A DNA stretch of 59,866 nt from sequence record DRR723986_817, one strand, 5' to 3'. The notes beneath the pieces were generated by a model, which worked only from the letters and a program-made list of their open reading frames with translations, ran no database searches and was not told where the DNA came from. This document shows positions 1 through 59,866 of this stretch, one piece after another. Positions within the stretch are counted from its first letter, which is position 1; each line of letters starts with the position of its first letter. The position numbers and the translations under genes were made by a program.

Positions 1-1
1 T

Positions 2-487
2 TGGTACAACCGCGCCGGAGTTGAGCGGGTAATGGGTTTCTGCAATGACGATGAGTACACCGAGTTCATGCGCCAAGCACCAGAATTTGAGCGCAACTTG
101 GTGCGGAGCGGAGCTCATCTCATAAAGTTCTGGTTCTCGGTCAGTTGCGATGAACAAAAGCGACGCTTCAAAGAACGCAGGGCACACCCACTAAAACAAT
201 GGAAGCTCTCCCCTGTTGACCTAGCCTCTCTTGATAAGTGGGATGACTATACACGTGCCAAAGAAGCCATGTTTTTTCACACCGATACGCACGACGCACC
301 ATGGACCGTCGTGAAGTCGGACTGCAAGAAGCGTGCACGATTGAACGCGATGCGATACGTGCTACACAGCCTGCCATACGAGAACAAGGACCTGGATCGG
401 ATTGGACCAATAGATCCACTGCTTGTTGGCCGAGCCAATATTGTTTACGAGCGTGGCGAGAAGAACGCTTTCGTCCCAACAACGTGA
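2..487 (+). CDS. ppk2: Polyphosphate kinase 2, 5'-truncated by window edge
   Basis: Frame is open from position 2 (WYNRAGVERVMGFC). Carries PPK2 motifs LIKFWFSVS, PLKQWKLSPVD and APWTVVKSDCKKRARLN. Confidence 0.93.
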   Translation, partial: WYNRAGVERVMGFCNDDEYTEFMRQAPEFERNLVRSGAHLIKFWFSVSCDEQKRRFKERRAHPLKQWKLSPVDLASLDKWDDYTRAKEAMFFHTDTHDAPWTVVKSDCKKRARLNAMRYVLHSLPYENKDLDRIGPIDPLLVGRANIVYERGEKNAFVPTT

Positions 488-559
488 CCCGTTTCCGGGG
501 CATATCCGATCACACTTGTGCACTTAACCTGCACTCGCAAGCAGCACTTAGAAAGAACA

Positions 560-979
560 ATGATGAAGAAAAACGAGCCTGTATCAAAGATCATGACAAC
601 CGATGTTATCAGCGTTCATGACGGCGATCCCGTCTCTAAGATTCGCGAGATCTTTGAAACAAATCCTATTCAACACATTCCAGTCGTCAGCGGAGATCAA
701 CTGATTGGCATCATCAGTTGGAATGACTTCATGCGGATTTCATTTGGTGAATTCGGCAACCAAGATTCCAAGGGACTCGATGAGATTCTGGATCACACCT
801 ACAAAATCCACGACGTGATGAACAAAGACCTGACGACTTTACCTGTTGGTAGCACGATTCGGGATGCAGCCCGCATCCTAGGGGCAAACTCATTCCATGC
901 ACTGCCAATCGTAGATGGCGAAAAACTGGTTGGAATCGTAACGTCAACAGATTTGATCCGATTCCTAGCGGAACTGTAG
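560..979 (+). CDS. CBS domain-pair protein
   Basis: Two CBS repeats (VSKIMTTDVISV...HIPVV...LIGIIS; DVMNKD...ALPIVDGEKLVGIVTSTD). ATG at 560 follows GAAAGA. Confidence 0.88.
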   Translation: MMKKNEPVSKIMTTDVISVHDGDPVSKIREIFETNPIQHIPVVSGDQLIGIISWNDFMRISFGEFGNQDSKGLDEILDHTYKIHDVMNKDLTTLPVGSTIRDAARILGANSFHALPIVDGEKLVGIVTSTDLIRFLAEL

Positions 980-1077
980 CCACTGTGGTGATCGTTTGCT
1001 GAGGGCTGTAGAGTGGCGGCGTCTTGATACAATAAGGGCGTCTATCCACAATCCCTCAGTTGAAAGCACGTCGCCCA

Positions 1078-2133
1078 ATGTCAAACACTTCCATCCAGAG
1101 CCTGATTGAGAGCGGGACCAATCTGTACTTGGACTCGATCGATCCACAACTGGTCAAACAGAACCTTGAGTGGGGTGCCGTAGGGGCGACCAGCAATCCA
1201 ATCATCGTTGCGGGCTTGATCGAAAGTGGGCAGTTCGACAAGCAGCTTTCCGAGCTTCTCTCCTCCAGCGACGATGACTCTGAGGTCGCTTGGGCGCTGA
1301 CTGACCAGATGGTTCGCGACGCCCAAGAAGCATTTCACGGCGTTTGGAAGTCCAGTGGTGGCAATGCGGGCTGGGTCAGTTTCGAGCTCGATCCTTTGAT
1401 CGAAGATCCCGATGCAGACTTACCTCACGACGAACGAGTCGAACGCTATATCGAGCTCGGTCGAAAATGGTCCGCCGGTCATGACAATCGAATGATCAAG
1501 GTGCCAGCAACGCCCGCCGGTTTGGATTGCTTGGCGACGCTTGCCGCCGAGGATGTAACACTGAACGTGACGCTTGTCTTCACGATGGAACAATACACAA
1601 AAGCACGCGACGCGGTCTGGGCTGGAGCGCAGAAGCGTTCCAGTTTGGATGCATTCAAGAGCGTTTACAGCATCTTCGTTTCGCGAGTTGATCAATACAC
1701 CGCCAAGCACGCAACTGGCCTTGCCGCGGAAAGCCAGGGGCAAGTCGGCATTGTTAACGCAAAACAGATCTGGGCGGTCAACCAGAAGTTCTGGTCCGAG
1801 AAGTCGACGCCACTTGCCCAAGAAATCATCTTCGCGAGCACTGGCACTAAAGATCCAGCCGATCCACCTACAAAATACGTGGCTGCTCTTGCGGGAAGCG
1901 ACATTCAGACCAACCCGCCAGCCACCAACGAAGCTGTCGCCGAGAGTGGACTTAGCTTTTCTGCACAAGTGCAAGAACCGATTCCGGCCGCCCTTGCGAA
2001 TGACATCGCCTCAAACACCGACATGCAGCACCTACACGATACGCTCATGAGTGAAGGAATTGCCAAATTCGCGTCACCGCAAAAGCAGTTGATCGCGACA
2101 ATTGCCAGCAAGCGGGCTGCGATGATGAGTTAA
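1078..2133 (+). CDS. tal: Transaldolase family protein
   Basis: Motifs LYLDS, GATSNP, VSFELDP, MIKVPAT (Schiff-base Lys), NVTLVF, SIFVSRVD and FASTGTKDP. Confidence 0.9.
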   Translation: MSNTSIQSLIESGTNLYLDSIDPQLVKQNLEWGAVGATSNPIIVAGLIESGQFDKQLSELLSSSDDDSEVAWALTDQMVRDAQEAFHGVWKSSGGNAGWVSFELDPLIEDPDADLPHDERVERYIELGRKWSAGHDNRMIKVPATPAGLDCLATLAAEDVTLNVTLVFTMEQYTKARDAVWAGAQKRSSLDAFKSVYSIFVSRVDQYTAKHATGLAAESQGQVGIVNAKQIWAVNQKFWSEKSTPLAQEIIFASTGTKDPADPPTKYVAALAGSDIQTNPPATNEAVAESGLSFSAQVQEPIPAALANDIASNTDMQHLHDTLMSEGIAKFASPQKQLIATIASKRAAMMS

Positions 2134-2289
2134 CGCCGCAGCAGCCCCCTCAATAGTGGCAATCTGTGAGCATTGCTCTGCAATATTTGACTGTCTTGAC
2201 TTATCGAAGTGTTGAATCAGCGGAATCAACAGTGTTAAATTGAGGAGCCGAAAAAGTCACAAAGCACTGCATCGCAGATTGAGCCAACC

Positions 2290-2982
2290 ATGAAAGTACG
2301 CTGTCCATCGTGCAAGAAAGTCCACAGTGTTGGTGAACAGAACGCCCCGAACACACACACTTGCGACTGTGGTGCCAAGTTTAAGTCACCAGCATCAGTG
2401 CAGACGGCGCGTGCGACGCCTGTAAAGGCACAAGCGACTACCGTGAGTCCGAAGACGGTCGCTTGTGACTGCGGAAAGAAACTGCGTATCCCGGCATCTG
2501 CCTTTGGCAAGAAAGTAAAATGCCCCTGCGGGCAGCTTCTTGAAATCTCTCAGTCGGGAACTCTGCAGCCAAAGGCTACCCCGCCCGTTCTGCCACAAGA
2601 CGATTTTGAAATTGGCGGCCCGGATAGCAACTGGCTCGACGACCTGCCTGCACCCAATGCAACTGCAAGTTCGCTTCCACAAAACTTCTACAGTGCCCCA
2701 ACGGTGGCCAACAGTTCGCCACCTACCAGTTCCGGAAATCCGGCTTCGTCTACCGCCAACAGATACCTTGCTCAAGCGGAAGTCGAGCAGCGCAAGGAGT
2801 CAGTGCGCGAGCACACGCCCGTCGACTGGAGTCTCAACGGTGGGATTCTCGGGGGCGTGGCAATGATCATTGGAGCCATCGTCTGGTTCTTTGCAGGTCT
2901 AGCGGCCGGGTACATCTTCTTTTACCCACCATTTCTCTTGTTTGCCGGTGCAGCAATGATCATCCGCAGCATCGGTGATTAA
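2290..2982 (+). CDS. Zinc-ribbon protein with Pro/Ser-rich linker and C-terminal membrane hairpin
   Basis: CPSC, CDCG, CDCG and CPCG Cys pairs; low-complexity linker; two hydrophobic helices at the C-terminus. Confidence 0.75.
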   Translation: MKVRCPSCKKVHSVGEQNAPNTHTCDCGAKFKSPASVQTARATPVKAQATTVSPKTVACDCGKKLRIPASAFGKKVKCPCGQLLEISQSGTLQPKATPPVLPQDDFEIGGPDSNWLDDLPAPNATASSLPQNFYSAPTVANSSPPTSSGNPASSTANRYLAQAEVEQRKESVREHTPVDWSLNGGILGGVAMIIGAIVWFFAGLAAGYIFFYPPFLLFAGAAMIIRSIGD

Positions 2983-3102
2983 GACCGCACGATTCGGAGC
3001 GAACGACCGGAATGAACTCTTGATCGACCTACTTTAACGGTTGGTTGCCACGACCTATCCTGAAGTCGCCGATGCGGCGCACCTGCTTGATCTGGGACTA
3101 GA

Positions 3103-4224
3103 ATGAAGATCCGTTGCCCGGCCTGCAAGTCCATCCACAGCATTAGTGATGGGGATGTGCACGAACCAATCAGTTGCACGTGCGGCAAACGCTTCAAGGC
3201 GCCTGCGCGACCTACCCCGACTGTCAAACCGCAGATGACGGCTCCAACTAAACCGATCGTTCGGAGCAATGTTGTTGCAGCACCTGGGAATAAAGCAGCT
3301 TCGCCAGTTGCGCAGAGTGCGCACGTTTCATGCGACTGCGGGAAAACTCTGCGCGTCCCTCCGAGTGCATTTGGTAAGAAGGTGCGTTGTCCGTGTGGCA
3401 AGTTGACAGACGTTGCGGCCGACGGAACTCGTAAGTCGCCGCGAGCTGCCGAAGTTGCTTCAGAGGCACCGAGCACAAGTAACTGGCTAGATGAACTGCC
3501 GAGTGCATCCTCAAACGCTTACCCCCCGAATGCCGCGGCACCATCGACGCCGGCATATTCTGGCCCCGATCCTTGGAAAGCGTCTCCGCCGGCCTCAAAT
3601 CCCTACGCCGCTCCGGCGGGGACAACAAACAGCAGCTACGCCTCTCCCTACCAATCCCAACTTGCCGGTGCCGACGCCGAATCGATTCGGCGTGCGCACA
3701 TTCAGCATGAAGCGTCGATTCGCAGTATTGGGACACTTCAGCAGATCGGTGCCTTGTTCTCTGTCGTCTACGTCATTGTGGGGATATATTTTCTACTAGC
3801 TGCACCGAACATGGGCGTCGAGCCAGGAGATCCGAACGAGCCACCAGCCTACTTCACTAGGATTTTCGGGCTCGGCATGGCGGTCTTCAGTGGATTGCTG
3901 GCCGCATTGCTATGGTGGGTTGGAGATGGCCTAAAACGGTTTAAGAATACACAACGAACTGTCGCAACCGTCCTATTCGCGATCGGACTCATCAGTATTC
4001 CAATCGGCACGCTGATTAACGGTTACTTCCTCTGGCTGCTCCACTCGCAGAAGGGCAACACAATTTTTTCGCCTGAGTACCGAAGGATTATCAAGGCGAC
4101 CCCACATGTCAAACCGGGCATGTCATGCATTCTAAAGGCCTTGCTCGTACTGCTCGCCGTATGCATCCTACTTGCACTGGTCATCCTCGTGTTCGCACTC
4201 TATGCCGCGTACACATACGGGTGA
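3103..4224 (+). CDS. Zinc-ribbon protein with multi-pass C-terminal membrane domain (paralog of 2290-2982)
   Basis: CPAC, CTCG, CDCG and CPCG Cys pairs; shares SAFGKKV and SNWLD.LP with the upstream gene; NPYAAP motif; about 4-5 TM helices. Confidence 0.75.
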   Translation: MKIRCPACKSIHSISDGDVHEPISCTCGKRFKAPARPTPTVKPQMTAPTKPIVRSNVVAAPGNKAASPVAQSAHVSCDCGKTLRVPPSAFGKKVRCPCGKLTDVAADGTRKSPRAAEVASEAPSTSNWLDELPSASSNAYPPNAAAPSTPAYSGPDPWKASPPASNPYAAPAGTTNSSYASPYQSQLAGADAESIRRAHIQHEASIRSIGTLQQIGALFSVVYVIVGIYFLLAAPNMGVEPGDPNEPPAYFTRIFGLGMAVFSGLLAALLWWVGDGLKRFKNTQRTVATVLFAIGLISIPIGTLINGYFLWLLHSQKGNTIFSPEYRRIIKATPHVKPGMSCILKALLVLLAVCILLALVILVFALYAAYTYG

Positions 4225-4242
4225 CAACCTTCACACGGTTGC

Positions 4243-4872
4243 CTAGACGTGAATGACCAATTCCCTGGCAGGAAAACGGACCTTCGCTGCATCGGCCTGT
4301 TTATCCTCTGGATGCCGGTACCCGACGGCGCATCCAACGACCGAAGTGTACTCACTATCGGTTAACCCCAATAGCGCGTCATAATCGACGGGAACAATCC
4401 CTTCCATCGGGCAAGTGTCGACGCCCAGAATTGCCGCAGCAACCATCAGTTGGCCAAGGGCGATGTAAACTTGGCGGCTGTTCCAGTCCAAGTGCGTATC
4501 CATTCCAGCTACCGTCGCATGCAGCACCTTTCGGTAGCCATCCATCGTGCCCGCGGCTAGACTCCGCCCGACTTCAACGCTTTCGATATACTTGTCGACG
4601 TAGGCCTCATCCATGCTTCGGCGAGCCGCCAAGACGACCATGTGAGAGCAGTCTTTGGGTTGCTGTTGGTTCCACGACATTTCCGGCAACTTGGCCTTCG
4701 TCGCTTCGTCCGAGATGACGTAAAACTTCCAGGGTTGCAAGCCATAGCTGCTGGGTGTGAGCACCAAACTTTGCTCGAGCGCCGACCACGTAGCCTCGTC
4801 AATCTTTCGAGTCGGATCAAAACGCTTCGCGGCATAACGCCACTTAAGTGCATCAAGTAGTTTATCTTGCAT
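4243..4872 (-). CDS. NAD(P)H nitroreductase (NfsB-like)
   Basis: MQDKLLDALKWRYAAKRFD, PSSYGLQPWKF, VYIALG and DTCPMEG. Start placed at ATG 4872. Confidence 0.9.
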   Translation of the reverse strand: MQDKLLDALKWRYAAKRFDPTRKIDEATWSALEQSLVLTPSSYGLQPWKFYVISDEATKAKLPEMSWNQQQPKDCSHMVVLAARRSMDEAYVDKYIESVEVGRSLAAGTMDGYRKVLHATVAGMDTHLDWNSRQVYIALGQLMVAAAILGVDTCPMEGIVPVDYDALLGLTDSEYTSVVGCAVGYRHPEDKQADAAKVRFPARELVIHV

Positions 4873-5086
4873 AGCTTTTTCTCGGCCAGTAATGTCTTTT
4901 TGCAAACCCAATCGTGAATATTGTTGACCAAACAATCGCGTGATGCTTAGGATCAAAATCTCGGGGTCAACAAGGCTGTGGGCACGCGTTGCCCACGATG
5001 GAGACTCATTCAAGTAGCCGCCGAAAATGGTAAGCTGAAGCGATCGTTGTCGCCAGCAGCCCAAGTCAATTTTGAGAATAGTGTCA

Positions 5087-5593
5087 ATGAATGAGTTTTT
5101 CGAAAAGTCCCCACGCTTGTCCGATGGTTGCTGGATTGCGGACAACGCAACCGTCTCAGGGGATGTTTCCGTAGGACGCGATACAAGCATTTGGTTCGGG
5201 GCAGTGATGCGCGGTGACACGGAAGCGATCCGGATTGGCGACGAGTCCAACATACAGGACCTATGTTGCTTGCATGGTGACCCTGGATACCCCTGCATCA
5301 TTGGTGACAGAGTCACTGTAGGACACGGGGCAATCGTTCACGGGGCAACGGTCGAATCGGACTGCTTAATTGGAATCGGAGCCATCGTGCTCAACGGAGC
5401 AACAATCAGTTCGGGATCCATCGTCGCGGCTGGAGCTCTCGTACCAGAAGGAAAGCTCATCCCTCCCAACTCGCTTGTCATGGGAACGCCTGCCAAGATT
5501 ATTCGGGAAACCACCGCCGAGGACAGGCAGAAGATTGACCGGGGAACCAAGCACTACGTTGAACTTTCTCGTGCCTATCTGCGGTCGGAATAA
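5087..5593 (+). CDS. Gamma-carbonic anhydrase family hexapeptide-repeat protein
   Basis: SIWFGAVMRGD, IGDESNIQD, LHGDP and VGHGAIVHG (three His ligands); left-handed beta-helix repeats. Confidence 0.9.
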   Translation: MNEFFEKSPRLSDGCWIADNATVSGDVSVGRDTSIWFGAVMRGDTEAIRIGDESNIQDLCCLHGDPGYPCIIGDRVTVGHGAIVHGATVESDCLIGIGAIVLNGATISSGSIVAAGALVPEGKLIPPNSLVMGTPAKIIRETTAEDRQKIDRGTKHYVELSRAYLRSE

Positions 5594-5664
5594 GCCGGAA
5601 GAATTGTCTCGGACAAATTGGCTGTTGAAGGCCTTAAAAAGACTGTTCGCCAAAGCAACTCGCA

Positions 5665-6192
5665 TTAGCCTTCAATCATCGCCAAGCATATCAGGCAATT
5701 CAGCACCGTAAAAAGCAGAGCAATGCCGCCAGCAATTCCACTGAGCAACCGGCTCACACGAGCCAACATGACGAATGCAAAGAATACTGCTAACGTCGCA
5801 ATAACACTCATCAGGATGAACGCTGGGTCATTTACACTTTGCTGCCCCGCGGCAGCCAACACACCTGGCAATTGCCACAACTGCCTACTCCACTGCTGAG
5901 CGTCCTGTTCAGACAGGTATCGCATAGGCCCAAACAGCAAGAACACATAAGGCAAGAACAGGCATGGTGCTACCACCGCGACCGCGCGACGCGTACGGCC
6001 ACAACCAAACAGGAACGTTAGCAGAACGACGGCCAAGACAATCTTACTACCTAGGCTCGTGACATTTACAAGAGTGATCCAAACGGCCAATCCTGTTGTT
6101 GCATAGAGCAAGAACCGGATATCAAACTGCGGTGGTCGGTAGCCTCCGATACAATACTCTGATTCGTCCGCTTGCTGTCCAGGAGCGTTCAT
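5665..6192 (-). CDS. Hypothetical multi-pass membrane protein
   Basis: About 5 hydrophobic segments; PQFDIRFLL motif; start overlaps the creatininase stop codon. Confidence 0.6.
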   Translation of the reverse strand: MNAPGQQADESEYCIGGYRPPQFDIRFLLYATTGLAVWITLVNVTSLGSKIVLAVVLLTFLFGCGRTRRAVAVVAPCLFLPYVFLLFGPMRYLSEQDAQQWSRQLWQLPGVLAAAGQQSVNDPAFILMSVIATLAVFFAFVMLARVSRLLSGIAGGIALLFTVLNCLICLAMIEG

Positions 6193-7007
6193 GACTGCTC
6201 AGCCGATCCAGATTCAAACGGAAAACTTTGATCGATTGGCGTCGCCGAGAGTTCAGCTAGGAAGGTGCCGATTCGCTGTACGATAGCAGCGGTTAGCAAA
6301 CGCCCCTTTTCTGGCGTAGCTTGATGGGGATTTCCGGAGCCGGTATTGGTCGTCAGCAGGTGCCACGGACGCGACAGTCCAACCCACCCCTCGCGAAGCG
6401 CCTCGAAGCGAAGTGGCTTCGTTGCACCAGAATCGGCGACAAGTCCACCGGAGTCGTCGCGCCGCACCAGTTCAGGGCGAAAAGTCATGATCAGACTGGT
6501 TTCCATTTCGCCAGCGTGATCTTCGGGATGCTCACAAACTTCTGCGGCGACATCTTGAATCATTTGGTACCAGTTGCACAAGAACACTTGCACCGGAGTC
6601 TTACCGTAAACTTCCCGTAGGAATGGTTTGAAATCGTTGCCGCCATGGCTATTGAATATGACCAGTTTACGAATCCCGGCTTGGCTGACTGTTTCCAGCA
6701 GGTCCTCCATAACGCGGAACAATGTTGTGGGCCTGAGATTCATCGCTAGCGGGAACTCTTTCAGATTTGACTCAGTACCGTATGGCAGCACTGGCAATTG
6801 GACGACTCGGCCACCTGCCTGCCACGCATGTTCACAACAAGCGTTTGCCAGTTCGTAGCCTTCGATCGAATCGGTTCCGTACGGCAAATGCAGATTGTGT
6901 GGCTCGGTAGCCCCCATCGGCAGCACCGCCACTTGAAAGTCCGCTTCCCGTACGTCCCCCAGAGTTATGTTCTCAAGCAACCATGGCCGTTCAGGCAAAT
7001 TAGTCAA
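6189..7007 (-). CDS. Creatininase family amidohydrolase
   Basis: LPMGATEPHNLHLPYGTD, NSHGGN and DHAGEMETS. TTG start with GAGG upstream. Confidence 0.9.
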   Translation of the reverse strand: MTNLPERPWLLENITLGDVREADFQVAVLPMGATEPHNLHLPYGTDSIEGYELANACCEHAWQAGGRVVQLPVLPYGTESNLKEFPLAMNLRPTTLFRVMEDLLETVSQAGIRKLVIFNSHGGNDFKPFLREVYGKTPVQVFLCNWYQMIQDVAAEVCEHPEDHAGEMETSLIMTFRPELVRRDDSGGLVADSGATKPLRFEALREGWVGLSRPWHLLTTNTGSGNPHQATPEKGRLLTAAIVQRIGTFLAELSATPIDQSFPFESGSAEQS

Positions 7008-7320
7008 AACGAAGTGCCTCTATTCAAGATTTTCATTCAACACGCCTGCATATTGTACTGCTGGCGGGAGACGCATTCTTGCATGATGTTGCTGCCAGAA
7101 CAGATGCCTGTTCAGATTGCGATGTACCTTCACTGCGGAAGCCACAGGGCTTTTGCCTTCAGGACCGAATTCCCAATGGTCATCAACGGGTACCCGCTCT
7201 GGGTCGAATGATGCCTGAGGGCGTATCCTTGAGCGAAGAGTTTCCTTCGGCGACAATTCACCAAGCTCCGTCCCGCGTGCCCGCGTCCGTCCCAAAGACT
7301 CGAAAGATGAGCCTAACCGC

Positions 7321-9135
7321 ATGACTGCCCAAGCTAACGCTCCAAGTTACGAGTTTTTTTCGCAATTCGCACGGATCGTGAATTCAGGTCAAGCCCGCTC
7401 GATCATCATCTCGGGCAATGTGAACGACCTTTTCTTTGATGGAGAGGGTTACGTTCCGCTGGTGCCGTTTTTGCTGAACAAGACAAAGGTCGGCGGTCTC
7501 GTCCAGGTCGTGTATGAGCTAAACGGACCGGTGCGAATCGACGGCAATGACCGAGCCAAGCTTCGCGAAGCCTGGGCGGCATGGAAAACGGGAGTCGACG
7601 TCAACTCATTGGCCATCAAGGATATGACGGCTGAGAGTAGCAAGATTGATATGCGGCGTCGAGAATTCGACCAGTACATGCGTGATGCGATCGGCAATGC
7701 GACACAAGCTCTCGAGTTCCTGCGGCAGTTGACGATATGTTCGCGGGAGACGCTCCGCGAAAACTTGCTGATTTTCGTTGAAGCCGCTGATATGTTGCTG
7801 CCTGCTGGCGACGGCAACATCGCTCGCATGAACGATGCGCAGCTTCGTCGAGTCGCAATTGTGACCGACTGGTTCAGCGATCCCGAGTTTTTTGCCGGCA
7901 AGGACAGCGTTTGCTTGGTGGCGGAATCCAGAAGCCAGATCCACTCGCGAATTGCCAGACTGCCTCAGGTGTTGAGTGTTTCTGCGCCAGCTCCCGACAC
8001 GGACACTCGGCATCACTTTCTTCAGTGGCATGGCAACCATACCGAGGTTTCTTCTGAGATCCCAATCGCTAGCGAACAAGACGCCGAGGAAAATGCCGAG
8101 CCGGATCAGACGCGAGTGCTGGCCGAAGCAACTGCTGGACTGAGCATTCATGCACTTAGGCAGTTGCTCCTGGCCGCTGCGTACAATAACAAACCGGTTT
8201 GCCGAAATGACGTTGTCGAGCAAGTCGAACAGTTTATCCAAACTCAACTCGGCGAGGACGTGGTCGAGTTTAAGAAACCTGAACATTCACTCGAGGATGT
8301 CATCGGCGCAACTCGTCTCAAAGAGTTTCTGAGCAAATACATGCTTCCGAGACTTAGGTTGCCCGACGATCGCGCTTTGCCGGGTGCCGCCGTCGCCGGA
8401 CCGATTGGTGGCGGAAAGACATTTATCTTTGAAGCAGTTGCAGCCGAACTGGACATGCCAGTTCTGGTCCTCAAGAGCATCCGCAGCCAGTGGTTTGGGC
8501 AGACCGACGTCATCTTCGAACGCCTGAAACGAGTCCTAACCGCCCTCGAGAAAGTGGTCATCTTTGTTGACGAGGCAGACACTCAATTCGGCGGAGTTGG
8601 CGAGGGAGCTCACGAAACAGAACGCCGCCTTACAGGAAAAATCCAAGGAATGATGAGCGATCCGACGCTACGCGGCAAAGTCATCTGGCTATTGATGACG
8701 GCGCGTATTCATCTGCTATCTCCCGACATTCGACGACCAGGGCGTGTCGGTGACTTGATCATTCCCGTGCTCGATCCAACTGACGACGATCGACGTGACT
8801 TTATCCAGTGGATGGTTAAGCCAGCGGGTTTAGCCGGTGAGAACCTAGTTCAGTGGTTGGACACGGAAGGCCTGCCCGAAGAGTTTTCCGCGGCCGGTTT
8901 TGCAGCTCTGCGGAGTGAGCTTAAGGCGCTTCCCCCCCAGTCGGAATTTGAGCTCAAGGCAACCGTCGATGATTTCATTCAACCGGCAATTGGCCTCACT
9001 CGTCGGTATCAAACTCTGCAAGCGTTGGTAAACTGCACCCGCAAGAGCCTCTTGCCGGATCCAGAAGTAACCGATGAGCAGCGCGCCCAGTGGGACGCAG
9101 AAATCCGCCTATTAGAAGGGCAGGGCATACGTTAG
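7321..9135 (+). CDS. Classical-clade AAA ATPase with degenerate N-terminal AAA-like domain
   Basis: Walker A GPIGGGKT, pore loop SQWFGQT, Walker B VIFVDEAD and Arg-finger region PDIRRPGR. The N-terminal half has IIISGNVND and LIFVEAAD remnants. Confidence 0.88.
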   Translation: MTAQANAPSYEFFSQFARIVNSGQARSIIISGNVNDLFFDGEGYVPLVPFLLNKTKVGGLVQVVYELNGPVRIDGNDRAKLREAWAAWKTGVDVNSLAIKDMTAESSKIDMRRREFDQYMRDAIGNATQALEFLRQLTICSRETLRENLLIFVEAADMLLPAGDGNIARMNDAQLRRVAIVTDWFSDPEFFAGKDSVCLVAESRSQIHSRIARLPQVLSVSAPAPDTDTRHHFLQWHGNHTEVSSEIPIASEQDAEENAEPDQTRVLAEATAGLSIHALRQLLLAAAYNNKPVCRNDVVEQVEQFIQTQLGEDVVEFKKPEHSLEDVIGATRLKEFLSKYMLPRLRLPDDRALPGAAVAGPIGGGKTFIFEAVAAELDMPVLVLKSIRSQWFGQTDVIFERLKRVLTALEKVVIFVDEADTQFGGVGEGAHETERRLTGKIQGMMSDPTLRGKVIWLLMTARIHLLSPDIRRPGRVGDLIIPVLDPTDDDRRDFIQWMVKPAGLAGENLVQWLDTEGLPEEFSAAGFAALRSELKALPPQSEFELKATVDDFIQPAIGLTRRYQTLQALVNCTRKSLLPDPEVTDEQRAQWDAEIRLLEGQGIR

Positions 9136-9164
9136 CGAGTGCTTCAGATTACCAGGATGTGAAT

Positions 9165-9365
9165 ATGCTGACTAAAAAATTTGATTGCCGCTTGCACCAA
9201 TTCGCGATTGCGTGCGCCTGCATCGGTGCGTCAATCGGTCTGTGCGCCGCGTCGTACAATTGGATCGTGAACACAAGATTTGCTGGCGACACGATTTTTG
9301 CGTCGCTGTTTGCCCTCACGGCAGCAATCCCGGTATGGCAAGACTACGACCGCAAGTATAGATAG
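9165..9365 (+). CDS. Small putative two-helix membrane protein (66 aa)
   Basis: Fills the gap between co-oriented genes; two hydrophobic segments; AGGA upstream of ATG 9165. Confidence 0.4.
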   Translation: MLTKKFDCRLHQFAIACACIGASIGLCAASYNWIVNTRFAGDTIFASLFALTAAIPVWQDYDRKYR

Positions 9366-9442
9366 CTGAATCCAAGAGCTCTAGGCTGCACCGCACCTAG
9401 GTTCGCACTACAGAACCACCAAACGAAAGGGCTTCCGCCGCG

Positions 9443-11272
9443 ATGAGAATGAGACATGCCGCAATCCCGCTTTGCTTCACTCTGCTTTTTGCTGCCCTGG
9501 CCACGCATGCCACAGCCCAACAATCATTCCGCCAGTTAACGGGCAACGTATCCGTCGGGAATGTTGCCAAGAGTTCGTCGGTGAAGATTCCGTACATCAC
9601 CTGGGGCGGCGACGTAGCCACTTTCTTGGCCAACGGCGATTTGAAAACGAAACCAGGATCGATCTATGCCAGCAAGAAACTGAACATCGAACTGACTCCT
9701 GGAGATGACTTCGTTGGTCAAGTAAAGGACTACGTCAGCGGCAAGAGCCCGTTCCTTCGCGGAACGTTCCGAATGCTTGGCCAAGCGAGCGAAGTCCTGG
9801 GTGCTGACCCAAGAACAAAGCCTGTCGTCATTTTGCAATTATCGTGGTCGGCTGGAGATCACATCGTTGCACGCAAAGAAATCAAATCGCTGAACGATCT
9901 GAAAGGCAAGAAAATCGCTTGCCAACAGGGCGGTCCTCATGTGGGGCTGCTTTACGATTCCTTGGATGCCGCGCAGCTAAGCAAGGACGACGTAGAAATC
10001 GTCTGGACGAAAGACCTGACAGGTCCCGGTGGGGCAGCGGAGCTGTTTCGCAAAGACTCCACCATCCACGCCTGCTGCGTTATTACTCCTGATCTAATTG
10101 GACTGACGGGCGGATTTGACACGACGGGCAGTGGGGCGGAAGGCACCGTCGCGGGCGCTCACGTTATCAACAGCACCCAGCAAATGAGCCGCTCAATCGC
10201 AGACGTTTATGCCGTTCGGAAAGACTGGTATGACGCCAATCGCGATTGGGTTGAGAAGTTCGTTGCTGGGTATCTGGCCGCCAGCAAGAAGACCGTCGAC
10301 TTGCGAAACGACTTTGAGAAATCGCAGCGTCTTGGCGGAGAGTACAAGAATCTCCTGGCCACCAGTCAACGGATCTTTGGAGCCGAGGTGCTCCCGACGC
10401 TTGAGGTTGATGCGCATGGTCTGTTGCTGGACTGTACCTTCGCCGGGCTCGCTGGCCAGCAATCGTTCTTTACCGACAAAGGCAATTTGAGTGGATTTGC
10501 ACCGAAGCTGAAAGAATCCCTTAACATGGCGACGAGCTGGGGCTACGCGTCGAGCCGACGTGGTTTTGAACCCAACAATTTTCGCTACCAGAAAATCGCC
10601 GATCTCGCAGGACTGGAGTTTAAACAGCTCAACACGTCGCAAGAGAGATTCGGAGAGATTGACAGTTTCGAAGACTTTGGCAACCTAGATCAAAACACAA
10701 TTGTTAGCTTCACGATCAGCTTCCAACCCAATCAGTTTGAGTTTTCGACCGATGTCTATGGAGGTGAATTCGAGCGTGCGTTGAAGCAAGCCAGCACCTT
10801 CGGGAACGCTCGAGTCATCATTCGCGGACATGCCGACCCCACAAAGACTCTCCAAGATCTCGTGGTCACCGGTGTAAAGAAAGGTCTGCTCAAGCAAACA
10901 GGCCAACGCGGCAATCGACGCTACTTCTTCAAAGGTAAGCCACTCGACATTGAGAACATGGGCGAAGTCGTCCAGCTCATCCAGTCTGGTGCATTTTCGG
11001 GCGGTGATCGCGACCCAGCCGTTCGCATGCAAGCAGCATTGAGCCTTTCGAAACGACGAGCTGAAAATGTGAAGAAGGCGCTCACCGAATACGCTCGGCA
11101 GATCAACGCCAACGTCGACCTCAGCCAAATCACACCTCTTGGGGCTGGCATCTCAGAACCCGTCATCACCAAACCGACCTCGATTGAAGAAGCCATGGAG
11201 AACATGCGGGTCGAGTTCCGCATTGTTAAGGTCGATGCGGAGACGATCCAACCCGACGATTTTGATTTCTAG
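9443..11272 (+). CDS. Exported NMT1/SsuA-like solute-binding protein fused to a C-terminal OmpA-like domain
   Basis: Signal peptide (ATA-QQ); SBP motifs SWSAGDHIVAR..IKSLNDLKGKKIA and IADVYAVR; OmpA-like ISFQPNQ, IRGHADP, LSKRRAENVKKAL and NMRVEFRI. Confidence 0.82.
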   Translation: MRMRHAAIPLCFTLLFAALATHATAQQSFRQLTGNVSVGNVAKSSSVKIPYITWGGDVATFLANGDLKTKPGSIYASKKLNIELTPGDDFVGQVKDYVSGKSPFLRGTFRMLGQASEVLGADPRTKPVVILQLSWSAGDHIVARKEIKSLNDLKGKKIACQQGGPHVGLLYDSLDAAQLSKDDVEIVWTKDLTGPGGAAELFRKDSTIHACCVITPDLIGLTGGFDTTGSGAEGTVAGAHVINSTQQMSRSIADVYAVRKDWYDANRDWVEKFVAGYLAASKKTVDLRNDFEKSQRLGGEYKNLLATSQRIFGAEVLPTLEVDAHGLLLDCTFAGLAGQQSFFTDKGNLSGFAPKLKESLNMATSWGYASSRRGFEPNNFRYQKIADLAGLEFKQLNTSQERFGEIDSFEDFGNLDQNTIVSFTISFQPNQFEFSTDVYGGEFERALKQASTFGNARVIIRGHADPTKTLQDLVVTGVKKGLLKQTGQRGNRRYFFKGKPLDIENMGEVVQLIQSGAFSGGDRDPAVRMQAALSLSKRRAENVKKALTEYARQINANVDLSQITPLGAGISEPVITKPTSIEEAMENMRVEFRIVKVDAETIQPDDFDF

Positions 11273-11344
11273 ATTTATTCTGTGGAGGCGGTTAGTCGGG
11301 CTCGGTGCATTGAGACGTTTTAGATCCAAGAGGTAACGAACCAT

Positions 11345-12223
11345 ATGTTCAGAATTACTGTTTCGCTATTGCTCTTGCTTGCGTTTTCCGGCCAAGCCGC
11401 AGTCGCAGACCAGAACGTGGTCATCGTTTTCGACGATTCCGGCTCAATGGACGACCGCATGTCGAGCGGAGAAAGGCGTATTGATGCAGCCAAAGGCGCC
11501 CTTGTTAAAGTGCTCGAGCGGTTGCCGCCAGAAACCAATGTTGGAGTCCTTGCCCTGAATTCAACTGTAGCTGGTTCACCGTGGATCATTCCCCTTGGCC
11601 CCATCGCAACGGTTGACTGGAAGACCAACGTCGCCCGCCTGGACGCACTTGGCGGCACCCCCTTAGGCGCGTACTTAAAGACCGGTGCGGACGCCTTGCT
11701 CAGTGCTCGCGATCAACAGGTTTATGGCGAATTTCGCCTGCTAGTCATCTCTGACGGCGAAGCCAACGATCCGCGGCTGGTAGACCGCTACCTTCCGCAG
11801 ATACTCGCTCGCGGCTTGCGGATTGAGGCCATCGGTGTCGACATGCAAAGTGACCATTCGCTGGCTACGAAGGTGCACGCCTACCGCCGAGCCGACGATG
11901 ACACATCGCTCGAGCGGGCCATATCAGAAGTCTTCGCGGAGACTTCATCCGACGACCAAGACGCGGCGGACAATTTCGAGATGCTAGAGGGCTTACCGGA
12001 TGGATTTGCCGAACAAGCCATCGCAGCGCTAACCGACGTTAGCAACGAGCCGCTTGATGGATCTGCAGCAGCCGGCAGCCGATACGGCACGAACTCAGCC
12101 TTTGTATCAGGTAGCTCGCCAAGCTGGTTCGGCGTCCTTTTCGGTGGCGGTTGCGTGTGCTTTGGAGGATTCCTCGGGCTCGTTATCCTAATCGTTATCA
12201 TCTCCAAAGCCGCGAAGAAATAG
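11345..12223 (+). CDS. Exported von Willebrand factor A domain protein with C-terminal membrane anchor
   Basis: Signal peptide; MIDAS DDSGSM, GGTPL and ISDG; hydrophobic C-terminal helix followed by KAAKK. Confidence 0.87.
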   Translation: MFRITVSLLLLLAFSGQAAVADQNVVIVFDDSGSMDDRMSSGERRIDAAKGALVKVLERLPPETNVGVLALNSTVAGSPWIIPLGPIATVDWKTNVARLDALGGTPLGAYLKTGADALLSARDQQVYGEFRLLVISDGEANDPRLVDRYLPQILARGLRIEAIGVDMQSDHSLATKVHAYRRADDDTSLERAISEVFAETSSDDQDAADNFEMLEGLPDGFAEQAIAALTDVSNEPLDGSAAAGSRYGTNSAFVSGSSPSWFGVLFGGGCVCFGGFLGLVILIVIISKAAKK

Positions 12224-12242
12224 TTTCACACCGGACGCACCG

Positions 12243-13766
12243 ATGAGTAAAGCGAAGATTTTCCTAGCCTGCTTGATCTGGCTAGTCCTTCTGTCCGCAG
12301 GCGTTGCCATCTACCGCCTCATTCTGGTACCGCGAGCAGCGGCAAAGAAGGAAGCGGAGGAGACTCAGGTCATCGAAGCGACGAGCGGCAATTCAAATTA
12401 CCGCCACACGCTTCGCTTGGGCCTGGACGGCTTCACCGGCTACGCAGTCCTACGATCTGTTTCATTAAAGAAGCAACTCCGTTCCCGCGGAATCAAGTTA
12501 GAACTCGTCGACGACGGGGCCGACTACGGGCAGCGGATGAGTTCTCTAGCGGCCGGGGATGTACATCTGGCCGCATTTCCAATTGATGCGCTTCTGAAGG
12601 CGAGCGATGCGACCGGCAAGTTGCCTGCAACAATCGTCGCGATTATCGACGAAACGGTTGGAGCCGATGCGTTGGTCGCGTACCAAGATCGTTTCCCTGA
12701 TATCAATTCACTTAACGACCCTGCCACGAAAATCGTCTACGTGGGCGACTCTCCCAGCGAGACGTTGGTTCAGGTGTTGATGCAAAAGTTTGATCTAACG
12801 GCACTGAGCAACGACTCGCTCGTTCCGGTCGCCAGTGAAGCAGAGTTGCTCCGGCGTTACAAAGCGGCTCGTCCTGCTGGCAATGAGGTCTTTGCCACTT
12901 GGGAGCCGGTCGTCAGCCAGATGAAACAAAATGATGCACTGCATGTGCTCACTGATACGAGCCAAGAGACGGGCTTCATCATTGATTCTCTTGTCGTAGG
13001 GCGAGATTTCCTTTTCAAGAATGAACCGCTGGTCCAAGAGTTCTTGGAATGCTATTTCCGCGCTCTGCACGAAATCAACAAATCGGGTGGCATTGAATCG
13101 CTGGTCAGATCCGACGCAGGAGCGGCTGGTACGAAACTAAGCAAGGAACAAATCCAAGCCCTTTCTGACGGCATCGCTTGGAAGAACACACAAGAGAATT
13201 TCGCCCATTTCGGCTTGCGCCGCGCTTCGGTTGTGTTGGTGGAAGACATGATTGACCGCGTGACCAGCATCCTCCTGCAGTCCGGGGGACTCAAGAAAGA
13301 TCCGACCAATGGACAGCCATCACGCCTGTTCTACGAGAAAACGTTGGCGGCTTTGCAATCGTCAGACTTCCACCCTGGAGTCAATTCGGAGTCGGTGCGT
13401 GAACAAGCAGCTCTTCCCAAGCTGGGAGAGTCGGACTGGCAGCGGCTCGTGCCGGTCGGAAACGCTCAAGTCCCCGCCCTAATTTACGCTCGTGGAACAT
13501 CGCGTTTGACCCAATCGAGCATGGCAAAGCTGGATGACCTCGTTGCCAACCTGGATAGCTGGCCGCGGTACTATCTAATGATCCGAGGCAACGCGAGTTC
13601 GAGAGGTGATGAATCGGCCAATCGCAAGCTGGCTCGTAGTCGTGCCGAAGCTGCTCTACAATATCTGTTATCCAAGGGCGTGCCCGCCAACAAAATGAAG
13701 GCGATGGACGGCGAACTGTCTGGCCAAACCTCCGTTACATTCGTGCTCGGTCAGATGCCGTTCTAG
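12243..13766 (+). CDS. Membrane-anchored NMT1/SsuA-like solute-binding protein fused to an OmpA-like domain
   Basis: N-terminal TM helix; DETVGADALV, ATWEPVVS and IIDSLVV; OmpA-like IRGNASSRG..ANRKLARSRAEAALQYLLSKGV. Confidence 0.8.
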   Translation: MSKAKIFLACLIWLVLLSAGVAIYRLILVPRAAAKKEAEETQVIEATSGNSNYRHTLRLGLDGFTGYAVLRSVSLKKQLRSRGIKLELVDDGADYGQRMSSLAAGDVHLAAFPIDALLKASDATGKLPATIVAIIDETVGADALVAYQDRFPDINSLNDPATKIVYVGDSPSETLVQVLMQKFDLTALSNDSLVPVASEAELLRRYKAARPAGNEVFATWEPVVSQMKQNDALHVLTDTSQETGFIIDSLVVGRDFLFKNEPLVQEFLECYFRALHEINKSGGIESLVRSDAGAAGTKLSKEQIQALSDGIAWKNTQENFAHFGLRRASVVLVEDMIDRVTSILLQSGGLKKDPTNGQPSRLFYEKTLAALQSSDFHPGVNSESVREQAALPKLGESDWQRLVPVGNAQVPALIYARGTSRLTQSSMAKLDDLVANLDSWPRYYLMIRGNASSRGDESANRKLARSRAEAALQYLLSKGVPANKMKAMDGELSGQTSVTFVLGQMPF

Positions 13767-13850
13767 GTGTGCCCATTTGGATGCAGCGACTGCTGCCGCG
13801 GTAGCAATCGTATTCCGAGTCCGCCCTGAACCAATAGAACATCGCCGAAC

Positions 13851-14579
13851 GTGGACGCCGTAAAACGCAAAGTAATCTCTGAGTTGTTCCTAGCACCAAG
13901 TGTCGTTCTTCCGATTGTCGGCGGCATCAGTGCTGGACTGCTTTCATGGGCCAGCGGAGGTAGCACGTATCTGTCAGGGGCGGCGATCGCCGGAGTTTTG
14001 GGTGGCATTGGCTGGATGCTCACCAGAATGGTCTTCAAAGTCGAAGACATTACAGAAGCTGCCATGGGAGCCCAGCTTGACAAGAAACTCCGGCAGGAGA
14101 ACCAAGAGCTAGACGCGTTAGCTGCCAAGCTACGAACGGATCGGGACCATCGAACACAGGATTATTTGACTCTGCTAAGATCTCTTCGAGCCGACTTTGA
14201 AACGGAAGCGGCCGAGCAGGGTGGCCACTTTCGCAGCGCCCAGATTCGCGAAAAGGTGGGCCAAATATTCCATGCGGCTGTCGATCAACTCGAAGAGTCG
14301 TATAAATTATGGGAACGAGCTCAGAAGCTTAGCGGCGACACCAAACAACGGGTGCTCGACCAACGCGAGCAAGTGCTCAAGGAAATCGAAGAAACCGTCG
14401 TTCGAATCGGCGAATCTGTCGACCACTTTCGCCAGACGGTACGGGCGGAAAAGAATATTGACCTGGCAGCTCTGCGAGAAGAGCTTGATGCGACTATGCG
14501 AGTTGCCAGGCGGACTGAGGAACGAATGCGACAACTGGAGCAGCCCTCGTCCGATCACGAATCATTCATCAACGAATAG
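13851..14579 (+). CDS. Membrane protein with two TM helices and a long coiled-coil tail
   Basis: Hydrophobic N-terminal hairpin followed by about 170 aa of charged helical sequence; GTG start. Confidence 0.75.
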   Translation: MDAVKRKVISELFLAPSVVLPIVGGISAGLLSWASGGSTYLSGAAIAGVLGGIGWMLTRMVFKVEDITEAAMGAQLDKKLRQENQELDALAAKLRTDRDHRTQDYLTLLRSLRADFETEAAEQGGHFRSAQIREKVGQIFHAAVDQLEESYKLWERAQKLSGDTKQRVLDQREQVLKEIEETVVRIGESVDHFRQTVRAEKNIDLAALREELDATMRVARRTEERMRQLEQPSSDHESFINE

Positions 14580-14597
14580 AACAGAGGCATTGCATCC

Positions 14598-15410
14598 ATG
14601 TTTAAAGCCGTTGGAAAGTACTTTCGCGCGGTCTGGTACCTGATGACCTTTCGCGTGAACAAGGCAAGTGAAACTCTGCGGATGAACCCCGGTGTTGTAT
14701 CGGCGAACTACGATCGCGTCATTGAAGAGAAACGCTCGCGCCTGAATCAATACAAAGACGCGGTCAGCGCCATGATCGCTCAAGAGGAAAGCAAAAAAGA
14801 GCGTCTGCGCAGCCTAACCGACGAAATTGAAAAGCTTGAAAAGCTCCGCTCCGGTGCCGCCGCAAAGGCGAAGAAACTGGTCGAGAAATACAATGGCGAC
14901 GTCTCGGCCGTAAAGAGCGACCCGGATTACATCAAATGCCAAGCTGCGTTTAAGGATTTCTCTAGCACACTGTCAGAAAAACAACAGCGTGCTTCCGAGA
15001 TCGACGAAGACCTGAAGCAACTAGTTGCAAACGTTGGCGGACACAAGACTCAGATCCAATCTTTGATGCGAGACCTTGAAAAGCTCAAAGAAGAGAAGCA
15101 CGACGCCGTTGCAGACATCCTATCTGCCACGGAGGAGAAGCAGATCGCGGATATGATGACCGGCCTGTCCAACGATCGCACCAGCGAAGAGCTCCGCGAA
15201 CTTCGTGAGATGCGTCAAAAGGCGAGTGCTAACGCTCGCATCAGCCGCGAACTGGCCGGCATGGACACCCAACGCGCAGAAGCGGAATTCCTTGAGTACG
15301 CTCAAACGAGCGAAGCGGATGATGAGTTCGACGCGCTCATTGGACTTTCACAGAAAGAATCCGGCACGAACGAGCCACCTCAGCAAGACACGCAAATCCC
15401 AGAAGCTTAA
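14598..15410 (+). CDS. PspA/IM30 (ESCRT-III superfamily)-like coiled-coil protein
   Basis: N-terminal amphipathic helix MFKAVGKYFRAVWYL, then NP followed by a long helical hairpin; C-terminal ADDEFDALIG resembles PspA helix 5; GAGG RBS. Confidence 0.75.
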   Translation: MFKAVGKYFRAVWYLMTFRVNKASETLRMNPGVVSANYDRVIEEKRSRLNQYKDAVSAMIAQEESKKERLRSLTDEIEKLEKLRSGAAAKAKKLVEKYNGDVSAVKSDPDYIKCQAAFKDFSSTLSEKQQRASEIDEDLKQLVANVGGHKTQIQSLMRDLEKLKEEKHDAVADILSATEEKQIADMMTGLSNDRTSEELRELREMRQKASANARISRELAGMDTQRAEAEFLEYAQTSEADDEFDALIGLSQKESGTNEPPQQDTQIPEA

Positions 15411-15577
15411 CGGCCAGCGGAGCGTTCGAGCTGCGATACTTAATCAGCTCTGCGCAAGAAACGTCATGTGCCCGATCGGCACTCGTTCATCGAGACCATT
15501 TCATCTGAAGCGTCGTAATACGCGACCTGTCAGCAAAAGAATACACAATTGCAATTATGCAAAAGGGACGCAGACTC

Positions 15578-16669
15578 GTGATAAAACACTTTCCAACATT
15601 GATCTGCTTGAGTTCGCTGCTTTTACTTTCAGGTTGTGGCAAATCTGAAAAACAAGGGGACACCGGAGTTGCTTCAGGCGATCTCCCCAGCTTCAACCTC
15701 GCATGGAGCGAGTACCCAAGCTGGTCAGTGTTCGGCGTCGCTCATGAATTGGGATTGATCGACAAAGCTGCAGGGAAGGTTGGCACCATTGAAGAAAAGC
15801 ATGGTGTGGACATTGTCTTGACGGAAGCTGGCTACGACAGTTGCCTGAATATGTATACGTCAGGCAATTGCGATGCGGTATGCATGACCAACATGGATGC
15901 ACTTGTAGTATGCCCCAGTAGAAGCGGAGTCGCGTTTCTGCCGACCAGCACTAGTGTCGGTGCAGACGCATGTATCGTTGTTGGAATTGACAACATCGAT
16001 CAACTCAAGGACCACAAGATCTACGGTCTACAAGGAACCGTGTCGCAGTATTGCTTCGCCCGCTGCATCGAAGAACTCGCCAAAGAATCTGGCGGATCGC
16101 AGAAGCCATCTGACTACGATTTCACAAACCAAGATCCTGCTGCCGCAGCAGCCGCCATGACCAGCAAACAGGATAGCCACAAGGCGATCATGGTCTGGAA
16201 CCCATTCGTGCTGCAGACGCAGAATGATCGCCCCGATGCAAAAGTGCTTTTCGATTCGAGCATGATTCCCGGCGAAATTGTCGACATGGTCGTCCTGGGT
16301 GCAGATGTAAAGGACAAAGAAGGCGCCGACAAATTCATGGCAGCCGTCGCGGACGTCTTTTACGCAATGAATACTGAGCTAGCCACACCAGGCGAAAGGG
16401 GAGATCAAGTTCTCGTTGATCTTGGCCAGAAGTTCTCCAATCTCGGTCTTGAGGACATGAAAACGGTCGTTAAGCAAACTCAATTCTACAAATCAGCCGA
16501 CGAAGCTAAGACGTTGCTCGAAAGCGATGACTTCAAGAACACGATGAAGACAGTCGAAGCGTTTTGCGTGGAGCAGGAGTTGGTGAAAGATCCAAGCTAT
16601 TCGTTCGACGGCGACGCTAGTGCATACTTGCAATTCGACGCGTCGATCGTCTCGGGGCTCACAGAATAG
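15578..16669 (+). CDS. ABC transporter substrate-binding lipoprotein (NMT1/SsuA-like)
   Basis: Lipobox LLSGC; AWSEYPSWSVF, TSTSVGADA, VWNPF and IPGEIVDMVV. GTG 15578 follows AAGGGA; alternative ATG at 15557. Confidence 0.82.
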   Translation: MIKHFPTLICLSSLLLLSGCGKSEKQGDTGVASGDLPSFNLAWSEYPSWSVFGVAHELGLIDKAAGKVGTIEEKHGVDIVLTEAGYDSCLNMYTSGNCDAVCMTNMDALVVCPSRSGVAFLPTSTSVGADACIVVGIDNIDQLKDHKIYGLQGTVSQYCFARCIEELAKESGGSQKPSDYDFTNQDPAAAAAAMTSKQDSHKAIMVWNPFVLQTQNDRPDAKVLFDSSMIPGEIVDMVVLGADVKDKEGADKFMAAVADVFYAMNTELATPGERGDQVLVDLGQKFSNLGLEDMKTVVKQTQFYKSADEAKTLLESDDFKNTMKTVEAFCVEQELVKDPSYSFDGDASAYLQFDASIVSGLTE

Positions 16670-16725
16670 CCTGTTCGAATTGGGGGACCTTTACCTCTTC
16701 TCTGATTGAGCCAATAAACTCCTAA

Positions 16726-17733
16726 TTGCGAGAGACAAGTGTGATACGGCAGCCGATTTCGACCAAATTTCGTATCGGCCTAGCCGTTTCCTCGGTGCTC
16801 ATCATGGTGCTGCTGTACACGTTGCTTTCTGAAAGCAAGCAACGCGCTGCTCGACGCGAGGCAGTCGAAATAGCCAACGAACAACTGGTGACGATCGTCG
16901 AACAACTCGCCGAGTCCAACGAATCCCTCCGCGCAACAGATGATCCATCTCCGCAGCGCACCCGAACTCTCCAACGCATTGAAAAGTTAGAAGCCGACAA
17001 GGTCAAGTTCACCCAGATGCGTGAATCGCCCAATCGGGCCGACCGGACAATGCCTAGCTGGTCGATGCTGTATAAAGACGGACTCATCCGCTCCATTACG
17101 CCACAGGGTTCATTTGAGCGTAAAGAAGTCTGGCTCTACGAAGACTTCTATGCCACTGGCAAGCGACTTATTGTGGCAATGGTTTTGGGCGGATTTCTAT
17201 CGGTCTTCATTGGGCTCATGATGGGGTGTTTCGATCCTGTCGAAGCGTTCTTGATGCCGCCGTTCGCATTTTTGTCGAAAGTGCCAGCAACCGCGGTTCT
17301 GCCAGTCTTTTTCGTCATCGTGCAGATTAATTTTTCGATGTACGTCGCCATCGTGATATTTGGAATGCTGCCTAGCTTGGCACAGGCAATATCGGCTAGC
17401 GTCCGGAAGGATGTCCCCGAAGAATTGATTTTCAAAGCATACACGCTTGGGGCCAGTCAGGTTGAATTGATTTGGAACGTCATCGTTCGGCAGATCTTGC
17501 CAAGGATGATTGACGCGATTCGACTGCAGATCGGGCCTGCCCTAGTGCTGCTCGTCGCGGCAGAATGGATGGTCTCCGGCGAAGGGATTGGTTATCGCTT
17601 GCGACTATTTTATCAGCGAACCGACATGACAGTCGTTTTTGTGTACGTGGTCTTGCTCGGCATCATCGGCTTACTTGCCGACTATTTCCTGATCTGGCTT
17701 CGTCGCCGCTTATGCCCATGGTTTGGTGATTGA
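16726..17733 (+). CDS. ABC transporter permease (NitT/TauT type)
   Basis: EAA-like loop VPEELIFKAYTLGAS, LVAAEW..SGEGIGY and multiple TM helices. Start is TTG 16726 or GTG 16741. Confidence 0.9.
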   Translation: MRETSVIRQPISTKFRIGLAVSSVLIMVLLYTLLSESKQRAARREAVEIANEQLVTIVEQLAESNESLRATDDPSPQRTRTLQRIEKLEADKVKFTQMRESPNRADRTMPSWSMLYKDGLIRSITPQGSFERKEVWLYEDFYATGKRLIVAMVLGGFLSVFIGLMMGCFDPVEAFLMPPFAFLSKVPATAVLPVFFVIVQINFSMYVAIVIFGMLPSLAQAISASVRKDVPEELIFKAYTLGASQVELIWNVIVRQILPRMIDAIRLQIGPALVLLVAAEWMVSGEGIGYRLRLFYQRTDMTVVFVYVVLLGIIGLLADYFLIWLRRRLCPWFGD

Positions 17734-17806
17734 GTCGTAGCTGACGAGCACCTGTTCACTCAGCGAATCACAGCCGTACCGCAAACTTCCAAACAGTCCT
17801 ATAGCC

Positions 17807-18769
17807 ATGACTAGACCCGACGCAACGAGCCCGCAACTCGACTACGAAACCGACGACATCGTTCTCGAGTGCAAGAATGTTAGCCAGTGGTTCGGAAGCA
17901 ACAAGGTTCTAGGAGACGTCAATCTTCGCATCGGACGAGGGCAAATTTGTGCACTGGTTGGTCCGAGCGGCAGCGGTAAATCCACGCTTCTACGCGCCAT
18001 CCTTGGAACGCATCCAGCGAAGGGCGGCGAAGTATTGATGGACGGAGTTGCGTACCGGAAGCCACACCGCGATCGCGGAATCGTCTACCAGCGATATTCG
18101 CTGTTTCCCTTCCTGACGGCCGAGGAAAATGTGGCGTTTGGTTTGACGCTCGATGAGACCTCAATTCCGTTCCGCCTGTTTCAGTTTCCACAATTCCGCA
18201 AGAAAAAGGCTGAGTACGTCCGCCGAGCGGGCGAGCTCCTAGACCGCGTTGGACTTGGACACGCCAAGAAGAAGTATCCGACCGAATTGTCTGGCGGCAT
18301 GTGTCAGCGGGTGGCCATTGCCCAAGCATTGATCATGCGTCCTAAGCTACTGCTGCTCGATGAACCATTTGGTGCGCTTGATGAAGCAACACGCGAAAGC
18401 CTGCAGTTGATGCTACTCCAGCTCTACGAAGAAAACCTGAAAGCACGAGCGGCGGGCAAGCCGGAGCCGCATACCATCCTTATCGTGACTCACGAACTTA
18501 ACGAGGCACTCTACGTCTCAGATCGTATCCTTGGCCTTTCCCAGTACCATACCGAAGGGGATCAAGGAGCCACGATCGTATACGACAAGCCAGCGCCTAT
18601 CTTCCGCCCCAATGACGAAAAAGATCTCAGCAGGTTTCAGCAACAGAAAGAAGTCTTGCTGGAGAGTGTCTTTAGCGAAGACTGTATGCAGCACCATTCC
18701 GAATTCGTTTCCTTTTGGAACGAAGTCGCAGAAGCTCGCAGCAGTGTGATTGAATCGAAAACAGAATAA
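17807..18769 (+). CDS. ABC transporter ATP-binding protein (NitT/TauT type)
   Basis: Walker A GPSGSGKS, signature LSGGM, Walker B LLLLDEPFGALD and H-loop VTHE. Confidence 0.93.
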   Translation: MTRPDATSPQLDYETDDIVLECKNVSQWFGSNKVLGDVNLRIGRGQICALVGPSGSGKSTLLRAILGTHPAKGGEVLMDGVAYRKPHRDRGIVYQRYSLFPFLTAEENVAFGLTLDETSIPFRLFQFPQFRKKKAEYVRRAGELLDRVGLGHAKKKYPTELSGGMCQRVAIAQALIMRPKLLLLDEPFGALDEATRESLQLMLLQLYEENLKARAAGKPEPHTILIVTHELNEALYVSDRILGLSQYHTEGDQGATIVYDKPAPIFRPNDEKDLSRFQQQKEVLLESVFSEDCMQHHSEFVSFWNEVAEARSSVIESKTE

Positions 18770-18866
18770 TGCTGGCCCGCGTTCGCTTACCTTCATCAGA
18801 TGAGTAAACGCGAGTGTCAACGTCACGCAGATTGCTTATCGCCAGGCTCAGCTCTGACTACTCAAA

Positions 18867-21116
18867 CTACAGTCGCTTTGCCACTTGGCCAATCAAGTAG
18901 AACATTTCAGCGGCAATTTGATCACGCCGTGCATCATAGGTTGATGCCTCTTGCGGTGATCCATCAGAAACTTTCGGATCCTTGTAGTGCAGGGCAACTC
19001 GCCCGATTGCGCCGCGTACCAAAGGACATTTTTCGTCAGCATCACTGCAACACATCATGGCGAAGAAGCCCTCGCTAGGATTGATCGGATCGTCATACTT
19101 CTTGGAAAACAACTCAATCGGAGCTGTGTTTTCTTCGAACTGAGCCAAGTACAGCGGATTCTTGGCGGTCGGCTTGTCGGTCGTGACGCTAAAGCCACCC
19201 CGACGCAACGATCTGACGATACGAGGATTGCATGCTGTTGCTTCCGTTCCTCCACTAACGCTAGTGATTTTGTTCTGCAAACCAAATTCTTGAGCCGCAA
19301 CGCTCGTCCATAGCTGTGCCAAGTGACTTCGGCGCGAGTTGTGCGTGCAGATAAAGTTTAACGCAATGCTACCGCGATCCTTCAGCGCGGCGGCGATTTT
19401 GGCGGCTGCTTTGCCGAGCAACTCACTTCGCTGGGGAGGCAACTCTGAAGCCGCAACTTTGTAGCGTCCAATGTTGTCGACAAGTCCTGGCAACCAAGCT
19501 GAAGATCGATCCAAATCAGATTTCATTACGCCTCCATCCTTCGCTTCGTTGTTCTTGTTGACTATTGCACTTGTAAATCGCACCTGCATTGGAGCACTTG
19601 AAGCTGCACTCTTTTTCTCTTGATCCCAAAGACGATGTGGGTCGTCTAGCCTCTGCATCTCAGAAAGCAACAACGCTTCCATTTCGGCTTGTTTGCTTGC
19701 ATATTCAGGGTGGCCAGCAAGATTCGTTTGGTTCGGCTTGGGTTTAGAACCGGCTAGAAATTGAACGCTTTCAAGCTGGTGAGCATCAAGGTACTCGTTT
19801 GGATTCTCTTTCAAATTAAACAGTTGCGTTTTGCGAACAGTTCCATCGAGACAATCATACTTGATAAGCTTCCAATCACCCTTTCGTACACATCGCATTC
19901 CGGGCTTGGTACCTCCGCAGTACACACCGAACAGCACATCACGAACCGTTTGCGTCGCTTGCGTCAATACAGGCTTAAAACTCTTGCCTTCATTGGTCTC
20001 TGGTGGGTTGATGCCAGCCAGGTCGCACAGTGTAGCAAGCGAATCGAGCAAGTAGACATTCCCCTCGGCTCGCGTGCCCGGCTTGATTCCAGGGCCTTTA
20101 ACGATCATCGGCACTCGCCATGTATGATCGTAGAGATTCTGCTTACCTTGCAATCCATGCCGCCCAATCGCCATCCCGTGGTCGGATGTGTACACGATGT
20201 AGGTGTTGTCGAGCTCACCGGTTGCTTCTAGCTTCTCAAGCACTCGGCCGATTTGGATGTCGATGTTTTCGCTACAGGCAAATTGACGACCAATCTCGTT
20301 TCGAATCGTCGCTTCATCACGGCGATGCCACACACCGCTAACAGCTACTTCATCACGTAACCCAGGTTGACCATGGTGAAATGGATGTGCGGGCAAGTAG
20401 TTTGTAGGTAGCGGTGGTTGCTTTGCATTGAGGGCGGGCGGTTTCGACTTGTCGGTGTGGTTCGTCGCACCATACTTGGCAAGCAACTCGGGAGTTCCAT
20501 CTCGGGTGTCGTGCGGATGGGAGAATCCAAAGTAGATCAAGAACGGCTTCTTGCTACCCGCCGCCTGACGCTCACCGAGATAATCGAGTACCTGTTCTGC
20601 ATGCCAAGCGGATCCCGTTTCCGCGGTGCCACCACGCTTCGATGCGTCACGTCTGACCTCGAATTGCTGATTCGCCAGCTCGTAGCTGTTGCCGCGCTTG
20701 CAGGTTCGCATGGTGTCGTAGCCAGCGCGATTAAACACGGCCGCCAAGGTCTGCTTTTCCAGGCCTTCGGGAACTAGCTTTGAATTCTGCGTGTTGGGGT
20801 TCTCTTTACGGCCGCGTTTATTTGGAATGTGCCAGACCGTCCTACCGCTCATCACCATGTGACGGGAAGCGGTACAGACCGCGCCGACCCACGATCCCAT
20901 CTGATAGGCATTCTCAACCACCATTCCTTCCCTGGCTAGCTTCTCGATGTTGGGCGCATCGAGCTGGCTGTTTGGGTCATAGGGCTTTAGATCGAAGGGC
21001 GACTGGTCATCAACGATGATGAATAGAATATTCGGTTGTTCGGCTGCTTTGGCAGTGGGCATTAAGGCAGCTAGTAATAAGACGACCGCCGTTAACAGTA
21101 GAGATAAGTTTCGCAT
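18867..21116 (-). CDS. Exported formylglycine-dependent sulfatase fused to an ArsC/LMW-PTP-family domain
   Basis: Signal peptide; PNILFIIVDD, CTASR, SDHG and GKQNLYD; C-terminal FICTHNSRRS, CSDADEKCP and YKDPK. Confidence 0.88.
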   Translation of the reverse strand: MRNLSLLLTAVVLLLAALMPTAKAAEQPNILFIIVDDQSPFDLKPYDPNSQLDAPNIEKLAREGMVVENAYQMGSWVGAVCTASRHMVMSGRTVWHIPNKRGRKENPNTQNSKLVPEGLEKQTLAAVFNRAGYDTMRTCKRGNSYELANQQFEVRRDASKRGGTAETGSAWHAEQVLDYLGERQAAGSKKPFLIYFGFSHPHDTRDGTPELLAKYGATNHTDKSKPPALNAKQPPLPTNYLPAHPFHHGQPGLRDEVAVSGVWHRRDEATIRNEIGRQFACSENIDIQIGRVLEKLEATGELDNTYIVYTSDHGMAIGRHGLQGKQNLYDHTWRVPMIVKGPGIKPGTRAEGNVYLLDSLATLCDLAGINPPETNEGKSFKPVLTQATQTVRDVLFGVYCGGTKPGMRCVRKGDWKLIKYDCLDGTVRKTQLFNLKENPNEYLDAHQLESVQFLAGSKPKPNQTNLAGHPEYASKQAEMEALLLSEMQRLDDPHRLWDQEKKSAASSAPMQVRFTSAIVNKNNEAKDGGVMKSDLDRSSAWLPGLVDNIGRYKVAASELPPQRSELLGKAAAKIAAALKDRGSIALNFICTHNSRRSHLAQLWTSVAAQEFGLQNKITSVSGGTEATACNPRIVRSLRRGGFSVTTDKPTAKNPLYLAQFEENTAPIELFSKKYDDPINPSEGFFAMMCCSDADEKCPLVRGAIGRVALHYKDPKVSDGSPQEASTYDARRDQIAAEMFYLIGQVAKRL

Positions 21117-21191
21117 GATGGTGCTCCTTTGAATTGGGTGCCCAGTCTAGCCGAAAGTCTCACCGAATGCTGGCTTGCTACGCAGCGAAAT

Positions 21192-22124
21192 CTATTTCTT
21201 GGCTACCAGCGATACACCTCCAATTGCAAGCAACATGCCAGCAAAGTGCTTCCACGAAGTTGGTTCCTCGAGCCACATAACAGCGAGGAGCATTGTCAGC
21301 ACTGGCCCCACCGAGCCGATGACCGTGGTGCGCGTGGCTCCAATCTTCAGAATCGCCGCGTTGATCATGTAGCTTGGCAGCACGGTACAGACCAGCCCTA
21401 GCAGCACTGCGTAAACAAAGACGATAGGCCGGAGCGACGCAAGCTCCGTAACGGATCCAATGACAGCGAAGTGTACGCCGACAAAAAAGGTGGACCCCAT
21501 CATGGCCAGGCTAGTGAAGTAGGTACTACCAACCTTCGTCATGATCGGCTTTGCCAAAACCACATACACCGAGTAGCTGAGTGCCGCCCCAATCACCAAG
21601 CAAACGCCCAAGGCTGTATTTTCTGTCGACTCAAATTGCGTTTCACCAGAGTACATCAGAGCAACGCCGGAGTAGCACAGCACGATGGCCAGGCCGATCT
21701 TCCAGTTAATCACCTCCCCGAGAAAAGCCCATGCCAAGACGGCAATAAGGGCCGGGTAGGTAAACAGGGTGAGTCGCTCAAGTTGAGCTGAAATGAATGC
21801 CAAGCCCTGTAGATCCAAGTACGAGGCGAGGTAGTACCCAAGAAATCCAAGACCAACACACTGCAACTTGATACTGCGCGGCGGTTGGCTGCCTTGGCGC
21901 GTTTTCTGCAAGCGGTTCCAGACGATGACATAGAAGGGCAGGGCGCAGACCATCCGAAGCGCTAGTAGCTGGAGTGGATCAGCACCAGCAAGAAAGGACA
22001 GCTTGATGAAGATAGACTTCAGCGCAAACAGGAACGTGCCCGCGATCGCAAGCGTGATCCCTAACGCCCAAGCCCCTTCGCCGCTATCGCGTGTCTCGGA
22101 ATCATCAGTTTGTTCATCCGGCAC
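21192..22124 (-). CDS. DMT/EamA family transporter
   Basis: About 10 TM helices in two repeats; GFLGYYLASYLDLQGL..ISAQLERLTLFTYP. Confidence 0.88.
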   Translation of the reverse strand: MPDEQTDDSETRDSGEGAWALGITLAIAGTFLFALKSIFIKLSFLAGADPLQLLALRMVCALPFYVIVWNRLQKTRQGSQPPRSIKLQCVGLGFLGYYLASYLDLQGLAFISAQLERLTLFTYPALIAVLAWAFLGEVINWKIGLAIVLCYSGVALMYSGETQFESTENTALGVCLVIGAALSYSVYVVLAKPIMTKVGSTYFTSLAMMGSTFFVGVHFAVIGSVTELASLRPIVFVYAVLLGLVCTVLPSYMINAAILKIGATRTTVIGSVGPVLTMLLAVMWLEEPTSWKHFAGMLLAIGGVSLVAKK

Positions 22125-22241
22125 GGCTGTTTTCTTGATAGTAAGTTACGGCGAAACTCTGTCGCCAGCATACTGGCACACGAGCTAGACAGCGCAGCAG
22201 GGCGAATTAGTTCACCGTTTTTTGGCTTCCAGCCCTTGTTT

Positions 22242-23618
22242 TCACTGACTAAGTTGATGCCAGAGGTGGGCCGAGGCTCGGATCCCACGATAGAAATCCT
22301 CGATATTGAATTTCTCATTGGGACTATGCATCCCATCATCCTCTAATCCCCACCCGAGCAGTAAGCAGTCAGCATCCAGCAGGTCGACCATGTCGGCAAC
22401 GATTGGAATCGAGCCTCCTTCGCGAATTAGCACCGGTGGATTTCCAAAAGCCGCTTCGACAGCCTTGCTCGCCGCGGCAACGAATGGACTGTGAGGATCA
22501 ACGACAACGCCGGGACCGCCATGCAAGTCAATCAACTCGGTCTCGATTCCAACTGGCGTATTGTCCTTAACGTACTCCTCAACCTGAGCCTTGACTTCGG
22601 CGGGGGTTTGATTGGGAACCAAACGGAAACTGAATTTTGCTGCCGCGTGGGCAGGAACAATTGTCTTGCTACCTTCTCCCTGATAGCCGCTCCACAAACC
22701 GTGCACGTCGAAAGTCGGCCGGGCCCAGCGTCGCTCCAGAGTCGAATAGCCAGCCTCTCCAGTTAGACCGTTGACGCCCAAGCCTGACATAAACGCTTTT
22801 TCGTCAAAATCGAGGTTCGCCCATGCCTCGCGTTCAATCTTCTCCAAGGGTTTAACACTGTCGTAGAACCCTGGAATCTGAATTCGTCCCTCATCGTTGA
22901 TCATGCCAGCTAAGAACTTTGCAAGTGCGTTCGCTGGATTGTTCACCGCACCGCCAAAGCTACCTGAATGCAAGTCTTGCTTTGGGCCACGGAAGTGCAA
23001 TTCAAAATATGCGATCCCACGCAGGCCGTAGGTGATGGCTGGTTGCCCCTTGGAATATTGACCGGAGTCACTAATCACGATCACATCACAGGCCAACTTC
23101 TCCTTTGCTTCAGGCTTAGCTAGGTAGGCGGCGATTTGCTCGCTTCCCATCTCCTCTTCGCCTTCGATCATGAACTTGACTTGCATCGGCAGCGAACCGA
23201 TGGCTTTCGCCCATGCTGCCACGCTCTCGACGTGAGTCAGCATTTGCCCTTTATCATCGGTTGCACCCCGAGCATAAAGATTCCCGTTACGCTCGGTAGG
23301 CTCAAACGGAGGTGTCTCCCACAACTCAAGCGGCTCAGGTGGCTGGACATCATAGTGGCCGTAAACCAATGCGACTGGCTTGCCCGGAACTGGTGCAGAT
23401 TCGGCGTACACCAATGGAGGCCCATCGGTTTCGATCAACTCGGTGGTCAAACCGGCTGCCTTCAAAGCTTCGGCCACACTGGCTGCCGCCTTGGCGACAT
23501 CGTCAGCATAAGCTGGGTCAGCACTAACGCTTGGGATACGCAGTAGTGATTTGAGAGTCTCGAGACTCTGTGGGCGACTCTCCTGAAGGTGACGATCAAT
23601 TGCTTGCAAATCGCTCAT
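22242..23618 (-). CDS. M20 family dipeptidase
   Basis: YGHYDVQP, ARGATDDKG, EGEEEMGS, DLHSG and HSPNEK. Confidence 0.92.
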   Translation of the reverse strand: MSDLQAIDRHLQESRPQSLETLKSLLRIPSVSADPAYADDVAKAAASVAEALKAAGLTTELIETDGPPLVYAESAPVPGKPVALVYGHYDVQPPEPLELWETPPFEPTERNGNLYARGATDDKGQMLTHVESVAAWAKAIGSLPMQVKFMIEGEEEMGSEQIAAYLAKPEAKEKLACDVIVISDSGQYSKGQPAITYGLRGIAYFELHFRGPKQDLHSGSFGGAVNNPANALAKFLAGMINDEGRIQIPGFYDSVKPLEKIEREAWANLDFDEKAFMSGLGVNGLTGEAGYSTLERRWARPTFDVHGLWSGYQGEGSKTIVPAHAAAKFSFRLVPNQTPAEVKAQVEEYVKDNTPVGIETELIDLHGGPGVVVDPHSPFVAAASKAVEAAFGNPPVLIREGGSIPIVADMVDLLDADCLLLGWGLEDDGMHSPNEKFNIEDFYRGIRASAHLWHQLSQ

Positions 23619-23677
23619 AATGGCCGTTTATGCTGAATTTCGGGACTGAATTACTTGAAACACTCCCCCTGGACGGG

Positions 23678-23700
23678 GTTACAATAGGAGGCGTTGTAAC
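23678..23700. promoter_or_regulatory. Palindrome GTTACAA-N9-TTGTAAC, candidate operator
   Basis: Perfect 7-bp inverted repeat in the divergent dipeptidase/clpS intergenic region. Confidence 0.4.
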
Positions 23701-23751
23701 AATATAAGCGTTTCTGCCAAATCCGCAGGCCCTTTGCTGAATGTGCCCATG

Positions 23752-23782
23752 CAGGGCTCACTTCAGCCAGGGCTCACTACAG
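23752..23782. repeat. Tandem direct repeat CAGGGCTCACTWCAG x2 (16-bp period)
   Basis: Copies start at 23752 and 23768 and are 14/15 identical. Confidence 0.6.
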
Positions 23783-23860
23783 TTTGCCAAGTGGAATGGC
23801 CCAGCGGGCTTTCGCGTGGAACGACGCTTCTAGGATGAGTAGTTTGAGGGATTGGGATCG

Positions 23861-24208
23861 ATGATAAAGTCAGCTAGTGCGGTCGCGGAACCTGAAGTAG
23901 AAGAACAAGTCGCTGCACACACAGACAAGAAACCGAAGAAACAACCTCGGTACAACGTTGTTCTCTGGGATGACCCGAATCACACCTTCGAATATGTGAT
24001 TCGAATGGTTCAGGAACTGTTCCGCCACGACCTAGGGCGAGCCAAGGAAATGGCAATCGAAGTGGATTCCAGCGGTCGAGTCATTTGTTTGACCACAACG
24101 CTCGAGCATGCCGAACTGAAGCGAGATCAGATTCGCGCTTACGGACGCGACCCTTGGGCGACGAAGTCAACTGGCAGCATGAGTGCCACGATCGAACCGG
24201 CTCGCTAG
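23861..24208 (+). CDS. clpS: ATP-dependent Clp protease adaptor ClpS
   Basis: PRYNVVLWDDPNHTFEYVIRMVQELF, EVDSSGRVIC, EHAELK and C-terminal ATIEPA. Confidence 0.9.
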   Translation: MIKSASAVAEPEVEEQVAAHTDKKPKKQPRYNVVLWDDPNHTFEYVIRMVQELFRHDLGRAKEMAIEVDSSGRVICLTTTLEHAELKRDQIRAYGRDPWATKSTGSMSATIEPAR

Positions 24209-24536
24209 AGAGAACATCCGGATTAGTCGGTGCCGCGGGTCTTAGGCATCGCCCAGTGAGCCGCGACGCGTCAGCGGCCGGGCTTCTGCGTGTACAGAAG
24301 GGACCGGCAAAGCCACAGAAAAGGGCGATGCAGTGCACAGGCTTCTCGTTGGTTCTGTACAGTTTCGCATGAGTAAATAGACGCAACAAGCAGCATTGCC
24401 GTGGTTCACGGTGGAGACCACCGTGCTACGATCGAACGCCCCCGGCTTTCTCTGTGCCCCCATGCCTTTGTGAGAGATTTTCTCGCATTGCGTTTGCTGC
24501 GGACGCTCGCTAGAACAGGCCAACTTTCGAAGCTGG

Positions 24537-25598
24537 CTAGGACATTTTGAGACAGAGCTCTTCAACCGCAAATACCGCCCGGGTTGGAGACGAATGGGTA
24601 CCCTTGATCTTCAAATCAAGCTCAAGCAACCACGTTAGGAGTTTACTCGCTCGGCGCAACCCCATGCGCCGGAGGCGTTTCTCGGCCAGTTGCACATCCT
24701 TGCCCCAAAAACCACTCTTGCCAATCGCCGCTTGTGCATTGGTGGGACGGCCAAGGCGTTTGGATTGAAGAATCAGATTGGCCGCTGTTGCGTAGCGGCG
24801 CAGGCTCCAGGAAATCTGCGGCACGACCGCAGCCGGCACTTCGCCGGCGGCAAACACCTTCTGCAACTGCTCCAGTGCATCAGCGGCCCTTCCTTCGGCC
24901 ACTGCGTCGGCGATGTCCCACATGGTTCTTGTTCGCCAGGAACCAACGTGCTGGGTGATGGTTTCGTCGGATATCTTGCCCGAGGCTTCGGCGTACAGAC
25001 ACAGCTTCGCCAACTCTTGATGAATCAGCCCACAATCCATGCCAACCGCATCAACGATCGTGGTGGCTTGCGTCGCCGTGAGCTTTAGCTCGTGCTCGCG
25101 TTCTGCCCAAGTCCGTAGCCAGCGTTTCAGCTCACCGACGCTCGGCGTTTTCGACCTTGGCGAACTGGTTGGCAACCCGCAGTTAATCAACCAGCCTTTC
25201 GAGTTCAGCGACTTGTATAGTTTTGTATTGCTGGCCAGAGTTTGAATCTCTAAGATCAAGCAACTCGACGCAGCCGAAGCGCCACACCATTTCTCAAGTG
25301 CATCTCTGCTGGATTTGACCAGGCTGTCCGCCACCTTGACGATAGCGATGCGCATGGCATCCGTCTCGAACAAGGACATGGTTGCGAGTTCATCGTGCAC
25401 ATCGATCCATGCGCACTCCTCACCATCGAAATACTTGACGTCGTCTGCATCAAGATCGTTGAGCTTCAATATCTTGCTGACAGTTTCCCGTCGCAGGAAG
25501 CCATCGCCGCCAATCGCCCCAATGACTCCCGGCAGAGCACTGCCGTCACACTTGGGGAGCTTTTCGTCGAGCAGAATGTCAAAGCAGTGCGTGGCCAT
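24537..25598 (-). CDS. holA: DNA polymerase III delta subunit
   Basis: GGDGFLR, ELATMSLF, QELAKLCLY, WDIADAVAEG and LLELDLKIKG. Confidence 0.85.
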   Translation of the reverse strand: MATHCFDILLDEKLPKCDGSALPGVIGAIGGDGFLRRETVSKILKLNDLDADDVKYFDGEECAWIDVHDELATMSLFETDAMRIAIVKVADSLVKSSRDALEKWCGASAASSCLILEIQTLASNTKLYKSLNSKGWLINCGLPTSSPRSKTPSVGELKRWLRTWAEREHELKLTATQATTIVDAVGMDCGLIHQELAKLCLYAEASGKISDETITQHVGSWRTRTMWDIADAVAEGRAADALEQLQKVFAAGEVPAAVVPQISWSLRRYATAANLILQSKRLGRPTNAQAAIGKSGFWGKDVQLAEKRLRRMGLRRASKLLTWLLELDLKIKGTHSSPTRAVFAVEELCLKMS

Positions 25599-25640
25599 GG
25601 GATGATGCCTGAGTTGTCGTTCCGTTCAGACGTGTGTTAG

Positions 25641-26894
25641 CTACTTACCAATGCGGTAAAGAGCCTTTTCGCTCCGAAGCAACAGGTCGTTCTCAAGAAC
25701 TGCGTAGGTCGCCAACGTTCGCTCGCCGAGGGAGTTCTTTTGCACAATCTCTGGTTTTTCACCGCTGAGATCGACAATTGAACAATCGCCAGTTTCACTC
25801 TGTAGATAAAGTTCGTTACCAACCAGCATGGGCGATGCAGAATAGTTGCCGCCGATGCGCAGCTTCCAAAGAACTTTCCCGGTCAACGAATCCAGGCAGC
25901 TCGCCACTCCCTTGTCACTCACCATGGCGACACTGCCGCCAAGAGAAATGAGCGACGGCGTGTGTGGGATGCCAATCTTCGCAGTCCACTTGAGATGCGA
26001 CTCAGTGACGTCGCCGCTGCCGGTGGGATCAATCGCAAGTAGCTTCGGCGTGTTGTAGCCGGTTGCCACAAAGACGAGCCCTGAATCAACGATCGGTCGC
26101 GGAATCACTGAATAGCCTTCGTACTGGACGCGCCAGTATTCTTTGCCCGTCGCTGGGGCGAGGCTTTGGACTACGTTTGATCCCGGCAGAATCAACTGCT
26201 TTCGGCCACCCAGCTCAGCGACTAATGGCGTGCAGAAAGAGAATTTGCGCGCGACTTCGACATCGCGAGCGGTTTCCCAGGCAACCTTGCCGGTCGTTTT
26301 ATCCAGAGCGGTCACGACCGCTGTTCCGGCACCATCGCGAGAGAAAATCAGCAGATCATCGACAAGCGCCGGGGAACCACCATTTCCGTGCACAGGACTG
26401 TAAGAAAGCGTGTCATTCTTCCAAATCACCTGACCATCTAGGTCGAAGCAAGCGGTTCCTTGATGCCCGAAATGAACATACACGCGCCCGTCTTCAAGGA
26501 TCGCGGTTGGGCTAGCGTGTGAATTTTTCTTGTGAATTCGCGGCGCGTCTGCGGGCTGCACAAACACTTTCACGGTCTTCAACAGACTGCCATCGTCGGC
26601 ATTCAAGATTAGCAGACACAGGTCGTATGCCGCCTTGCCATCTTCATCAGACTGCACCTGTGCGACGGCAGCGGTAAGGTAGATTCGGTCACCGGCCACA
26701 ACGGGACTCGACCACCCCTGACCAGGCAACTCCGTTCGCCACTTTACATTCTCGGTAGCAGACCAAACGCGTGGAGCAGACTGATCTCGCAGAATGCCGT
26801 CGCGCTGTGGCCCACGAAACGCTGGCCAATCTTCCGCAACAGCGACGCCGGAAATAATGCACAGCAAAACGAAGGTGAAGGAGCTGAATTTCAT
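25641..26894 (-). CDS. Exported PQQ-like beta-propeller repeat protein
   Basis: Signal peptide; EDWPAFRGP, WRTELPGQGWSSPVV and repeated G..W and SP motifs. Confidence 0.88.
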   Translation of the reverse strand: MKFSSFTFVLLCIISGVAVAEDWPAFRGPQRDGILRDQSAPRVWSATENVKWRTELPGQGWSSPVVAGDRIYLTAAVAQVQSDEDGKAAYDLCLLILNADDGSLLKTVKVFVQPADAPRIHKKNSHASPTAILEDGRVYVHFGHQGTACFDLDGQVIWKNDTLSYSPVHGNGGSPALVDDLLIFSRDGAGTAVVTALDKTTGKVAWETARDVEVARKFSFCTPLVAELGGRKQLILPGSNVVQSLAPATGKEYWRVQYEGYSVIPRPIVDSGLVFVATGYNTPKLLAIDPTGSGDVTESHLKWTAKIGIPHTPSLISLGGSVAMVSDKGVASCLDSLTGKVLWKLRIGGNYSASPMLVGNELYLQSETGDCSIVDLSGEKPEIVQKNSLGERTLATYAVLENDLLLRSEKALYRIGK

Positions 26895-26948
26895 TTGATT
26901 CTCTTCTGCAAAAACAGACTAACTACGATCCGCCTTCGACTGTAACAA

Positions 26949-28238
26949 CTAACTTGCGTTAACCTCTAATCGCGACTTCCCGACATAGGGCTGAAGCGCT
27001 ACCGGAACTTTGATCGACCCGTCAGGTTGCTGGTGATTTTCTAGCAGTGCAATTATGGCGCGGCTAATCGCGATGGCCGTACCGTTGAGCGTGTGAACGA
27101 AGTGCGTCCCCTTTTCGCCCTTTTTCTTGTAACGAATGTTCAGCCGTCGCGCTTGGTAATCAGTGCAGTTGGATGTACTCGTCACTTCGCCCCACTCACC
27201 AGCTTCGCCGCGGCCCGGCATCCAAGCTTCAAGGTCATACTTGCGATAAGCGGGACCACCGAGGTCACCCGTAGCGGTATCCACGACTCGATAGGGAACC
27301 TCAAGTGCATCGAAAAGTTCGCACTCAATATCGCGTAGCTCCTCGTGCAGAGCCGAGCTTTGATCGGGAAGCGTAAACGCAAACATTTCGATCTTCGTAA
27401 ACTGGTGAACGCGGTAAAGCCCCTTTGACGCTCGACCTGCCGCACCTGCTTCAGTACGGAAGCAGTGGCTAATGCCCACCATTTTCAAAGGCAGTTCGTC
27501 ATGATCAAGAACTTGCCCGCTGAGCATTCCGCCGAGGGTGATTTCGGCCGTCGCGACCAAATTCAAGTCCGTGTTTTCGATCGAGTAGATCTGAGTCTCA
27601 GGACCGCGCGGCATGAATCCGATGCCGTGCAGAATCTCCGTATGTGCGACATCAGGCGTGGTTACCGGCACAAACCCCTTGTCAACCAGCATCCGTACGG
27701 CAAACTGCTGCAGGGCTAGATCAAGCAGCACTGCATCGTTCTTCAGAAAATAGAATCCGGCCCCCGCCACTCTAGCACCCGATTCGAAGTCGATCATGTC
27801 GTGTTCGCGGCCAAGATCCAAGTGATCTTTGATCGGCCCCGACAGCTCTGGAACGGGGGTTTTGCCGCGAGACAATTCCAGATTGGATTTGTCGTCAGCT
27901 CCGACGGGAACATCTGGGTGAGTTAAGTTGGGAATGTGCGATTGCAGCTCGGCCACTTCGGCATCGATCCGATCATGCTCGACCTGTGCGGCGTCTTTCT
28001 GTTCGCGAAGGCTTCTTCCCTTTTCTTTAAGCTCTTCACGCTCCTCGGCCGAACCAGCTTTGCCTATTTTCTTGCTGGTCTCATTGGCCAAGCGGTTGAG
28101 CTCCTGGGCCTCGTTCATTTTGTCTCGTCGCTGGGCTTCGAGCTCAACTAAGCGATCGACATCAACGCTTGCTCCACGCAATTCGCAGTTTTTCTTGACG
28201 TCTTCCTTGTTCTCAACAATGAATTTGCGGTCCAGCAT
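26949..28238 (-). CDS. serS: Serine--tRNA ligase
   Basis: MLDRKFI start, N-terminal coiled coil, ATAEITL, CFRTEAG, GLYRVHQFTKIE, SNCTDYQARRL and HTLNGT. Confidence 0.97.
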   Translation of the reverse strand: MLDRKFIVENKEDVKKNCELRGASVDVDRLVELEAQRRDKMNEAQELNRLANETSKKIGKAGSAEEREELKEKGRSLREQKDAAQVEHDRIDAEVAELQSHIPNLTHPDVPVGADDKSNLELSRGKTPVPELSGPIKDHLDLGREHDMIDFESGARVAGAGFYFLKNDAVLLDLALQQFAVRMLVDKGFVPVTTPDVAHTEILHGIGFMPRGPETQIYSIENTDLNLVATAEITLGGMLSGQVLDHDELPLKMVGISHCFRTEAGAAGRASKGLYRVHQFTKIEMFAFTLPDQSSALHEELRDIECELFDALEVPYRVVDTATGDLGGPAYRKYDLEAWMPGRGEAGEWGEVTSTSNCTDYQARRLNIRYKKKGEKGTHFVHTLNGTAIAISRAIIALLENHQQPDGSIKVPVALQPYVGKSRLEVNAS

Positions 28239-28520
28239 GGCTCTTGGCGACCCTTGGTTGATGCAGCTAGGCCTAGTTCCAGGCGGGAATCCAGGCGTTC
28301 AAATGCGGCAGATTACTGCCTTCGCCAGAATTTTAGTCCACCGTCGCCTTTTTAAGTAGAAGGCATGCTTCGCCCGCGATCATCGCTTTCTTCAATTCAG
28401 AATTCGGCGGCCAGCGGTCCACTCCACCGAGATCGAAAGTACAGGGGTAAATAGGGTGCTGGGCTTAAAAAGGTACAGGGTTTAGTAAGGTAATGGGTTT
28501 ATTGATGAATGCTGGCTTCG

Positions 28521-28566
28521 GAAAACAAGACGTACTTTGGCAACCCGTCGTGGGCCGCCAAGTACG
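28521..28566 (-). terminator. Putative intrinsic terminator after the haloperoxidase gene
   Basis: Imperfect stem CGTACTTTGGC...GCCAAGTACG (28531-28566) followed on the minus strand by TCTTGTTTTC. Confidence 0.5.
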
Positions 28567-28593
28567 GTTTACACCTGCCGGGCAGAATGCTCG

Positions 28594-30423
28594 CTAGATC
28601 CGGACCGAGCCGCCGTCGAACAGCGGGACCATCATCGAGAAGTTCTCGCCGTAGGTGAGTTTCTGTTCCTCCAAGATGCCGATTGCGATGCGTTCGCCCA
28701 TCCGTAGCGATTCAATGTAGTCGGTGAAGTAATGGACGCCTGCCCAGTTGCGACCGATTGATATATTCGAAGCAAGCTTGTTTAGTTCGCCTCCCACGGT
28801 CAGCTCCGCGCTGTTTCCATTTGCATCGACAACGTCCACCAGATCCAGGGTTCCTTTGGCGTTGCCAACGAACGCTTTGGACGCGTCCCCAGTTCCAACG
28901 TCCCCCATGGTTGCGATTGCCAGCGGATAATCGTGATCAAAAAACGCTTTCAAGATGGTGACACAAGCTCCGGCTACCGTCGCGTGGCCGGCCCCGTAAG
29001 CTGGATGCATCGGTGAACCTTCGCAGAATGCCATCGGCAATAGGAAATTGCCGTTCGGTAATTCACCTTCGGATGGGTTGCGATCCTTAACAACTTGTAG
29101 AATCGGATCCAATTCGTCCACCATATGGTCGACTTCCGCGACGCTCAACTGACCGTAGTTTGCCAACCGCGCCGCTAGGGCTTCAGGACGAAGACGACGG
29201 TGTACGTTGAACTTCTGGAATCGCACCGCCTTGAGTGCCCGAGTCGCCACCTCGGTGACCAGTGAGAGAATGTGCGGTCCGCCAAAGTGGGCGAATCCTT
29301 GCTGGTGGTCATCTTTGTCAGGTGCTTGGAACGGAATCCCACGATCGAACGGTATTCCGTACCACAGCATCATTAGGCAAGCGTTCAAATAGGCTTCGTA
29401 GAGTGCGTCATAGTGAACATAGGTCGCCAAATCGCGCGGCGTTGTAATGAAGCCACGCGCCGCAGAAGCGTCCCTCGATCCAACATATTCCTCGCGACCG
29501 CCTAGACTCGCACCGTTCTGAACATCAAACCACTCAAACCATCGCGTCATATAGTCGACGTGCGGCTTGGCTTTCCGCACTCGATGGTCGATTGTCACCG
29601 CGCCGTAGGAGACCAGGCCTTCACAGGGCTTCCGCTCACCAGCATCCCTTCCGCCATTAATTCCACCGGTGCCCGCGAGCATGAACTGCGATATGTATGG
29701 ACCGACATCATCTCCGGGCGTAATGCCGCGAAAAGCGTTCTGCGGAACGAAAGGACCTCGCTTGCGACTGACCTCTGCGTCGGTAAGGTCGCAGCAATCA
29801 TGATTCGCAAACCACGGTAAGTCATTGAGCAAGTCGAGTAGGTCCTTGACCTTCAACTTGTCTCGCGTGACGCCGCGTCCGCTTACGATTTCGGTAAAAG
29901 GAACATCCCGCAGCAGCGCTTGCACGTAGACTTCGCCCATCTCGGCAATCGATTCGTCGCTTCCGACCGCTGGAGCAGGCGGCATGGTGACGGCTTCAGA
30001 ATCGGGGCCTTCTAAATCGAATGTAAGCCCCGCACCGGCGCTCTCCCAAGCCCGTACACTTGCACCACGCGCCTTAGCGGACTTCCACGTGGGATTGCCT
30101 TCTGTCGTTCGCACGGGACCAAGCGGAGTGTCGATAAAGTCACGCGGATCGCCACTATCAATGCCACGAACAAGAGCATCGAAGTCGCTAGGATTCTTGA
30201 CCAATCCGGTTACAGGATCATGTTCGAGGCCCTTGGTAAAACTTGCCAAATATGAAGGGGCGTTGGCGGTCTGCGCGGGATCACACTGGTCAGGATACTC
30301 GCCGCGAAACTTCGTTTCATCGGCGTTGGCAACATGCTGTGGATGCGGTCGATCGTAGGCGACCTGCGCAGCGTTAAGGCGGGTGTTAAGAGCCATTTGT
30401 CGTCGGGCGGATTTGTTCGACAC
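28594..30423 (-). CDS. Vanadium-dependent haloperoxidase
   Basis: QKFNVHRRLRPE, SPMHPAYGAGHATVAG and GRNWAGVHY vanadate-binding motifs; RDLATYVHYDALYEAYLNA. GTG 30423 with GAGGT RBS preferred to 30504. Confidence 0.92.
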   Translation of the reverse strand: MSNKSARRQMALNTRLNAAQVAYDRPHPQHVANADETKFRGEYPDQCDPAQTANAPSYLASFTKGLEHDPVTGLVKNPSDFDALVRGIDSGDPRDFIDTPLGPVRTTEGNPTWKSAKARGASVRAWESAGAGLTFDLEGPDSEAVTMPPAPAVGSDESIAEMGEVYVQALLRDVPFTEIVSGRGVTRDKLKVKDLLDLLNDLPWFANHDCCDLTDAEVSRKRGPFVPQNAFRGITPGDDVGPYISQFMLAGTGGINGGRDAGERKPCEGLVSYGAVTIDHRVRKAKPHVDYMTRWFEWFDVQNGASLGGREEYVGSRDASAARGFITTPRDLATYVHYDALYEAYLNACLMMLWYGIPFDRGIPFQAPDKDDHQQGFAHFGGPHILSLVTEVATRALKAVRFQKFNVHRRLRPEALAARLANYGQLSVAEVDHMVDELDPILQVVKDRNPSEGELPNGNFLLPMAFCEGSPMHPAYGAGHATVAGACVTILKAFFDHDYPLAIATMGDVGTGDASKAFVGNAKGTLDLVDVVDANGNSAELTVGGELNKLASNISIGRNWAGVHYFTDYIESLRMGERIAIGILEEQKLTYGENFSMMVPLFDGGSVRI

Positions 30424-30891
30424 TTGGTGTACCTCAAAGATCTTAGGAAACGATTCACTAAATTGTGCAGACGGCAAACTAACCCTATTGGTCGGTGCAA
30501 TCAAGCGTTTTACAAGAAAGTGCGCAGAAATTCCCAGGCGAGCCGCTTAGCAAAGGAGTTTCCGATGCAGCAACGCGCGGCAAGCACCCCGAAAGAAGGG
30601 TTTTGGTTTATGTGGGGCAAACGCATACGGCACGCTGAGCAAGAGTGCTCCATGCATCGGTGCCAGCTTTGCTCGCCACCGAGTTGGCTCAGTTGCTACG
30701 GCACGGCGGAGCGTGCCTACTACCTTGAAACCACCCTTTACGGAAGAGCGGAGCAACGTCTGCCGAGAATCTGAAATTCAATCGCGATCACGGGTTGTGC
30801 AGAAACTAGTATCCTATTGGCACATACCGCTCCACGGATGCACAGCGATTCGTTCCAGCACGTGGCCTCTGTTGCAAGAGAATAGTTTTCA

Positions 30892-33066
30892 ATGAACACA
30901 TCCAGCGAAACCGACGAGAACGATTCCGCATTGTTTGAACGGATTGAGGCATTGATCACCTCGAATCGATCAGAAGAAGCTTCGAAAGTCTTGAACGAAT
31001 TTGTTGCCCAAAACCCGAACCACGCTAGAGCGTTGTCGACCTTGGGTGGTGTGTCTCTCTCACTTGGAAATATTGAAGACGCGGAAAAACATCTCGAGCG
31101 TGCGATTGGCTTGGACAACAAACTCGCCGACACGCATTACAACCTGGCCCGGCTCTGCAAGACGCAGGAACGCGACTTTCACGCTCCGTTGCACCTGGAC
31201 GATGCTCTTGAGATCGACCCGCACCACGCAGGAGCTTTGGCGATGCGTGGACAAGCCGCGATGGACGACGGTGATTATGACGCCGCGATCGACGACTTTT
31301 CAAGTTTGCTTGATTGTGATTCAAAAAACAGCTTCGCGTTGCAAATGCGTGCTCTAGCACGGCTCCGCAACTGCAAATATCAACTCGCACTTGACGATCT
31401 AGATCAAGCTGATTCACTCTCAGGACCAGCAAGCTGGATTGAAGATTGCCGCGGCTGCGTTTATTTCGCAATGGAGCACTTTGAAGAAGCTTGCGGCCGG
31501 TTTCGAGCAGCTCTCGGACTCATTGCTAATGATAATGTCCACGACCAGTGCAGTTATAGGATCCACCTTTCATCCGCGCTCACCGCGGTTTCACGTAACG
31601 AAGAAGCACTTGAGCAACTCAATGAAGCATGCGAGTTAGATCCCCAATGCCCCCAAGCGTTCCACTCGCGTGGAATCTTACTTGAGCGACTTGGGCGGGA
31701 GTTCGATGCGCTGCGGGATATTGATCGGGTCGAGGAATTGGTTGGCACAGACGATTTCGAGGATGAGTTTGGGAACTACAATCGGCGTAGACTACGGTTA
31801 GAAAGCAAGCTTCGCGTATCAAAAATCGCATTGCCGATCGGTGATGCCTTACAGCAGTGGCTACAGGGTGGTGGACTGCTGCCATCGCTAATCACGTACG
31901 ACTCCCCTAAGTACATCGAGTCTGAGGCCGAGGTCCTGCAACTTGCCGCAGCCTTTGAGGCACTTGCGACTCAGGGACCGATTGGCAAACTGGATCCAGC
32001 AAGTCTTAATGAGCTCATCACGGTCGCTCAGATGATTCCGGATGATGACGCCGCATCCGCGTGCCATCAACATTGCCTTCCCATAGTCGCTGGAATTGTT
32101 GAACAGGCTTTCAGTGGCATTGAATGGCCTCCGGAGTGTATTCTTGAGTCACTTCGATTGCTTGCCTGTCGGTCTAACTACCCGGAACACCAAAGTCTCA
32201 TTACGAAGGCGGTTCAAGAAGACTATCAATCTACGTCCAGTAGCTGGGTTTCGATCTTATCACCGCTTGTGAACGACGCAACACACGAATCTCAACTGCT
32301 ATCGCAACTTACCACCGCTCCGCAAGGCATCATTGGAGCAATGCTTCTGAATGGCTGTAATTTACGATGCGAGGATGCCCCAACAAAGAAACACCTCTTT
32401 GATTCCGAGCGAGGAGTTCAGGTGCTCACCCAACTCTTGGAAGAATCCGACGAAGGGGATTTTTGGCTGACGGCCGTTGCGGCTGCAACTTCGTACTTAA
32501 GTCCAGCGCAAGCAGAGCAATTGGCAACGATCGCCTCGAAGCACAAGAACATGAACGTGCGCGTGGTTGCAGCCTGGGCACTGGCGAAGCGAGGCGATCA
32601 GGAGCAAGTTGGTAGGCTTTGTGAATATGCGATGGACTTTCGGTGTGCCGATCAAGCACTAGGTTGCTTGGATGAGCTTGGCATGTCCGAGCACGTGGCC
32701 GCGGAGGCTTTGACAAACGAATCGCGTGCAAAGGCGGCATTTGCAAACTGGTTGGTGCACCCAAATGAGCTCGGGATGTACCCAGATGCTATTGAAACCT
32801 ACGACCACCGCACTTTGTACTGGCCGCCAACCGACGACACACGCGAGGTTTGGCTGTTTCGTTACTCGTTTGATGGCGAAAAGAACATTGAATCAGATGT
32901 CGGAATGGTTGGCAGCGTGACGTTCGTGCTGTTTGGTGAGCAATTCGATGGTAAACCGGCATCCGAAATTTATGCCAAACACTGCGCCTGGGAATTACGC
33001 CAGAAAGGCCTCCCTGAATCGAAGGCAGCGGCACTCTTTGAGCGAAACCCTAGCTTGCTTGACTGA
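30892..33066 (+). CDS. TPR-repeat protein with HEAT-like and unassigned C-terminal domains
   Basis: Multiple TPR patterns (ALSTLG..LGNIEDAEKHLERAI; ALEQLNEACELDP); VRVVAAWALAKRG is HEAT-like. Confidence 0.8.
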   Translation: MNTSSETDENDSALFERIEALITSNRSEEASKVLNEFVAQNPNHARALSTLGGVSLSLGNIEDAEKHLERAIGLDNKLADTHYNLARLCKTQERDFHAPLHLDDALEIDPHHAGALAMRGQAAMDDGDYDAAIDDFSSLLDCDSKNSFALQMRALARLRNCKYQLALDDLDQADSLSGPASWIEDCRGCVYFAMEHFEEACGRFRAALGLIANDNVHDQCSYRIHLSSALTAVSRNEEALEQLNEACELDPQCPQAFHSRGILLERLGREFDALRDIDRVEELVGTDDFEDEFGNYNRRRLRLESKLRVSKIALPIGDALQQWLQGGGLLPSLITYDSPKYIESEAEVLQLAAAFEALATQGPIGKLDPASLNELITVAQMIPDDDAASACHQHCLPIVAGIVEQAFSGIEWPPECILESLRLLACRSNYPEHQSLITKAVQEDYQSTSSSWVSILSPLVNDATHESQLLSQLTTAPQGIIGAMLLNGCNLRCEDAPTKKHLFDSERGVQVLTQLLEESDEGDFWLTAVAAATSYLSPAQAEQLATIASKHKNMNVRVVAAWALAKRGDQEQVGRLCEYAMDFRCADQALGCLDELGMSEHVAAEALTNESRAKAAFANWLVHPNELGMYPDAIETYDHRTLYWPPTDDTREVWLFRYSFDGEKNIESDVGMVGSVTFVLFGEQFDGKPASEIYAKHCAWELRQKGLPESKAAALFERNPSLLD

Positions 33067-33122
33067 CTGACCGACTGACTTCGATCGGTGCAAGACACTG
33101 TTTCGTCGCTGCAGCAGCTTGG

Positions 33123-33193
33123 CCCCTCTCCCGCTCGCCGACCAACGCTACTCCTCGGTGCCCGTCGCGACCTCTCTACCGGAGGGAGAGGTG
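33123..33193. repeat. REP-like palindromic element between convergent genes
   Basis: CCTCTCCC (33125) and ACCTCTC (33170) are both complementary to GGGAGAGGT (33184-33192). Confidence 0.55.
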
Positions 33194-33233
33194 ACAGGGA
33201 CGAGACCGAGCTTTGGATAGTGACCAATCGGGA

Positions 33234-34253
33234 CTATAGCTTCCAGGGTGCGCGGTAGCGGAGGCCGAGGCCAATGATCTTACTAAGTAGGTCTTCGTAG
33301 GATACGCCTATCTTCTCAGCGGATTCGGCGAAATCCTCGCCAAACGAAAGGTTGGGGTTGGCGTTGGCCTCCAACACATAGATTCGACCATCATCTCTCA
33401 GCCGCAGGTCCATACGTGCGTAGCCACTCAGATCAAGCGACTTGTAAACTTTCTTGCAAATGCGCGCAATCTGACCTTCTACCTTCGGGCCCAAATCTTT
33501 CGCCAAATCGGTCTCGACGCCGAGCTTTTCCTGGTAGTTGCGATCCCACTTAACCTTACGCGTTGCAATCACCGGCACTTCGCTCTTGGTGAAATACAAC
33601 TCCCAGATGGGCAGCGTCTGCAGTCGATCGTTGCCCATGACACCGACGTATAGCTCGCGGCCCTGAATGTACTCCTCAGCGAGCGCATCGGCCAGAGTGT
33701 GCTCGTGCACAAACGCAACTCGCTCAGCCAATTCCTTGTCGTCGTGAACAACGGACGCTTGTGAGATGCCCAGCGAAGCGTCATCGATGACGCTTTTCAC
33801 AAAGATGGGAAACTGCAATCGTTTCGGTCGCACAACTTTTCGACCAACGGGAAAGACGGCGAACTTTGGCGATGGAATACGATGGAACGCAAGGATCTTT
33901 TTCGATAGTGCTTTATCCTTGGAAATCATCAGCCCGCGTGGATTGCATCCGCTGTATGGCTGCCGCATCAGTTCGAGATAACTGACGATTGCGTTGTCAT
34001 ACGTCACAACGCCGTGAAATTCTTCAAGCAGATTGAACGCGATGTGCGGCTTGCGGCGGCGAATTGCGTTCCGAATGGGCGTCAGGTCATCGCTAACGCC
34101 GAGCACTTCAACGTTGTGGCCCATTTCGCGCAAGGTTGAAACGACGTCATACTCGGTCTTCCATTCGTCAATTTCCTTTTCCGTTTTGCCCTCCATCGAA
34201 TCGGGCGGGACCAGGTTTTCATTGACCAAGGCGAGGACGCGAAGTTGTTTCAT
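33234..34253 (-). CDS. D-Ala-D-Ala-ligase-like ATP-grasp protein
   Basis: FNLLEEF, PYSGC, DKALSK, FPIFVK, SLGIS, EEYIQGREL, GYARMDLR and LEANANP. Confidence 0.88.
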   Translation of the reverse strand: MKQLRVLALVNENLVPPDSMEGKTEKEIDEWKTEYDVVSTLREMGHNVEVLGVSDDLTPIRNAIRRRKPHIAFNLLEEFHGVVTYDNAIVSYLELMRQPYSGCNPRGLMISKDKALSKKILAFHRIPSPKFAVFPVGRKVVRPKRLQFPIFVKSVIDDASLGISQASVVHDDKELAERVAFVHEHTLADALAEEYIQGRELYVGVMGNDRLQTLPIWELYFTKSEVPVIATRKVKWDRNYQEKLGVETDLAKDLGPKVEGQIARICKKVYKSLDLSGYARMDLRLRDDGRIYVLEANANPNLSFGEDFAESAEKIGVSYEDLLSKIIGLGLRYRAPWKL

Positions 34254-35287
34254 AGGGCTACCCGATGATGCCCTTCATGCAGGAAGTTCATCGTTTGGAC
34301 GGTCAGTAGTATCATCAGGTCACGCCGCGTATCGTCTTCGTTGCCCGCCAGCCGCAACTTCAACTCGCGGCAGCGTTCGATCATTTCAGTAAGGACTTGA
34401 TCGATAGTGTACTGATATTCGCCAGTCCATTTGGCGACGGCTTTACGAAGTTCTGTGCGATAGCGGCGAAGAAAAGCAGAAGCACTGGGCTGCCGGGCGT
34501 GCTCGGGTTTGTCAGAAAATAGCCGTCGAAGATCTCGATCGTAGAAGTTTGGGTAGTCCAGTCCGTAGTGGGACCGCTTGTTTTCGTAATGCTGCCGAAG
34601 CGTTTTCTTGATGCTTCGAAGTGGATCGACGTGCATGCGGGATTTGACTGCGGGCTTCTTTTCCTGCAGCGACTTCATCGCCTCGCAGACAAATTCCAGC
34701 TTCCGAAGCGCCGGCCAACCCTTGTACTGTGTCTTCCAACGACTGCGTGGCCGTAACCAAACGGCAAACGTTTCCGCAAAGTCCTCGACGGGGTGAGACT
34801 GCGCGTACCACATATCCAGGTGCAGCACATAACTTCGACTAAAGGGTTTGGGCATGTAGTAGTCGGGGTAGGGGACCGAAACCCGCCCGAAAGTCTCACG
34901 ATAGCCCTTCCGTCGTCGTAGCCGGTACGCCGTATCGATAGCGTGGCCCGCTTCGTGACGCAGAATTTTCATAAACCATTCTTGCGTCCCTCCCTCAACC
35001 TCCAACATCTGCTTGCGTTCCAGACGAATCAGCCTTGGGTGAGCAAGATAGAAGGGAATAGCGATTCCCGGCACGCCGTCCGGAGAAAACCATTCGTCCG
35101 AGAGCCAACAATGAGGGCGGAAGGTCAGACCACGATGCGACAATTCATCGTAAAGCTGGTTAATGCGATCTTCGATGACGGTGCCACGCAGCGACAGCCC
35201 TAGATCACACATCCGCATGTCTAACAATTCGTCGTCAGACATGAAGTTTAGATTCGGTGCGCTCTTGCGTTTCTGCGGCTTACTCAC
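34250..35287 (-). CDS. Putative zinc-binding metallopeptidase
   Basis: ILRHEAGHA (HExxH) and YAQSHPVEDFAETFAVWL; stop overlaps the ATP-grasp start; GTG start. Confidence 0.82.
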   Translation of the reverse strand: MSKPQKRKSAPNLNFMSDDELLDMRMCDLGLSLRGTVIEDRINQLYDELSHRGLTFRPHCWLSDEWFSPDGVPGIAIPFYLAHPRLIRLERKQMLEVEGGTQEWFMKILRHEAGHAIDTAYRLRRRKGYRETFGRVSVPYPDYYMPKPFSRSYVLHLDMWYAQSHPVEDFAETFAVWLRPRSRWKTQYKGWPALRKLEFVCEAMKSLQEKKPAVKSRMHVDPLRSIKKTLRQHYENKRSHYGLDYPNFYDRDLRRLFSDKPEHARQPSASAFLRRYRTELRKAVAKWTGEYQYTIDQVLTEMIERCRELKLRLAGNEDDTRRDLMILLTVQTMNFLHEGHHRVAL

Positions 35288-36014
35288 GAGTTGTGTGCTA
35301 ATCCTTTAACGAGCTCGGTCCAGTGCCATCGACGGTTCTATTCAATTGTTAATCGAATTTGCGTTGACGCCGCCATGCCGATGAGCAAGGAGCTTCTGCG
35401 CCGCGCTTTACCGCAAAGATGCATCAGCGAGACCGCCTCGTCTCGTGACGCTAGTCTCCAGGCACTAGTCGCATCTACAAACTGCTGCGCCGGCAGTTTC
35501 TTCCATCCATGGTCGCCGACTACGGATAACTTAGCCCATTTTTGAATCTAAGGCTACGTTTTTTCTCCCGCGTGAATCGCTGGGCTTTTTGAATACCGAA
35601 ACTCGCTTCGGAATCGCGTATCACGCACGCTGTCGAGGTCAATCTGCTCGACGGCGGTTATCGCTTTGCAAACCGCATGCCCCAAGCATCGGCGTGAATT
35701 CGTAATGAGTTGGCTCCGCTGGACTGCTTGTTGTCTAAAGCTTCGGCACCGGAGAGCCTCGCCTTTGAAAGACTCGCCACTGGAGACTCGTGGACGGCGA
35801 AGAGCTCGTGGAAGACTCTGGGCTCCACTCATGGCGGGTGAGTCGCTGGTCGTTGCTAAGGTTTTTAAAGATGTCGAGAATCCGCCGAATCGAACTCCCC
35901 CCTCGAAGAAATGCCCTTTTCGCGTAAGATTTGAGCCTTGCCACAGTTCAGACTGCTGGCCCAGAAAAAGCCCTCCAATTCCATCCTACGCAGCAATACC
36001 AAGGCCTCCTTCCA

Positions 36015-37118
36015 ATGAAAGCCATCGCAGTAACACCAGGCCAAGCCAACAGTGTCCACCAACGCGATATCCCCAAGCCTGAAATTGGATCGGTCGCCGA
36101 TGGCAAAGGCGTGCGTGTCAAGGTACTGAAAGTGGGCGTGGATGCGACGGACCGCGAAATCAACGATGCCCTCTACGGCAATTCTCCTCCAGGCGATGAC
36201 TTTCTCGTGCTTGGACACGAGTGCTTTGGAAAAGTTGTCGAAGTTGGCCCAAATGTTCGCCGAGTCAAAGTGGGCGACTACGTAACCGCGACCGTTCGCC
36301 GGCCGGGTGGTTCGATCTACGATCAGATCGGCACGTACGACATGACCAGCGAAGAGACTTACTACGAACGTGGCATCAACCTTCTGCATGGTTACTTGAC
36401 CGAGGAGTTCGTGGATTCGGAAGAGTACATCGTCCGAGTTCCAGAGGGCCTGAAGCACTTGCACGTATTGATGGAGCCCATGAGCTGTGCGGCGAAGGCG
36501 ATTCAGCAAGCCTATGAGTGCCAGCAGCGGATGAAAGTCTGGCGGCCCCAACGAGCGTTCGTCCTCGGCTCAGGACAAATCGGCTTGTTGGCGACACTCG
36601 TTCTCAAACTGAAGGGTTTGGACGTCTTCACCCTAGCACGAGCTCCGGGACCGCACTTGAAGAGCGAAATTGTCGAAGGCATGGAAGCAACCTATGTCAG
36701 CACCAACGAGAAACCGCTGATGAAGCTGGCCGAAGAGGTCGGCAGAGCGGACTTGATCATCGACGCTACGGGTAGCAGCAGCATCGCCTTCGAAGCCATG
36801 CAAGCCCTTGGCCACAACGGCACACTCGTTTGGACCAGCATCACTGGCGGCCAAAACCAAACAGAAATCCCATCTGACAAAATCAACATCGAGTGGGTAC
36901 TCGGCAATAAGCTCCTTGTAGGCAGTGTCAACGCCAACAGCGAACACTTCGAATCGGGCATCAAGGACTTGGCTCTTGGCGAAGTGATGTACCCTGGAGT
37001 GCTTGAAAAGATCCTGACCAGCCCCGTTGATGGCTTGGACAACTACGCCGAAATGATGCGGCTCCTGGTCGAAGACAAGTCGGCGCTTAAGGTCTATGTC
37101 AACGTGGCCGATGAGTAA
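36015..37118 (+). CDS. Zinc-dependent (MDR family) glucose 1-dehydrogenase-like protein
   Basis: [39 protein letters not shown] and GSVNAN. Confidence 0.85.
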
Positions 37119-37159
37119 ACGACGCGTAGGCCGACGCTCCACCTGCACAAGATCCTGCC

Positions 37160-38020
37160 ATGCCCGCTTTAGTTAAGCAACCGATTGCGTCTGTGGCATT
37201 TGCGACACTAGCAATTGCAGTTGCAAGCGGATGCAACACCCCCACCACCGACGACTCAGCGACGATGATGTCCACCAAAGCGGTGAGTGGCGGAACGGCG
37301 CAAAGCGGGTCGAAATCACCGTCTGAAGAACCACCATCTAGAGCTGCTGCCGCTGACTCAGCGGCTCGCAAGAATGACGCGGCTCGCCAGGATGACAGCG
37401 CTGGCACAGAGTTTCAAAAGCAGCTTGACCTGCTCGCGTCTGGGCAATCGCAACAACTTCGGCTCGAACGTTCACCAATCACGCCCGGTGAACTTCAACT
37501 GCTGGTCGCACAGACTCAACTGCTTGATTTAATCTTGGATGCTGGCGGAATCGACGACGAGCACATGCCGCTGGTTGCCGAAATGAGCCAACTGGAACAC
37601 CTCCGTATTCGGCAAAGCGAACTCTCCGACGCAGGCCTTCATTCTCTGTGCGGGGGGACTCTCCGCCGCTTGCGCATACTGAATCTACCTCAAGCGAAGT
37701 TTTCACCGAAGGGCTTGGCCGCGCTCGGGCAACTGCCATCGCTGACTAACTTGCGGCTAGGCGGGACGTGGATTGACGACGGAGCTGCTACTGAGATTTC
37801 AAAGCTCTCCAACCTCAAGTCGCTGCACTTGATTGGTCCCAAGATTACCGGCGTGGGGCTTCGCCAGCTCGCAGAATCTCCGAAACTTGCTTCGTTCTAC
37901 TTGGACGACTGCACGATTCCAGATGCGGACTGGGAGTTCTTCTTCGCGGCGAAACCCAACATCCACGTCCATATCGACCAGCAACACCATGATCGCGATC
38001 CCGACAAACATCAGCATTGA
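37160..38020 (+). CDS. Leucine-rich-repeat lipoprotein with His-rich tail
   Basis: Lipobox VASGC; LEHLRI, LRILNL, LTNLRL and LKSLHL repeats; ends HVHIDQQHHDRDPDKHQH. Confidence 0.78.
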   Translation: MPALVKQPIASVAFATLAIAVASGCNTPTTDDSATMMSTKAVSGGTAQSGSKSPSEEPPSRAAAADSAARKNDAARQDDSAGTEFQKQLDLLASGQSQQLRLERSPITPGELQLLVAQTQLLDLILDAGGIDDEHMPLVAEMSQLEHLRIRQSELSDAGLHSLCGGTLRRLRILNLPQAKFSPKGLAALGQLPSLTNLRLGGTWIDDGAATEISKLSNLKSLHLIGPKITGVGLRQLAESPKLASFYLDDCTIPDADWEFFFAAKPNIHVHIDQQHHDRDPDKHQH

Positions 38021-38180
38021 AGCTGCCCCAAGAACTTCACAGGCTGGCTTGGCTACGACCACAACGCGGCCACATCGAACTCTGTTGAGCTGCTATGATC
38101 TAGGCCGGCCGGGGTGTCTCTCTACCCAGGTGAGGATTGTTGTAGGCGTTTTGTTCAGGTTCCAATTGAAAGGGAGCACC

Positions 38181-38579
38181 GTGGATCGAGTTTGTCATTT
38201 TGAAGTTCCGTACTCGGACAAAGAGCGTATGGAAACTTTCTATAGCAAGGTTTTCGGCTGGCAGTTTTCGCCCGCGCCAGGCGGCATGCCTTACACATTC
38301 GCGTTCTCGACAGAAGTCGACGAAAACTTCATGCCCAAGAAGCCAGGTGGAATCAACGGCGGTACTTACCCACGTCCAGAAGATGACGCCCCAGTCGCTC
38401 GGAGCCCCGTGTTGGTGCTTGAGGTTGAATCGTGCGAGCAAAAGATCAAGGACATTCAAGCAGCAGGCGGTTCGCTGGTCATCGGCCCTGATTCAGTAGG
38501 CGACATGGGCATCTATGCACAGGTGAAAGACCCCGAAGACAACATCATCGGCATCTGGCAACCGCTCAACAAACACTAG
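38181..38579 (+). CDS. VOC/glyoxalase family protein
   Basis: VCHFEVP, FYSKVFGW, GGINGG and KDPEDNIIGIWQ. GTG 38181 follows GAAAGGGAG. Confidence 0.88.
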   Translation: MDRVCHFEVPYSDKERMETFYSKVFGWQFSPAPGGMPYTFAFSTEVDENFMPKKPGGINGGTYPRPEDDAPVARSPVLVLEVESCEQKIKDIQAAGGSLVIGPDSVGDMGIYAQVKDPEDNIIGIWQPLNKH

Positions 38580-38607
38580 ACTGAACCTGCAAGTCATTCA
38601 GCAAGAC

Positions 38608-38640
38608 AAAATCCCCGAGCTTCGGCTTGGGGATTTTTTT
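38608..38640. terminator. Intrinsic terminator, likely bidirectional
   Basis: AAAATCCCCGAGC-TTCG-GCTTGGGGATTTTTTT lies between convergent genes. Confidence 0.88.
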
Positions 38641-38666
38641 GTTCACAATGCCGCAGCAATTACCAC

Positions 38667-40754
38667 TTAACGAATCGGGCGCACTCGATGAATCCGCCCA
38701 CGTGGTGCAAGCCCCTTGACGTTGATTGGCTTGTCAAGTTCGTGTTGCCCGATGTTGCCAGCCTGATCAACAGCCTGAACCATCAAGTAGATATGATCTG
38801 GAAGATCCAGTGGTGGCTGCCACGCATAGGTGTCGTTGGCTTCAAGGTTCTGCTCGATCAATTGCCACTTCTCAGCCTTGTTGGTTCGGAAGTACAGAGC
38901 CGCTGGCTGACGCAGCAGTTGGTTGTCAGTGCATGAGAAATCGACAACCAGCTTGCCTTCAAGTTGCCCGATCCCGTAGACGGCTCGCGAGATCTGCACC
39001 GTTGGCACCGACGTATCAACTTGAATCCAAACATCCGCCTTGTCGCCTGGGCGCGGTTTGTTGCTGACCAGCCCATTTGCGCTGATGACCACCATGCGAA
39101 AGCCGAACAGTCCGTCGTTGCCAACTTTGACATCAAAGGGGCTGACGCGATCTGGATCTTCGCCCCATTGCTGCCAGGAAACTCCTTCGTCCTCGGTTCC
39201 CCACAACTGTACGGTCGATAAAGACGATCCGCCCAGCGACTCGACGGAATAATCTAGGCTGAATGCCCTGCTATTGCATTTAAACGCATCCACCGACGCG
39301 GCTGCTCTGGGTGCATCGATGGCCACTCCTTGCGGCAAAGAGCTCGTGCCCTGACGAGCCCTCATTGCGTCAGCACCGTAAGCTTCAGTTTGTTGCGGCG
39401 AATCTAACTCAAGCCGCGGGTCTGGCGATCGATTCGCGTTGCTTCCTGCCCCAGGAGCCCCGCCGTAAGTGCTCGTGTACTGCGGAAGTTCACCACGCGA
39501 CGGCTCTGTGCTTGTGCGTGACAAGGTCTGCGGTGACTCGGGCGGAAGCGACTCTTGCGGGCGTGACTCTGGCTGCGGTGCAGGCAATTCCTCAACGGGC
39601 GGAGCCGAAGGCTCGAGCATCAGCCCCCCGCCATACGCGGACGTACCACCGTAGGCTGACGGCACGTTGGCAGAAGGCGCAGTGGCCGGTAATGCAGTGC
39701 CCGGTAATGATGACGCGGGAGCAGCATTGCCTGCCAAGCGGCCAGGATTCTGTGGACTGGTAGAACTCCGAACGCCATGCTGCGCGACGGCCGCCCTCTG
39801 TGCTCCGAAGGTCCGCTCGGCTTCGACCGACTCCGATGATTCAACGCGTTCTACCTGAAAACTTTCGTTCTTGGGCTGAGCGGCTTTCTTCCGGGCGGCG
39901 AGTTTCCGTTTCGTATGATCGGAAACGGGCTCCCAAGACGTTGCCCCTGGGATCGACACAAACTTTCCTTGCTGATCTCCGGTGCTAGCCAAAGTCAAAT
40001 CAGGCTTAATGCCTGCCGTCCGAGGCACCTCGTACTTGTAAGTGGCTTGTCCGGCATTCCCAGCCTGGTCTTGAATCTGGAAAACGAGTCCAATCTCGCG
40101 GCAGGCCGGCACTGGAATCTTGATCGTGTCCGCCAATCGGCCGTCTTCAGGAGAGGCCAAGTTTAACTCTACGTCATGCCACTGCTCGTCTTGATCGGTT
40201 CGGTACCGCAAAATGGCTGTGTCGAGAGCCAAATGAGGTTCTGCGACGGACAGGTCGACGATCAAATCTCCGTCGACAGAGTAGTCGGCTTCTATTTCCG
40301 CCGTTGGCTTTGTGGTGTCCACCAGCACGCGCATCGGTTTTGCAGCAGATGGGTACGCGGTTCCATTCTCGTCAACCGACTGCACCAGGAACCAATATTC
40401 GCCTTCTGCGGCTGCTCGGAAGTCAAACAGCTTGGTATCGAGCGACTTCGTTCCGTGAAGCTGCCAATTCTCGCCTTGGTCGACCGACACCCACAACTGC
40501 ACTTTCGCAGGACGTTTCCCACGTGAGTCAATCGAGTAGGGGATTTTGAATGCGGGCGTCTTCAGTGCCACAACTGGGGCCGCATCTTCCACCCCAAGTA
40601 CTGGACTAGCTACTAAGCCGACACCACCGGCTGTCATCGATAACAACAGACAACGCAATCGTGTACGCAAGCGAGATTTTTGGTCAGATTTTTCTGATTT
40701 CAATCGTCTGTGCACGTCCTTAGCCCCCAAAATTCGCGCATACCTGGGGCGCAA
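38667..40754 (-). CDS. Hypothetical exported protein with a duplicated beta-rich module and Pro/Ser-rich linker (start uncertain)
   Basis: Signal-like RLRCLLLSMTAGGVGLVASPVLG; repeated VQLWVSVDQGENW / VQLWGTEDEGVSW and DQAGN motifs. Confidence 0.72.
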   Translation of the reverse strand: MRPRYARILGAKDVHRRLKSEKSDQKSRLRTRLRCLLLSMTAGGVGLVASPVLGVEDAAPVVALKTPAFKIPYSIDSRGKRPAKVQLWVSVDQGENWQLHGTKSLDTKLFDFRAAAEGEYWFLVQSVDENGTAYPSAAKPMRVLVDTTKPTAEIEADYSVDGDLIVDLSVAEPHLALDTAILRYRTDQDEQWHDVELNLASPEDGRLADTIKIPVPACREIGLVFQIQDQAGNAGQATYKYEVPRTAGIKPDLTLASTGDQQGKFVSIPGATSWEPVSDHTKRKLAARKKAAQPKNESFQVERVESSESVEAERTFGAQRAAVAQHGVRSSTSPQNPGRLAGNAAPASSLPGTALPATAPSANVPSAYGGTSAYGGGLMLEPSAPPVEELPAPQPESRPQESLPPESPQTLSRTSTEPSRGELPQYTSTYGGAPGAGSNANRSPDPRLELDSPQQTEAYGADAMRARQGTSSLPQGVAIDAPRAAASVDAFKCNSRAFSLDYSVESLGGSSLSTVQLWGTEDEGVSWQQWGEDPDRVSPFDVKVGNDGLFGFRMVVISANGLVSNKPRPGDKADVWIQVDTSVPTVQISRAVYGIGQLEGKLVVDFSCTDNQLLRQPAALYFRTNKAEKWQLIEQNLEANDTYAWQPPLDLPDHIYLMVQAVDQAGNIGQHELDKPINVKGLAPRGRIHRVRPIR

Positions 40755-40888
40755 AGCCGCTCCCCGGTCTGTCTATTTCGTCGGTCGCCAAGATTCCTGG
40801 GCATAACTAAAATGTGGCTTCACGCTCAAACAGCGGTCAAAATGCGTTGCTAGCAATTTCGCTTCGCCACCAATCGGTAGATCAATCT

Positions 40889-42775
40889 ATGAACAAGCAA
40901 GCCACAAATCATCTGAACAGCTACGAATACGACATTGTTGTCGTCGGCGCTGGTCATGCCGGAACCGAAGCGGCGGCGGCAGCAGCGAGAATCGGTGCGA
41001 ACGTGGCCCTCCTGACTGGGAACTTGGATACGGTCGGGCAAATGAGCTGCAATCCTGCGATTGGAGGAGTTGCGAAAGGTCAGATTGTTCGCGAAATCGA
41101 TGCCCTCGGCGGGCTCATGGGCCGGGCAATCGACGAAACCGGAATTCAATTCCGACTGCTCAACCGCCGCAAGGGTCCGGCGATGCACAGCCCTCGTGCG
41201 CAAGCTGACAAACGCGACTATCAGCAGCACATCAAATATGTGATGGAGGATTACCCGGGAGTATCCTTACTGCAGGAGTTGGTCGAAGACTTGGAGCTGG
41301 AGGATGTCGGTGGGCAGCCGCGCATTGTTGGTGTTCGCGTTCGAGGCGGAGCGATTTATCGCGCCAAAGCTGTCGTGCTTACTACCGGCACGTTCTTGAA
41401 AGCCATCATGCACACCGGCGAAGCCAAGACCGAGGGTGGCAGAGCAGGGGAGGGGACTACAGAAGGCATTAGCGGTGCGTTGCTCCGGTGCGGTTTCTCG
41501 CTCTCGAGATTTAAGACCGGAACGCCCCCTCGGCTCAACGCCAAGACGATCGACTTTTCGGCCACAGAGGAACAGCCAGGGGACGAATCGCCGCAGCCAT
41601 TCTCCTACATGACCAACTCGCTCACTCAGTCACAGTTGCCGTGTTTTATCACCTACACGAACAACGCTGTTCACGAAATCATCCAGGCAAACCTACAGCG
41701 GGCTCCGATGTACTCGGGCCAAATCAATTCAACCGGACCACGCTATTGCCCATCGATTGAAGACAAGGTTGTGCGTTTCGCGGACAAAGATCGCCACCAG
41801 CTTTTCCTGGAGCCGGAAGGACGCAGGACCAACGAAGTCTACGTCAATGGAATTTCGACCAGCCTACCGCGCGACGTCCAAGATCAGATGCTTCGTCTTG
41901 TTCCAGGGCTCGAAAACGCCCAGATTATGCGTTACGGCTACGCGGTTGAATATGACTTTGCACCACCAGACCAACTTCAACCAACCCTGGAGAGCAAGCC
42001 AGTTGAGGGCCTTTTCCTGGCAGGACAGATAAACGGAACGACTGGTTACGAAGAAGCGGGTTGCCAAGGCCTGATTGCTGGTGCCAACGCTGCCCTGTCG
42101 CTTGCTGGCAAGGAGCCGCTACTCCTCTCGCGTGACTCATCTTACATCGGTGTGCTCATTGACGACTTGGTCACCCGCGGAGTCGATGAACCCTATCGCA
42201 TGTTCACCAGCAGAGCTGAATATCGTTTACTGCTGCGACAAGACAATGCTGACCGGCGACTGACGAAACTGGGCAGCGAATACGGCCTGGTCCCGACCGA
42301 CCGACTTGAGCGATTGCAAACCAAAGAAGCCGACATCGTAGAAGCAAAACGGATCCTGGATCAAAGCAGGATCATCATGGGGACCGTCTCAAGCGAAAAA
42401 GAGAGTGGTACCAGACACCTGCGCCGCAATGAGACAACCTGGGAAGAATTGTGCTCACACGTCGGAGAGCTCTCGCGATTCTCACCAGAGGTTGTGGATC
42501 AAGTTGTGTGGGACATCCGCTACGAGGGATACGTCGACCGCCAAAAAATGCAGGTTGATCGACAACGACGGATGGCGGACAAAAAGATCCCGCAGTGGTT
42601 TGACTACCACGCCATTCCCTCGCTGCGTACTGAGGCGAAACAAAAGCTATCAAAAATCAAACCAGTTAACCTTGATCAAGCGGGACGTATCAGTGGAATA
42701 ACGCCCGCCGATCTATCTCTGGTGCTGGCCTATTTGGAAGGCGCTGGTGGGGGTGCGCGACCAGCGGTTCAGTAG
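40889..42775 (+). CDS. mnmG: tRNA uridine-5-carboxymethylaminomethyl modification enzyme MnmG (GidA)
   Basis: [54 protein letters not shown] and [13 protein letters not shown]. Confidence 0.97.
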
Positions 42776-42939
42776 GGTAAACCGCTGTGTTTCCGCAGAA
42801 ACCGCAACACTTTAGGTAGTGCAGCGAGGTTTACAGGGCTGGATGATCTGACCATTTTGGGGCATTTTTTTACGCACACAACAACCGCTCAGCGGCGCAA
42901 GGCGTTACAGATCAAGCACTTAGCGTAATTGGGTTAATC

Positions 42940-42967
42940 TTGACCCAGCCGGGGCAATCGCTATAAT
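42940..42967 (+). promoter_or_regulatory. Sigma-70-type promoter TTGACC-N16-TATAAT
   Basis: Near-consensus -35 and perfect -10 about 215 bp upstream of the response regulator. Confidence 0.65.
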
Positions 42968-43182
42968 CCGGTTGAACTGTCAAACTTGGCAAGCTTGGCA
43001 GTAGCGGAAATTGCTACAGGATAAGGAACTCGCAGAGCTTAGCGTCTCTACGCGATTCCTTCGCTTTTTCAAGCTAGTGGAATTGCCTTAATTCCATGGT
43101 AACGGCCTAAGGACGGGTGCTCATTGAGCCTCTCAGACCGTGCAGCTAGCGTGTCCATCGATCAGGAAGGGTGGTGGAAGGC

Positions 43183-43773
43183 ATGTCGACGACGAAGACG
43201 GTATTCACAACGGGCGAGGCGGCGAAGATCTGCAAGGTCAGTCAGCAGACAATCATTCGCTGTTTCGACAACGGGACTCTCAAAGGGTTTCGTGTTCCGG
43301 GCAGCAGGTTCCGGCGCATTCCTCGCGACCATCTTTTTTCATTCATGAAAGACAACGGCATACCAACCGATGCTCTTGAGAATGGGAAGAAGAAACTCTT
43401 GATCGTTGATGACGAACAAGACTTGGTGGATCTAATGGCAGACGCGTTCGAACGCGACGGCCGATTTGAGATCCGTACAGCGAACAATGGCTTTGACGCT
43501 GGGATGCAGGTCAAAGAGTTTCGACCAGACATGGTTGTCCTGGACGTTATGCTGCCAGACATCAACGGTAAAGAAGTCTGCCAACGCGTTCGCAGCGATA
43601 GCACGCTCGACTCGGTCAAGATCATCTGTATCTCTGGAATGATTGAACAAGATAAGGTTGGCGATTTGCGTGAAGCAGGCGCCGACGACTTCGTTCAGAA
43701 ACCATTTACGGTTGATCGATTGATCGAACGCGTATGCGATTTGCTAGACATCGACAAACCAGTCGCTCCCTAG
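43183..43773 (+). CDS. Response regulator with N-terminal excisionase/MerR-like HTH
   Basis: FTTGEAAKICKVSQQTIIRCFDNG HTH; receiver domain LIVDDE, VLDVMLPD and KPF. Confidence 0.9.
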   Translation: MSTTKTVFTTGEAAKICKVSQQTIIRCFDNGTLKGFRVPGSRFRRIPRDHLFSFMKDNGIPTDALENGKKKLLIVDDEQDLVDLMADAFERDGRFEIRTANNGFDAGMQVKEFRPDMVVLDVMLPDINGKEVCQRVRSDSTLDSVKIICISGMIEQDKVGDLREAGADDFVQKPFTVDRLIERVCDLLDIDKPVAP

Positions 43774-43789
43774 AGCGTAGCGACTGAAG

Positions 43790-44956
43790 ATGTCACGGCG
43801 AGCGGCCCAATCTGACAAAGAACTTGCAGCTACGAATCCGTCTGCGGATAGTCGTGTGTTCAATGCTAGTACGGTAGCCGCTCTGGTCAACAGATTCGCT
43901 GAACAACTTAGCCACGCCAGCGAGCAACACGCAAGTGGCGACGGCGAATCGCTCAGCCTAGCCGACTTAAGAAAGCAGGACTCCGCCTTCGACGGGTGGT
44001 GTACGCGCCGCGAAAGCGAATTGAGCTCGACTGCGAGCCTCCAACAAATCGCTGAATCCTTGCTCACCGATTCATCATGGCGCATATCCAACAGGAGCGA
44101 AAGACGCAGAACAGATCCTCCGCTGGAGGAATCGGTGGCTGCGACTTTAGCAATGCAGGATGCGTTGGTATCTGTCTGCGACGCGTTCTTGCGCCACTGC
44201 GTGAAAAGTGCGACCACTATTTCGCGTGACGAAGCATGGCGAAGGACCGTTTACAATTTCGCTTACGGGCTCAGTCATGAACTGAACAATCCCCTGGCTA
44301 ACATCAGCACCCGAGCTGGTGTCCTTCTGGACCGCTGCGATTCTCAAGATGACCGCGAACTGCTGTCTGCAATTGTGGACAGTGCGATGCGTGGATGTGA
44401 AATGCTGGGCGACCTGATGTTGATCGCTCGCCCCCCAGCGTTGGTTTGTGCGTCGATTGAAACCGCAGAGTTTATTACTCAGTTTCAACGCCGCGTCGAG
44501 CACTATGCTGGCTGCCGCGGAGTAACCATCCAAACAACTATTGCTGAAAACGCACCGCCCGAACTGCATTGGGACAGCAATGCAATGTCCGAAGCTCTTT
44601 GGTGCCTATGTCGAAATTCTATCGAATGCATGCCCGACGGCGGTGAGATCTCGGTCAGCCTGCGTGGCGATTCGAGACCGCAGCTTCAGATCAAGGGCTC
44701 TCAATCCGACGATGAATCGCTTCCACCCAAAGTCATTATTGAGGTCAGCGATAATGGTCCTGGTCTGAGCGATGAAGCGGCCGAGCAGTGTTTCGACATT
44801 TTCTATAGCGGCCGTGAATCCGGTCGTGGCCTTGGCATCGGTTTGGCAAAGTCCGAGCGAATTGTTGGCTCGCACGGCGGAAAGATCTCGATTGGCAATC
44901 GCACCTCTGGTGGCGTGTCGGTTATAGTGTTGCTGCCTAGCCGGCAACCTGAATAG
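43790..44956 (+). CDS. Soluble sensor histidine kinase
   Basis: H-box LSHELNNPL, N-box RNSIE, DNGPG and GRGLGIGL; no TM segment visible. Confidence 0.88.
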   Translation: MSRRAAQSDKELAATNPSADSRVFNASTVAALVNRFAEQLSHASEQHASGDGESLSLADLRKQDSAFDGWCTRRESELSSTASLQQIAESLLTDSSWRISNRSERRRTDPPLEESVAATLAMQDALVSVCDAFLRHCVKSATTISRDEAWRRTVYNFAYGLSHELNNPLANISTRAGVLLDRCDSQDDRELLSAIVDSAMRGCEMLGDLMLIARPPALVCASIETAEFITQFQRRVEHYAGCRGVTIQTTIAENAPPELHWDSNAMSEALWCLCRNSIECMPDGGEISVSLRGDSRPQLQIKGSQSDDESLPPKVIIEVSDNGPGLSDEAAEQCFDIFYSGRESGRGLGIGLAKSERIVGSHGGKISIGNRTSGGVSVIVLLPSRQPE

Positions 44957-44998
44957 TCGCAATCGAATTCCCTTTCCACCACTCCACTGAGGCTCCGA

Positions 44999-46663
44999 AT
45001 GGACGGCTCCAGTCCGGTTGGATGGCTGTGCCTTGTGCCGCCATTGTTGACCATCGTTCTCGCGATCGCCACCAAACGTGTTGTCTTGTCGCTGCTGGCG
45101 GGAATCGTCTCGGCGATCATCATCCTTCTTCCAACACCCGCTGCCTACGCAACGATCACCGCTGGCGCGGAAGATTCGGCCAGTTGGATGAAGTACGTAG
45201 CGCAACGACTTGTCTCTGAGCTTACCGAAGGACAATTGTGGGCCTCGCTAGTCGAACCGGACCACATTCGCGTATTCGTGTTCACGTCCATCTTGGGAAT
45301 ACAAGTCGCTCTCATTCACCGAAGCGGTGGAATGTTCGGGATTGTGCGTTGGGCCGCCCCACTGGCGAGGACACGAGGTGGCGGCCAAGTTCTCACTTGG
45401 TTTCTCGGCCTGATTGTCTTCATTGACGACTATGCCAATACACTGCTACTTGGCTCCACGATGCGGCCGATCACCGACCGTTTGAAGATCTCGCGAGAGA
45501 AGCTAGCCTTCTTGGTCGACTCCACTGCGGCGCCTGTGTCAGGCTTGGCTCTGGTCAGCACCTGGGTCGCCACTGAAATCAGCTCGATGGAGAAGGGCTT
45601 CATTGGCGCGGGCATTGATATTGGTAATGACACGTTCGGCATCTTCCTACAGACGATTCCGAGCAGGTTTTACATTTTGTACGCGCTTGTGTTCGTGCTC
45701 CTTTGCGGATGGCTTTGCCGTGACTTCGGGCCAATGCTCACTGCCGAAAGACGCGCCGCTAAGCGAACCGACGCGCCGGGCACAGGTGTCCGCGAACAAG
45801 CAACTCACGCGCGGCCTTGGAATGCAATCCTGCCAATCGTTGTCACAGTCGGCGTGGTTGTTTGGTTGCTAGCATTGACCGGTTGGTCCAACCTAGATGG
45901 TGCGGAGCTATCGGGTTCGGTCATCCAACAGTGGGGCACGATCATCGGGAGTGGAGACAGTTATCTGGCTCTGGTCTACGGCTCGCTCGCCGGCTTGGCG
46001 GTGATCCTGCTTCTGATCGCTGGGCAACGAGATCTCGGGGTTGGTGACATCAAGCAAAGTGCCACTGAGGGGTTCACCCATGTGCTTCCAGCTATGGTGA
46101 TCCTGTGGCTAGCCTGGACGTTCAGTAGCCTTACCGGCAGCGACCCAGAGGTTGAGTTCAACCTTCGAACTGGCAAGTATCTGGCCGATTTGGTCACCGA
46201 GTATTCTTTAAGCCCGGCATTGATGCCGACGATTGTCTTCGTCTTGGCAGGTGCAATCGCATTTTCAACCGGCACCAGTTGGGGCACGATGGCGGTCCTA
46301 ATGCCTATCGTCATTCAATTGGTTTACAACCTGCTCGAACAGAGTTCGGGATCTGCACCTGCAGTCGACCACCATGTTATGACAGCATCAATTGGCAGCG
46401 TTCTTGCTGGTGCGATTTTTGGCGACCACTGCTCGCCCATATCTGATACGACTGTGCTCAGCTCCAAGAGCAGTGGTTGCGACCATATTGCTCACGTCCG
46501 AACCCAGATCCCTTACGCGCTGACAATTGGTGGCATTGCCATATTGTTCGGAACGCTGCCAGCGGGGTTTGGGATCAGCAGCTACCTACTTATCCCAGTC
46601 GGCATTGCGGCGCTTGCCGTAACCCTGCTGGTCGTTGGGCGAAACGCGGCCGAAGAAACTTAG
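44999..46663 (+). CDS. Na+/H+ antiporter NhaC family protein
   Basis: VFIDDYAN, ISREKLAFLVDSTAAP, FSTGTSWGT and GDHCSPISDTT. Confidence 0.9.
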   Translation: MDGSSPVGWLCLVPPLLTIVLAIATKRVVLSLLAGIVSAIIILLPTPAAYATITAGAEDSASWMKYVAQRLVSELTEGQLWASLVEPDHIRVFVFTSILGIQVALIHRSGGMFGIVRWAAPLARTRGGGQVLTWFLGLIVFIDDYANTLLLGSTMRPITDRLKISREKLAFLVDSTAAPVSGLALVSTWVATEISSMEKGFIGAGIDIGNDTFGIFLQTIPSRFYILYALVFVLLCGWLCRDFGPMLTAERRAAKRTDAPGTGVREQATHARPWNAILPIVVTVGVVVWLLALTGWSNLDGAELSGSVIQQWGTIIGSGDSYLALVYGSLAGLAVILLLIAGQRDLGVGDIKQSATEGFTHVLPAMVILWLAWTFSSLTGSDPEVEFNLRTGKYLADLVTEYSLSPALMPTIVFVLAGAIAFSTGTSWGTMAVLMPIVIQLVYNLLEQSSGSAPAVDHHVMTASIGSVLAGAIFGDHCSPISDTTVLSSKSSGCDHIAHVRTQIPYALTIGGIAILFGTLPAGFGISSYLLIPVGIAALAVTLLVVGRNAAEET

Positions 46664-46826
46664 CCGCGATGCTAGCAAACGGCTGATTTGATCTACGATT
46701 AGCTGCCGTTTGAATCAACCTTTCGATAAGTCTGTATTTTTCCTAAAGTCCAGCGACATTGGAGAAATCTCTAAGCTATTTGCCCACGGATCCGGGCTCG
46801 GCTTGTCAACGGAAGGAGTCGATCAA

Positions 46827-47237
46827 ATGATCAGTGCACTCGACGTCAGCACCAGCGCACTTGTTGCGCAGCGAACACGCCTGAATACGATCTCAAGCAA
46901 CATCGCCAATATGACGACCGTCTCGGATGAGGACGGAAACGCGAAACCCTACCAACCCCGATTCACCGTCTTTCAAACAGACGATAGCATCGTTGCCAGT
47001 GGAGATGCCCACGGCGTCAAAGTGCAATCGGTTGAAACGGACGAATCTGATCCGAAGCTTCGCTATCAGCCTGAGCACCCGTTGGCCGATGAGCGTGGCT
47101 ATGTCGCTTACCCGAACATCAACCTCAACGAACAATTTGTTGATGCCCTCGAAGCAACGCGTTCCTACGAGGCCAACATCGGGGTGATGGAAATCAGTAA
47201 GAACCTAGGACGCCAGACCCTTTCGATCATCGCGTAA
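46827..47237 (+). CDS. flgC: Flagellar basal-body rod protein FlgC
   Basis: SALVAQRTRLNTISSNIAN, YQPEHPLAD.RGYV.YPNIN and RSYEAN. AAGGAG RBS before ATG 46827. Confidence 0.93.
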   Translation: MISALDVSTSALVAQRTRLNTISSNIANMTTVSDEDGNAKPYQPRFTVFQTDDSIVASGDAHGVKVQSVETDESDPKLRYQPEHPLADERGYVAYPNINLNEQFVDALEATRSYEANIGVMEISKNLGRQTLSIIA

Positions 47238-47289
47238 CGTTGCGACGATCTGTTAGGTCAAGTCGGCCCAAGGCTATAGGTTCACCAAC

Positions 47290-47625
47290 ATGAATCCCAT
47301 CGGCTCGTTCAACACTTCAAACTTCGACCTGCCCATCGCTCAGCGCATCTTGAGCAACGGCGTCGGTGGTGAAGTCAAGACGCAGTCGACCGAGTCATCT
47401 GAGCCGAGCGGTTTTGCGGGCATGCTCTCTGAGGGTATCGGCAAAGTAAACTCGATGCAGAAGGATGCCGACTCCCAGGTGCACGAACTGCTCACCGGCG
47501 GTGAAGTTTCCCAAGTGGAAGTCCTCACCGCAGTGCAGAAAGCGGACATGGCGTTCAGATTGTTAGTCCAGGTTCGCAACAAGTTGTTAGCCGCTTACGA
47601 AGAAATCAACGCAATTCGCGTTTAG
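47290..47625 (+). CDS. fliE: Flagellar hook-basal body protein FliE
   Basis: VLTAVQKADMAFRLLVQVRNKLLAAYEEI; directly follows flgC. Confidence 0.92.
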   Translation: MNPIGSFNTSNFDLPIAQRILSNGVGGEVKTQSTESSEPSGFAGMLSEGIGKVNSMQKDADSQVHELLTGGEVSQVEVLTAVQKADMAFRLLVQVRNKLLAAYEEINAIRV

Positions 47626-47672
47626 CTCCTCCAACAGATGCTCCGTTCCGTTAACTCGCATACGACCTTGAT

Positions 47673-49370
47673 ATGAACACTCTTTCGCAAATCGGAAAGC
47701 AGCTTGGCGACCTGTTCTCTGCGATGACCCCTCAGGCGCGCATCATGGCGGGTTTGATGGTCGGCGTAATTGTTGTCAGCCTTGGATGGATTCTCACCGT
47801 TGGCGGTGGAACTGAATACGAAACCCTGCTCGGTGCCTCATTCACCGAACGGGAATTGGATCGAATGGAGTCCGCCTTTGGTGAAGCCGGTTTGCGGGGA
47901 TACAACCGCGTCGGTCGCCAAATGAAGATTCCTATTGGTGAGAAAGACCTTTACCTCAAAGCGCTCAGTAGCTCCGGTGCAATGCCGGCCGAATGGGGAA
48001 GCAAGATCCAGGCAGCCCTGGAAGCAGGCAGCGTCTTTGATTCGCCTAGTAAAATGCAGATGCGGTTTGATTCTGCAGCGGAACAAGAGTTTGCAACACT
48101 GCTGATGCAGATGAATGGAATTGAGTGGGCCGCTGTTGAATACGACAAAGTCGAAGAGAGTTTCCTGAAACAAAAGAAGAGCGTCTGCAGTGTTTGGGTA
48201 CGCGCCCCCATGGGGCGCAAGGTTGAAACGAACTTGCTGCGCAGCATCGCGAAGCACACGATGAAGACCTTCGCTGGCCTGACCGAAAATGACGTCTCCG
48301 TCATGGATGTCGGTGCCAACACGCTCTACGACCCAAGTAATGACGTAATGAGCGACTCGCCGTATCTGACCGAGCAAATGCGATACGAAGAGAAGCTAGA
48401 AAACCAAATCTTTGAGTTCTTAGGCAACAAGTACGGTGACGTTCAATTGATGGTCGCGGTAGAGCTTGATCCAACTCTGGAGCAAGCATCCCAAGAACTA
48501 ACCTACGACGGTTCACCAGTAGCCCTACGTTCAACAACGTCGCGGAAAGACACTCAGAACGAAAAATCGCCGCCTGCAGGGGCGCCTGGCACAGGGCCCA
48601 ACCAAGACCGAGCCGTTGCGAACACCGCCGCACAGCTTAGTACGTCTTCGCAAATGCAAGTTGCCACGAGCAAAGAATCGTCCGAAGAAACGGCCAATAC
48701 CGTTGGCCACACGACGGTCGTCAAAAGCACCGCTGGGCTTACTCCAACAAAACTTACCGTCAACCTTGCGATCCCCGATTCACATATCCGCAAAGTATGG
48801 GAGCACCAAACACTCCTAGCTACACCAGACACAAAGCCCGAGGAACTAGAGCCCCCCACCGAAGCTCAGCTTGCACCGGTGGAGTCGAAGATCACGGCCC
48901 AACTACAAGCCGCCCTGGAAGCATTGCCTGTTGGGCTTCGCGGCGGACAAGCCCCAACACCCTATGTCACCGTCACAACCTATGCTGACACACCTGTTGA
49001 GCCGCTGCCGGAGCCAAGCATGATGGCGGGTGTTCTCGGCTGGTTGACTGATTCGTGGAGCACACTCGCTCTGCTCGGGATTCTCGTCGTGGGCCTCGCC
49101 ATGATGTCGAGCTGGGTCAAGAGCGTTGGCGAAAGCCAGAACGACAAGGAATTCGCAGAAGGCTTCGGGCTCCAGATTCCTGAAAACCTTGACGACGAAC
49201 TCGACATCCAAGACGAAGCTGAGGGCGAAGAAGGCGAAGGCGGCAAGGAGCGAAAGGTTAGCTTTGAAGTAACCGGCGAAGATGTCAAAGAAGACGTCTC
49301 AACCCTCATCAAAGAAAACCCCGATGCAGCAGTCAATCTACTGAAGACGTGGATTGGCGACGCAGCATAA
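47673..49370 (+). CDS. fliF: Flagellar MS-ring protein FliF (divergent)
   Basis: Two TM helices flank a large periplasmic region; PAGAPG motif; C-terminal ENPDAAVNLLKTWI; follows fliE. Confidence 0.8.
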   Translation: MNTLSQIGKQLGDLFSAMTPQARIMAGLMVGVIVVSLGWILTVGGGTEYETLLGASFTERELDRMESAFGEAGLRGYNRVGRQMKIPIGEKDLYLKALSSSGAMPAEWGSKIQAALEAGSVFDSPSKMQMRFDSAAEQEFATLLMQMNGIEWAAVEYDKVEESFLKQKKSVCSVWVRAPMGRKVETNLLRSIAKHTMKTFAGLTENDVSVMDVGANTLYDPSNDVMSDSPYLTEQMRYEEKLENQIFEFLGNKYGDVQLMVAVELDPTLEQASQELTYDGSPVALRSTTSRKDTQNEKSPPAGAPGTGPNQDRAVANTAAQLSTSSQMQVATSKESSEETANTVGHTTVVKSTAGLTPTKLTVNLAIPDSHIRKVWEHQTLLATPDTKPEELEPPTEAQLAPVESKITAQLQAALEALPVGLRGGQAPTPYVTVTTYADTPVEPLPEPSMMAGVLGWLTDSWSTLALLGILVVGLAMMSSWVKSVGESQNDKEFAEGFGLQIPENLDDELDIQDEAEGEEGEGGKERKVSFEVTGEDVKEDVSTLIKENPDAAVNLLKTWIGDAA

Positions 49371-49442
49371 CACGCCCTTACGTCAACATTCAGGCACGCC
49401 AATCCATTTGGTTCCTGGCATCGGCTTCAACTACCAACGAAC

Positions 49443-50618
49443 TCACTTTTCATCGGACATGTATCCGAATGATTCTGCGTAGCTGTTCCACCGCCGCATA
49501 ATCTCGGCTTCTTTCTCTGCATCCGTTGCGTGTTTATTGACGCGATATTCGCCATGGCCTTCTAGGCGTTTTTCAAGCTGCGGTAGCATCTTGTCGAAGC
49601 CTTCGATGCCAAGCTCGGTGTAGATTTGCTCAACGATTTCTCGCGGCCGATCTACGAGGTCATCGTACCGAATCTGCATAAAATCCCTTGGATCCAACTC
49701 AGCCACTTGCTGATCGAAGCCGTCATACATTCCATGCATACAATCGTCGACGTACTGGTTGGCTTCCGCCGCGTCTTCGCTTGGCCTCTGCAATGCTTGG
49801 ACTGCATCGAGCGATCGCCACAGCCGGACCGTTGATGGCACAAGCTTCTTTGGATTCCGGGTCAAGTGAACAAACTTTGCACCTGGAAACAGCTCGGCCA
49901 AGAGTGCAACCCTCCCCGTATGCGTCGGACTTTTCACGACCAAGCGTTTCCCGGGATTAGCTACCGTCAGTGTTCGCACGAACCAGTGCAGTGCTTCACA
50001 CCAAGTCTTCTTGGCCTCCACAGGGACATCCCGCAAAGTCAGATACTCAAGCTGCTTTGGCTGAGTTGCCGGAAATGCAATTCGTGAATAGGGCGACCCG
50101 ACGCCCAGGTTCATGAGCGCAAATTCATCCTCTTGCGGCAGTTCCCAGCCCGCTTTCATGTTGTCCATCGGTCGTTTGTCTGGAAGCAGAAAGCGACCGA
50201 ACTTGACAAACGCCCACTGGCTCACCAAATGATGGCTGGGAGCGAAGCACTGGAATGTGGTAGCGCAAGCAAACTGCGGATCCGTCACCAACAACTCGTG
50301 CAGCAAGGTCGTCCCGCTTCGCCAATGCCCAATGATGAAGATAGGAGGCTGTTCAAGCTTCGCCGCGGCAATCTTCCTTCCGTAAACGCACCACTGCAAC
50401 AGTGCTAGCAAATCATTGGCCGGTGTGAAGATACTGACACCGAGCACGATGTGCAGACGCGACAACGAAATTCGAAGCCCATTGGAAAGTAGCGTTCGCC
50501 ACCAAACATGGCTTCGCATGCCGTGCCAGAACCTAGGGCTCCATCCTGGATAGTTATTGGTGGCATTGCTGTCATTGCGATCTGTAGCTTTTGGCAACGC
50601 CGAGACTCCCTGAATCAT
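49443..50618 (-). CDS. PAPS-dependent sulfotransferase (start uncertain; ORF open to 50666)
   Basis: PIFIIGHWRSGTTLLH, PQEDE, VKSPTHTGR and FVHLTRNP...STVRL. Confidence 0.88.
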   Translation of the reverse strand: MIQGVSALPKATDRNDSNATNNYPGWSPRFWHGMRSHVWWRTLLSNGLRISLSRLHIVLGVSIFTPANDLLALLQWCVYGRKIAAAKLEQPPIFIIGHWRSGTTLLHELLVTDPQFACATTFQCFAPSHHLVSQWAFVKFGRFLLPDKRPMDNMKAGWELPQEDEFALMNLGVGSPYSRIAFPATQPKQLEYLTLRDVPVEAKKTWCEALHWFVRTLTVANPGKRLVVKSPTHTGRVALLAELFPGAKFVHLTRNPKKLVPSTVRLWRSLDAVQALQRPSEDAAEANQYVDDCMHGMYDGFDQQVAELDPRDFMQIRYDDLVDRPREIVEQIYTELGIEGFDKMLPQLEKRLEGHGEYRVNKHATDAEKEAEIMRRWNSYAESFGYMSDEK

Positions 50619-50980
50619 AGGACGGTTGGAACCACCGCAGTGAACCGCGTTGGCGGATTGCCCCACCCAACTCTTTTTAAACTCAGCCAGATTTCATGGG
50701 TCTTTCTGGCTGGCAGCATGGTGCATCCTGGACAGCTAAATTTGCCGATCCACGGACCAGCAGAACTCAGCAGGCGGCAAGTTCTCTGGACACTGACGCC
50801 CCATTTTAGCTACTGTCGCATGGCTTACTGTTTTGCCAAGCCCACATGCACTCAATCGACTCTTTTGCTTGATTCCATCCAGCAAAATCGCGGACTAGCG
50901 AACTGGCTCCCGCCGCCAGAGAAGTTGAACTTGTTGAGGCATAAAGCGTGGCAGGAAAACGCATTGCCCCAGGTCAGAGC

Positions 50981-53071
50981 ATGATGAATTTCGCAAAGCT
51001 AATCCAACAGTATCGGGATCTGATCCTCCCGATTTCGATCATTTCCTGCGTGGTCGTGATTCTAGTTCCATTGCCCACGATGGTGATGGACTTGCTGCTG
51101 TCAGCCAACATTGCGATCTCAGTAATCGTTCTCTTAACTACGATTTACATCAAAACGCCGCTCGAATTCAACATTTTCCCATCGCTGTTGGTTGCGACAA
51201 CCTTAGGACGACTGGTACTAAATGTTGCGACGACTCGACTGATTCTAACTCGTGCGGACTCGGACAGCCTGGAAGCTGCAGGCGGAGTTATCCAAGCGTT
51301 TGGCCAATTCGTTGCGGGCGATCGCACGGCGGTCGGAATCATCATCTTCGTCATCATTGTATTGATTCAATTCCTCGTTATCACCAAAGGTGCGACGCGG
51401 GTCAGTGAAGTTGCGGCAAGGTTTGCGTTGGACGGAATGCCGGGAAGGCAAATGTCGATTGACGCCGACTTGAACTCCGGCGCGATTGACGAAGCTGAAG
51501 CACAGCGACGACGTGAAGAATTGACCAGCCAAGCAGACTTCTACGGGGCCATGGATGGTGCCAGTAAGTTTGTGCGTGGTGACGCTGTCGCGGGGATTTT
51601 GATCACGCTGATCAATATTGCTGGCGGACTGTTTGTTGGTATCTTCTACGCAGGTTTGGATGCAGGCCAAGCCTTCGAACTCTTTACAACACTGACTATC
51701 GGTGATGGTTTAGTCAGTCAAGTTCCTGCGTTTCTGATTTCGCTAGCGGCGGCCTTGCTTGTCACACGTAGCACTCAGAAGACAAACCTGCCGACAGAGT
51801 TTCTCTCTCAGTTGCTCTCCCGCCCCCAAGCACTTGCTGTGGCAGGCGGTTTTCTCGGCCTGTTGATATTCACTCAACTGCCAACGCTACCTCTACTCAC
51901 ACTCGGCGGCGGTTGTGTCGGTCTTAGCATTATGATCGCAAAACAAACACGCGAAGAGGAACAGCGAGAACAAGCTGCTGAAGCGCGAGCAGAAGTTGAA
52001 AAGTCGCTTCCGCAGGAACCTGAGCCCAAGGATCACTTAAGGGTAGATCCGATGCAACTCTGCCTTGGTAGTAATCTGCTCCAGTATGCCAATCAAGCTC
52101 AAGGCGGTGAACTCGTTGATAAGATCAAGGGTGTTCGAAGCGAAATCGCTAGGGAGATGGGGACACTGCTGCCGTCGGTTCGGCTCGTTGACCAGTTGGG
52201 ATTGTATGAAAACGGATACTCAATCCAAATCTCCGGCGACGAAGTAGCGCAGGGGACTGTTTATCCCAACATGCTTTTGGCCGTTGCATCCGGACCGGTC
52301 ACGGGGACCATACCTGACGCCAGCCCGACGACCGACCCGGTACTTGGCAACCAAGCTTACTGGATTCGCGAGGATCAAAAACTACAAGCAGAGCTGTACG
52401 GATTTGATATCGCGACACCGGAAATGGTAATTGCAACACACGTTCAAGACGTTGGCGAAAAATACGCCCACGAGCTACTCACGCGAGATGCAACCAAAAC
52501 AATCATTGACCAACTCAAGGAACACAGCCCAACCGTCGTCGAAGAGTTAATTCCGTCGGTCCTCAAGCTATCGGAGGTCCAAAGCGTTCTACAGAACTTG
52601 CTGCGTGAGGACATTCCGATTCGTCAATTGGCAACGATTCTGGAAACACTAGGCGATTTTGCAACCCGCATTAAGGATCCCATGCTGTTGACGGATGCTG
52701 TGCGCTCGCGACTCTCGCGTACGATCAGCCAACGCTTCTCCGACCACACTGGGCAACTATATGTTCTAACGATTGACCCTGCCGTTGAAGACAGAATCGC
52801 GGCTGGCGTCAACGTCACCGACCGCGGCATGCAGATCCGCATGTCCCCCCAAGCCATCGAACTAACTTGCCAACAAATTGCCGCTCAACTTCCGAAGTTG
52901 ACTGATGCTGGGCACCCTCCTGTACTGTTGGTCAATCAACGAATCCGTTCAGCTTTACGACTGATTACCGAAAACCAGTTGCCGCAATTGCGGATCCTGA
53001 GCTTCTCAGAACTAACACGTCAAACGACAACCGTGTCCCTTGGGTCGGTTACTGATCCAGTTACCGCGTGA
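50981..53071 (+). CDS. flhA: Flagellar export gate protein FlhA
   Basis: FPSLLVATTLGRL.LNVATTR, ITKGATRVSEVAARFALDGMPGRQM.IDADL, FYGAMDGASKFV and TIGDGLV. Confidence 0.95.
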   Translation: MMNFAKLIQQYRDLILPISIISCVVVILVPLPTMVMDLLLSANIAISVIVLLTTIYIKTPLEFNIFPSLLVATTLGRLVLNVATTRLILTRADSDSLEAAGGVIQAFGQFVAGDRTAVGIIIFVIIVLIQFLVITKGATRVSEVAARFALDGMPGRQMSIDADLNSGAIDEAEAQRRREELTSQADFYGAMDGASKFVRGDAVAGILITLINIAGGLFVGIFYAGLDAGQAFELFTTLTIGDGLVSQVPAFLISLAAALLVTRSTQKTNLPTEFLSQLLSRPQALAVAGGFLGLLIFTQLPTLPLLTLGGGCVGLSIMIAKQTREEEQREQAAEARAEVEKSLPQEPEPKDHLRVDPMQLCLGSNLLQYANQAQGGELVDKIKGVRSEIAREMGTLLPSVRLVDQLGLYENGYSIQISGDEVAQGTVYPNMLLAVASGPVTGTIPDASPTTDPVLGNQAYWIREDQKLQAELYGFDIATPEMVIATHVQDVGEKYAHELLTRDATKTIIDQLKEHSPTVVEELIPSVLKLSEVQSVLQNLLREDIPIRQLATILETLGDFATRIKDPMLLTDAVRSRLSRTISQRFSDHTGQLYVLTIDPAVEDRIAAGVNVTDRGMQIRMSPQAIELTCQQIAAQLPKLTDAGHPPVLLVNQRIRSALRLITENQLPQLRILSFSELTRQTTTVSLGSVTDPVTA

Positions 53072-53129
53072 ACGCGCCGCAAAGCGAATGACACAGAACT
53101 AGAGGCCTAGCGTGATGCTAGGAGATGCA

Positions 53130-54500
53130 ATGCAGATCAAGACCTTTCGAGCTGAGTCGTTGCAGGAAGCCCTTCAACTCGTTCGCCTCGAGCTTGGCCC
53201 CGAGGCATCGGTGCTCCAGACGCGAGAAGTCAAGCAGTCCCGGCTTAGCGTATTCGGCAAGAAGTTCATCGAAGTTGAAGCAAGCGTGGAAATGCCGATA
53301 GCAAGCCGCTTGCATAGTGTGGCAAACACCGTGGAAGTCAGTCGGGTACAGCAAGTCGCATCACCCGCTACACATCAACAGTTAGTCCAAGTCGATTCCG
53401 ACAGCTCGCAAGGGCACATACACACCGATACATCCGCACACAATCCGGCGGGTGAAGAAGCCTCGCCACCTGCACACGCGCGACCGCCCTCCGCGTCTCG
53501 TTTCCGAAATCGCTTGCGGTCAATTGGGGCTAGCGCAATCGGTGCTAGCAAGCGGGGCTCCAAGGCAGGAAATCCTAGCCCAACCGCGACTCCGCACCAA
53601 ACAACAGAGCACACTACCGGAAGCATCGAACATGCGACGGACCAAGAAACGGCACGCGAACGTGCTGAGCAAACGCAGTCCCACCAGTTCCCACCGGCGG
53701 CTTACGAGCTGGTCAGTGAGATGCTGGACCATGGATTTCCATCAAAAGTAGCCGCCAAACTCGTTGGAGCCACTTTGGATGAAGTCTCCGCCGAGCAGCA
53801 TGACGATGATTGGGTGTTGCGTGGACGGACCGGGCAGCTCCTGTCGAAACAGTTTCATACAAGTGGCCCGATCGAGCCCACTGCTGGTGGCGATCCAACC
53901 GTCATTGCCTTCATGGGACCAACTGGAGTTGGCAAGACGACCACTCTGGCCAAGATTGCGGCTGGCTTCCGATTCGACCTCGGCCTGGATGTGGGCATGA
54001 TCACTATCGACACGTTCCGTCTGGGCGCCGTTGATCAACTACTGCAGTATGCAGAACTCATCTCTGCCCCATTGGAAGTTGTTAGTGCACCGGAGCAAAT
54101 TACCGGTGCAATCCAACGCCAAAGAGAATGCGACGTGATCCTGATCGATACTGCAGGGCGGTCTCCTGGTGACGCCGAGCAGTTGGCGCTGCTGGGGCAG
54201 TTCCTTGACGCGGCTCAACCCGATCAACGACACTTGGTACTAAGCGCTGCTTCGTCACACCATGTGGCTCAGCACGCAATTGAACGATTTGGCATAACCA
54301 AGCCGTCTCACATGGTGCTTAGCAAGGTCGACGAATCAGTTTGCCTGGGCTCGTGGTACGACCTCTTGACCGCTTCAGAAACTCCAATGAGTTATGTGAC
54401 CACTGGGCAACACGTTCCGCAGGACATCGTGGTAGCCAGCGGTAGAAAGCTAGCAAGCATTATGCTGGGAAGCTCGCAGTACCAGCAACCTGTTGCGTGA
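53130..54500 (+). CDS. flhF: Flagellar SRP-family GTPase FlhF
   Basis: MQIKTFRAESLQEAL..VR.ELG, GPTGVGKTTT, DTFR, DTAGRS and TTGQHVPQDI. Confidence 0.92.
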   Translation: MQIKTFRAESLQEALQLVRLELGPEASVLQTREVKQSRLSVFGKKFIEVEASVEMPIASRLHSVANTVEVSRVQQVASPATHQQLVQVDSDSSQGHIHTDTSAHNPAGEEASPPAHARPPSASRFRNRLRSIGASAIGASKRGSKAGNPSPTATPHQTTEHTTGSIEHATDQETARERAEQTQSHQFPPAAYELVSEMLDHGFPSKVAAKLVGATLDEVSAEQHDDDWVLRGRTGQLLSKQFHTSGPIEPTAGGDPTVIAFMGPTGVGKTTTLAKIAAGFRFDLGLDVGMITIDTFRLGAVDQLLQYAELISAPLEVVSAPEQITGAIQRQRECDVILIDTAGRSPGDAEQLALLGQFLDAAQPDQRHLVLSAASSHHVAQHAIERFGITKPSHMVLSKVDESVCLGSWYDLLTASETPMSYVTTGQHVPQDIVVASGRKLASIMLGSSQYQQPVA

Positions 54501-54508
54501 ATCGCCTG

Positions 54509-54553
54509 GAAAAGGCTCTGAGAGGGCTCTTGAAAAGACTCTGAGAAGGCTGT
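54509..54553. repeat. Degenerate ~11-bp tandem repeat, 4 copies
   Basis: GAAAAGGCTCT / GAGAGGGCTCT / (T)GAAAAGACTCT / GAGAAGGCTGT. Confidence 0.55.
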
Positions 54554-54633
54554 CGAGGGGACCGGTCTTGTGTGGCTGGTCGCGGGTGTCGAAGTAGCGA
54601 TCTGTTAAGTTATGTGGGCAAATAAAAAAACGC

Positions 54634-54661
54634 TAAACCTTTAAGCAATGAAGTCCGATAC
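54634..54661 (+). promoter_or_regulatory. Candidate sigma-28 promoter TAAA-N16-TCCGATAC
   Basis: Resembles TAAA-N15/16-GCCGATAA, has an A-tract upstream and lies in the flagellar cluster ahead of hyp-fliA. Confidence 0.5.
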
Positions 54662-54770
54662 TAGTTCTTACCGAGGAGTATCGTTGTGTTGATTCACTGC
54701 GATGCTCGCTCCTTAAAACAAGGAATGTTAATCGGCAAGGAAGTCGCGTAGCAGGGACGGAGAAAGTCAC

Positions 54771-55049
54771 ATGGCCCGAGCATATTCTGGCGTGCTAGGG
54801 GTATTGGCGATCTCATTCTTGATTGTGCGAGGACTCTTGGTCGGCACGCTCCCCAACGAAGTACTTTCATCCTGTCTGGTGGTTTTCCCAGTATTCGCTC
54901 TGATTGGTTACTGCATCGGCTTCATCGCCGAGCAAACTGTTCGCGAATCTGTCGAAAATCGTTTCCGAAGTGAAATGGCAAGCCTACATTCGGCAGTCGC
55001 TGGCAAACAATCCGATAAGACGGATTCCAATGAAAGAAAGTTGGCATAG
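54771..55049 (+). CDS. Small two-TM membrane protein
   Basis: Two hydrophobic helices plus a charged tail; GGAG RBS. Confidence 0.7.
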   Translation: MARAYSGVLGVLAISFLIVRGLLVGTLPNEVLSSCLVVFPVFALIGYCIGFIAEQTVRESVENRFRSEMASLHSAVAGKQSDKTDSNERKLA

Positions 55050-55345
55050 CTTCGTCAAGAAGATCTCGCTAAAAGAGGTTCCTACGGTGCAAATTTGAAC
55101 TGCAGCATCAGCTAGCAAGACGCTAACCAGTGCAGCAGGGAGATCAAGTTTGTGCTACCGACACTTGCGCCCTTACATTTCGATTTCTTGGTGGCTCAAG
55201 AAACCGAATGAGGCCAGTGCTCAAATTTGGTTGCGTGTTTCGGCTCATCCCCGTAACGCTTCCTCAAACAAGGGCAGAGCACAATGGCATTGACGTTTCC
55301 TATGACAACCGCGCCGACTCTGCCAGTCAGCTCACGGAGGATTGG

Positions 55346-56131
55346 ATGGCAACGAAGACTGCGCCAAATGAAGAAATCCAAGAAGTTTGGAAGCAATATA
55401 AGGCTGATTCGGACAACGTCGACCTTCGGAATCGACTAATCGAACAGTACATGCCTCTGGTGCGTTACAACGGTGACCGCATCTGGCAACGCCTTCCTGA
55501 TGGTGTCGAGCTTGATGACTTGATCAGCGCTGGCATCTTCGGCTTGATGGATGCAATCGACGCATTCGACACCAGCCGAGGAGTCAAGTTTGAGACATAC
55601 TGCGTGCCTCGTATTCGAGGTGCCATGCTGGATGAACTTCGGTCGATGGACTGGGTTCCTCGACTTGTTCGCAGCAAAGCGAGTAAGCTTGGTGAAGCCA
55701 AGAAGAAACTCGAAGCTCGCTATGGTCGAGCACCAACTGAGACGGAGCTCGCCGAGCACATGGAGATCAGCGTCGCTGAACTCGACAAGATGCAAAGCGA
55801 TTCAAACGCCGTCAACTTGGTTAGCTTGAACAAGAAGTGGTACGAGACAGATAGTTACAAGGATGTGCGAGAAATCGACATCCTTGAAGACAAGAAGGGT
55901 GAAGACCCAACGCGTCGCGTCCAAAAGGGCGACTTGATGCGTCTCGTGACCAAGGGATTAAACCGGAACGAACGACTCATCATCATTCTTTATTACTATG
56001 AAGAATTGACGATGAAGGAAATTGGCGCGACGCTCGACCTGAGCGAGAGCCGCGTCAGTCAAATGCACTCAAGCATTGTGGCTCGTCTACAAGACCAGCT
56101 CGGCAGGCGTCGCCCCGAGTTCGGTACCTAG
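55346..56131 (+). CDS. fliA: Flagellar sigma factor FliA/WhiG (sigma-28)
   Basis: DDLISAGIFGLMDAI, KFETY..PRIRGAMLDELR..DWVPR and LYYYEELTMKEIG..L.LSESRVSQ. GGAGG RBS before ATG 55346. Confidence 0.95.
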   Translation: MATKTAPNEEIQEVWKQYKADSDNVDLRNRLIEQYMPLVRYNGDRIWQRLPDGVELDDLISAGIFGLMDAIDAFDTSRGVKFETYCVPRIRGAMLDELRSMDWVPRLVRSKASKLGEAKKKLEARYGRAPTETELAEHMEISVAELDKMQSDSNAVNLVSLNKKWYETDSYKDVREIDILEDKKGEDPTRRVQKGDLMRLVTKGLNRNERLIIILYYYEELTMKEIGATLDLSESRVSQMHSSIVARLQDQLGRRRPEFGT

Positions 56132-56364
56132 GTCGATCTAACGAACAATTGAATTTGACTGCAAAGCCTTGTTGCCCATCTATGGGAAACAAGGCTTTGC
56201 TTCGTTTCTGCAGGCAGGAACTTCGCACCACTGAATCGTGCGTTCGTTCAACCGCATCGGGGACGCTACTAGTGCGAATCTCTATCGACACGATTTGCAC
56301 AAAAACGCTAACTTCAGCTCAAGTACCTGATTCCGTTGAAGTCCAGCTTAGATAACGTGTCCCC

Positions 56365-57600
56365 ATGCAAGCCGCTATACAAAACGGTGATCGCCTACGA
56401 CAGATTGCGATCCTGATTTCGAGCGTTGATGCGGCAACGGGTCGACAGCTACTTCTGCATTTCCCAACGGCAACCGCTAAGAAAGTTCGCGCGCTGGTCA
56501 ACAATCTCGGTCCAGTCTCACAGCAGGAACGAGAACAAGTACTCGCCGACTTTCAATCGAGCGTTGGGAACAATCCTGCACCAGCGGGAAACAACACGAC
56601 CGAGCAACCTCCTGCTGCAAGCCGCAATCCAACGGCCCCGACGCAAACCAACTCACCGCTCTCATCGCCTGACGTCGCTGTGGAGGAGACCGACCGACCG
56701 AAGTGGGCGGCACTGGCACCTGAGGCATTACTCGAGTTTGTGCGCGGCGAACGCCCCACAATCATTGCCGTCGTTATTAGCCAACTACAACCTGAAGTTG
56801 CCGTCGAGATTCTCCAGCAGCTCCCCGGTTCAGTCAATCAAGAGGTCCTCAAGCTAGTCTCTGGACTTGGCGATATCGACGACGCAGCGATCGAACAGAT
56901 CGATGCCTATCTGAACGAGAGATTTACCGAGTACCACAAGACATCCCTTGGACGCGAAGCAAACCGCCGTCGGATGGATGCACTTATTTCCGCGGCCCCA
57001 CCAGCACTTCGAGATCACTGGAGAAGCCTGCTTGGTCAGGATGACTCCACGACACTGAACGACCGAGCTTCTGAGATGACAGTATCCACCGCCGAACCAC
57101 GGTCCCCAGCAGAAGCTCTAGCTGACACGGTGGAAGACCATTTTGAAACCACGGAACAGTCCGCCAACATACTGCCATTTCCTCAGGACAGCACTCGCGA
57201 CGAAGCGACTCGGCTACCAAGGGCTGAATCGCCGGAACCATCTGCAGAAACTTCACGAGTGACAAACGGCTCCGCCGAGACGACGGCGGTACTGTCACCC
57301 CGCGATCGATCTTTGCTGCAAATCGAATTCGAACAACTGCTGAACCTGGAGCCGCACAACCTAGCAACTGTCCTGAGCACGCCACCAGCATCAACAGTTC
57401 TACTGGCGCTGGCTGGCTCCACGCCTGAGTTCATGAGTCGCTTCTACGATCTCTTGCTTCCGCGTGACGCTGAAGCCCTCCGTGTTCAGATGACCGCAAT
57501 TAGCTCACTAAAACTGAGTGACATCGACGACGCCCAGCGCGAGATTGTCGAACTAATGTCCACGCTACGCGCAGGCCCCAGCATGCGGCAAGCGGCTTAG
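56365..57600 (+). CDS. Divergent FliG-like motor switch protein
   Basis: QIAILISSV (FliG-N-like), ERPTIIAVVISQL (EHPQ-like) and LSDIDDAQREIV (FliG-C); precedes fliH-fliI. Confidence 0.7.
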   Translation: MQAAIQNGDRLRQIAILISSVDAATGRQLLLHFPTATAKKVRALVNNLGPVSQQEREQVLADFQSSVGNNPAPAGNNTTEQPPAASRNPTAPTQTNSPLSSPDVAVEETDRPKWAALAPEALLEFVRGERPTIIAVVISQLQPEVAVEILQQLPGSVNQEVLKLVSGLGDIDDAAIEQIDAYLNERFTEYHKTSLGREANRRRMDALISAAPPALRDHWRSLLGQDDSTTLNDRASEMTVSTAEPRSPAEALADTVEDHFETTEQSANILPFPQDSTRDEATRLPRAESPEPSAETSRVTNGSAETTAVLSPRDRSLLQIEFEQLLNLEPHNLATVLSTPPASTVLLALAGSTPEFMSRFYDLLLPRDAEALRVQMTAISSLKLSDIDDAQREIVELMSTLRAGPSMRQAA

Positions 57601-57657
57601 CAACGCCTTGCATACTTTTAGTTCTCACGCACCTCACTCTTGCATCGATTTACCAGT

Positions 57658-58332
57658 ATGGCTTCGGTTATCAAGTTCGATTCCGCCGGCGATTCTAAAA
57701 CTACCGAGCAGCCGCGCGAGTTTAACATTCAAGATGTGCAGACCAAGGCTCGTGAGTACTTGGCTGACGTTCAGAAACAGGCGGACCAAATCCTGGCCGA
57801 CGCAAGGGCTGAAGCAGAGAGCGTCGCAGAAGAAGCACGCGCGGCTGGCCTGGCAAGAGCACAGGCCGAAGTCGCTCAACAAGTCAACGAACAAGCTCAG
57901 AAACTGTCAGACCAACAATGCAAGTCGGCCGTTGGAGCATGTCAAAAGACAGTCGCACAATTGGGTGACAGTTCAGCACAGTGGCTTTCGCAATGGCGGC
58001 GTCAAACAATCGAGCTAGCGCTGAGTATTGCCGAGAAGATCGTGCGTAAGGAGATGCGTGAGAACCATGATCTTCTCCATGGTTGGCTTGAGGAAGCGAT
58101 CGTTGCCACCAAGGATCTGCGTGAGCTTCGCATCCTGGTCAATCCCGATGACTTCGCGGTAGCCGGACAATTCATGCAACACTTAGCCAAGAGCGTTCCA
58201 CAGGCTGCGGCGGCAGAGGTGGTACCGGATCCCGAAATTGAACCCTCTGGCTGTATGGTCAAGAGCTCCGATGGAACGATTGACTTACAACTCTCCACGC
58301 AGCTTGAGCGACTTGAAGAGCAACTTCAATAA
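57658..58332 (+). CDS. fliH: Flagellar export protein FliH
   Basis: Ala/Glu-rich helix, LALSIAEKIV, ILVNPDD and DPEIEPSGCMV.S..G.ID. Confidence 0.85.
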   Translation: MASVIKFDSAGDSKTTEQPREFNIQDVQTKAREYLADVQKQADQILADARAEAESVAEEARAAGLARAQAEVAQQVNEQAQKLSDQQCKSAVGACQKTVAQLGDSSAQWLSQWRRQTIELALSIAEKIVRKEMRENHDLLHGWLEEAIVATKDLRELRILVNPDDFAVAGQFMQHLAKSVPQAAAAEVVPDPEIEPSGCMVKSSDGTIDLQLSTQLERLEEQLQ

Positions 58333-58396
58333 CCGGTCCTTACGCGTCCCTTGCCGTTCAGCGTCGATAGGCAAAGAAAGCTAGTTCAACAAAGCC

Positions 58397-59866
58397 ATGC
58401 GTCTTCCAGATCTCCTCCAAACGGAGCGAATTCAAGAATCACTCGACCGAGCGATTCCAGGCTACATCGAGGGATCGATATGGTCGGTTGGCCGAAATTG
58501 TATTGAAGCAGTTGCACTTCCCACGCCCATGGGATCCGTGTGCGAAATTGTCCGCCGAAGTGGCAAACCTCTCTTGGCCGAAGTGATCGGCTTCTCCGGT
58601 GCAACCACCTTGCTCGCCCCGCTAGACGGCTCCGAAGGCATCTCGCCGGGAGACAAAGTCATCTTGCGAGAAGCTGTTGCCACCGTGCCTGTTGGAAGCG
58701 GACTGATCGGACGAGTTATTGATGCAGCAGGCAATCCAATTGACGACCTCGATGCGATCCAAGCACAGTCAAAAGCACCAACGGACCGATCGCCAATTGC
58801 TGCGATGCAGCGTCCTCCAATCGATGACGTACTAACCACTGGAGTGCGAGCAATCGACACTCTTTTAACACTGGGCAGAGGTCAGCGGATCGGAATCTTC
58901 GCCGGGTCTGGCGTCGGCAAAAGTACTCTCATGGGCATGATGGCTCGTGGTACCGATGCAGACATTGTTGTCATCAGTCTGGTCGGCGAGCGGGGCAGGG
59001 AAGTGCAAGAATACCTGCAGCGAGAATTAGATCCTGAAACGCGAAAAAAGTGCGTCACCGTTGTCGCGACCAGCGATCAACCAGCTCTTCGACGCGTTCA
59101 AGCGGCCATGACCGCGACCGCGATTGCTGAGACATTTCGCGACGAAGGCAAGAACGTCCTATTAATGATGGATTCTGTCACTCGGTTCGCGATGGCCCAA
59201 AGAGAGATCGGCTTGGCGGCCGGTGAAGCGCCGACAACTCGCGGTTATCCGCCCAGCGTGTTCTCCATGCTGCCGAAATTGGTGGAGCGTTCCGGAACCG
59301 GCCCCGTTGGCACGATAACAGGAATTTACACCGTATTGGTCGAGGGAGACGACACAAACGAGCCGATCGCGGACACGCTCCGTGGACTGCTAGACGGGCA
59401 CTTTGTTTTGTCCAGGGATATCGCTCAACAAGGGCGTTACCCTGCGATTGACATCCTAAAGAGCCTGAGCCGATTACAAAACCACTTGGTAGATGACACA
59501 CACCAACAAGTTGCAACGGCACTGCGAGGTCACTTGGCAACCTACGCTGAGAACGAAGACCTGGTGAACATCGGCGCCTACCAAAGAGGCTCCAACCCAA
59601 AAGTCGATGCGGCCATCGCACTCAAACCGCACATTGACGAGTTCCTGGCACAACACGCTCGAACCGTCTGTACATGGGATTCAGCGATAGCAGACTTTGC
59701 AACTTTAGCCGCAAGCATGAAAAGCACCGCGGACGCGAGCAACAACGCCCGCGCCAATTTGCAGCAGAAGCAAATCCAACAAGACGGCGAACCGGTGCAA
59801 CAAGCCGCCGCTCAACAAGCCGCCGCTCAACAAGCCGCTGCTCAACAAGCCGCTGCTCAACAAGCT
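58397..59866 (+). CDS. fliI: Flagellar export ATPase FliI, 3'-truncated by window edge
   Basis: Absent from the ORF track because it has no stop. My translation from ATG 58397 gives GRGQRIGIFAGSGVGKS, GERGREV, MDSVTRFAMA, GYPPSVF and LDGH. Confidence 0.93.
   Translation, partial: MRLPDLLQTERIQESLDRAIPGYIEGSIWSVGRNCIEAVALPTPMGSVCEIVRRSGKPLLAEVIGFSGATTLLAPLDGSEGISPGDKVILREAVATVPVGSGLIGRVIDAAGNPIDDLDAIQAQSKAPTDRSPIAAMQRPPIDDVLTTGVRAIDTLLTLGRGQRIGIFAGSGVGKSTLMGMMARGTDADIVVISLVGERGREVQEYLQRELDPETRKKCVTVVATSDQPALRRVQAAMTATAIAETFRDEGKNVLLMMDSVTRFAMAQREIGLAAGEAPTTRGYPPSVFSMLPKLVERSGTGPVGTITGIYTVLVEGDDTNEPIADTLRGLLDGHFVLSRDIAQQGRYPAIDILKSLSRLQNHLVDDTHQQVATALRGHLATYAENEDLVNIGAYQRGSNPKVDAAIALKPHIDEFLAQHARTVCTWDSAIADFATLAASMKSTADASNNARANLQQKQIQQDGEPVQQAAAQQAAAQQAAAQQAAAQQA
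59798..59866 (+). repeat. 15-bp tandem repeat CAACAAGCCGCYGCT, at least 4.6 copies, encoding QQAAA
   Basis: Units start at 59798, 59813, 59828 and 59843 with a partial unit at 59858; in frame with fliI. Confidence 0.92.

Follow-up and report, generated by a model that had tools for sequence, protein, structure and literature searches.

The planctomycete cluster at positions 7321-18769 of the window (the whole stretch of DNA analysed, 59,866 nucleotides of record DRR723986_817) carries genes for a divergent member of the PspA/Vipp1 family and for a classical AAA ATPase, and across genomes these two proteins are tightly linked, both by co-occurrence and by adjacency. The pair occurs in two forms, either alone or inside a nine-gene set with the AAA gene at one end or the other. 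We consider it somewhat better than an even bet that a bacterial ESCRT-III-like PspA polymer is here acted on by an AAA remodeller of its own, and that the two can in addition be coupled to a periplasmic module for solute binding and transport.

The open reading frame listing gives nine intact, co-oriented genes on the plus strand within exactly the limits that the first-pass annotation had set, and Pfam and NCBIfam returned the AAA, SBP, OmpA, vWA, permease and ABC ATPase domains that it had named. The minus-strand flanks were also confirmed, being genes for a creatininase, a nitroreductase, a sulfatase and an EamA protein. Intergenic gaps measure 18-146 bp, with the exception of 307 bp behind the AAA gene. 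A small plus-strand reading frame had been listed here in addition to the nine genes (9090-9365 from a GTG, or about 66 aa from the ATG at 9166). It carries two hydrophobic stretches, has no family match in Pfam or NCBIfam and gave a tblastn match in the closest relative (L001) only, at 46% identity where the neighbouring genes reach 80-95%; in the other relatives the gap from the AAA gene to the next gene is too short for it. We regard it as probably not a gene.

The PspA-like protein (14598-15410, 270 aa) is, at the profile level, a divergent relative in the PspA/Vipp1 branch of the ESCRT-III superfamily, as first proposed. A profile of 65 family members matches the Vipp1/PspA structure 6zvr with an E value of 7.9e-8 in two collinear stretches, and 15 of the 65 match PF04012 at 0.01 or better, the window's own protein scoring 12.4 bits against a cutoff of 33.9. 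The AF2 model is all-helical (pLDDT 79.9), and in a Foldseek search its top seven matches were all Vipp1/PspA (best E 2.4e-3); rigid structural alignment did not separate it from other long helical hairpins, those of Smc, PI3K iSH2 and chemoreceptors (Z about 12). NCBI names the orthologue in Aureliella helgolandensis PspA/IM30. At its N-terminus the protein has an amphipathic helix and at its C-terminus a conserved [KRQ][LI]PE tail. This tail comes after a variable linker in all 15 AAA-linked PspA homologues, and the consensus of the 65 aligned sequences shows it too.

The AAA ATPase (7321-9135, 604 aa) belongs by its sequence to the classical AAA clade and has one intact cassette, the C-terminal one (PF00004 at residues 358-477, E 9.4e-15). 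In this cassette Walker A reads GPIGGGKT and Walker B IFVDEAD, the pore loop has the sequence WFG, and the arginine-finger region is RRPGR. Both Walker motifs, the aromatic pore loop and the arginine fingers show no variation across 25 orthologues, from which we judge the enzyme to be catalytically competent. The N-terminal region of about 300 aa looks like a degenerate second AAA cassette, as it aligns with the C-terminal cassette over 133 collinear columns (hhalign probability 64%, E 6.6e-5). Homologues of this N-domain number 2041, and among the 120 listed PF00004 is present in 118, the other two being short (377 and 404 aa). The assignment to the classical clade was borne out; a particular likeness to Vps4 was not. 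The closest solved relatives are VAT (E 2e-19) and p97 (about 1e-16), with bit scores of 72.6 and 62 against 43.8 for Vps4 (1e-10), and no MIT domain was detected.

The linkage of the two proteins was examined in 401 sampled Planctomycetota genomes. The PspA family is found in 17 and the ATPase N-domain in 19, the latter being present in all 17 PspA-positive genomes (Fisher p 5e-28, uncorrected for relatedness and inflated by common ancestry). In 16 of the 17, a single contig carries both genes, no more than about 7 kb apart. Fifteen of these loci were fetched and their gene order read. Eight contain the bare pair, PspA followed by AAA with gaps of about 40-370 bp. Six have the AAA gene last, in the order SBP-OmpA (SBP, solute-binding protein), vWA, TM-SBP-OmpA, 2TM protein, PspA, SBP, permease, ABC ATPase, AAA; the 2TM protein gave no tblastn match in two of the six (L096, L097), and one (L092) is cut at its 5' end. 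The remaining locus (L098) has the AAA gene first, as in the window. Among 80 Pirellulaceae loci, 19 match the window in gene order from the AAA gene to the lipoprotein gene and six have AAA, (2TM) and PspA alone, while 18 have TM-SBP-OmpA, 2TM and PspA with no AAA gene within about 10 kb upstream, 14 of these with a lipoprotein match too. In two Pirellula genomes of this last type the AAA gene stands at another locus, still adjoining SBP-OmpA and vWA, and both halves of the split cluster therefore keep accessory genes. The claim of conservation as a unit holds up, since the nine-gene set recurs in relatives within the Planctomycetota and, with the same gene order, in a distantly related metagenomic lineage (34% identity in PspA, GC 0.47).

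The genes around the pair encode envelope and transport proteins, and the domain calls first made for the SBP-OmpA fusions, the vWA protein, the lipoprotein, the permease and the ABC ATPase stand. The SBP-OmpA fusion at 9443-11272 (609 aa) joins an NMT1/SsuA-type domain (NMT1 2.1e-5, SsuA_fam 1.7e-10) to a C-terminal OmpA-like domain (7e-4, under the curated cutoff); hydropathy indicates a signal-peptide-like N-terminus, and orthologues of 50-90% identity occupy the same position in relatives. In the TM-SBP-OmpA fusion (12243-13766, 507 aa) an N-terminal transmembrane segment (residues 6-24) precedes solute-binding (NMT1 6.7e-4, TIGR03427 1.3e-9) and OmpA-like (4.6e-11) domains. Between them lies the gene of the exported vWA protein (11345-12223, 292 aa; VWA_2 6.5e-8, VWA 4.5e-7 in Pfam), which has a MIDAS motif (DxSxS, read as DDSGSM) and hydrophobic stretches at residues 4-22, signal-peptide-like, and 268-286, a C-terminal transmembrane segment. 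The vWA protein is therefore periplasmic and, as the AAA ATPase has no transmembrane segment by hydropathy, the argument from vWA-AAA partnership fails.

The 242-aa membrane protein encoded directly upstream of PspA (13851-14579) had been described as a 2TM coiled-coil protein. Hydropathy supports one strong transmembrane segment at least and a weaker, Gly/Ala-rich second one, and alignment and the AF2 model (pLDDT 68.9) point to an N-terminal transmembrane hairpin and a helical bundle in the cytoplasm; the motif DRDxRTxDxLxLLR is conserved. A fold family could not be assigned by sequence or structure searches: there was no sequence match to solved structures and no Foldseek match, a VIA-wide search gave just generic 3-helix, BAR-like and Snf7-like matches (Z 7.6-10), and the hhalign probability against the PspA family was 0.4%.

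The last three genes of the window's cluster specify an ABC importer. Its solute-binding lipoprotein (15557-16669, 370 aa) matches TIGR03427 (1.1e-46, below the 333.9-bit cutoff) and has a signal-peptide-like N-terminus by hydropathy with the lipobox-like sequence LLLLSGC. The permease (16726-17733, 335 aa) is of the TauC/SsuC/NtrB type (BPD_transp_1 6.2e-16; TauC 3.5e-18 across residues 134-335) and, judged from its hydropathy pattern, has an extra helical insert of about 110 aa behind TM1. The ABC ATPase (17807-18769, 320 aa; ABC_tran 5.3e-33) has intact ABC motifs, and its best NCBIfam matches are sulfate, phosphonate, nitrate and taurine ATPases, all under cutoff. The NitT/TauT-type scores are all below the equivalog cutoffs, and the family matches therefore name no substrate.

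In the mechanism that we infer, including its physical contacts, the ATPase substrate, the ligand and the physiological trigger, the core would be a two-gene unit of a PspA/Vipp1-type membrane-binding polymer and a dedicated soluble AAA ATPase with a putative degenerate first and an active second cassette. A hexamer of the ATPase would engage PspA subunits, possibly docking at the conserved LPE tail, and ATP would drive their extraction or unfolding, so that the PspA coat lining the inner membrane on its cytoplasmic side is disassembled, recycled or remodelled. Vps4 does the equivalent job on ESCRT-III in archaea and eukaryotes. In the window the pair sits within a seven-gene envelope module, which comprises a peptidoglycan-tethered periplasmic SBP, an inner-membrane-anchored SBP-OmpA protein, a periplasmic membrane-anchored vWA protein, a transmembrane-hairpin protein whose helical bundle lies in the cytoplasm, and a NitT/TauT-type importer of lipoprotein, permease and ATPase. 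This module may bind and import a small solute and fix the inner membrane to the wall; the hairpin protein could relay the state of the apparatus to PspA, and membrane maintenance would thereby be coupled to solute or osmotic status. Recruitment of PspA by the 2TM protein and its recycling by the ATPase, as the first-pass annotation had it, likewise stand as conjecture. The module appears dispensable for the pair, because TM-SBP-OmpA was undetected with the window's query in four of five short-form genomes. Against a remodelled polymer count the 12.4-bit PF04012 score and the non-discriminating rigid alignment, the ATPase's missing MIT domain and greater nearness to VAT/p97, the non-adjacency of PspA and AAA in the 18 Pirellula-type loci and in L012/G004, and the 307-bp gap.

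Alternatively, PspA could be a regulator or adaptor instead of the substrate, holding the AAA protein inactive until stress releases it or targets it to the membrane, where it would act on other clients, extracting or unfolding damaged membrane proteins, for example, or parts of the transporter or SBP-OmpA proteins. The co-occurrence and adjacency data fit this equally well, the Pirellula ATPase stays with SBP-OmpA and vWA and not with PspA, and there is a precedent in E. coli, where PspA binds and inhibits the AAA+ protein PspF (PMC7619361). We nevertheless hold it to be unlikely: SBP-OmpA and vWA are periplasmic and beyond the reach of a soluble cytoplasmic ATPase, the bare pair in eight of the 15 fetched loci encodes no other evident client nearby, and Pfam finds neither a DNA-binding nor a sigma-54 interaction domain in the ATPase.

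It is improbable that the cluster is two independent neighbours, an ordinary nutrient ABC importer, taking up a urea-, sulfonate-, nitrate- or amine-like solute and equipped with accessory binding proteins, beside a PspA-AAA stress pair, brought together by local genome history. The eight loci without the module, the frequent failure to detect TM-SBP-OmpA there and the likeness of the transporter parts to ordinary NitT/TauT importers would suit such an arrangement, and no regulator or riboswitch linking the transporter genes with the pair was found. However, the set of nine genes remains together over deep planctomycete lineages, at identities of 30-60%, and also in the distant metagenomic lineage, PspA lies mid-module with AAA at either end, the AAA-last form places AAA only about 0-30 bp behind the ABC ATPase gene, and the Pirellula split does not run between transport and PspA-AAA genes. 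That the cluster is chiefly a structural tether like Pal or MotB, OmpA-domain and vWA proteins stapling the inner membrane to peptidoglycan, PspA stabilising the cytoplasmic face there and the binding domains now serving as protein- or glycan-binding modules without transport function, is very doubtful. In its favour are an OmpA-like domain on each of two proteins (one of them anchored in the inner membrane), an exported vWA protein with a complete MIDAS motif and binding-protein matches that all fall below equivalog cutoffs. Against it, the set is conserved together with a complete importer, the ATPase of which has intact ABC motifs, and one distant variant has an aldehyde dehydrogenase gene separating the permease gene from that of the binding protein, a hint that the solute is small and is metabolised.

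The polymer-remodeller reading has a direct antecedent. The first-pass annotation put the system forward as a candidate undescribed one; the layout is, however, already known from comparative genomics, as Ravi et al. 2024 (PMC11237479) describe operons of PspA, double-AAA, ABC ATPase, permease and PBPB-OmpA. According to their text description, on which the likeness rests, these operons share with the window a PspA homologue, an ABC ATPase, a permease, an SBP-OmpA fusion, a TM-bearing helical protein and an AAA protein whose N-terminal cassette is inactive and whose C-terminal one is active; by independent comparative genomics they arrived at the same general reading, ATP-dependent membrane remodelling tied to solute transport. 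Their main text names no vWA protein ("vwa", 0 occurrences), nor does it speak of two distinct SBP-OmpA proteins, bare-pair versus nine-gene forms, a cyclic move of the AAA gene, a Pirellula split or an LPE tail (PMC11237479). They label the TM protein a Snf7 homologue (PMC11237479), an identity which hhalign against the PspA family, Foldseek and the VIA-wide search did not confirm for the 242-aa protein. We found no experimental work on the cluster in the literature.

With archaeal and eukaryotic ESCRT-III/Vps4 (CdvB/CdvC) the window shares an ESCRT-III-superfamily polymer gene beside a classical-clade AAA gene, with aromatic pore loop and arginine fingers, and a conserved short C-terminal motif on the polymer subunit behind a flexible linker. 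It differs in that the polymer is of the PspA/Vipp1 and not the Snf7/CHMP branch, the ATPase lacks MIT, carries a putative degenerate extra cassette and scores higher with VAT/p97 than with Vps4, and ESCRT-I/II and CdvA were not detected. Canonical Psp/Lia systems (E. coli pspF-pspABCDE, B. subtilis liaIH) likewise combine a PspA-family effector with a small membrane protein, the window's being encoded directly upstream in a position comparable to LiaI or PspB/C; in the window's cluster, Pfam and NCBIfam found no PspB, PspC or PspF domain, as first noted, and no LiaI/LiaF or Toastrack domain either, and the linked ATPase belongs with the classical AAA proteins instead of the NtrC-type bEBPs. 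The NitT/TauT importers (TauABC, SsuABC, NrtABCD, TIGR03427 "uca") agree with the window's importer in the fold class of the binding protein and in the families of permease and ATPase; the window adds the permease insert and two binding-domain paralogues fused to OmpA-like domains.

The cluster consists of nine intact, co-oriented genes on the + strand between 7321 and 18769, as the ORF listing confirmed, and is flanked by unrelated minus-strand creatininase, nitroreductase, sulfatase and EamA genes. The first gene (7321-9135) encodes an AAA ATPase (PF00004, E 9.4e-15). A vWA protein gene (11345-12223) lies between two fusions of an NMT1/SsuA-type solute-binding protein (SBP) with an OmpA-like domain, the first at 9443-11272 (OmpA E 7e-4, below cutoff) and the second, TM-SBP-OmpA, at 12243-13766 (OmpA E 4.6e-11). 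These are followed by the genes for two helical proteins without significant family match in Pfam or NCBIfam, the 242-aa 2TM protein (13851-14579) and the 270-aa PspA-like protein (14598-15410), and by those for a binding lipoprotein (15557-16669; TIGR03427, 1e-46, below cutoff), a TauC/SsuC/NtrB-like permease (16726-17733; BPD_transp_1) and an ABC ATPase (17807-18769), the last being recognized, like the vWA protein, with Pfam/NCBIfam. The hydropathy profiles favour export for the first fusion, the vWA protein and the lipoprotein, with the vWA protein anchored by its C-terminus, the second fusion anchored by its N-terminus and the 242-aa protein inserted as a TM hairpin whose second span is weak. 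The first-pass annotation had listed nine substantial genes and one small ORF; the nine stand, and the small ORF downstream of the AAA gene is a doubtful gene. It has no family match, and a counterpart was seen in the nearest relative only, with 46% identity as compared with 80-95% for its neighbours. The absence of PspB, PspC and the bEBP PspF claimed there was upheld, since none of the ten proteins gave a match to them in Pfam or NCBIfam.

The noncoding signals add little to this picture. No Rfam family matched 6800-19200 at E <= 1, which leaves no riboswitch clue to the ligand. When 6800-19300 was scanned with the sigma-70 consensus, 0 promoter-like sites were found as compared with 6.5 +/- 2.4 in shuffled sequences, consistent with planctomycete promoters departing from the E. 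coli consensus. Terminator-like sites within the cluster numbered 13 against 15.1 expected, all intragenic. We also observed that the creatininase gene, which precedes the AAA gene, keeps its position in many loci of the Aureliella group, often together with the nitroreductase gene; the genes concerned are those of 4243-7007 (minus strand) in the window and their equivalents in L001, L004, L005, L013, L014, L020, L027 and L030.

The PspA-like protein taken alone is not recognized as such: PF04012 gave E 0.12 (12.4 bits, cutoff 33.9), and a sequence search against solved structures gave no match. Homologues are numerous (1042 at E <= 1e-3 among 90% clusters, 495 clusters at 50% identity), and a profile built from 65 diverse members matches the Vipp1/PspA structure 6zvr with E 7.9e-8, collinear in two stretches (residues 39-98 and 133-250). 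PF04012 matches at <=0.01 in 15 of these 65 members (best 3.4e-7), and the orthologue of Aureliella helgolandensis is named "PspA/IM30 family protein" by NCBI. AF2 predicts an all-helical protein (pLDDT 79.9) whose helices span 2-28, 31-97, 109-190 and 198-247. The best seven Foldseek matches of this model are all Vipp1/PspA structures over about 243 columns, with weak E-values (2.4e-3 to 1.8e-2), and a VIA rigid-body second look ranked generic coiled-coil hairpins first (Z about 12) and did not single out Vipp1. Since the fold evidence is thus compatible but not discriminating, family membership rests on the sequence profile, at which level the protein is a member of the PspA/IM30 family and hence of the ESCRT-III superfamily. 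The identity proposed earlier for 14598-15410 was in this way borne out by the 65-member profile, not by a Pfam match of the single protein. The protein is unusually conserved: the best 120 of the 1042 database matches share 80-95% identity with it along their full length, and for the 2TM, vWA and binding proteins encoded beside it the figure in these genomes is 40-65%.

In the AAA ATPase, residues ~340-560 form a classical AAA cassette, whose best relatives among solved structures are VAT (2e-19, 72.6 bits), p97 (~1e-16, 62 bits) and then Vps4 (1e-10, 43.8 bits). NCBIfam returned CDC48 (2.7e-13) and CdvC (1e-9), both far below cutoff. Across 25 orthologues with identities as low as 48%, Walker A (GPIGGGKT), Walker B (DEAD), WFG and RRPGR show no or almost no variation. 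By analogy with classical AAA proteins we take WFG to be the pore loop and RRPGR the SRH/arginine-finger stretch. Judged by these motifs, the region is a classical AAA cassette with a pore loop and a second region of homology. Pfam and NCBIfam contained no match to an MIT domain; the enzyme therefore resembles Vps4 only broadly, as a classical AAA unfoldase.

The N-terminal 300 residues had no match in Pfam or, by profile search, among solved-structure sequences, and in the ESM Atlas this N-domain matched unnamed clusters only. Aligned with the protein's own cassette (340-560), however, residues 1-300 gave an hhalign probability of 64% (E 6.6e-5) over 133 collinear columns, pairing IFVEAAD with IFVDEAD, RLPQV with RRPGRV and a lid-like TAGLS..ALRQLL with SAAGFAALRSEL. 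The N-domain contains no GKT Walker A/P-loop. With moderate support, the N-terminal region fits a degenerate first AAA cassette such as the available text of Ravi et al. 2024 describes. As a side observation, the AAA gene carries an internal TGA in G005 (C1:755812-757645), the genome of locus L039, and one stop in L097 (7238-9055), which may mean that the ATPase is decaying in some lineages, or that the assemblies contain errors. The permease and ABC genes of L039 are displaced downstream by about 7 kb from their usual place.

A possible contact between the two proteins is suggested by the C-terminus of PspA. In each of the 15 AAA-linked PspA homologues fetched from the phylum, the sequence closes with [KRQ][LI]PE, in some cases plus one residue. 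This tail lies behind a variable acidic linker which itself follows a conserved EFDxLIG motif, and the consensus of the 65-member alignment likewise ends in LPE. The accessible portions of the published accounts of this cluster type contain no mention of this tail. A conserved motif at the extreme C-terminus preceded by a flexible linker is as expected of a partner docking site, and we infer that the partner would be the ATPase. Complex prediction with the full-length AAA and PspA proteins, run without family alignments, gave a score of 0.01, a value that speaks neither for nor against contact.

We next turn to the distribution of the genes. Among 401 Planctomycetota genomes the PspA family (65-member alignment, E <= 1e-15) is present in 17 and the ATPase N-domain (E <= 1e-10) in 19. 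Every genome with the PspA family also has the N-domain, and the N-domain matches in the two further genomes are weak (1.9e-17 and 8.8e-11); Fisher's exact test gives p 5e-28, a statistic which ignores shared ancestry and overstates independence. In 16 of the 17 genomes the pair shares a contig, at most about 7 kb apart, the exception (G054) having weak matches on different contigs. Fifteen loci were fetched. Eight have the bare PspA-then-AAA pair, and six have the order SBP-OmpA, vWA, TM-SBP-OmpA, 2TM, PspA, SBP, permease, ABC and AAA with 30-60% identity to the window (L096 and L097 without a tblastn match to the 2TM protein, L092 cut at its 5' end). In the AAA-last loci the AAA gene starts about 0-30 bp past the ABC gene. 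The remaining locus, L098, has AAA at the front as in the window. A homologue search seeded with P0246 gave 16 proteins.

The locus search with the PspA-like protein returned only Pirellulaceae/Planctomycetota loci. For 80 Pirellulaceae loci, many of them on short contigs, we determined the gene content by tblastn (threshold 1e-5). The order of the window from AAA through the lipoprotein is present in 19 and AAA-(2TM)-PspA only in 6, while 18 have TM-SBP-OmpA, 2TM and PspA (14 with a lipoprotein match) without AAA within about 10 kb upstream and three with full flanks have PspA by itself. Five genomes behind such loci all encode the ATPase (71-79% identity): two Pirellula genomes have it at another site, followed by SBP-OmpA and vWA, and G004 about 70 kb from PspA. 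The creatininase gene adjoins AAA even in G004. Of the short-form genomes, which carry the bare pair, four of five gave no TM-SBP-OmpA match with the window query, and in G273 this gene and the 2TM gene share a different contig. In a distant metagenomic lineage (PspA 34% identical, GC 0.47) the order SBP-OmpA, vWA, TM-SBP-OmpA, 2TM, PspA, SBP and permease is kept, with extra genes interspersed. The synteny elsewhere on which the first-pass annotation depended was found, and taken together the loci show a conserved core pair and an optional, conserved seven-gene accessory set travelling with it. The extra genes of the distant variant (L099 8953-9348 and 12149-13411; L100 between 1917 and 4512) include one for a SET-domain protein (2.3e-14) before PspA and one for an aldehyde dehydrogenase (1.2e-98) between the binding-protein and permease genes; the latter is perhaps a clue to what class of solute the system handles.

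Within the accessory set, the 2TM protein has a strongly conserved DRDxRTxDxLxLLR motif downstream of its hairpin and is modelled by AF2 as a helical bundle (pLDDT 68.9). It had no match in the profile search of solved-structure sequences, none in Foldseek at E <= 1e-3, and an hhalign probability of 0.4% against the PspA family. VIA-wide comparison gave I-BAR/F-BAR proteins and designed bundles at Z <= 10, below the meaningful level for helical bundles, with Shrub/Snf7 at rank 42 (Z 7.6), and we cannot confirm kinship with ESCRT-III/Snf7. The vWA protein (DxSxS motif, signal peptide, C-terminal TM) is predicted to be periplasmic and the AAA protein is not of the MoxR class, so that the argument for an AAA-vWA partnership does not apply. 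The three binding domains belong to one fold class and are only distantly related to one another. In the binding lipoprotein, permease and ABC ATPase the cluster has the composition of a NitT/TauT importer in Pfam and NCBIfam (NMT1/SsuA-class binding protein, TauC/SsuC/NtrB-type permease, ABC ATPase); the matches lie below the equivalog cutoffs and membership is therefore at family level. The permease carries, at residues ~36-147, a charged, helical-looking insert of about 110 aa between its N-terminal TM and the TauC-like core (TauC matches from residue 134 on). Judged by its position, this insert could be a periplasmic loop enlarged to dock a binding protein. In the Pirellula-type locus L051 a 340-aa ORF (12101-13123) without Pfam match or tblastn match to the window permease occupies the permease position, and past it follows a RibD gene and no ABC ATPase; the transporter half may have been lost or replaced in such loci.

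The observation of the cluster was thus confirmed and its interpretation supported in part. As the most likely reading, with moderate confidence, we take the core to be a polymer of PspA served by an AAA remodeller of its own, here joined to a wall-tethered solute-binding/ABC-import module and a TM adaptor. Three main rivals have to be weighed. PspA could instead regulate an ATPase that has other clients, which the co-occurrence would fit as well. The cluster could be chiefly a structural membrane-to-wall tether, as the OmpA-like domains might suggest, although a complete importer is conserved with the set. Two independent systems adjacent by chance would fit the pair occurring without the module and would leave the recurrent gene orders unaccounted for. 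The reading as a PspA polymer with its remodeller could be extended to a bacterial counterpart of the ESCRT-III/Vps4 cycle, in which PspA would be disassembled by its own classical AAA protein and, in planctomycetes, be wired to wall-tethered periplasmic binding proteins that trigger remodelling. Ligand capture in the enlarged planctomycete periplasm would then lead to local remodelling of the inner membrane (invagination, vesiculation or repair). We regard this extension as rather improbable. If true, it would contradict the current statement that bacteria are without a Vps4-like partner of PspA: a 2025 review (PMC7619361) states, in its available part, that a Vps4-like ATPase "appears absent in bacteria", and the accessible text of Makarova et al. 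2024 confines systems with vps4 and ESCRT-III to archaea and eukaryotes.

How bacterial PspA/Vipp1 polymers are dismantled is an open question, and the PspA-AAA pair is a concrete candidate for an ATP-driven PspA remodeller, with co-occurrence perfect within the sample searched and adjacency near-universal. The bare two-gene form offers a minimal system for reconstitution, and the envelope module is a possible link from solute or osmotic status to membrane maintenance. Full-text literature searches found no experimental study of this cluster; known in kind and experimentally untouched, it is of value as a well-delimited case on which ATP-driven dynamics of PspA in bacteria can be tested.

Compared with known systems, the cluster differs from the canonical Psp operon (pspF-pspABC), which encodes PspB, PspC and PspF with PspA, by being without all three. 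MoxR-vWA pairs combine a MoxR-class AAA protein with a cytoplasmic vWA protein, whereas the AAA protein here is of the classical clade. Vps4/CdvC shares the classical cassette, although VAT and p97 outscore Vps4, and has an N-terminal MIT domain binding the MIM motifs of ESCRT-III which the window ATPase does not have. Some archaeal ESCRT loci contain a ProX binding protein according to the accessible part of Makarova et al. 2024, which may be a parallel to the envelope module. The passages available from Ravi et al. 2024 (PMC11237479) describe an operon of PspA with a double AAA protein whose N-terminal AAA domain is inactive, report an ABC ATPase, a permease, PBPB-OmpA and a Snf7 homologue with a TM segment in the same operons, and suggest that solute transport is tied to membrane remodelling driven by ATP. 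This type of cluster was therefore already known computationally, and the earlier label of a candidate undescribed system does not hold. The TM-bearing Snf7 homologue would have as its counterpart here only the 2TM protein with its Z of 7.6 to Shrub/Snf7, while a probable double AAA, ABC ATPase, permease and solute-binding-OmpA fusion are all found with PspA in the window; as the general idea is in print, the gain over that operon is a sharper anatomy and a defined experimental target rather than a new category of system.
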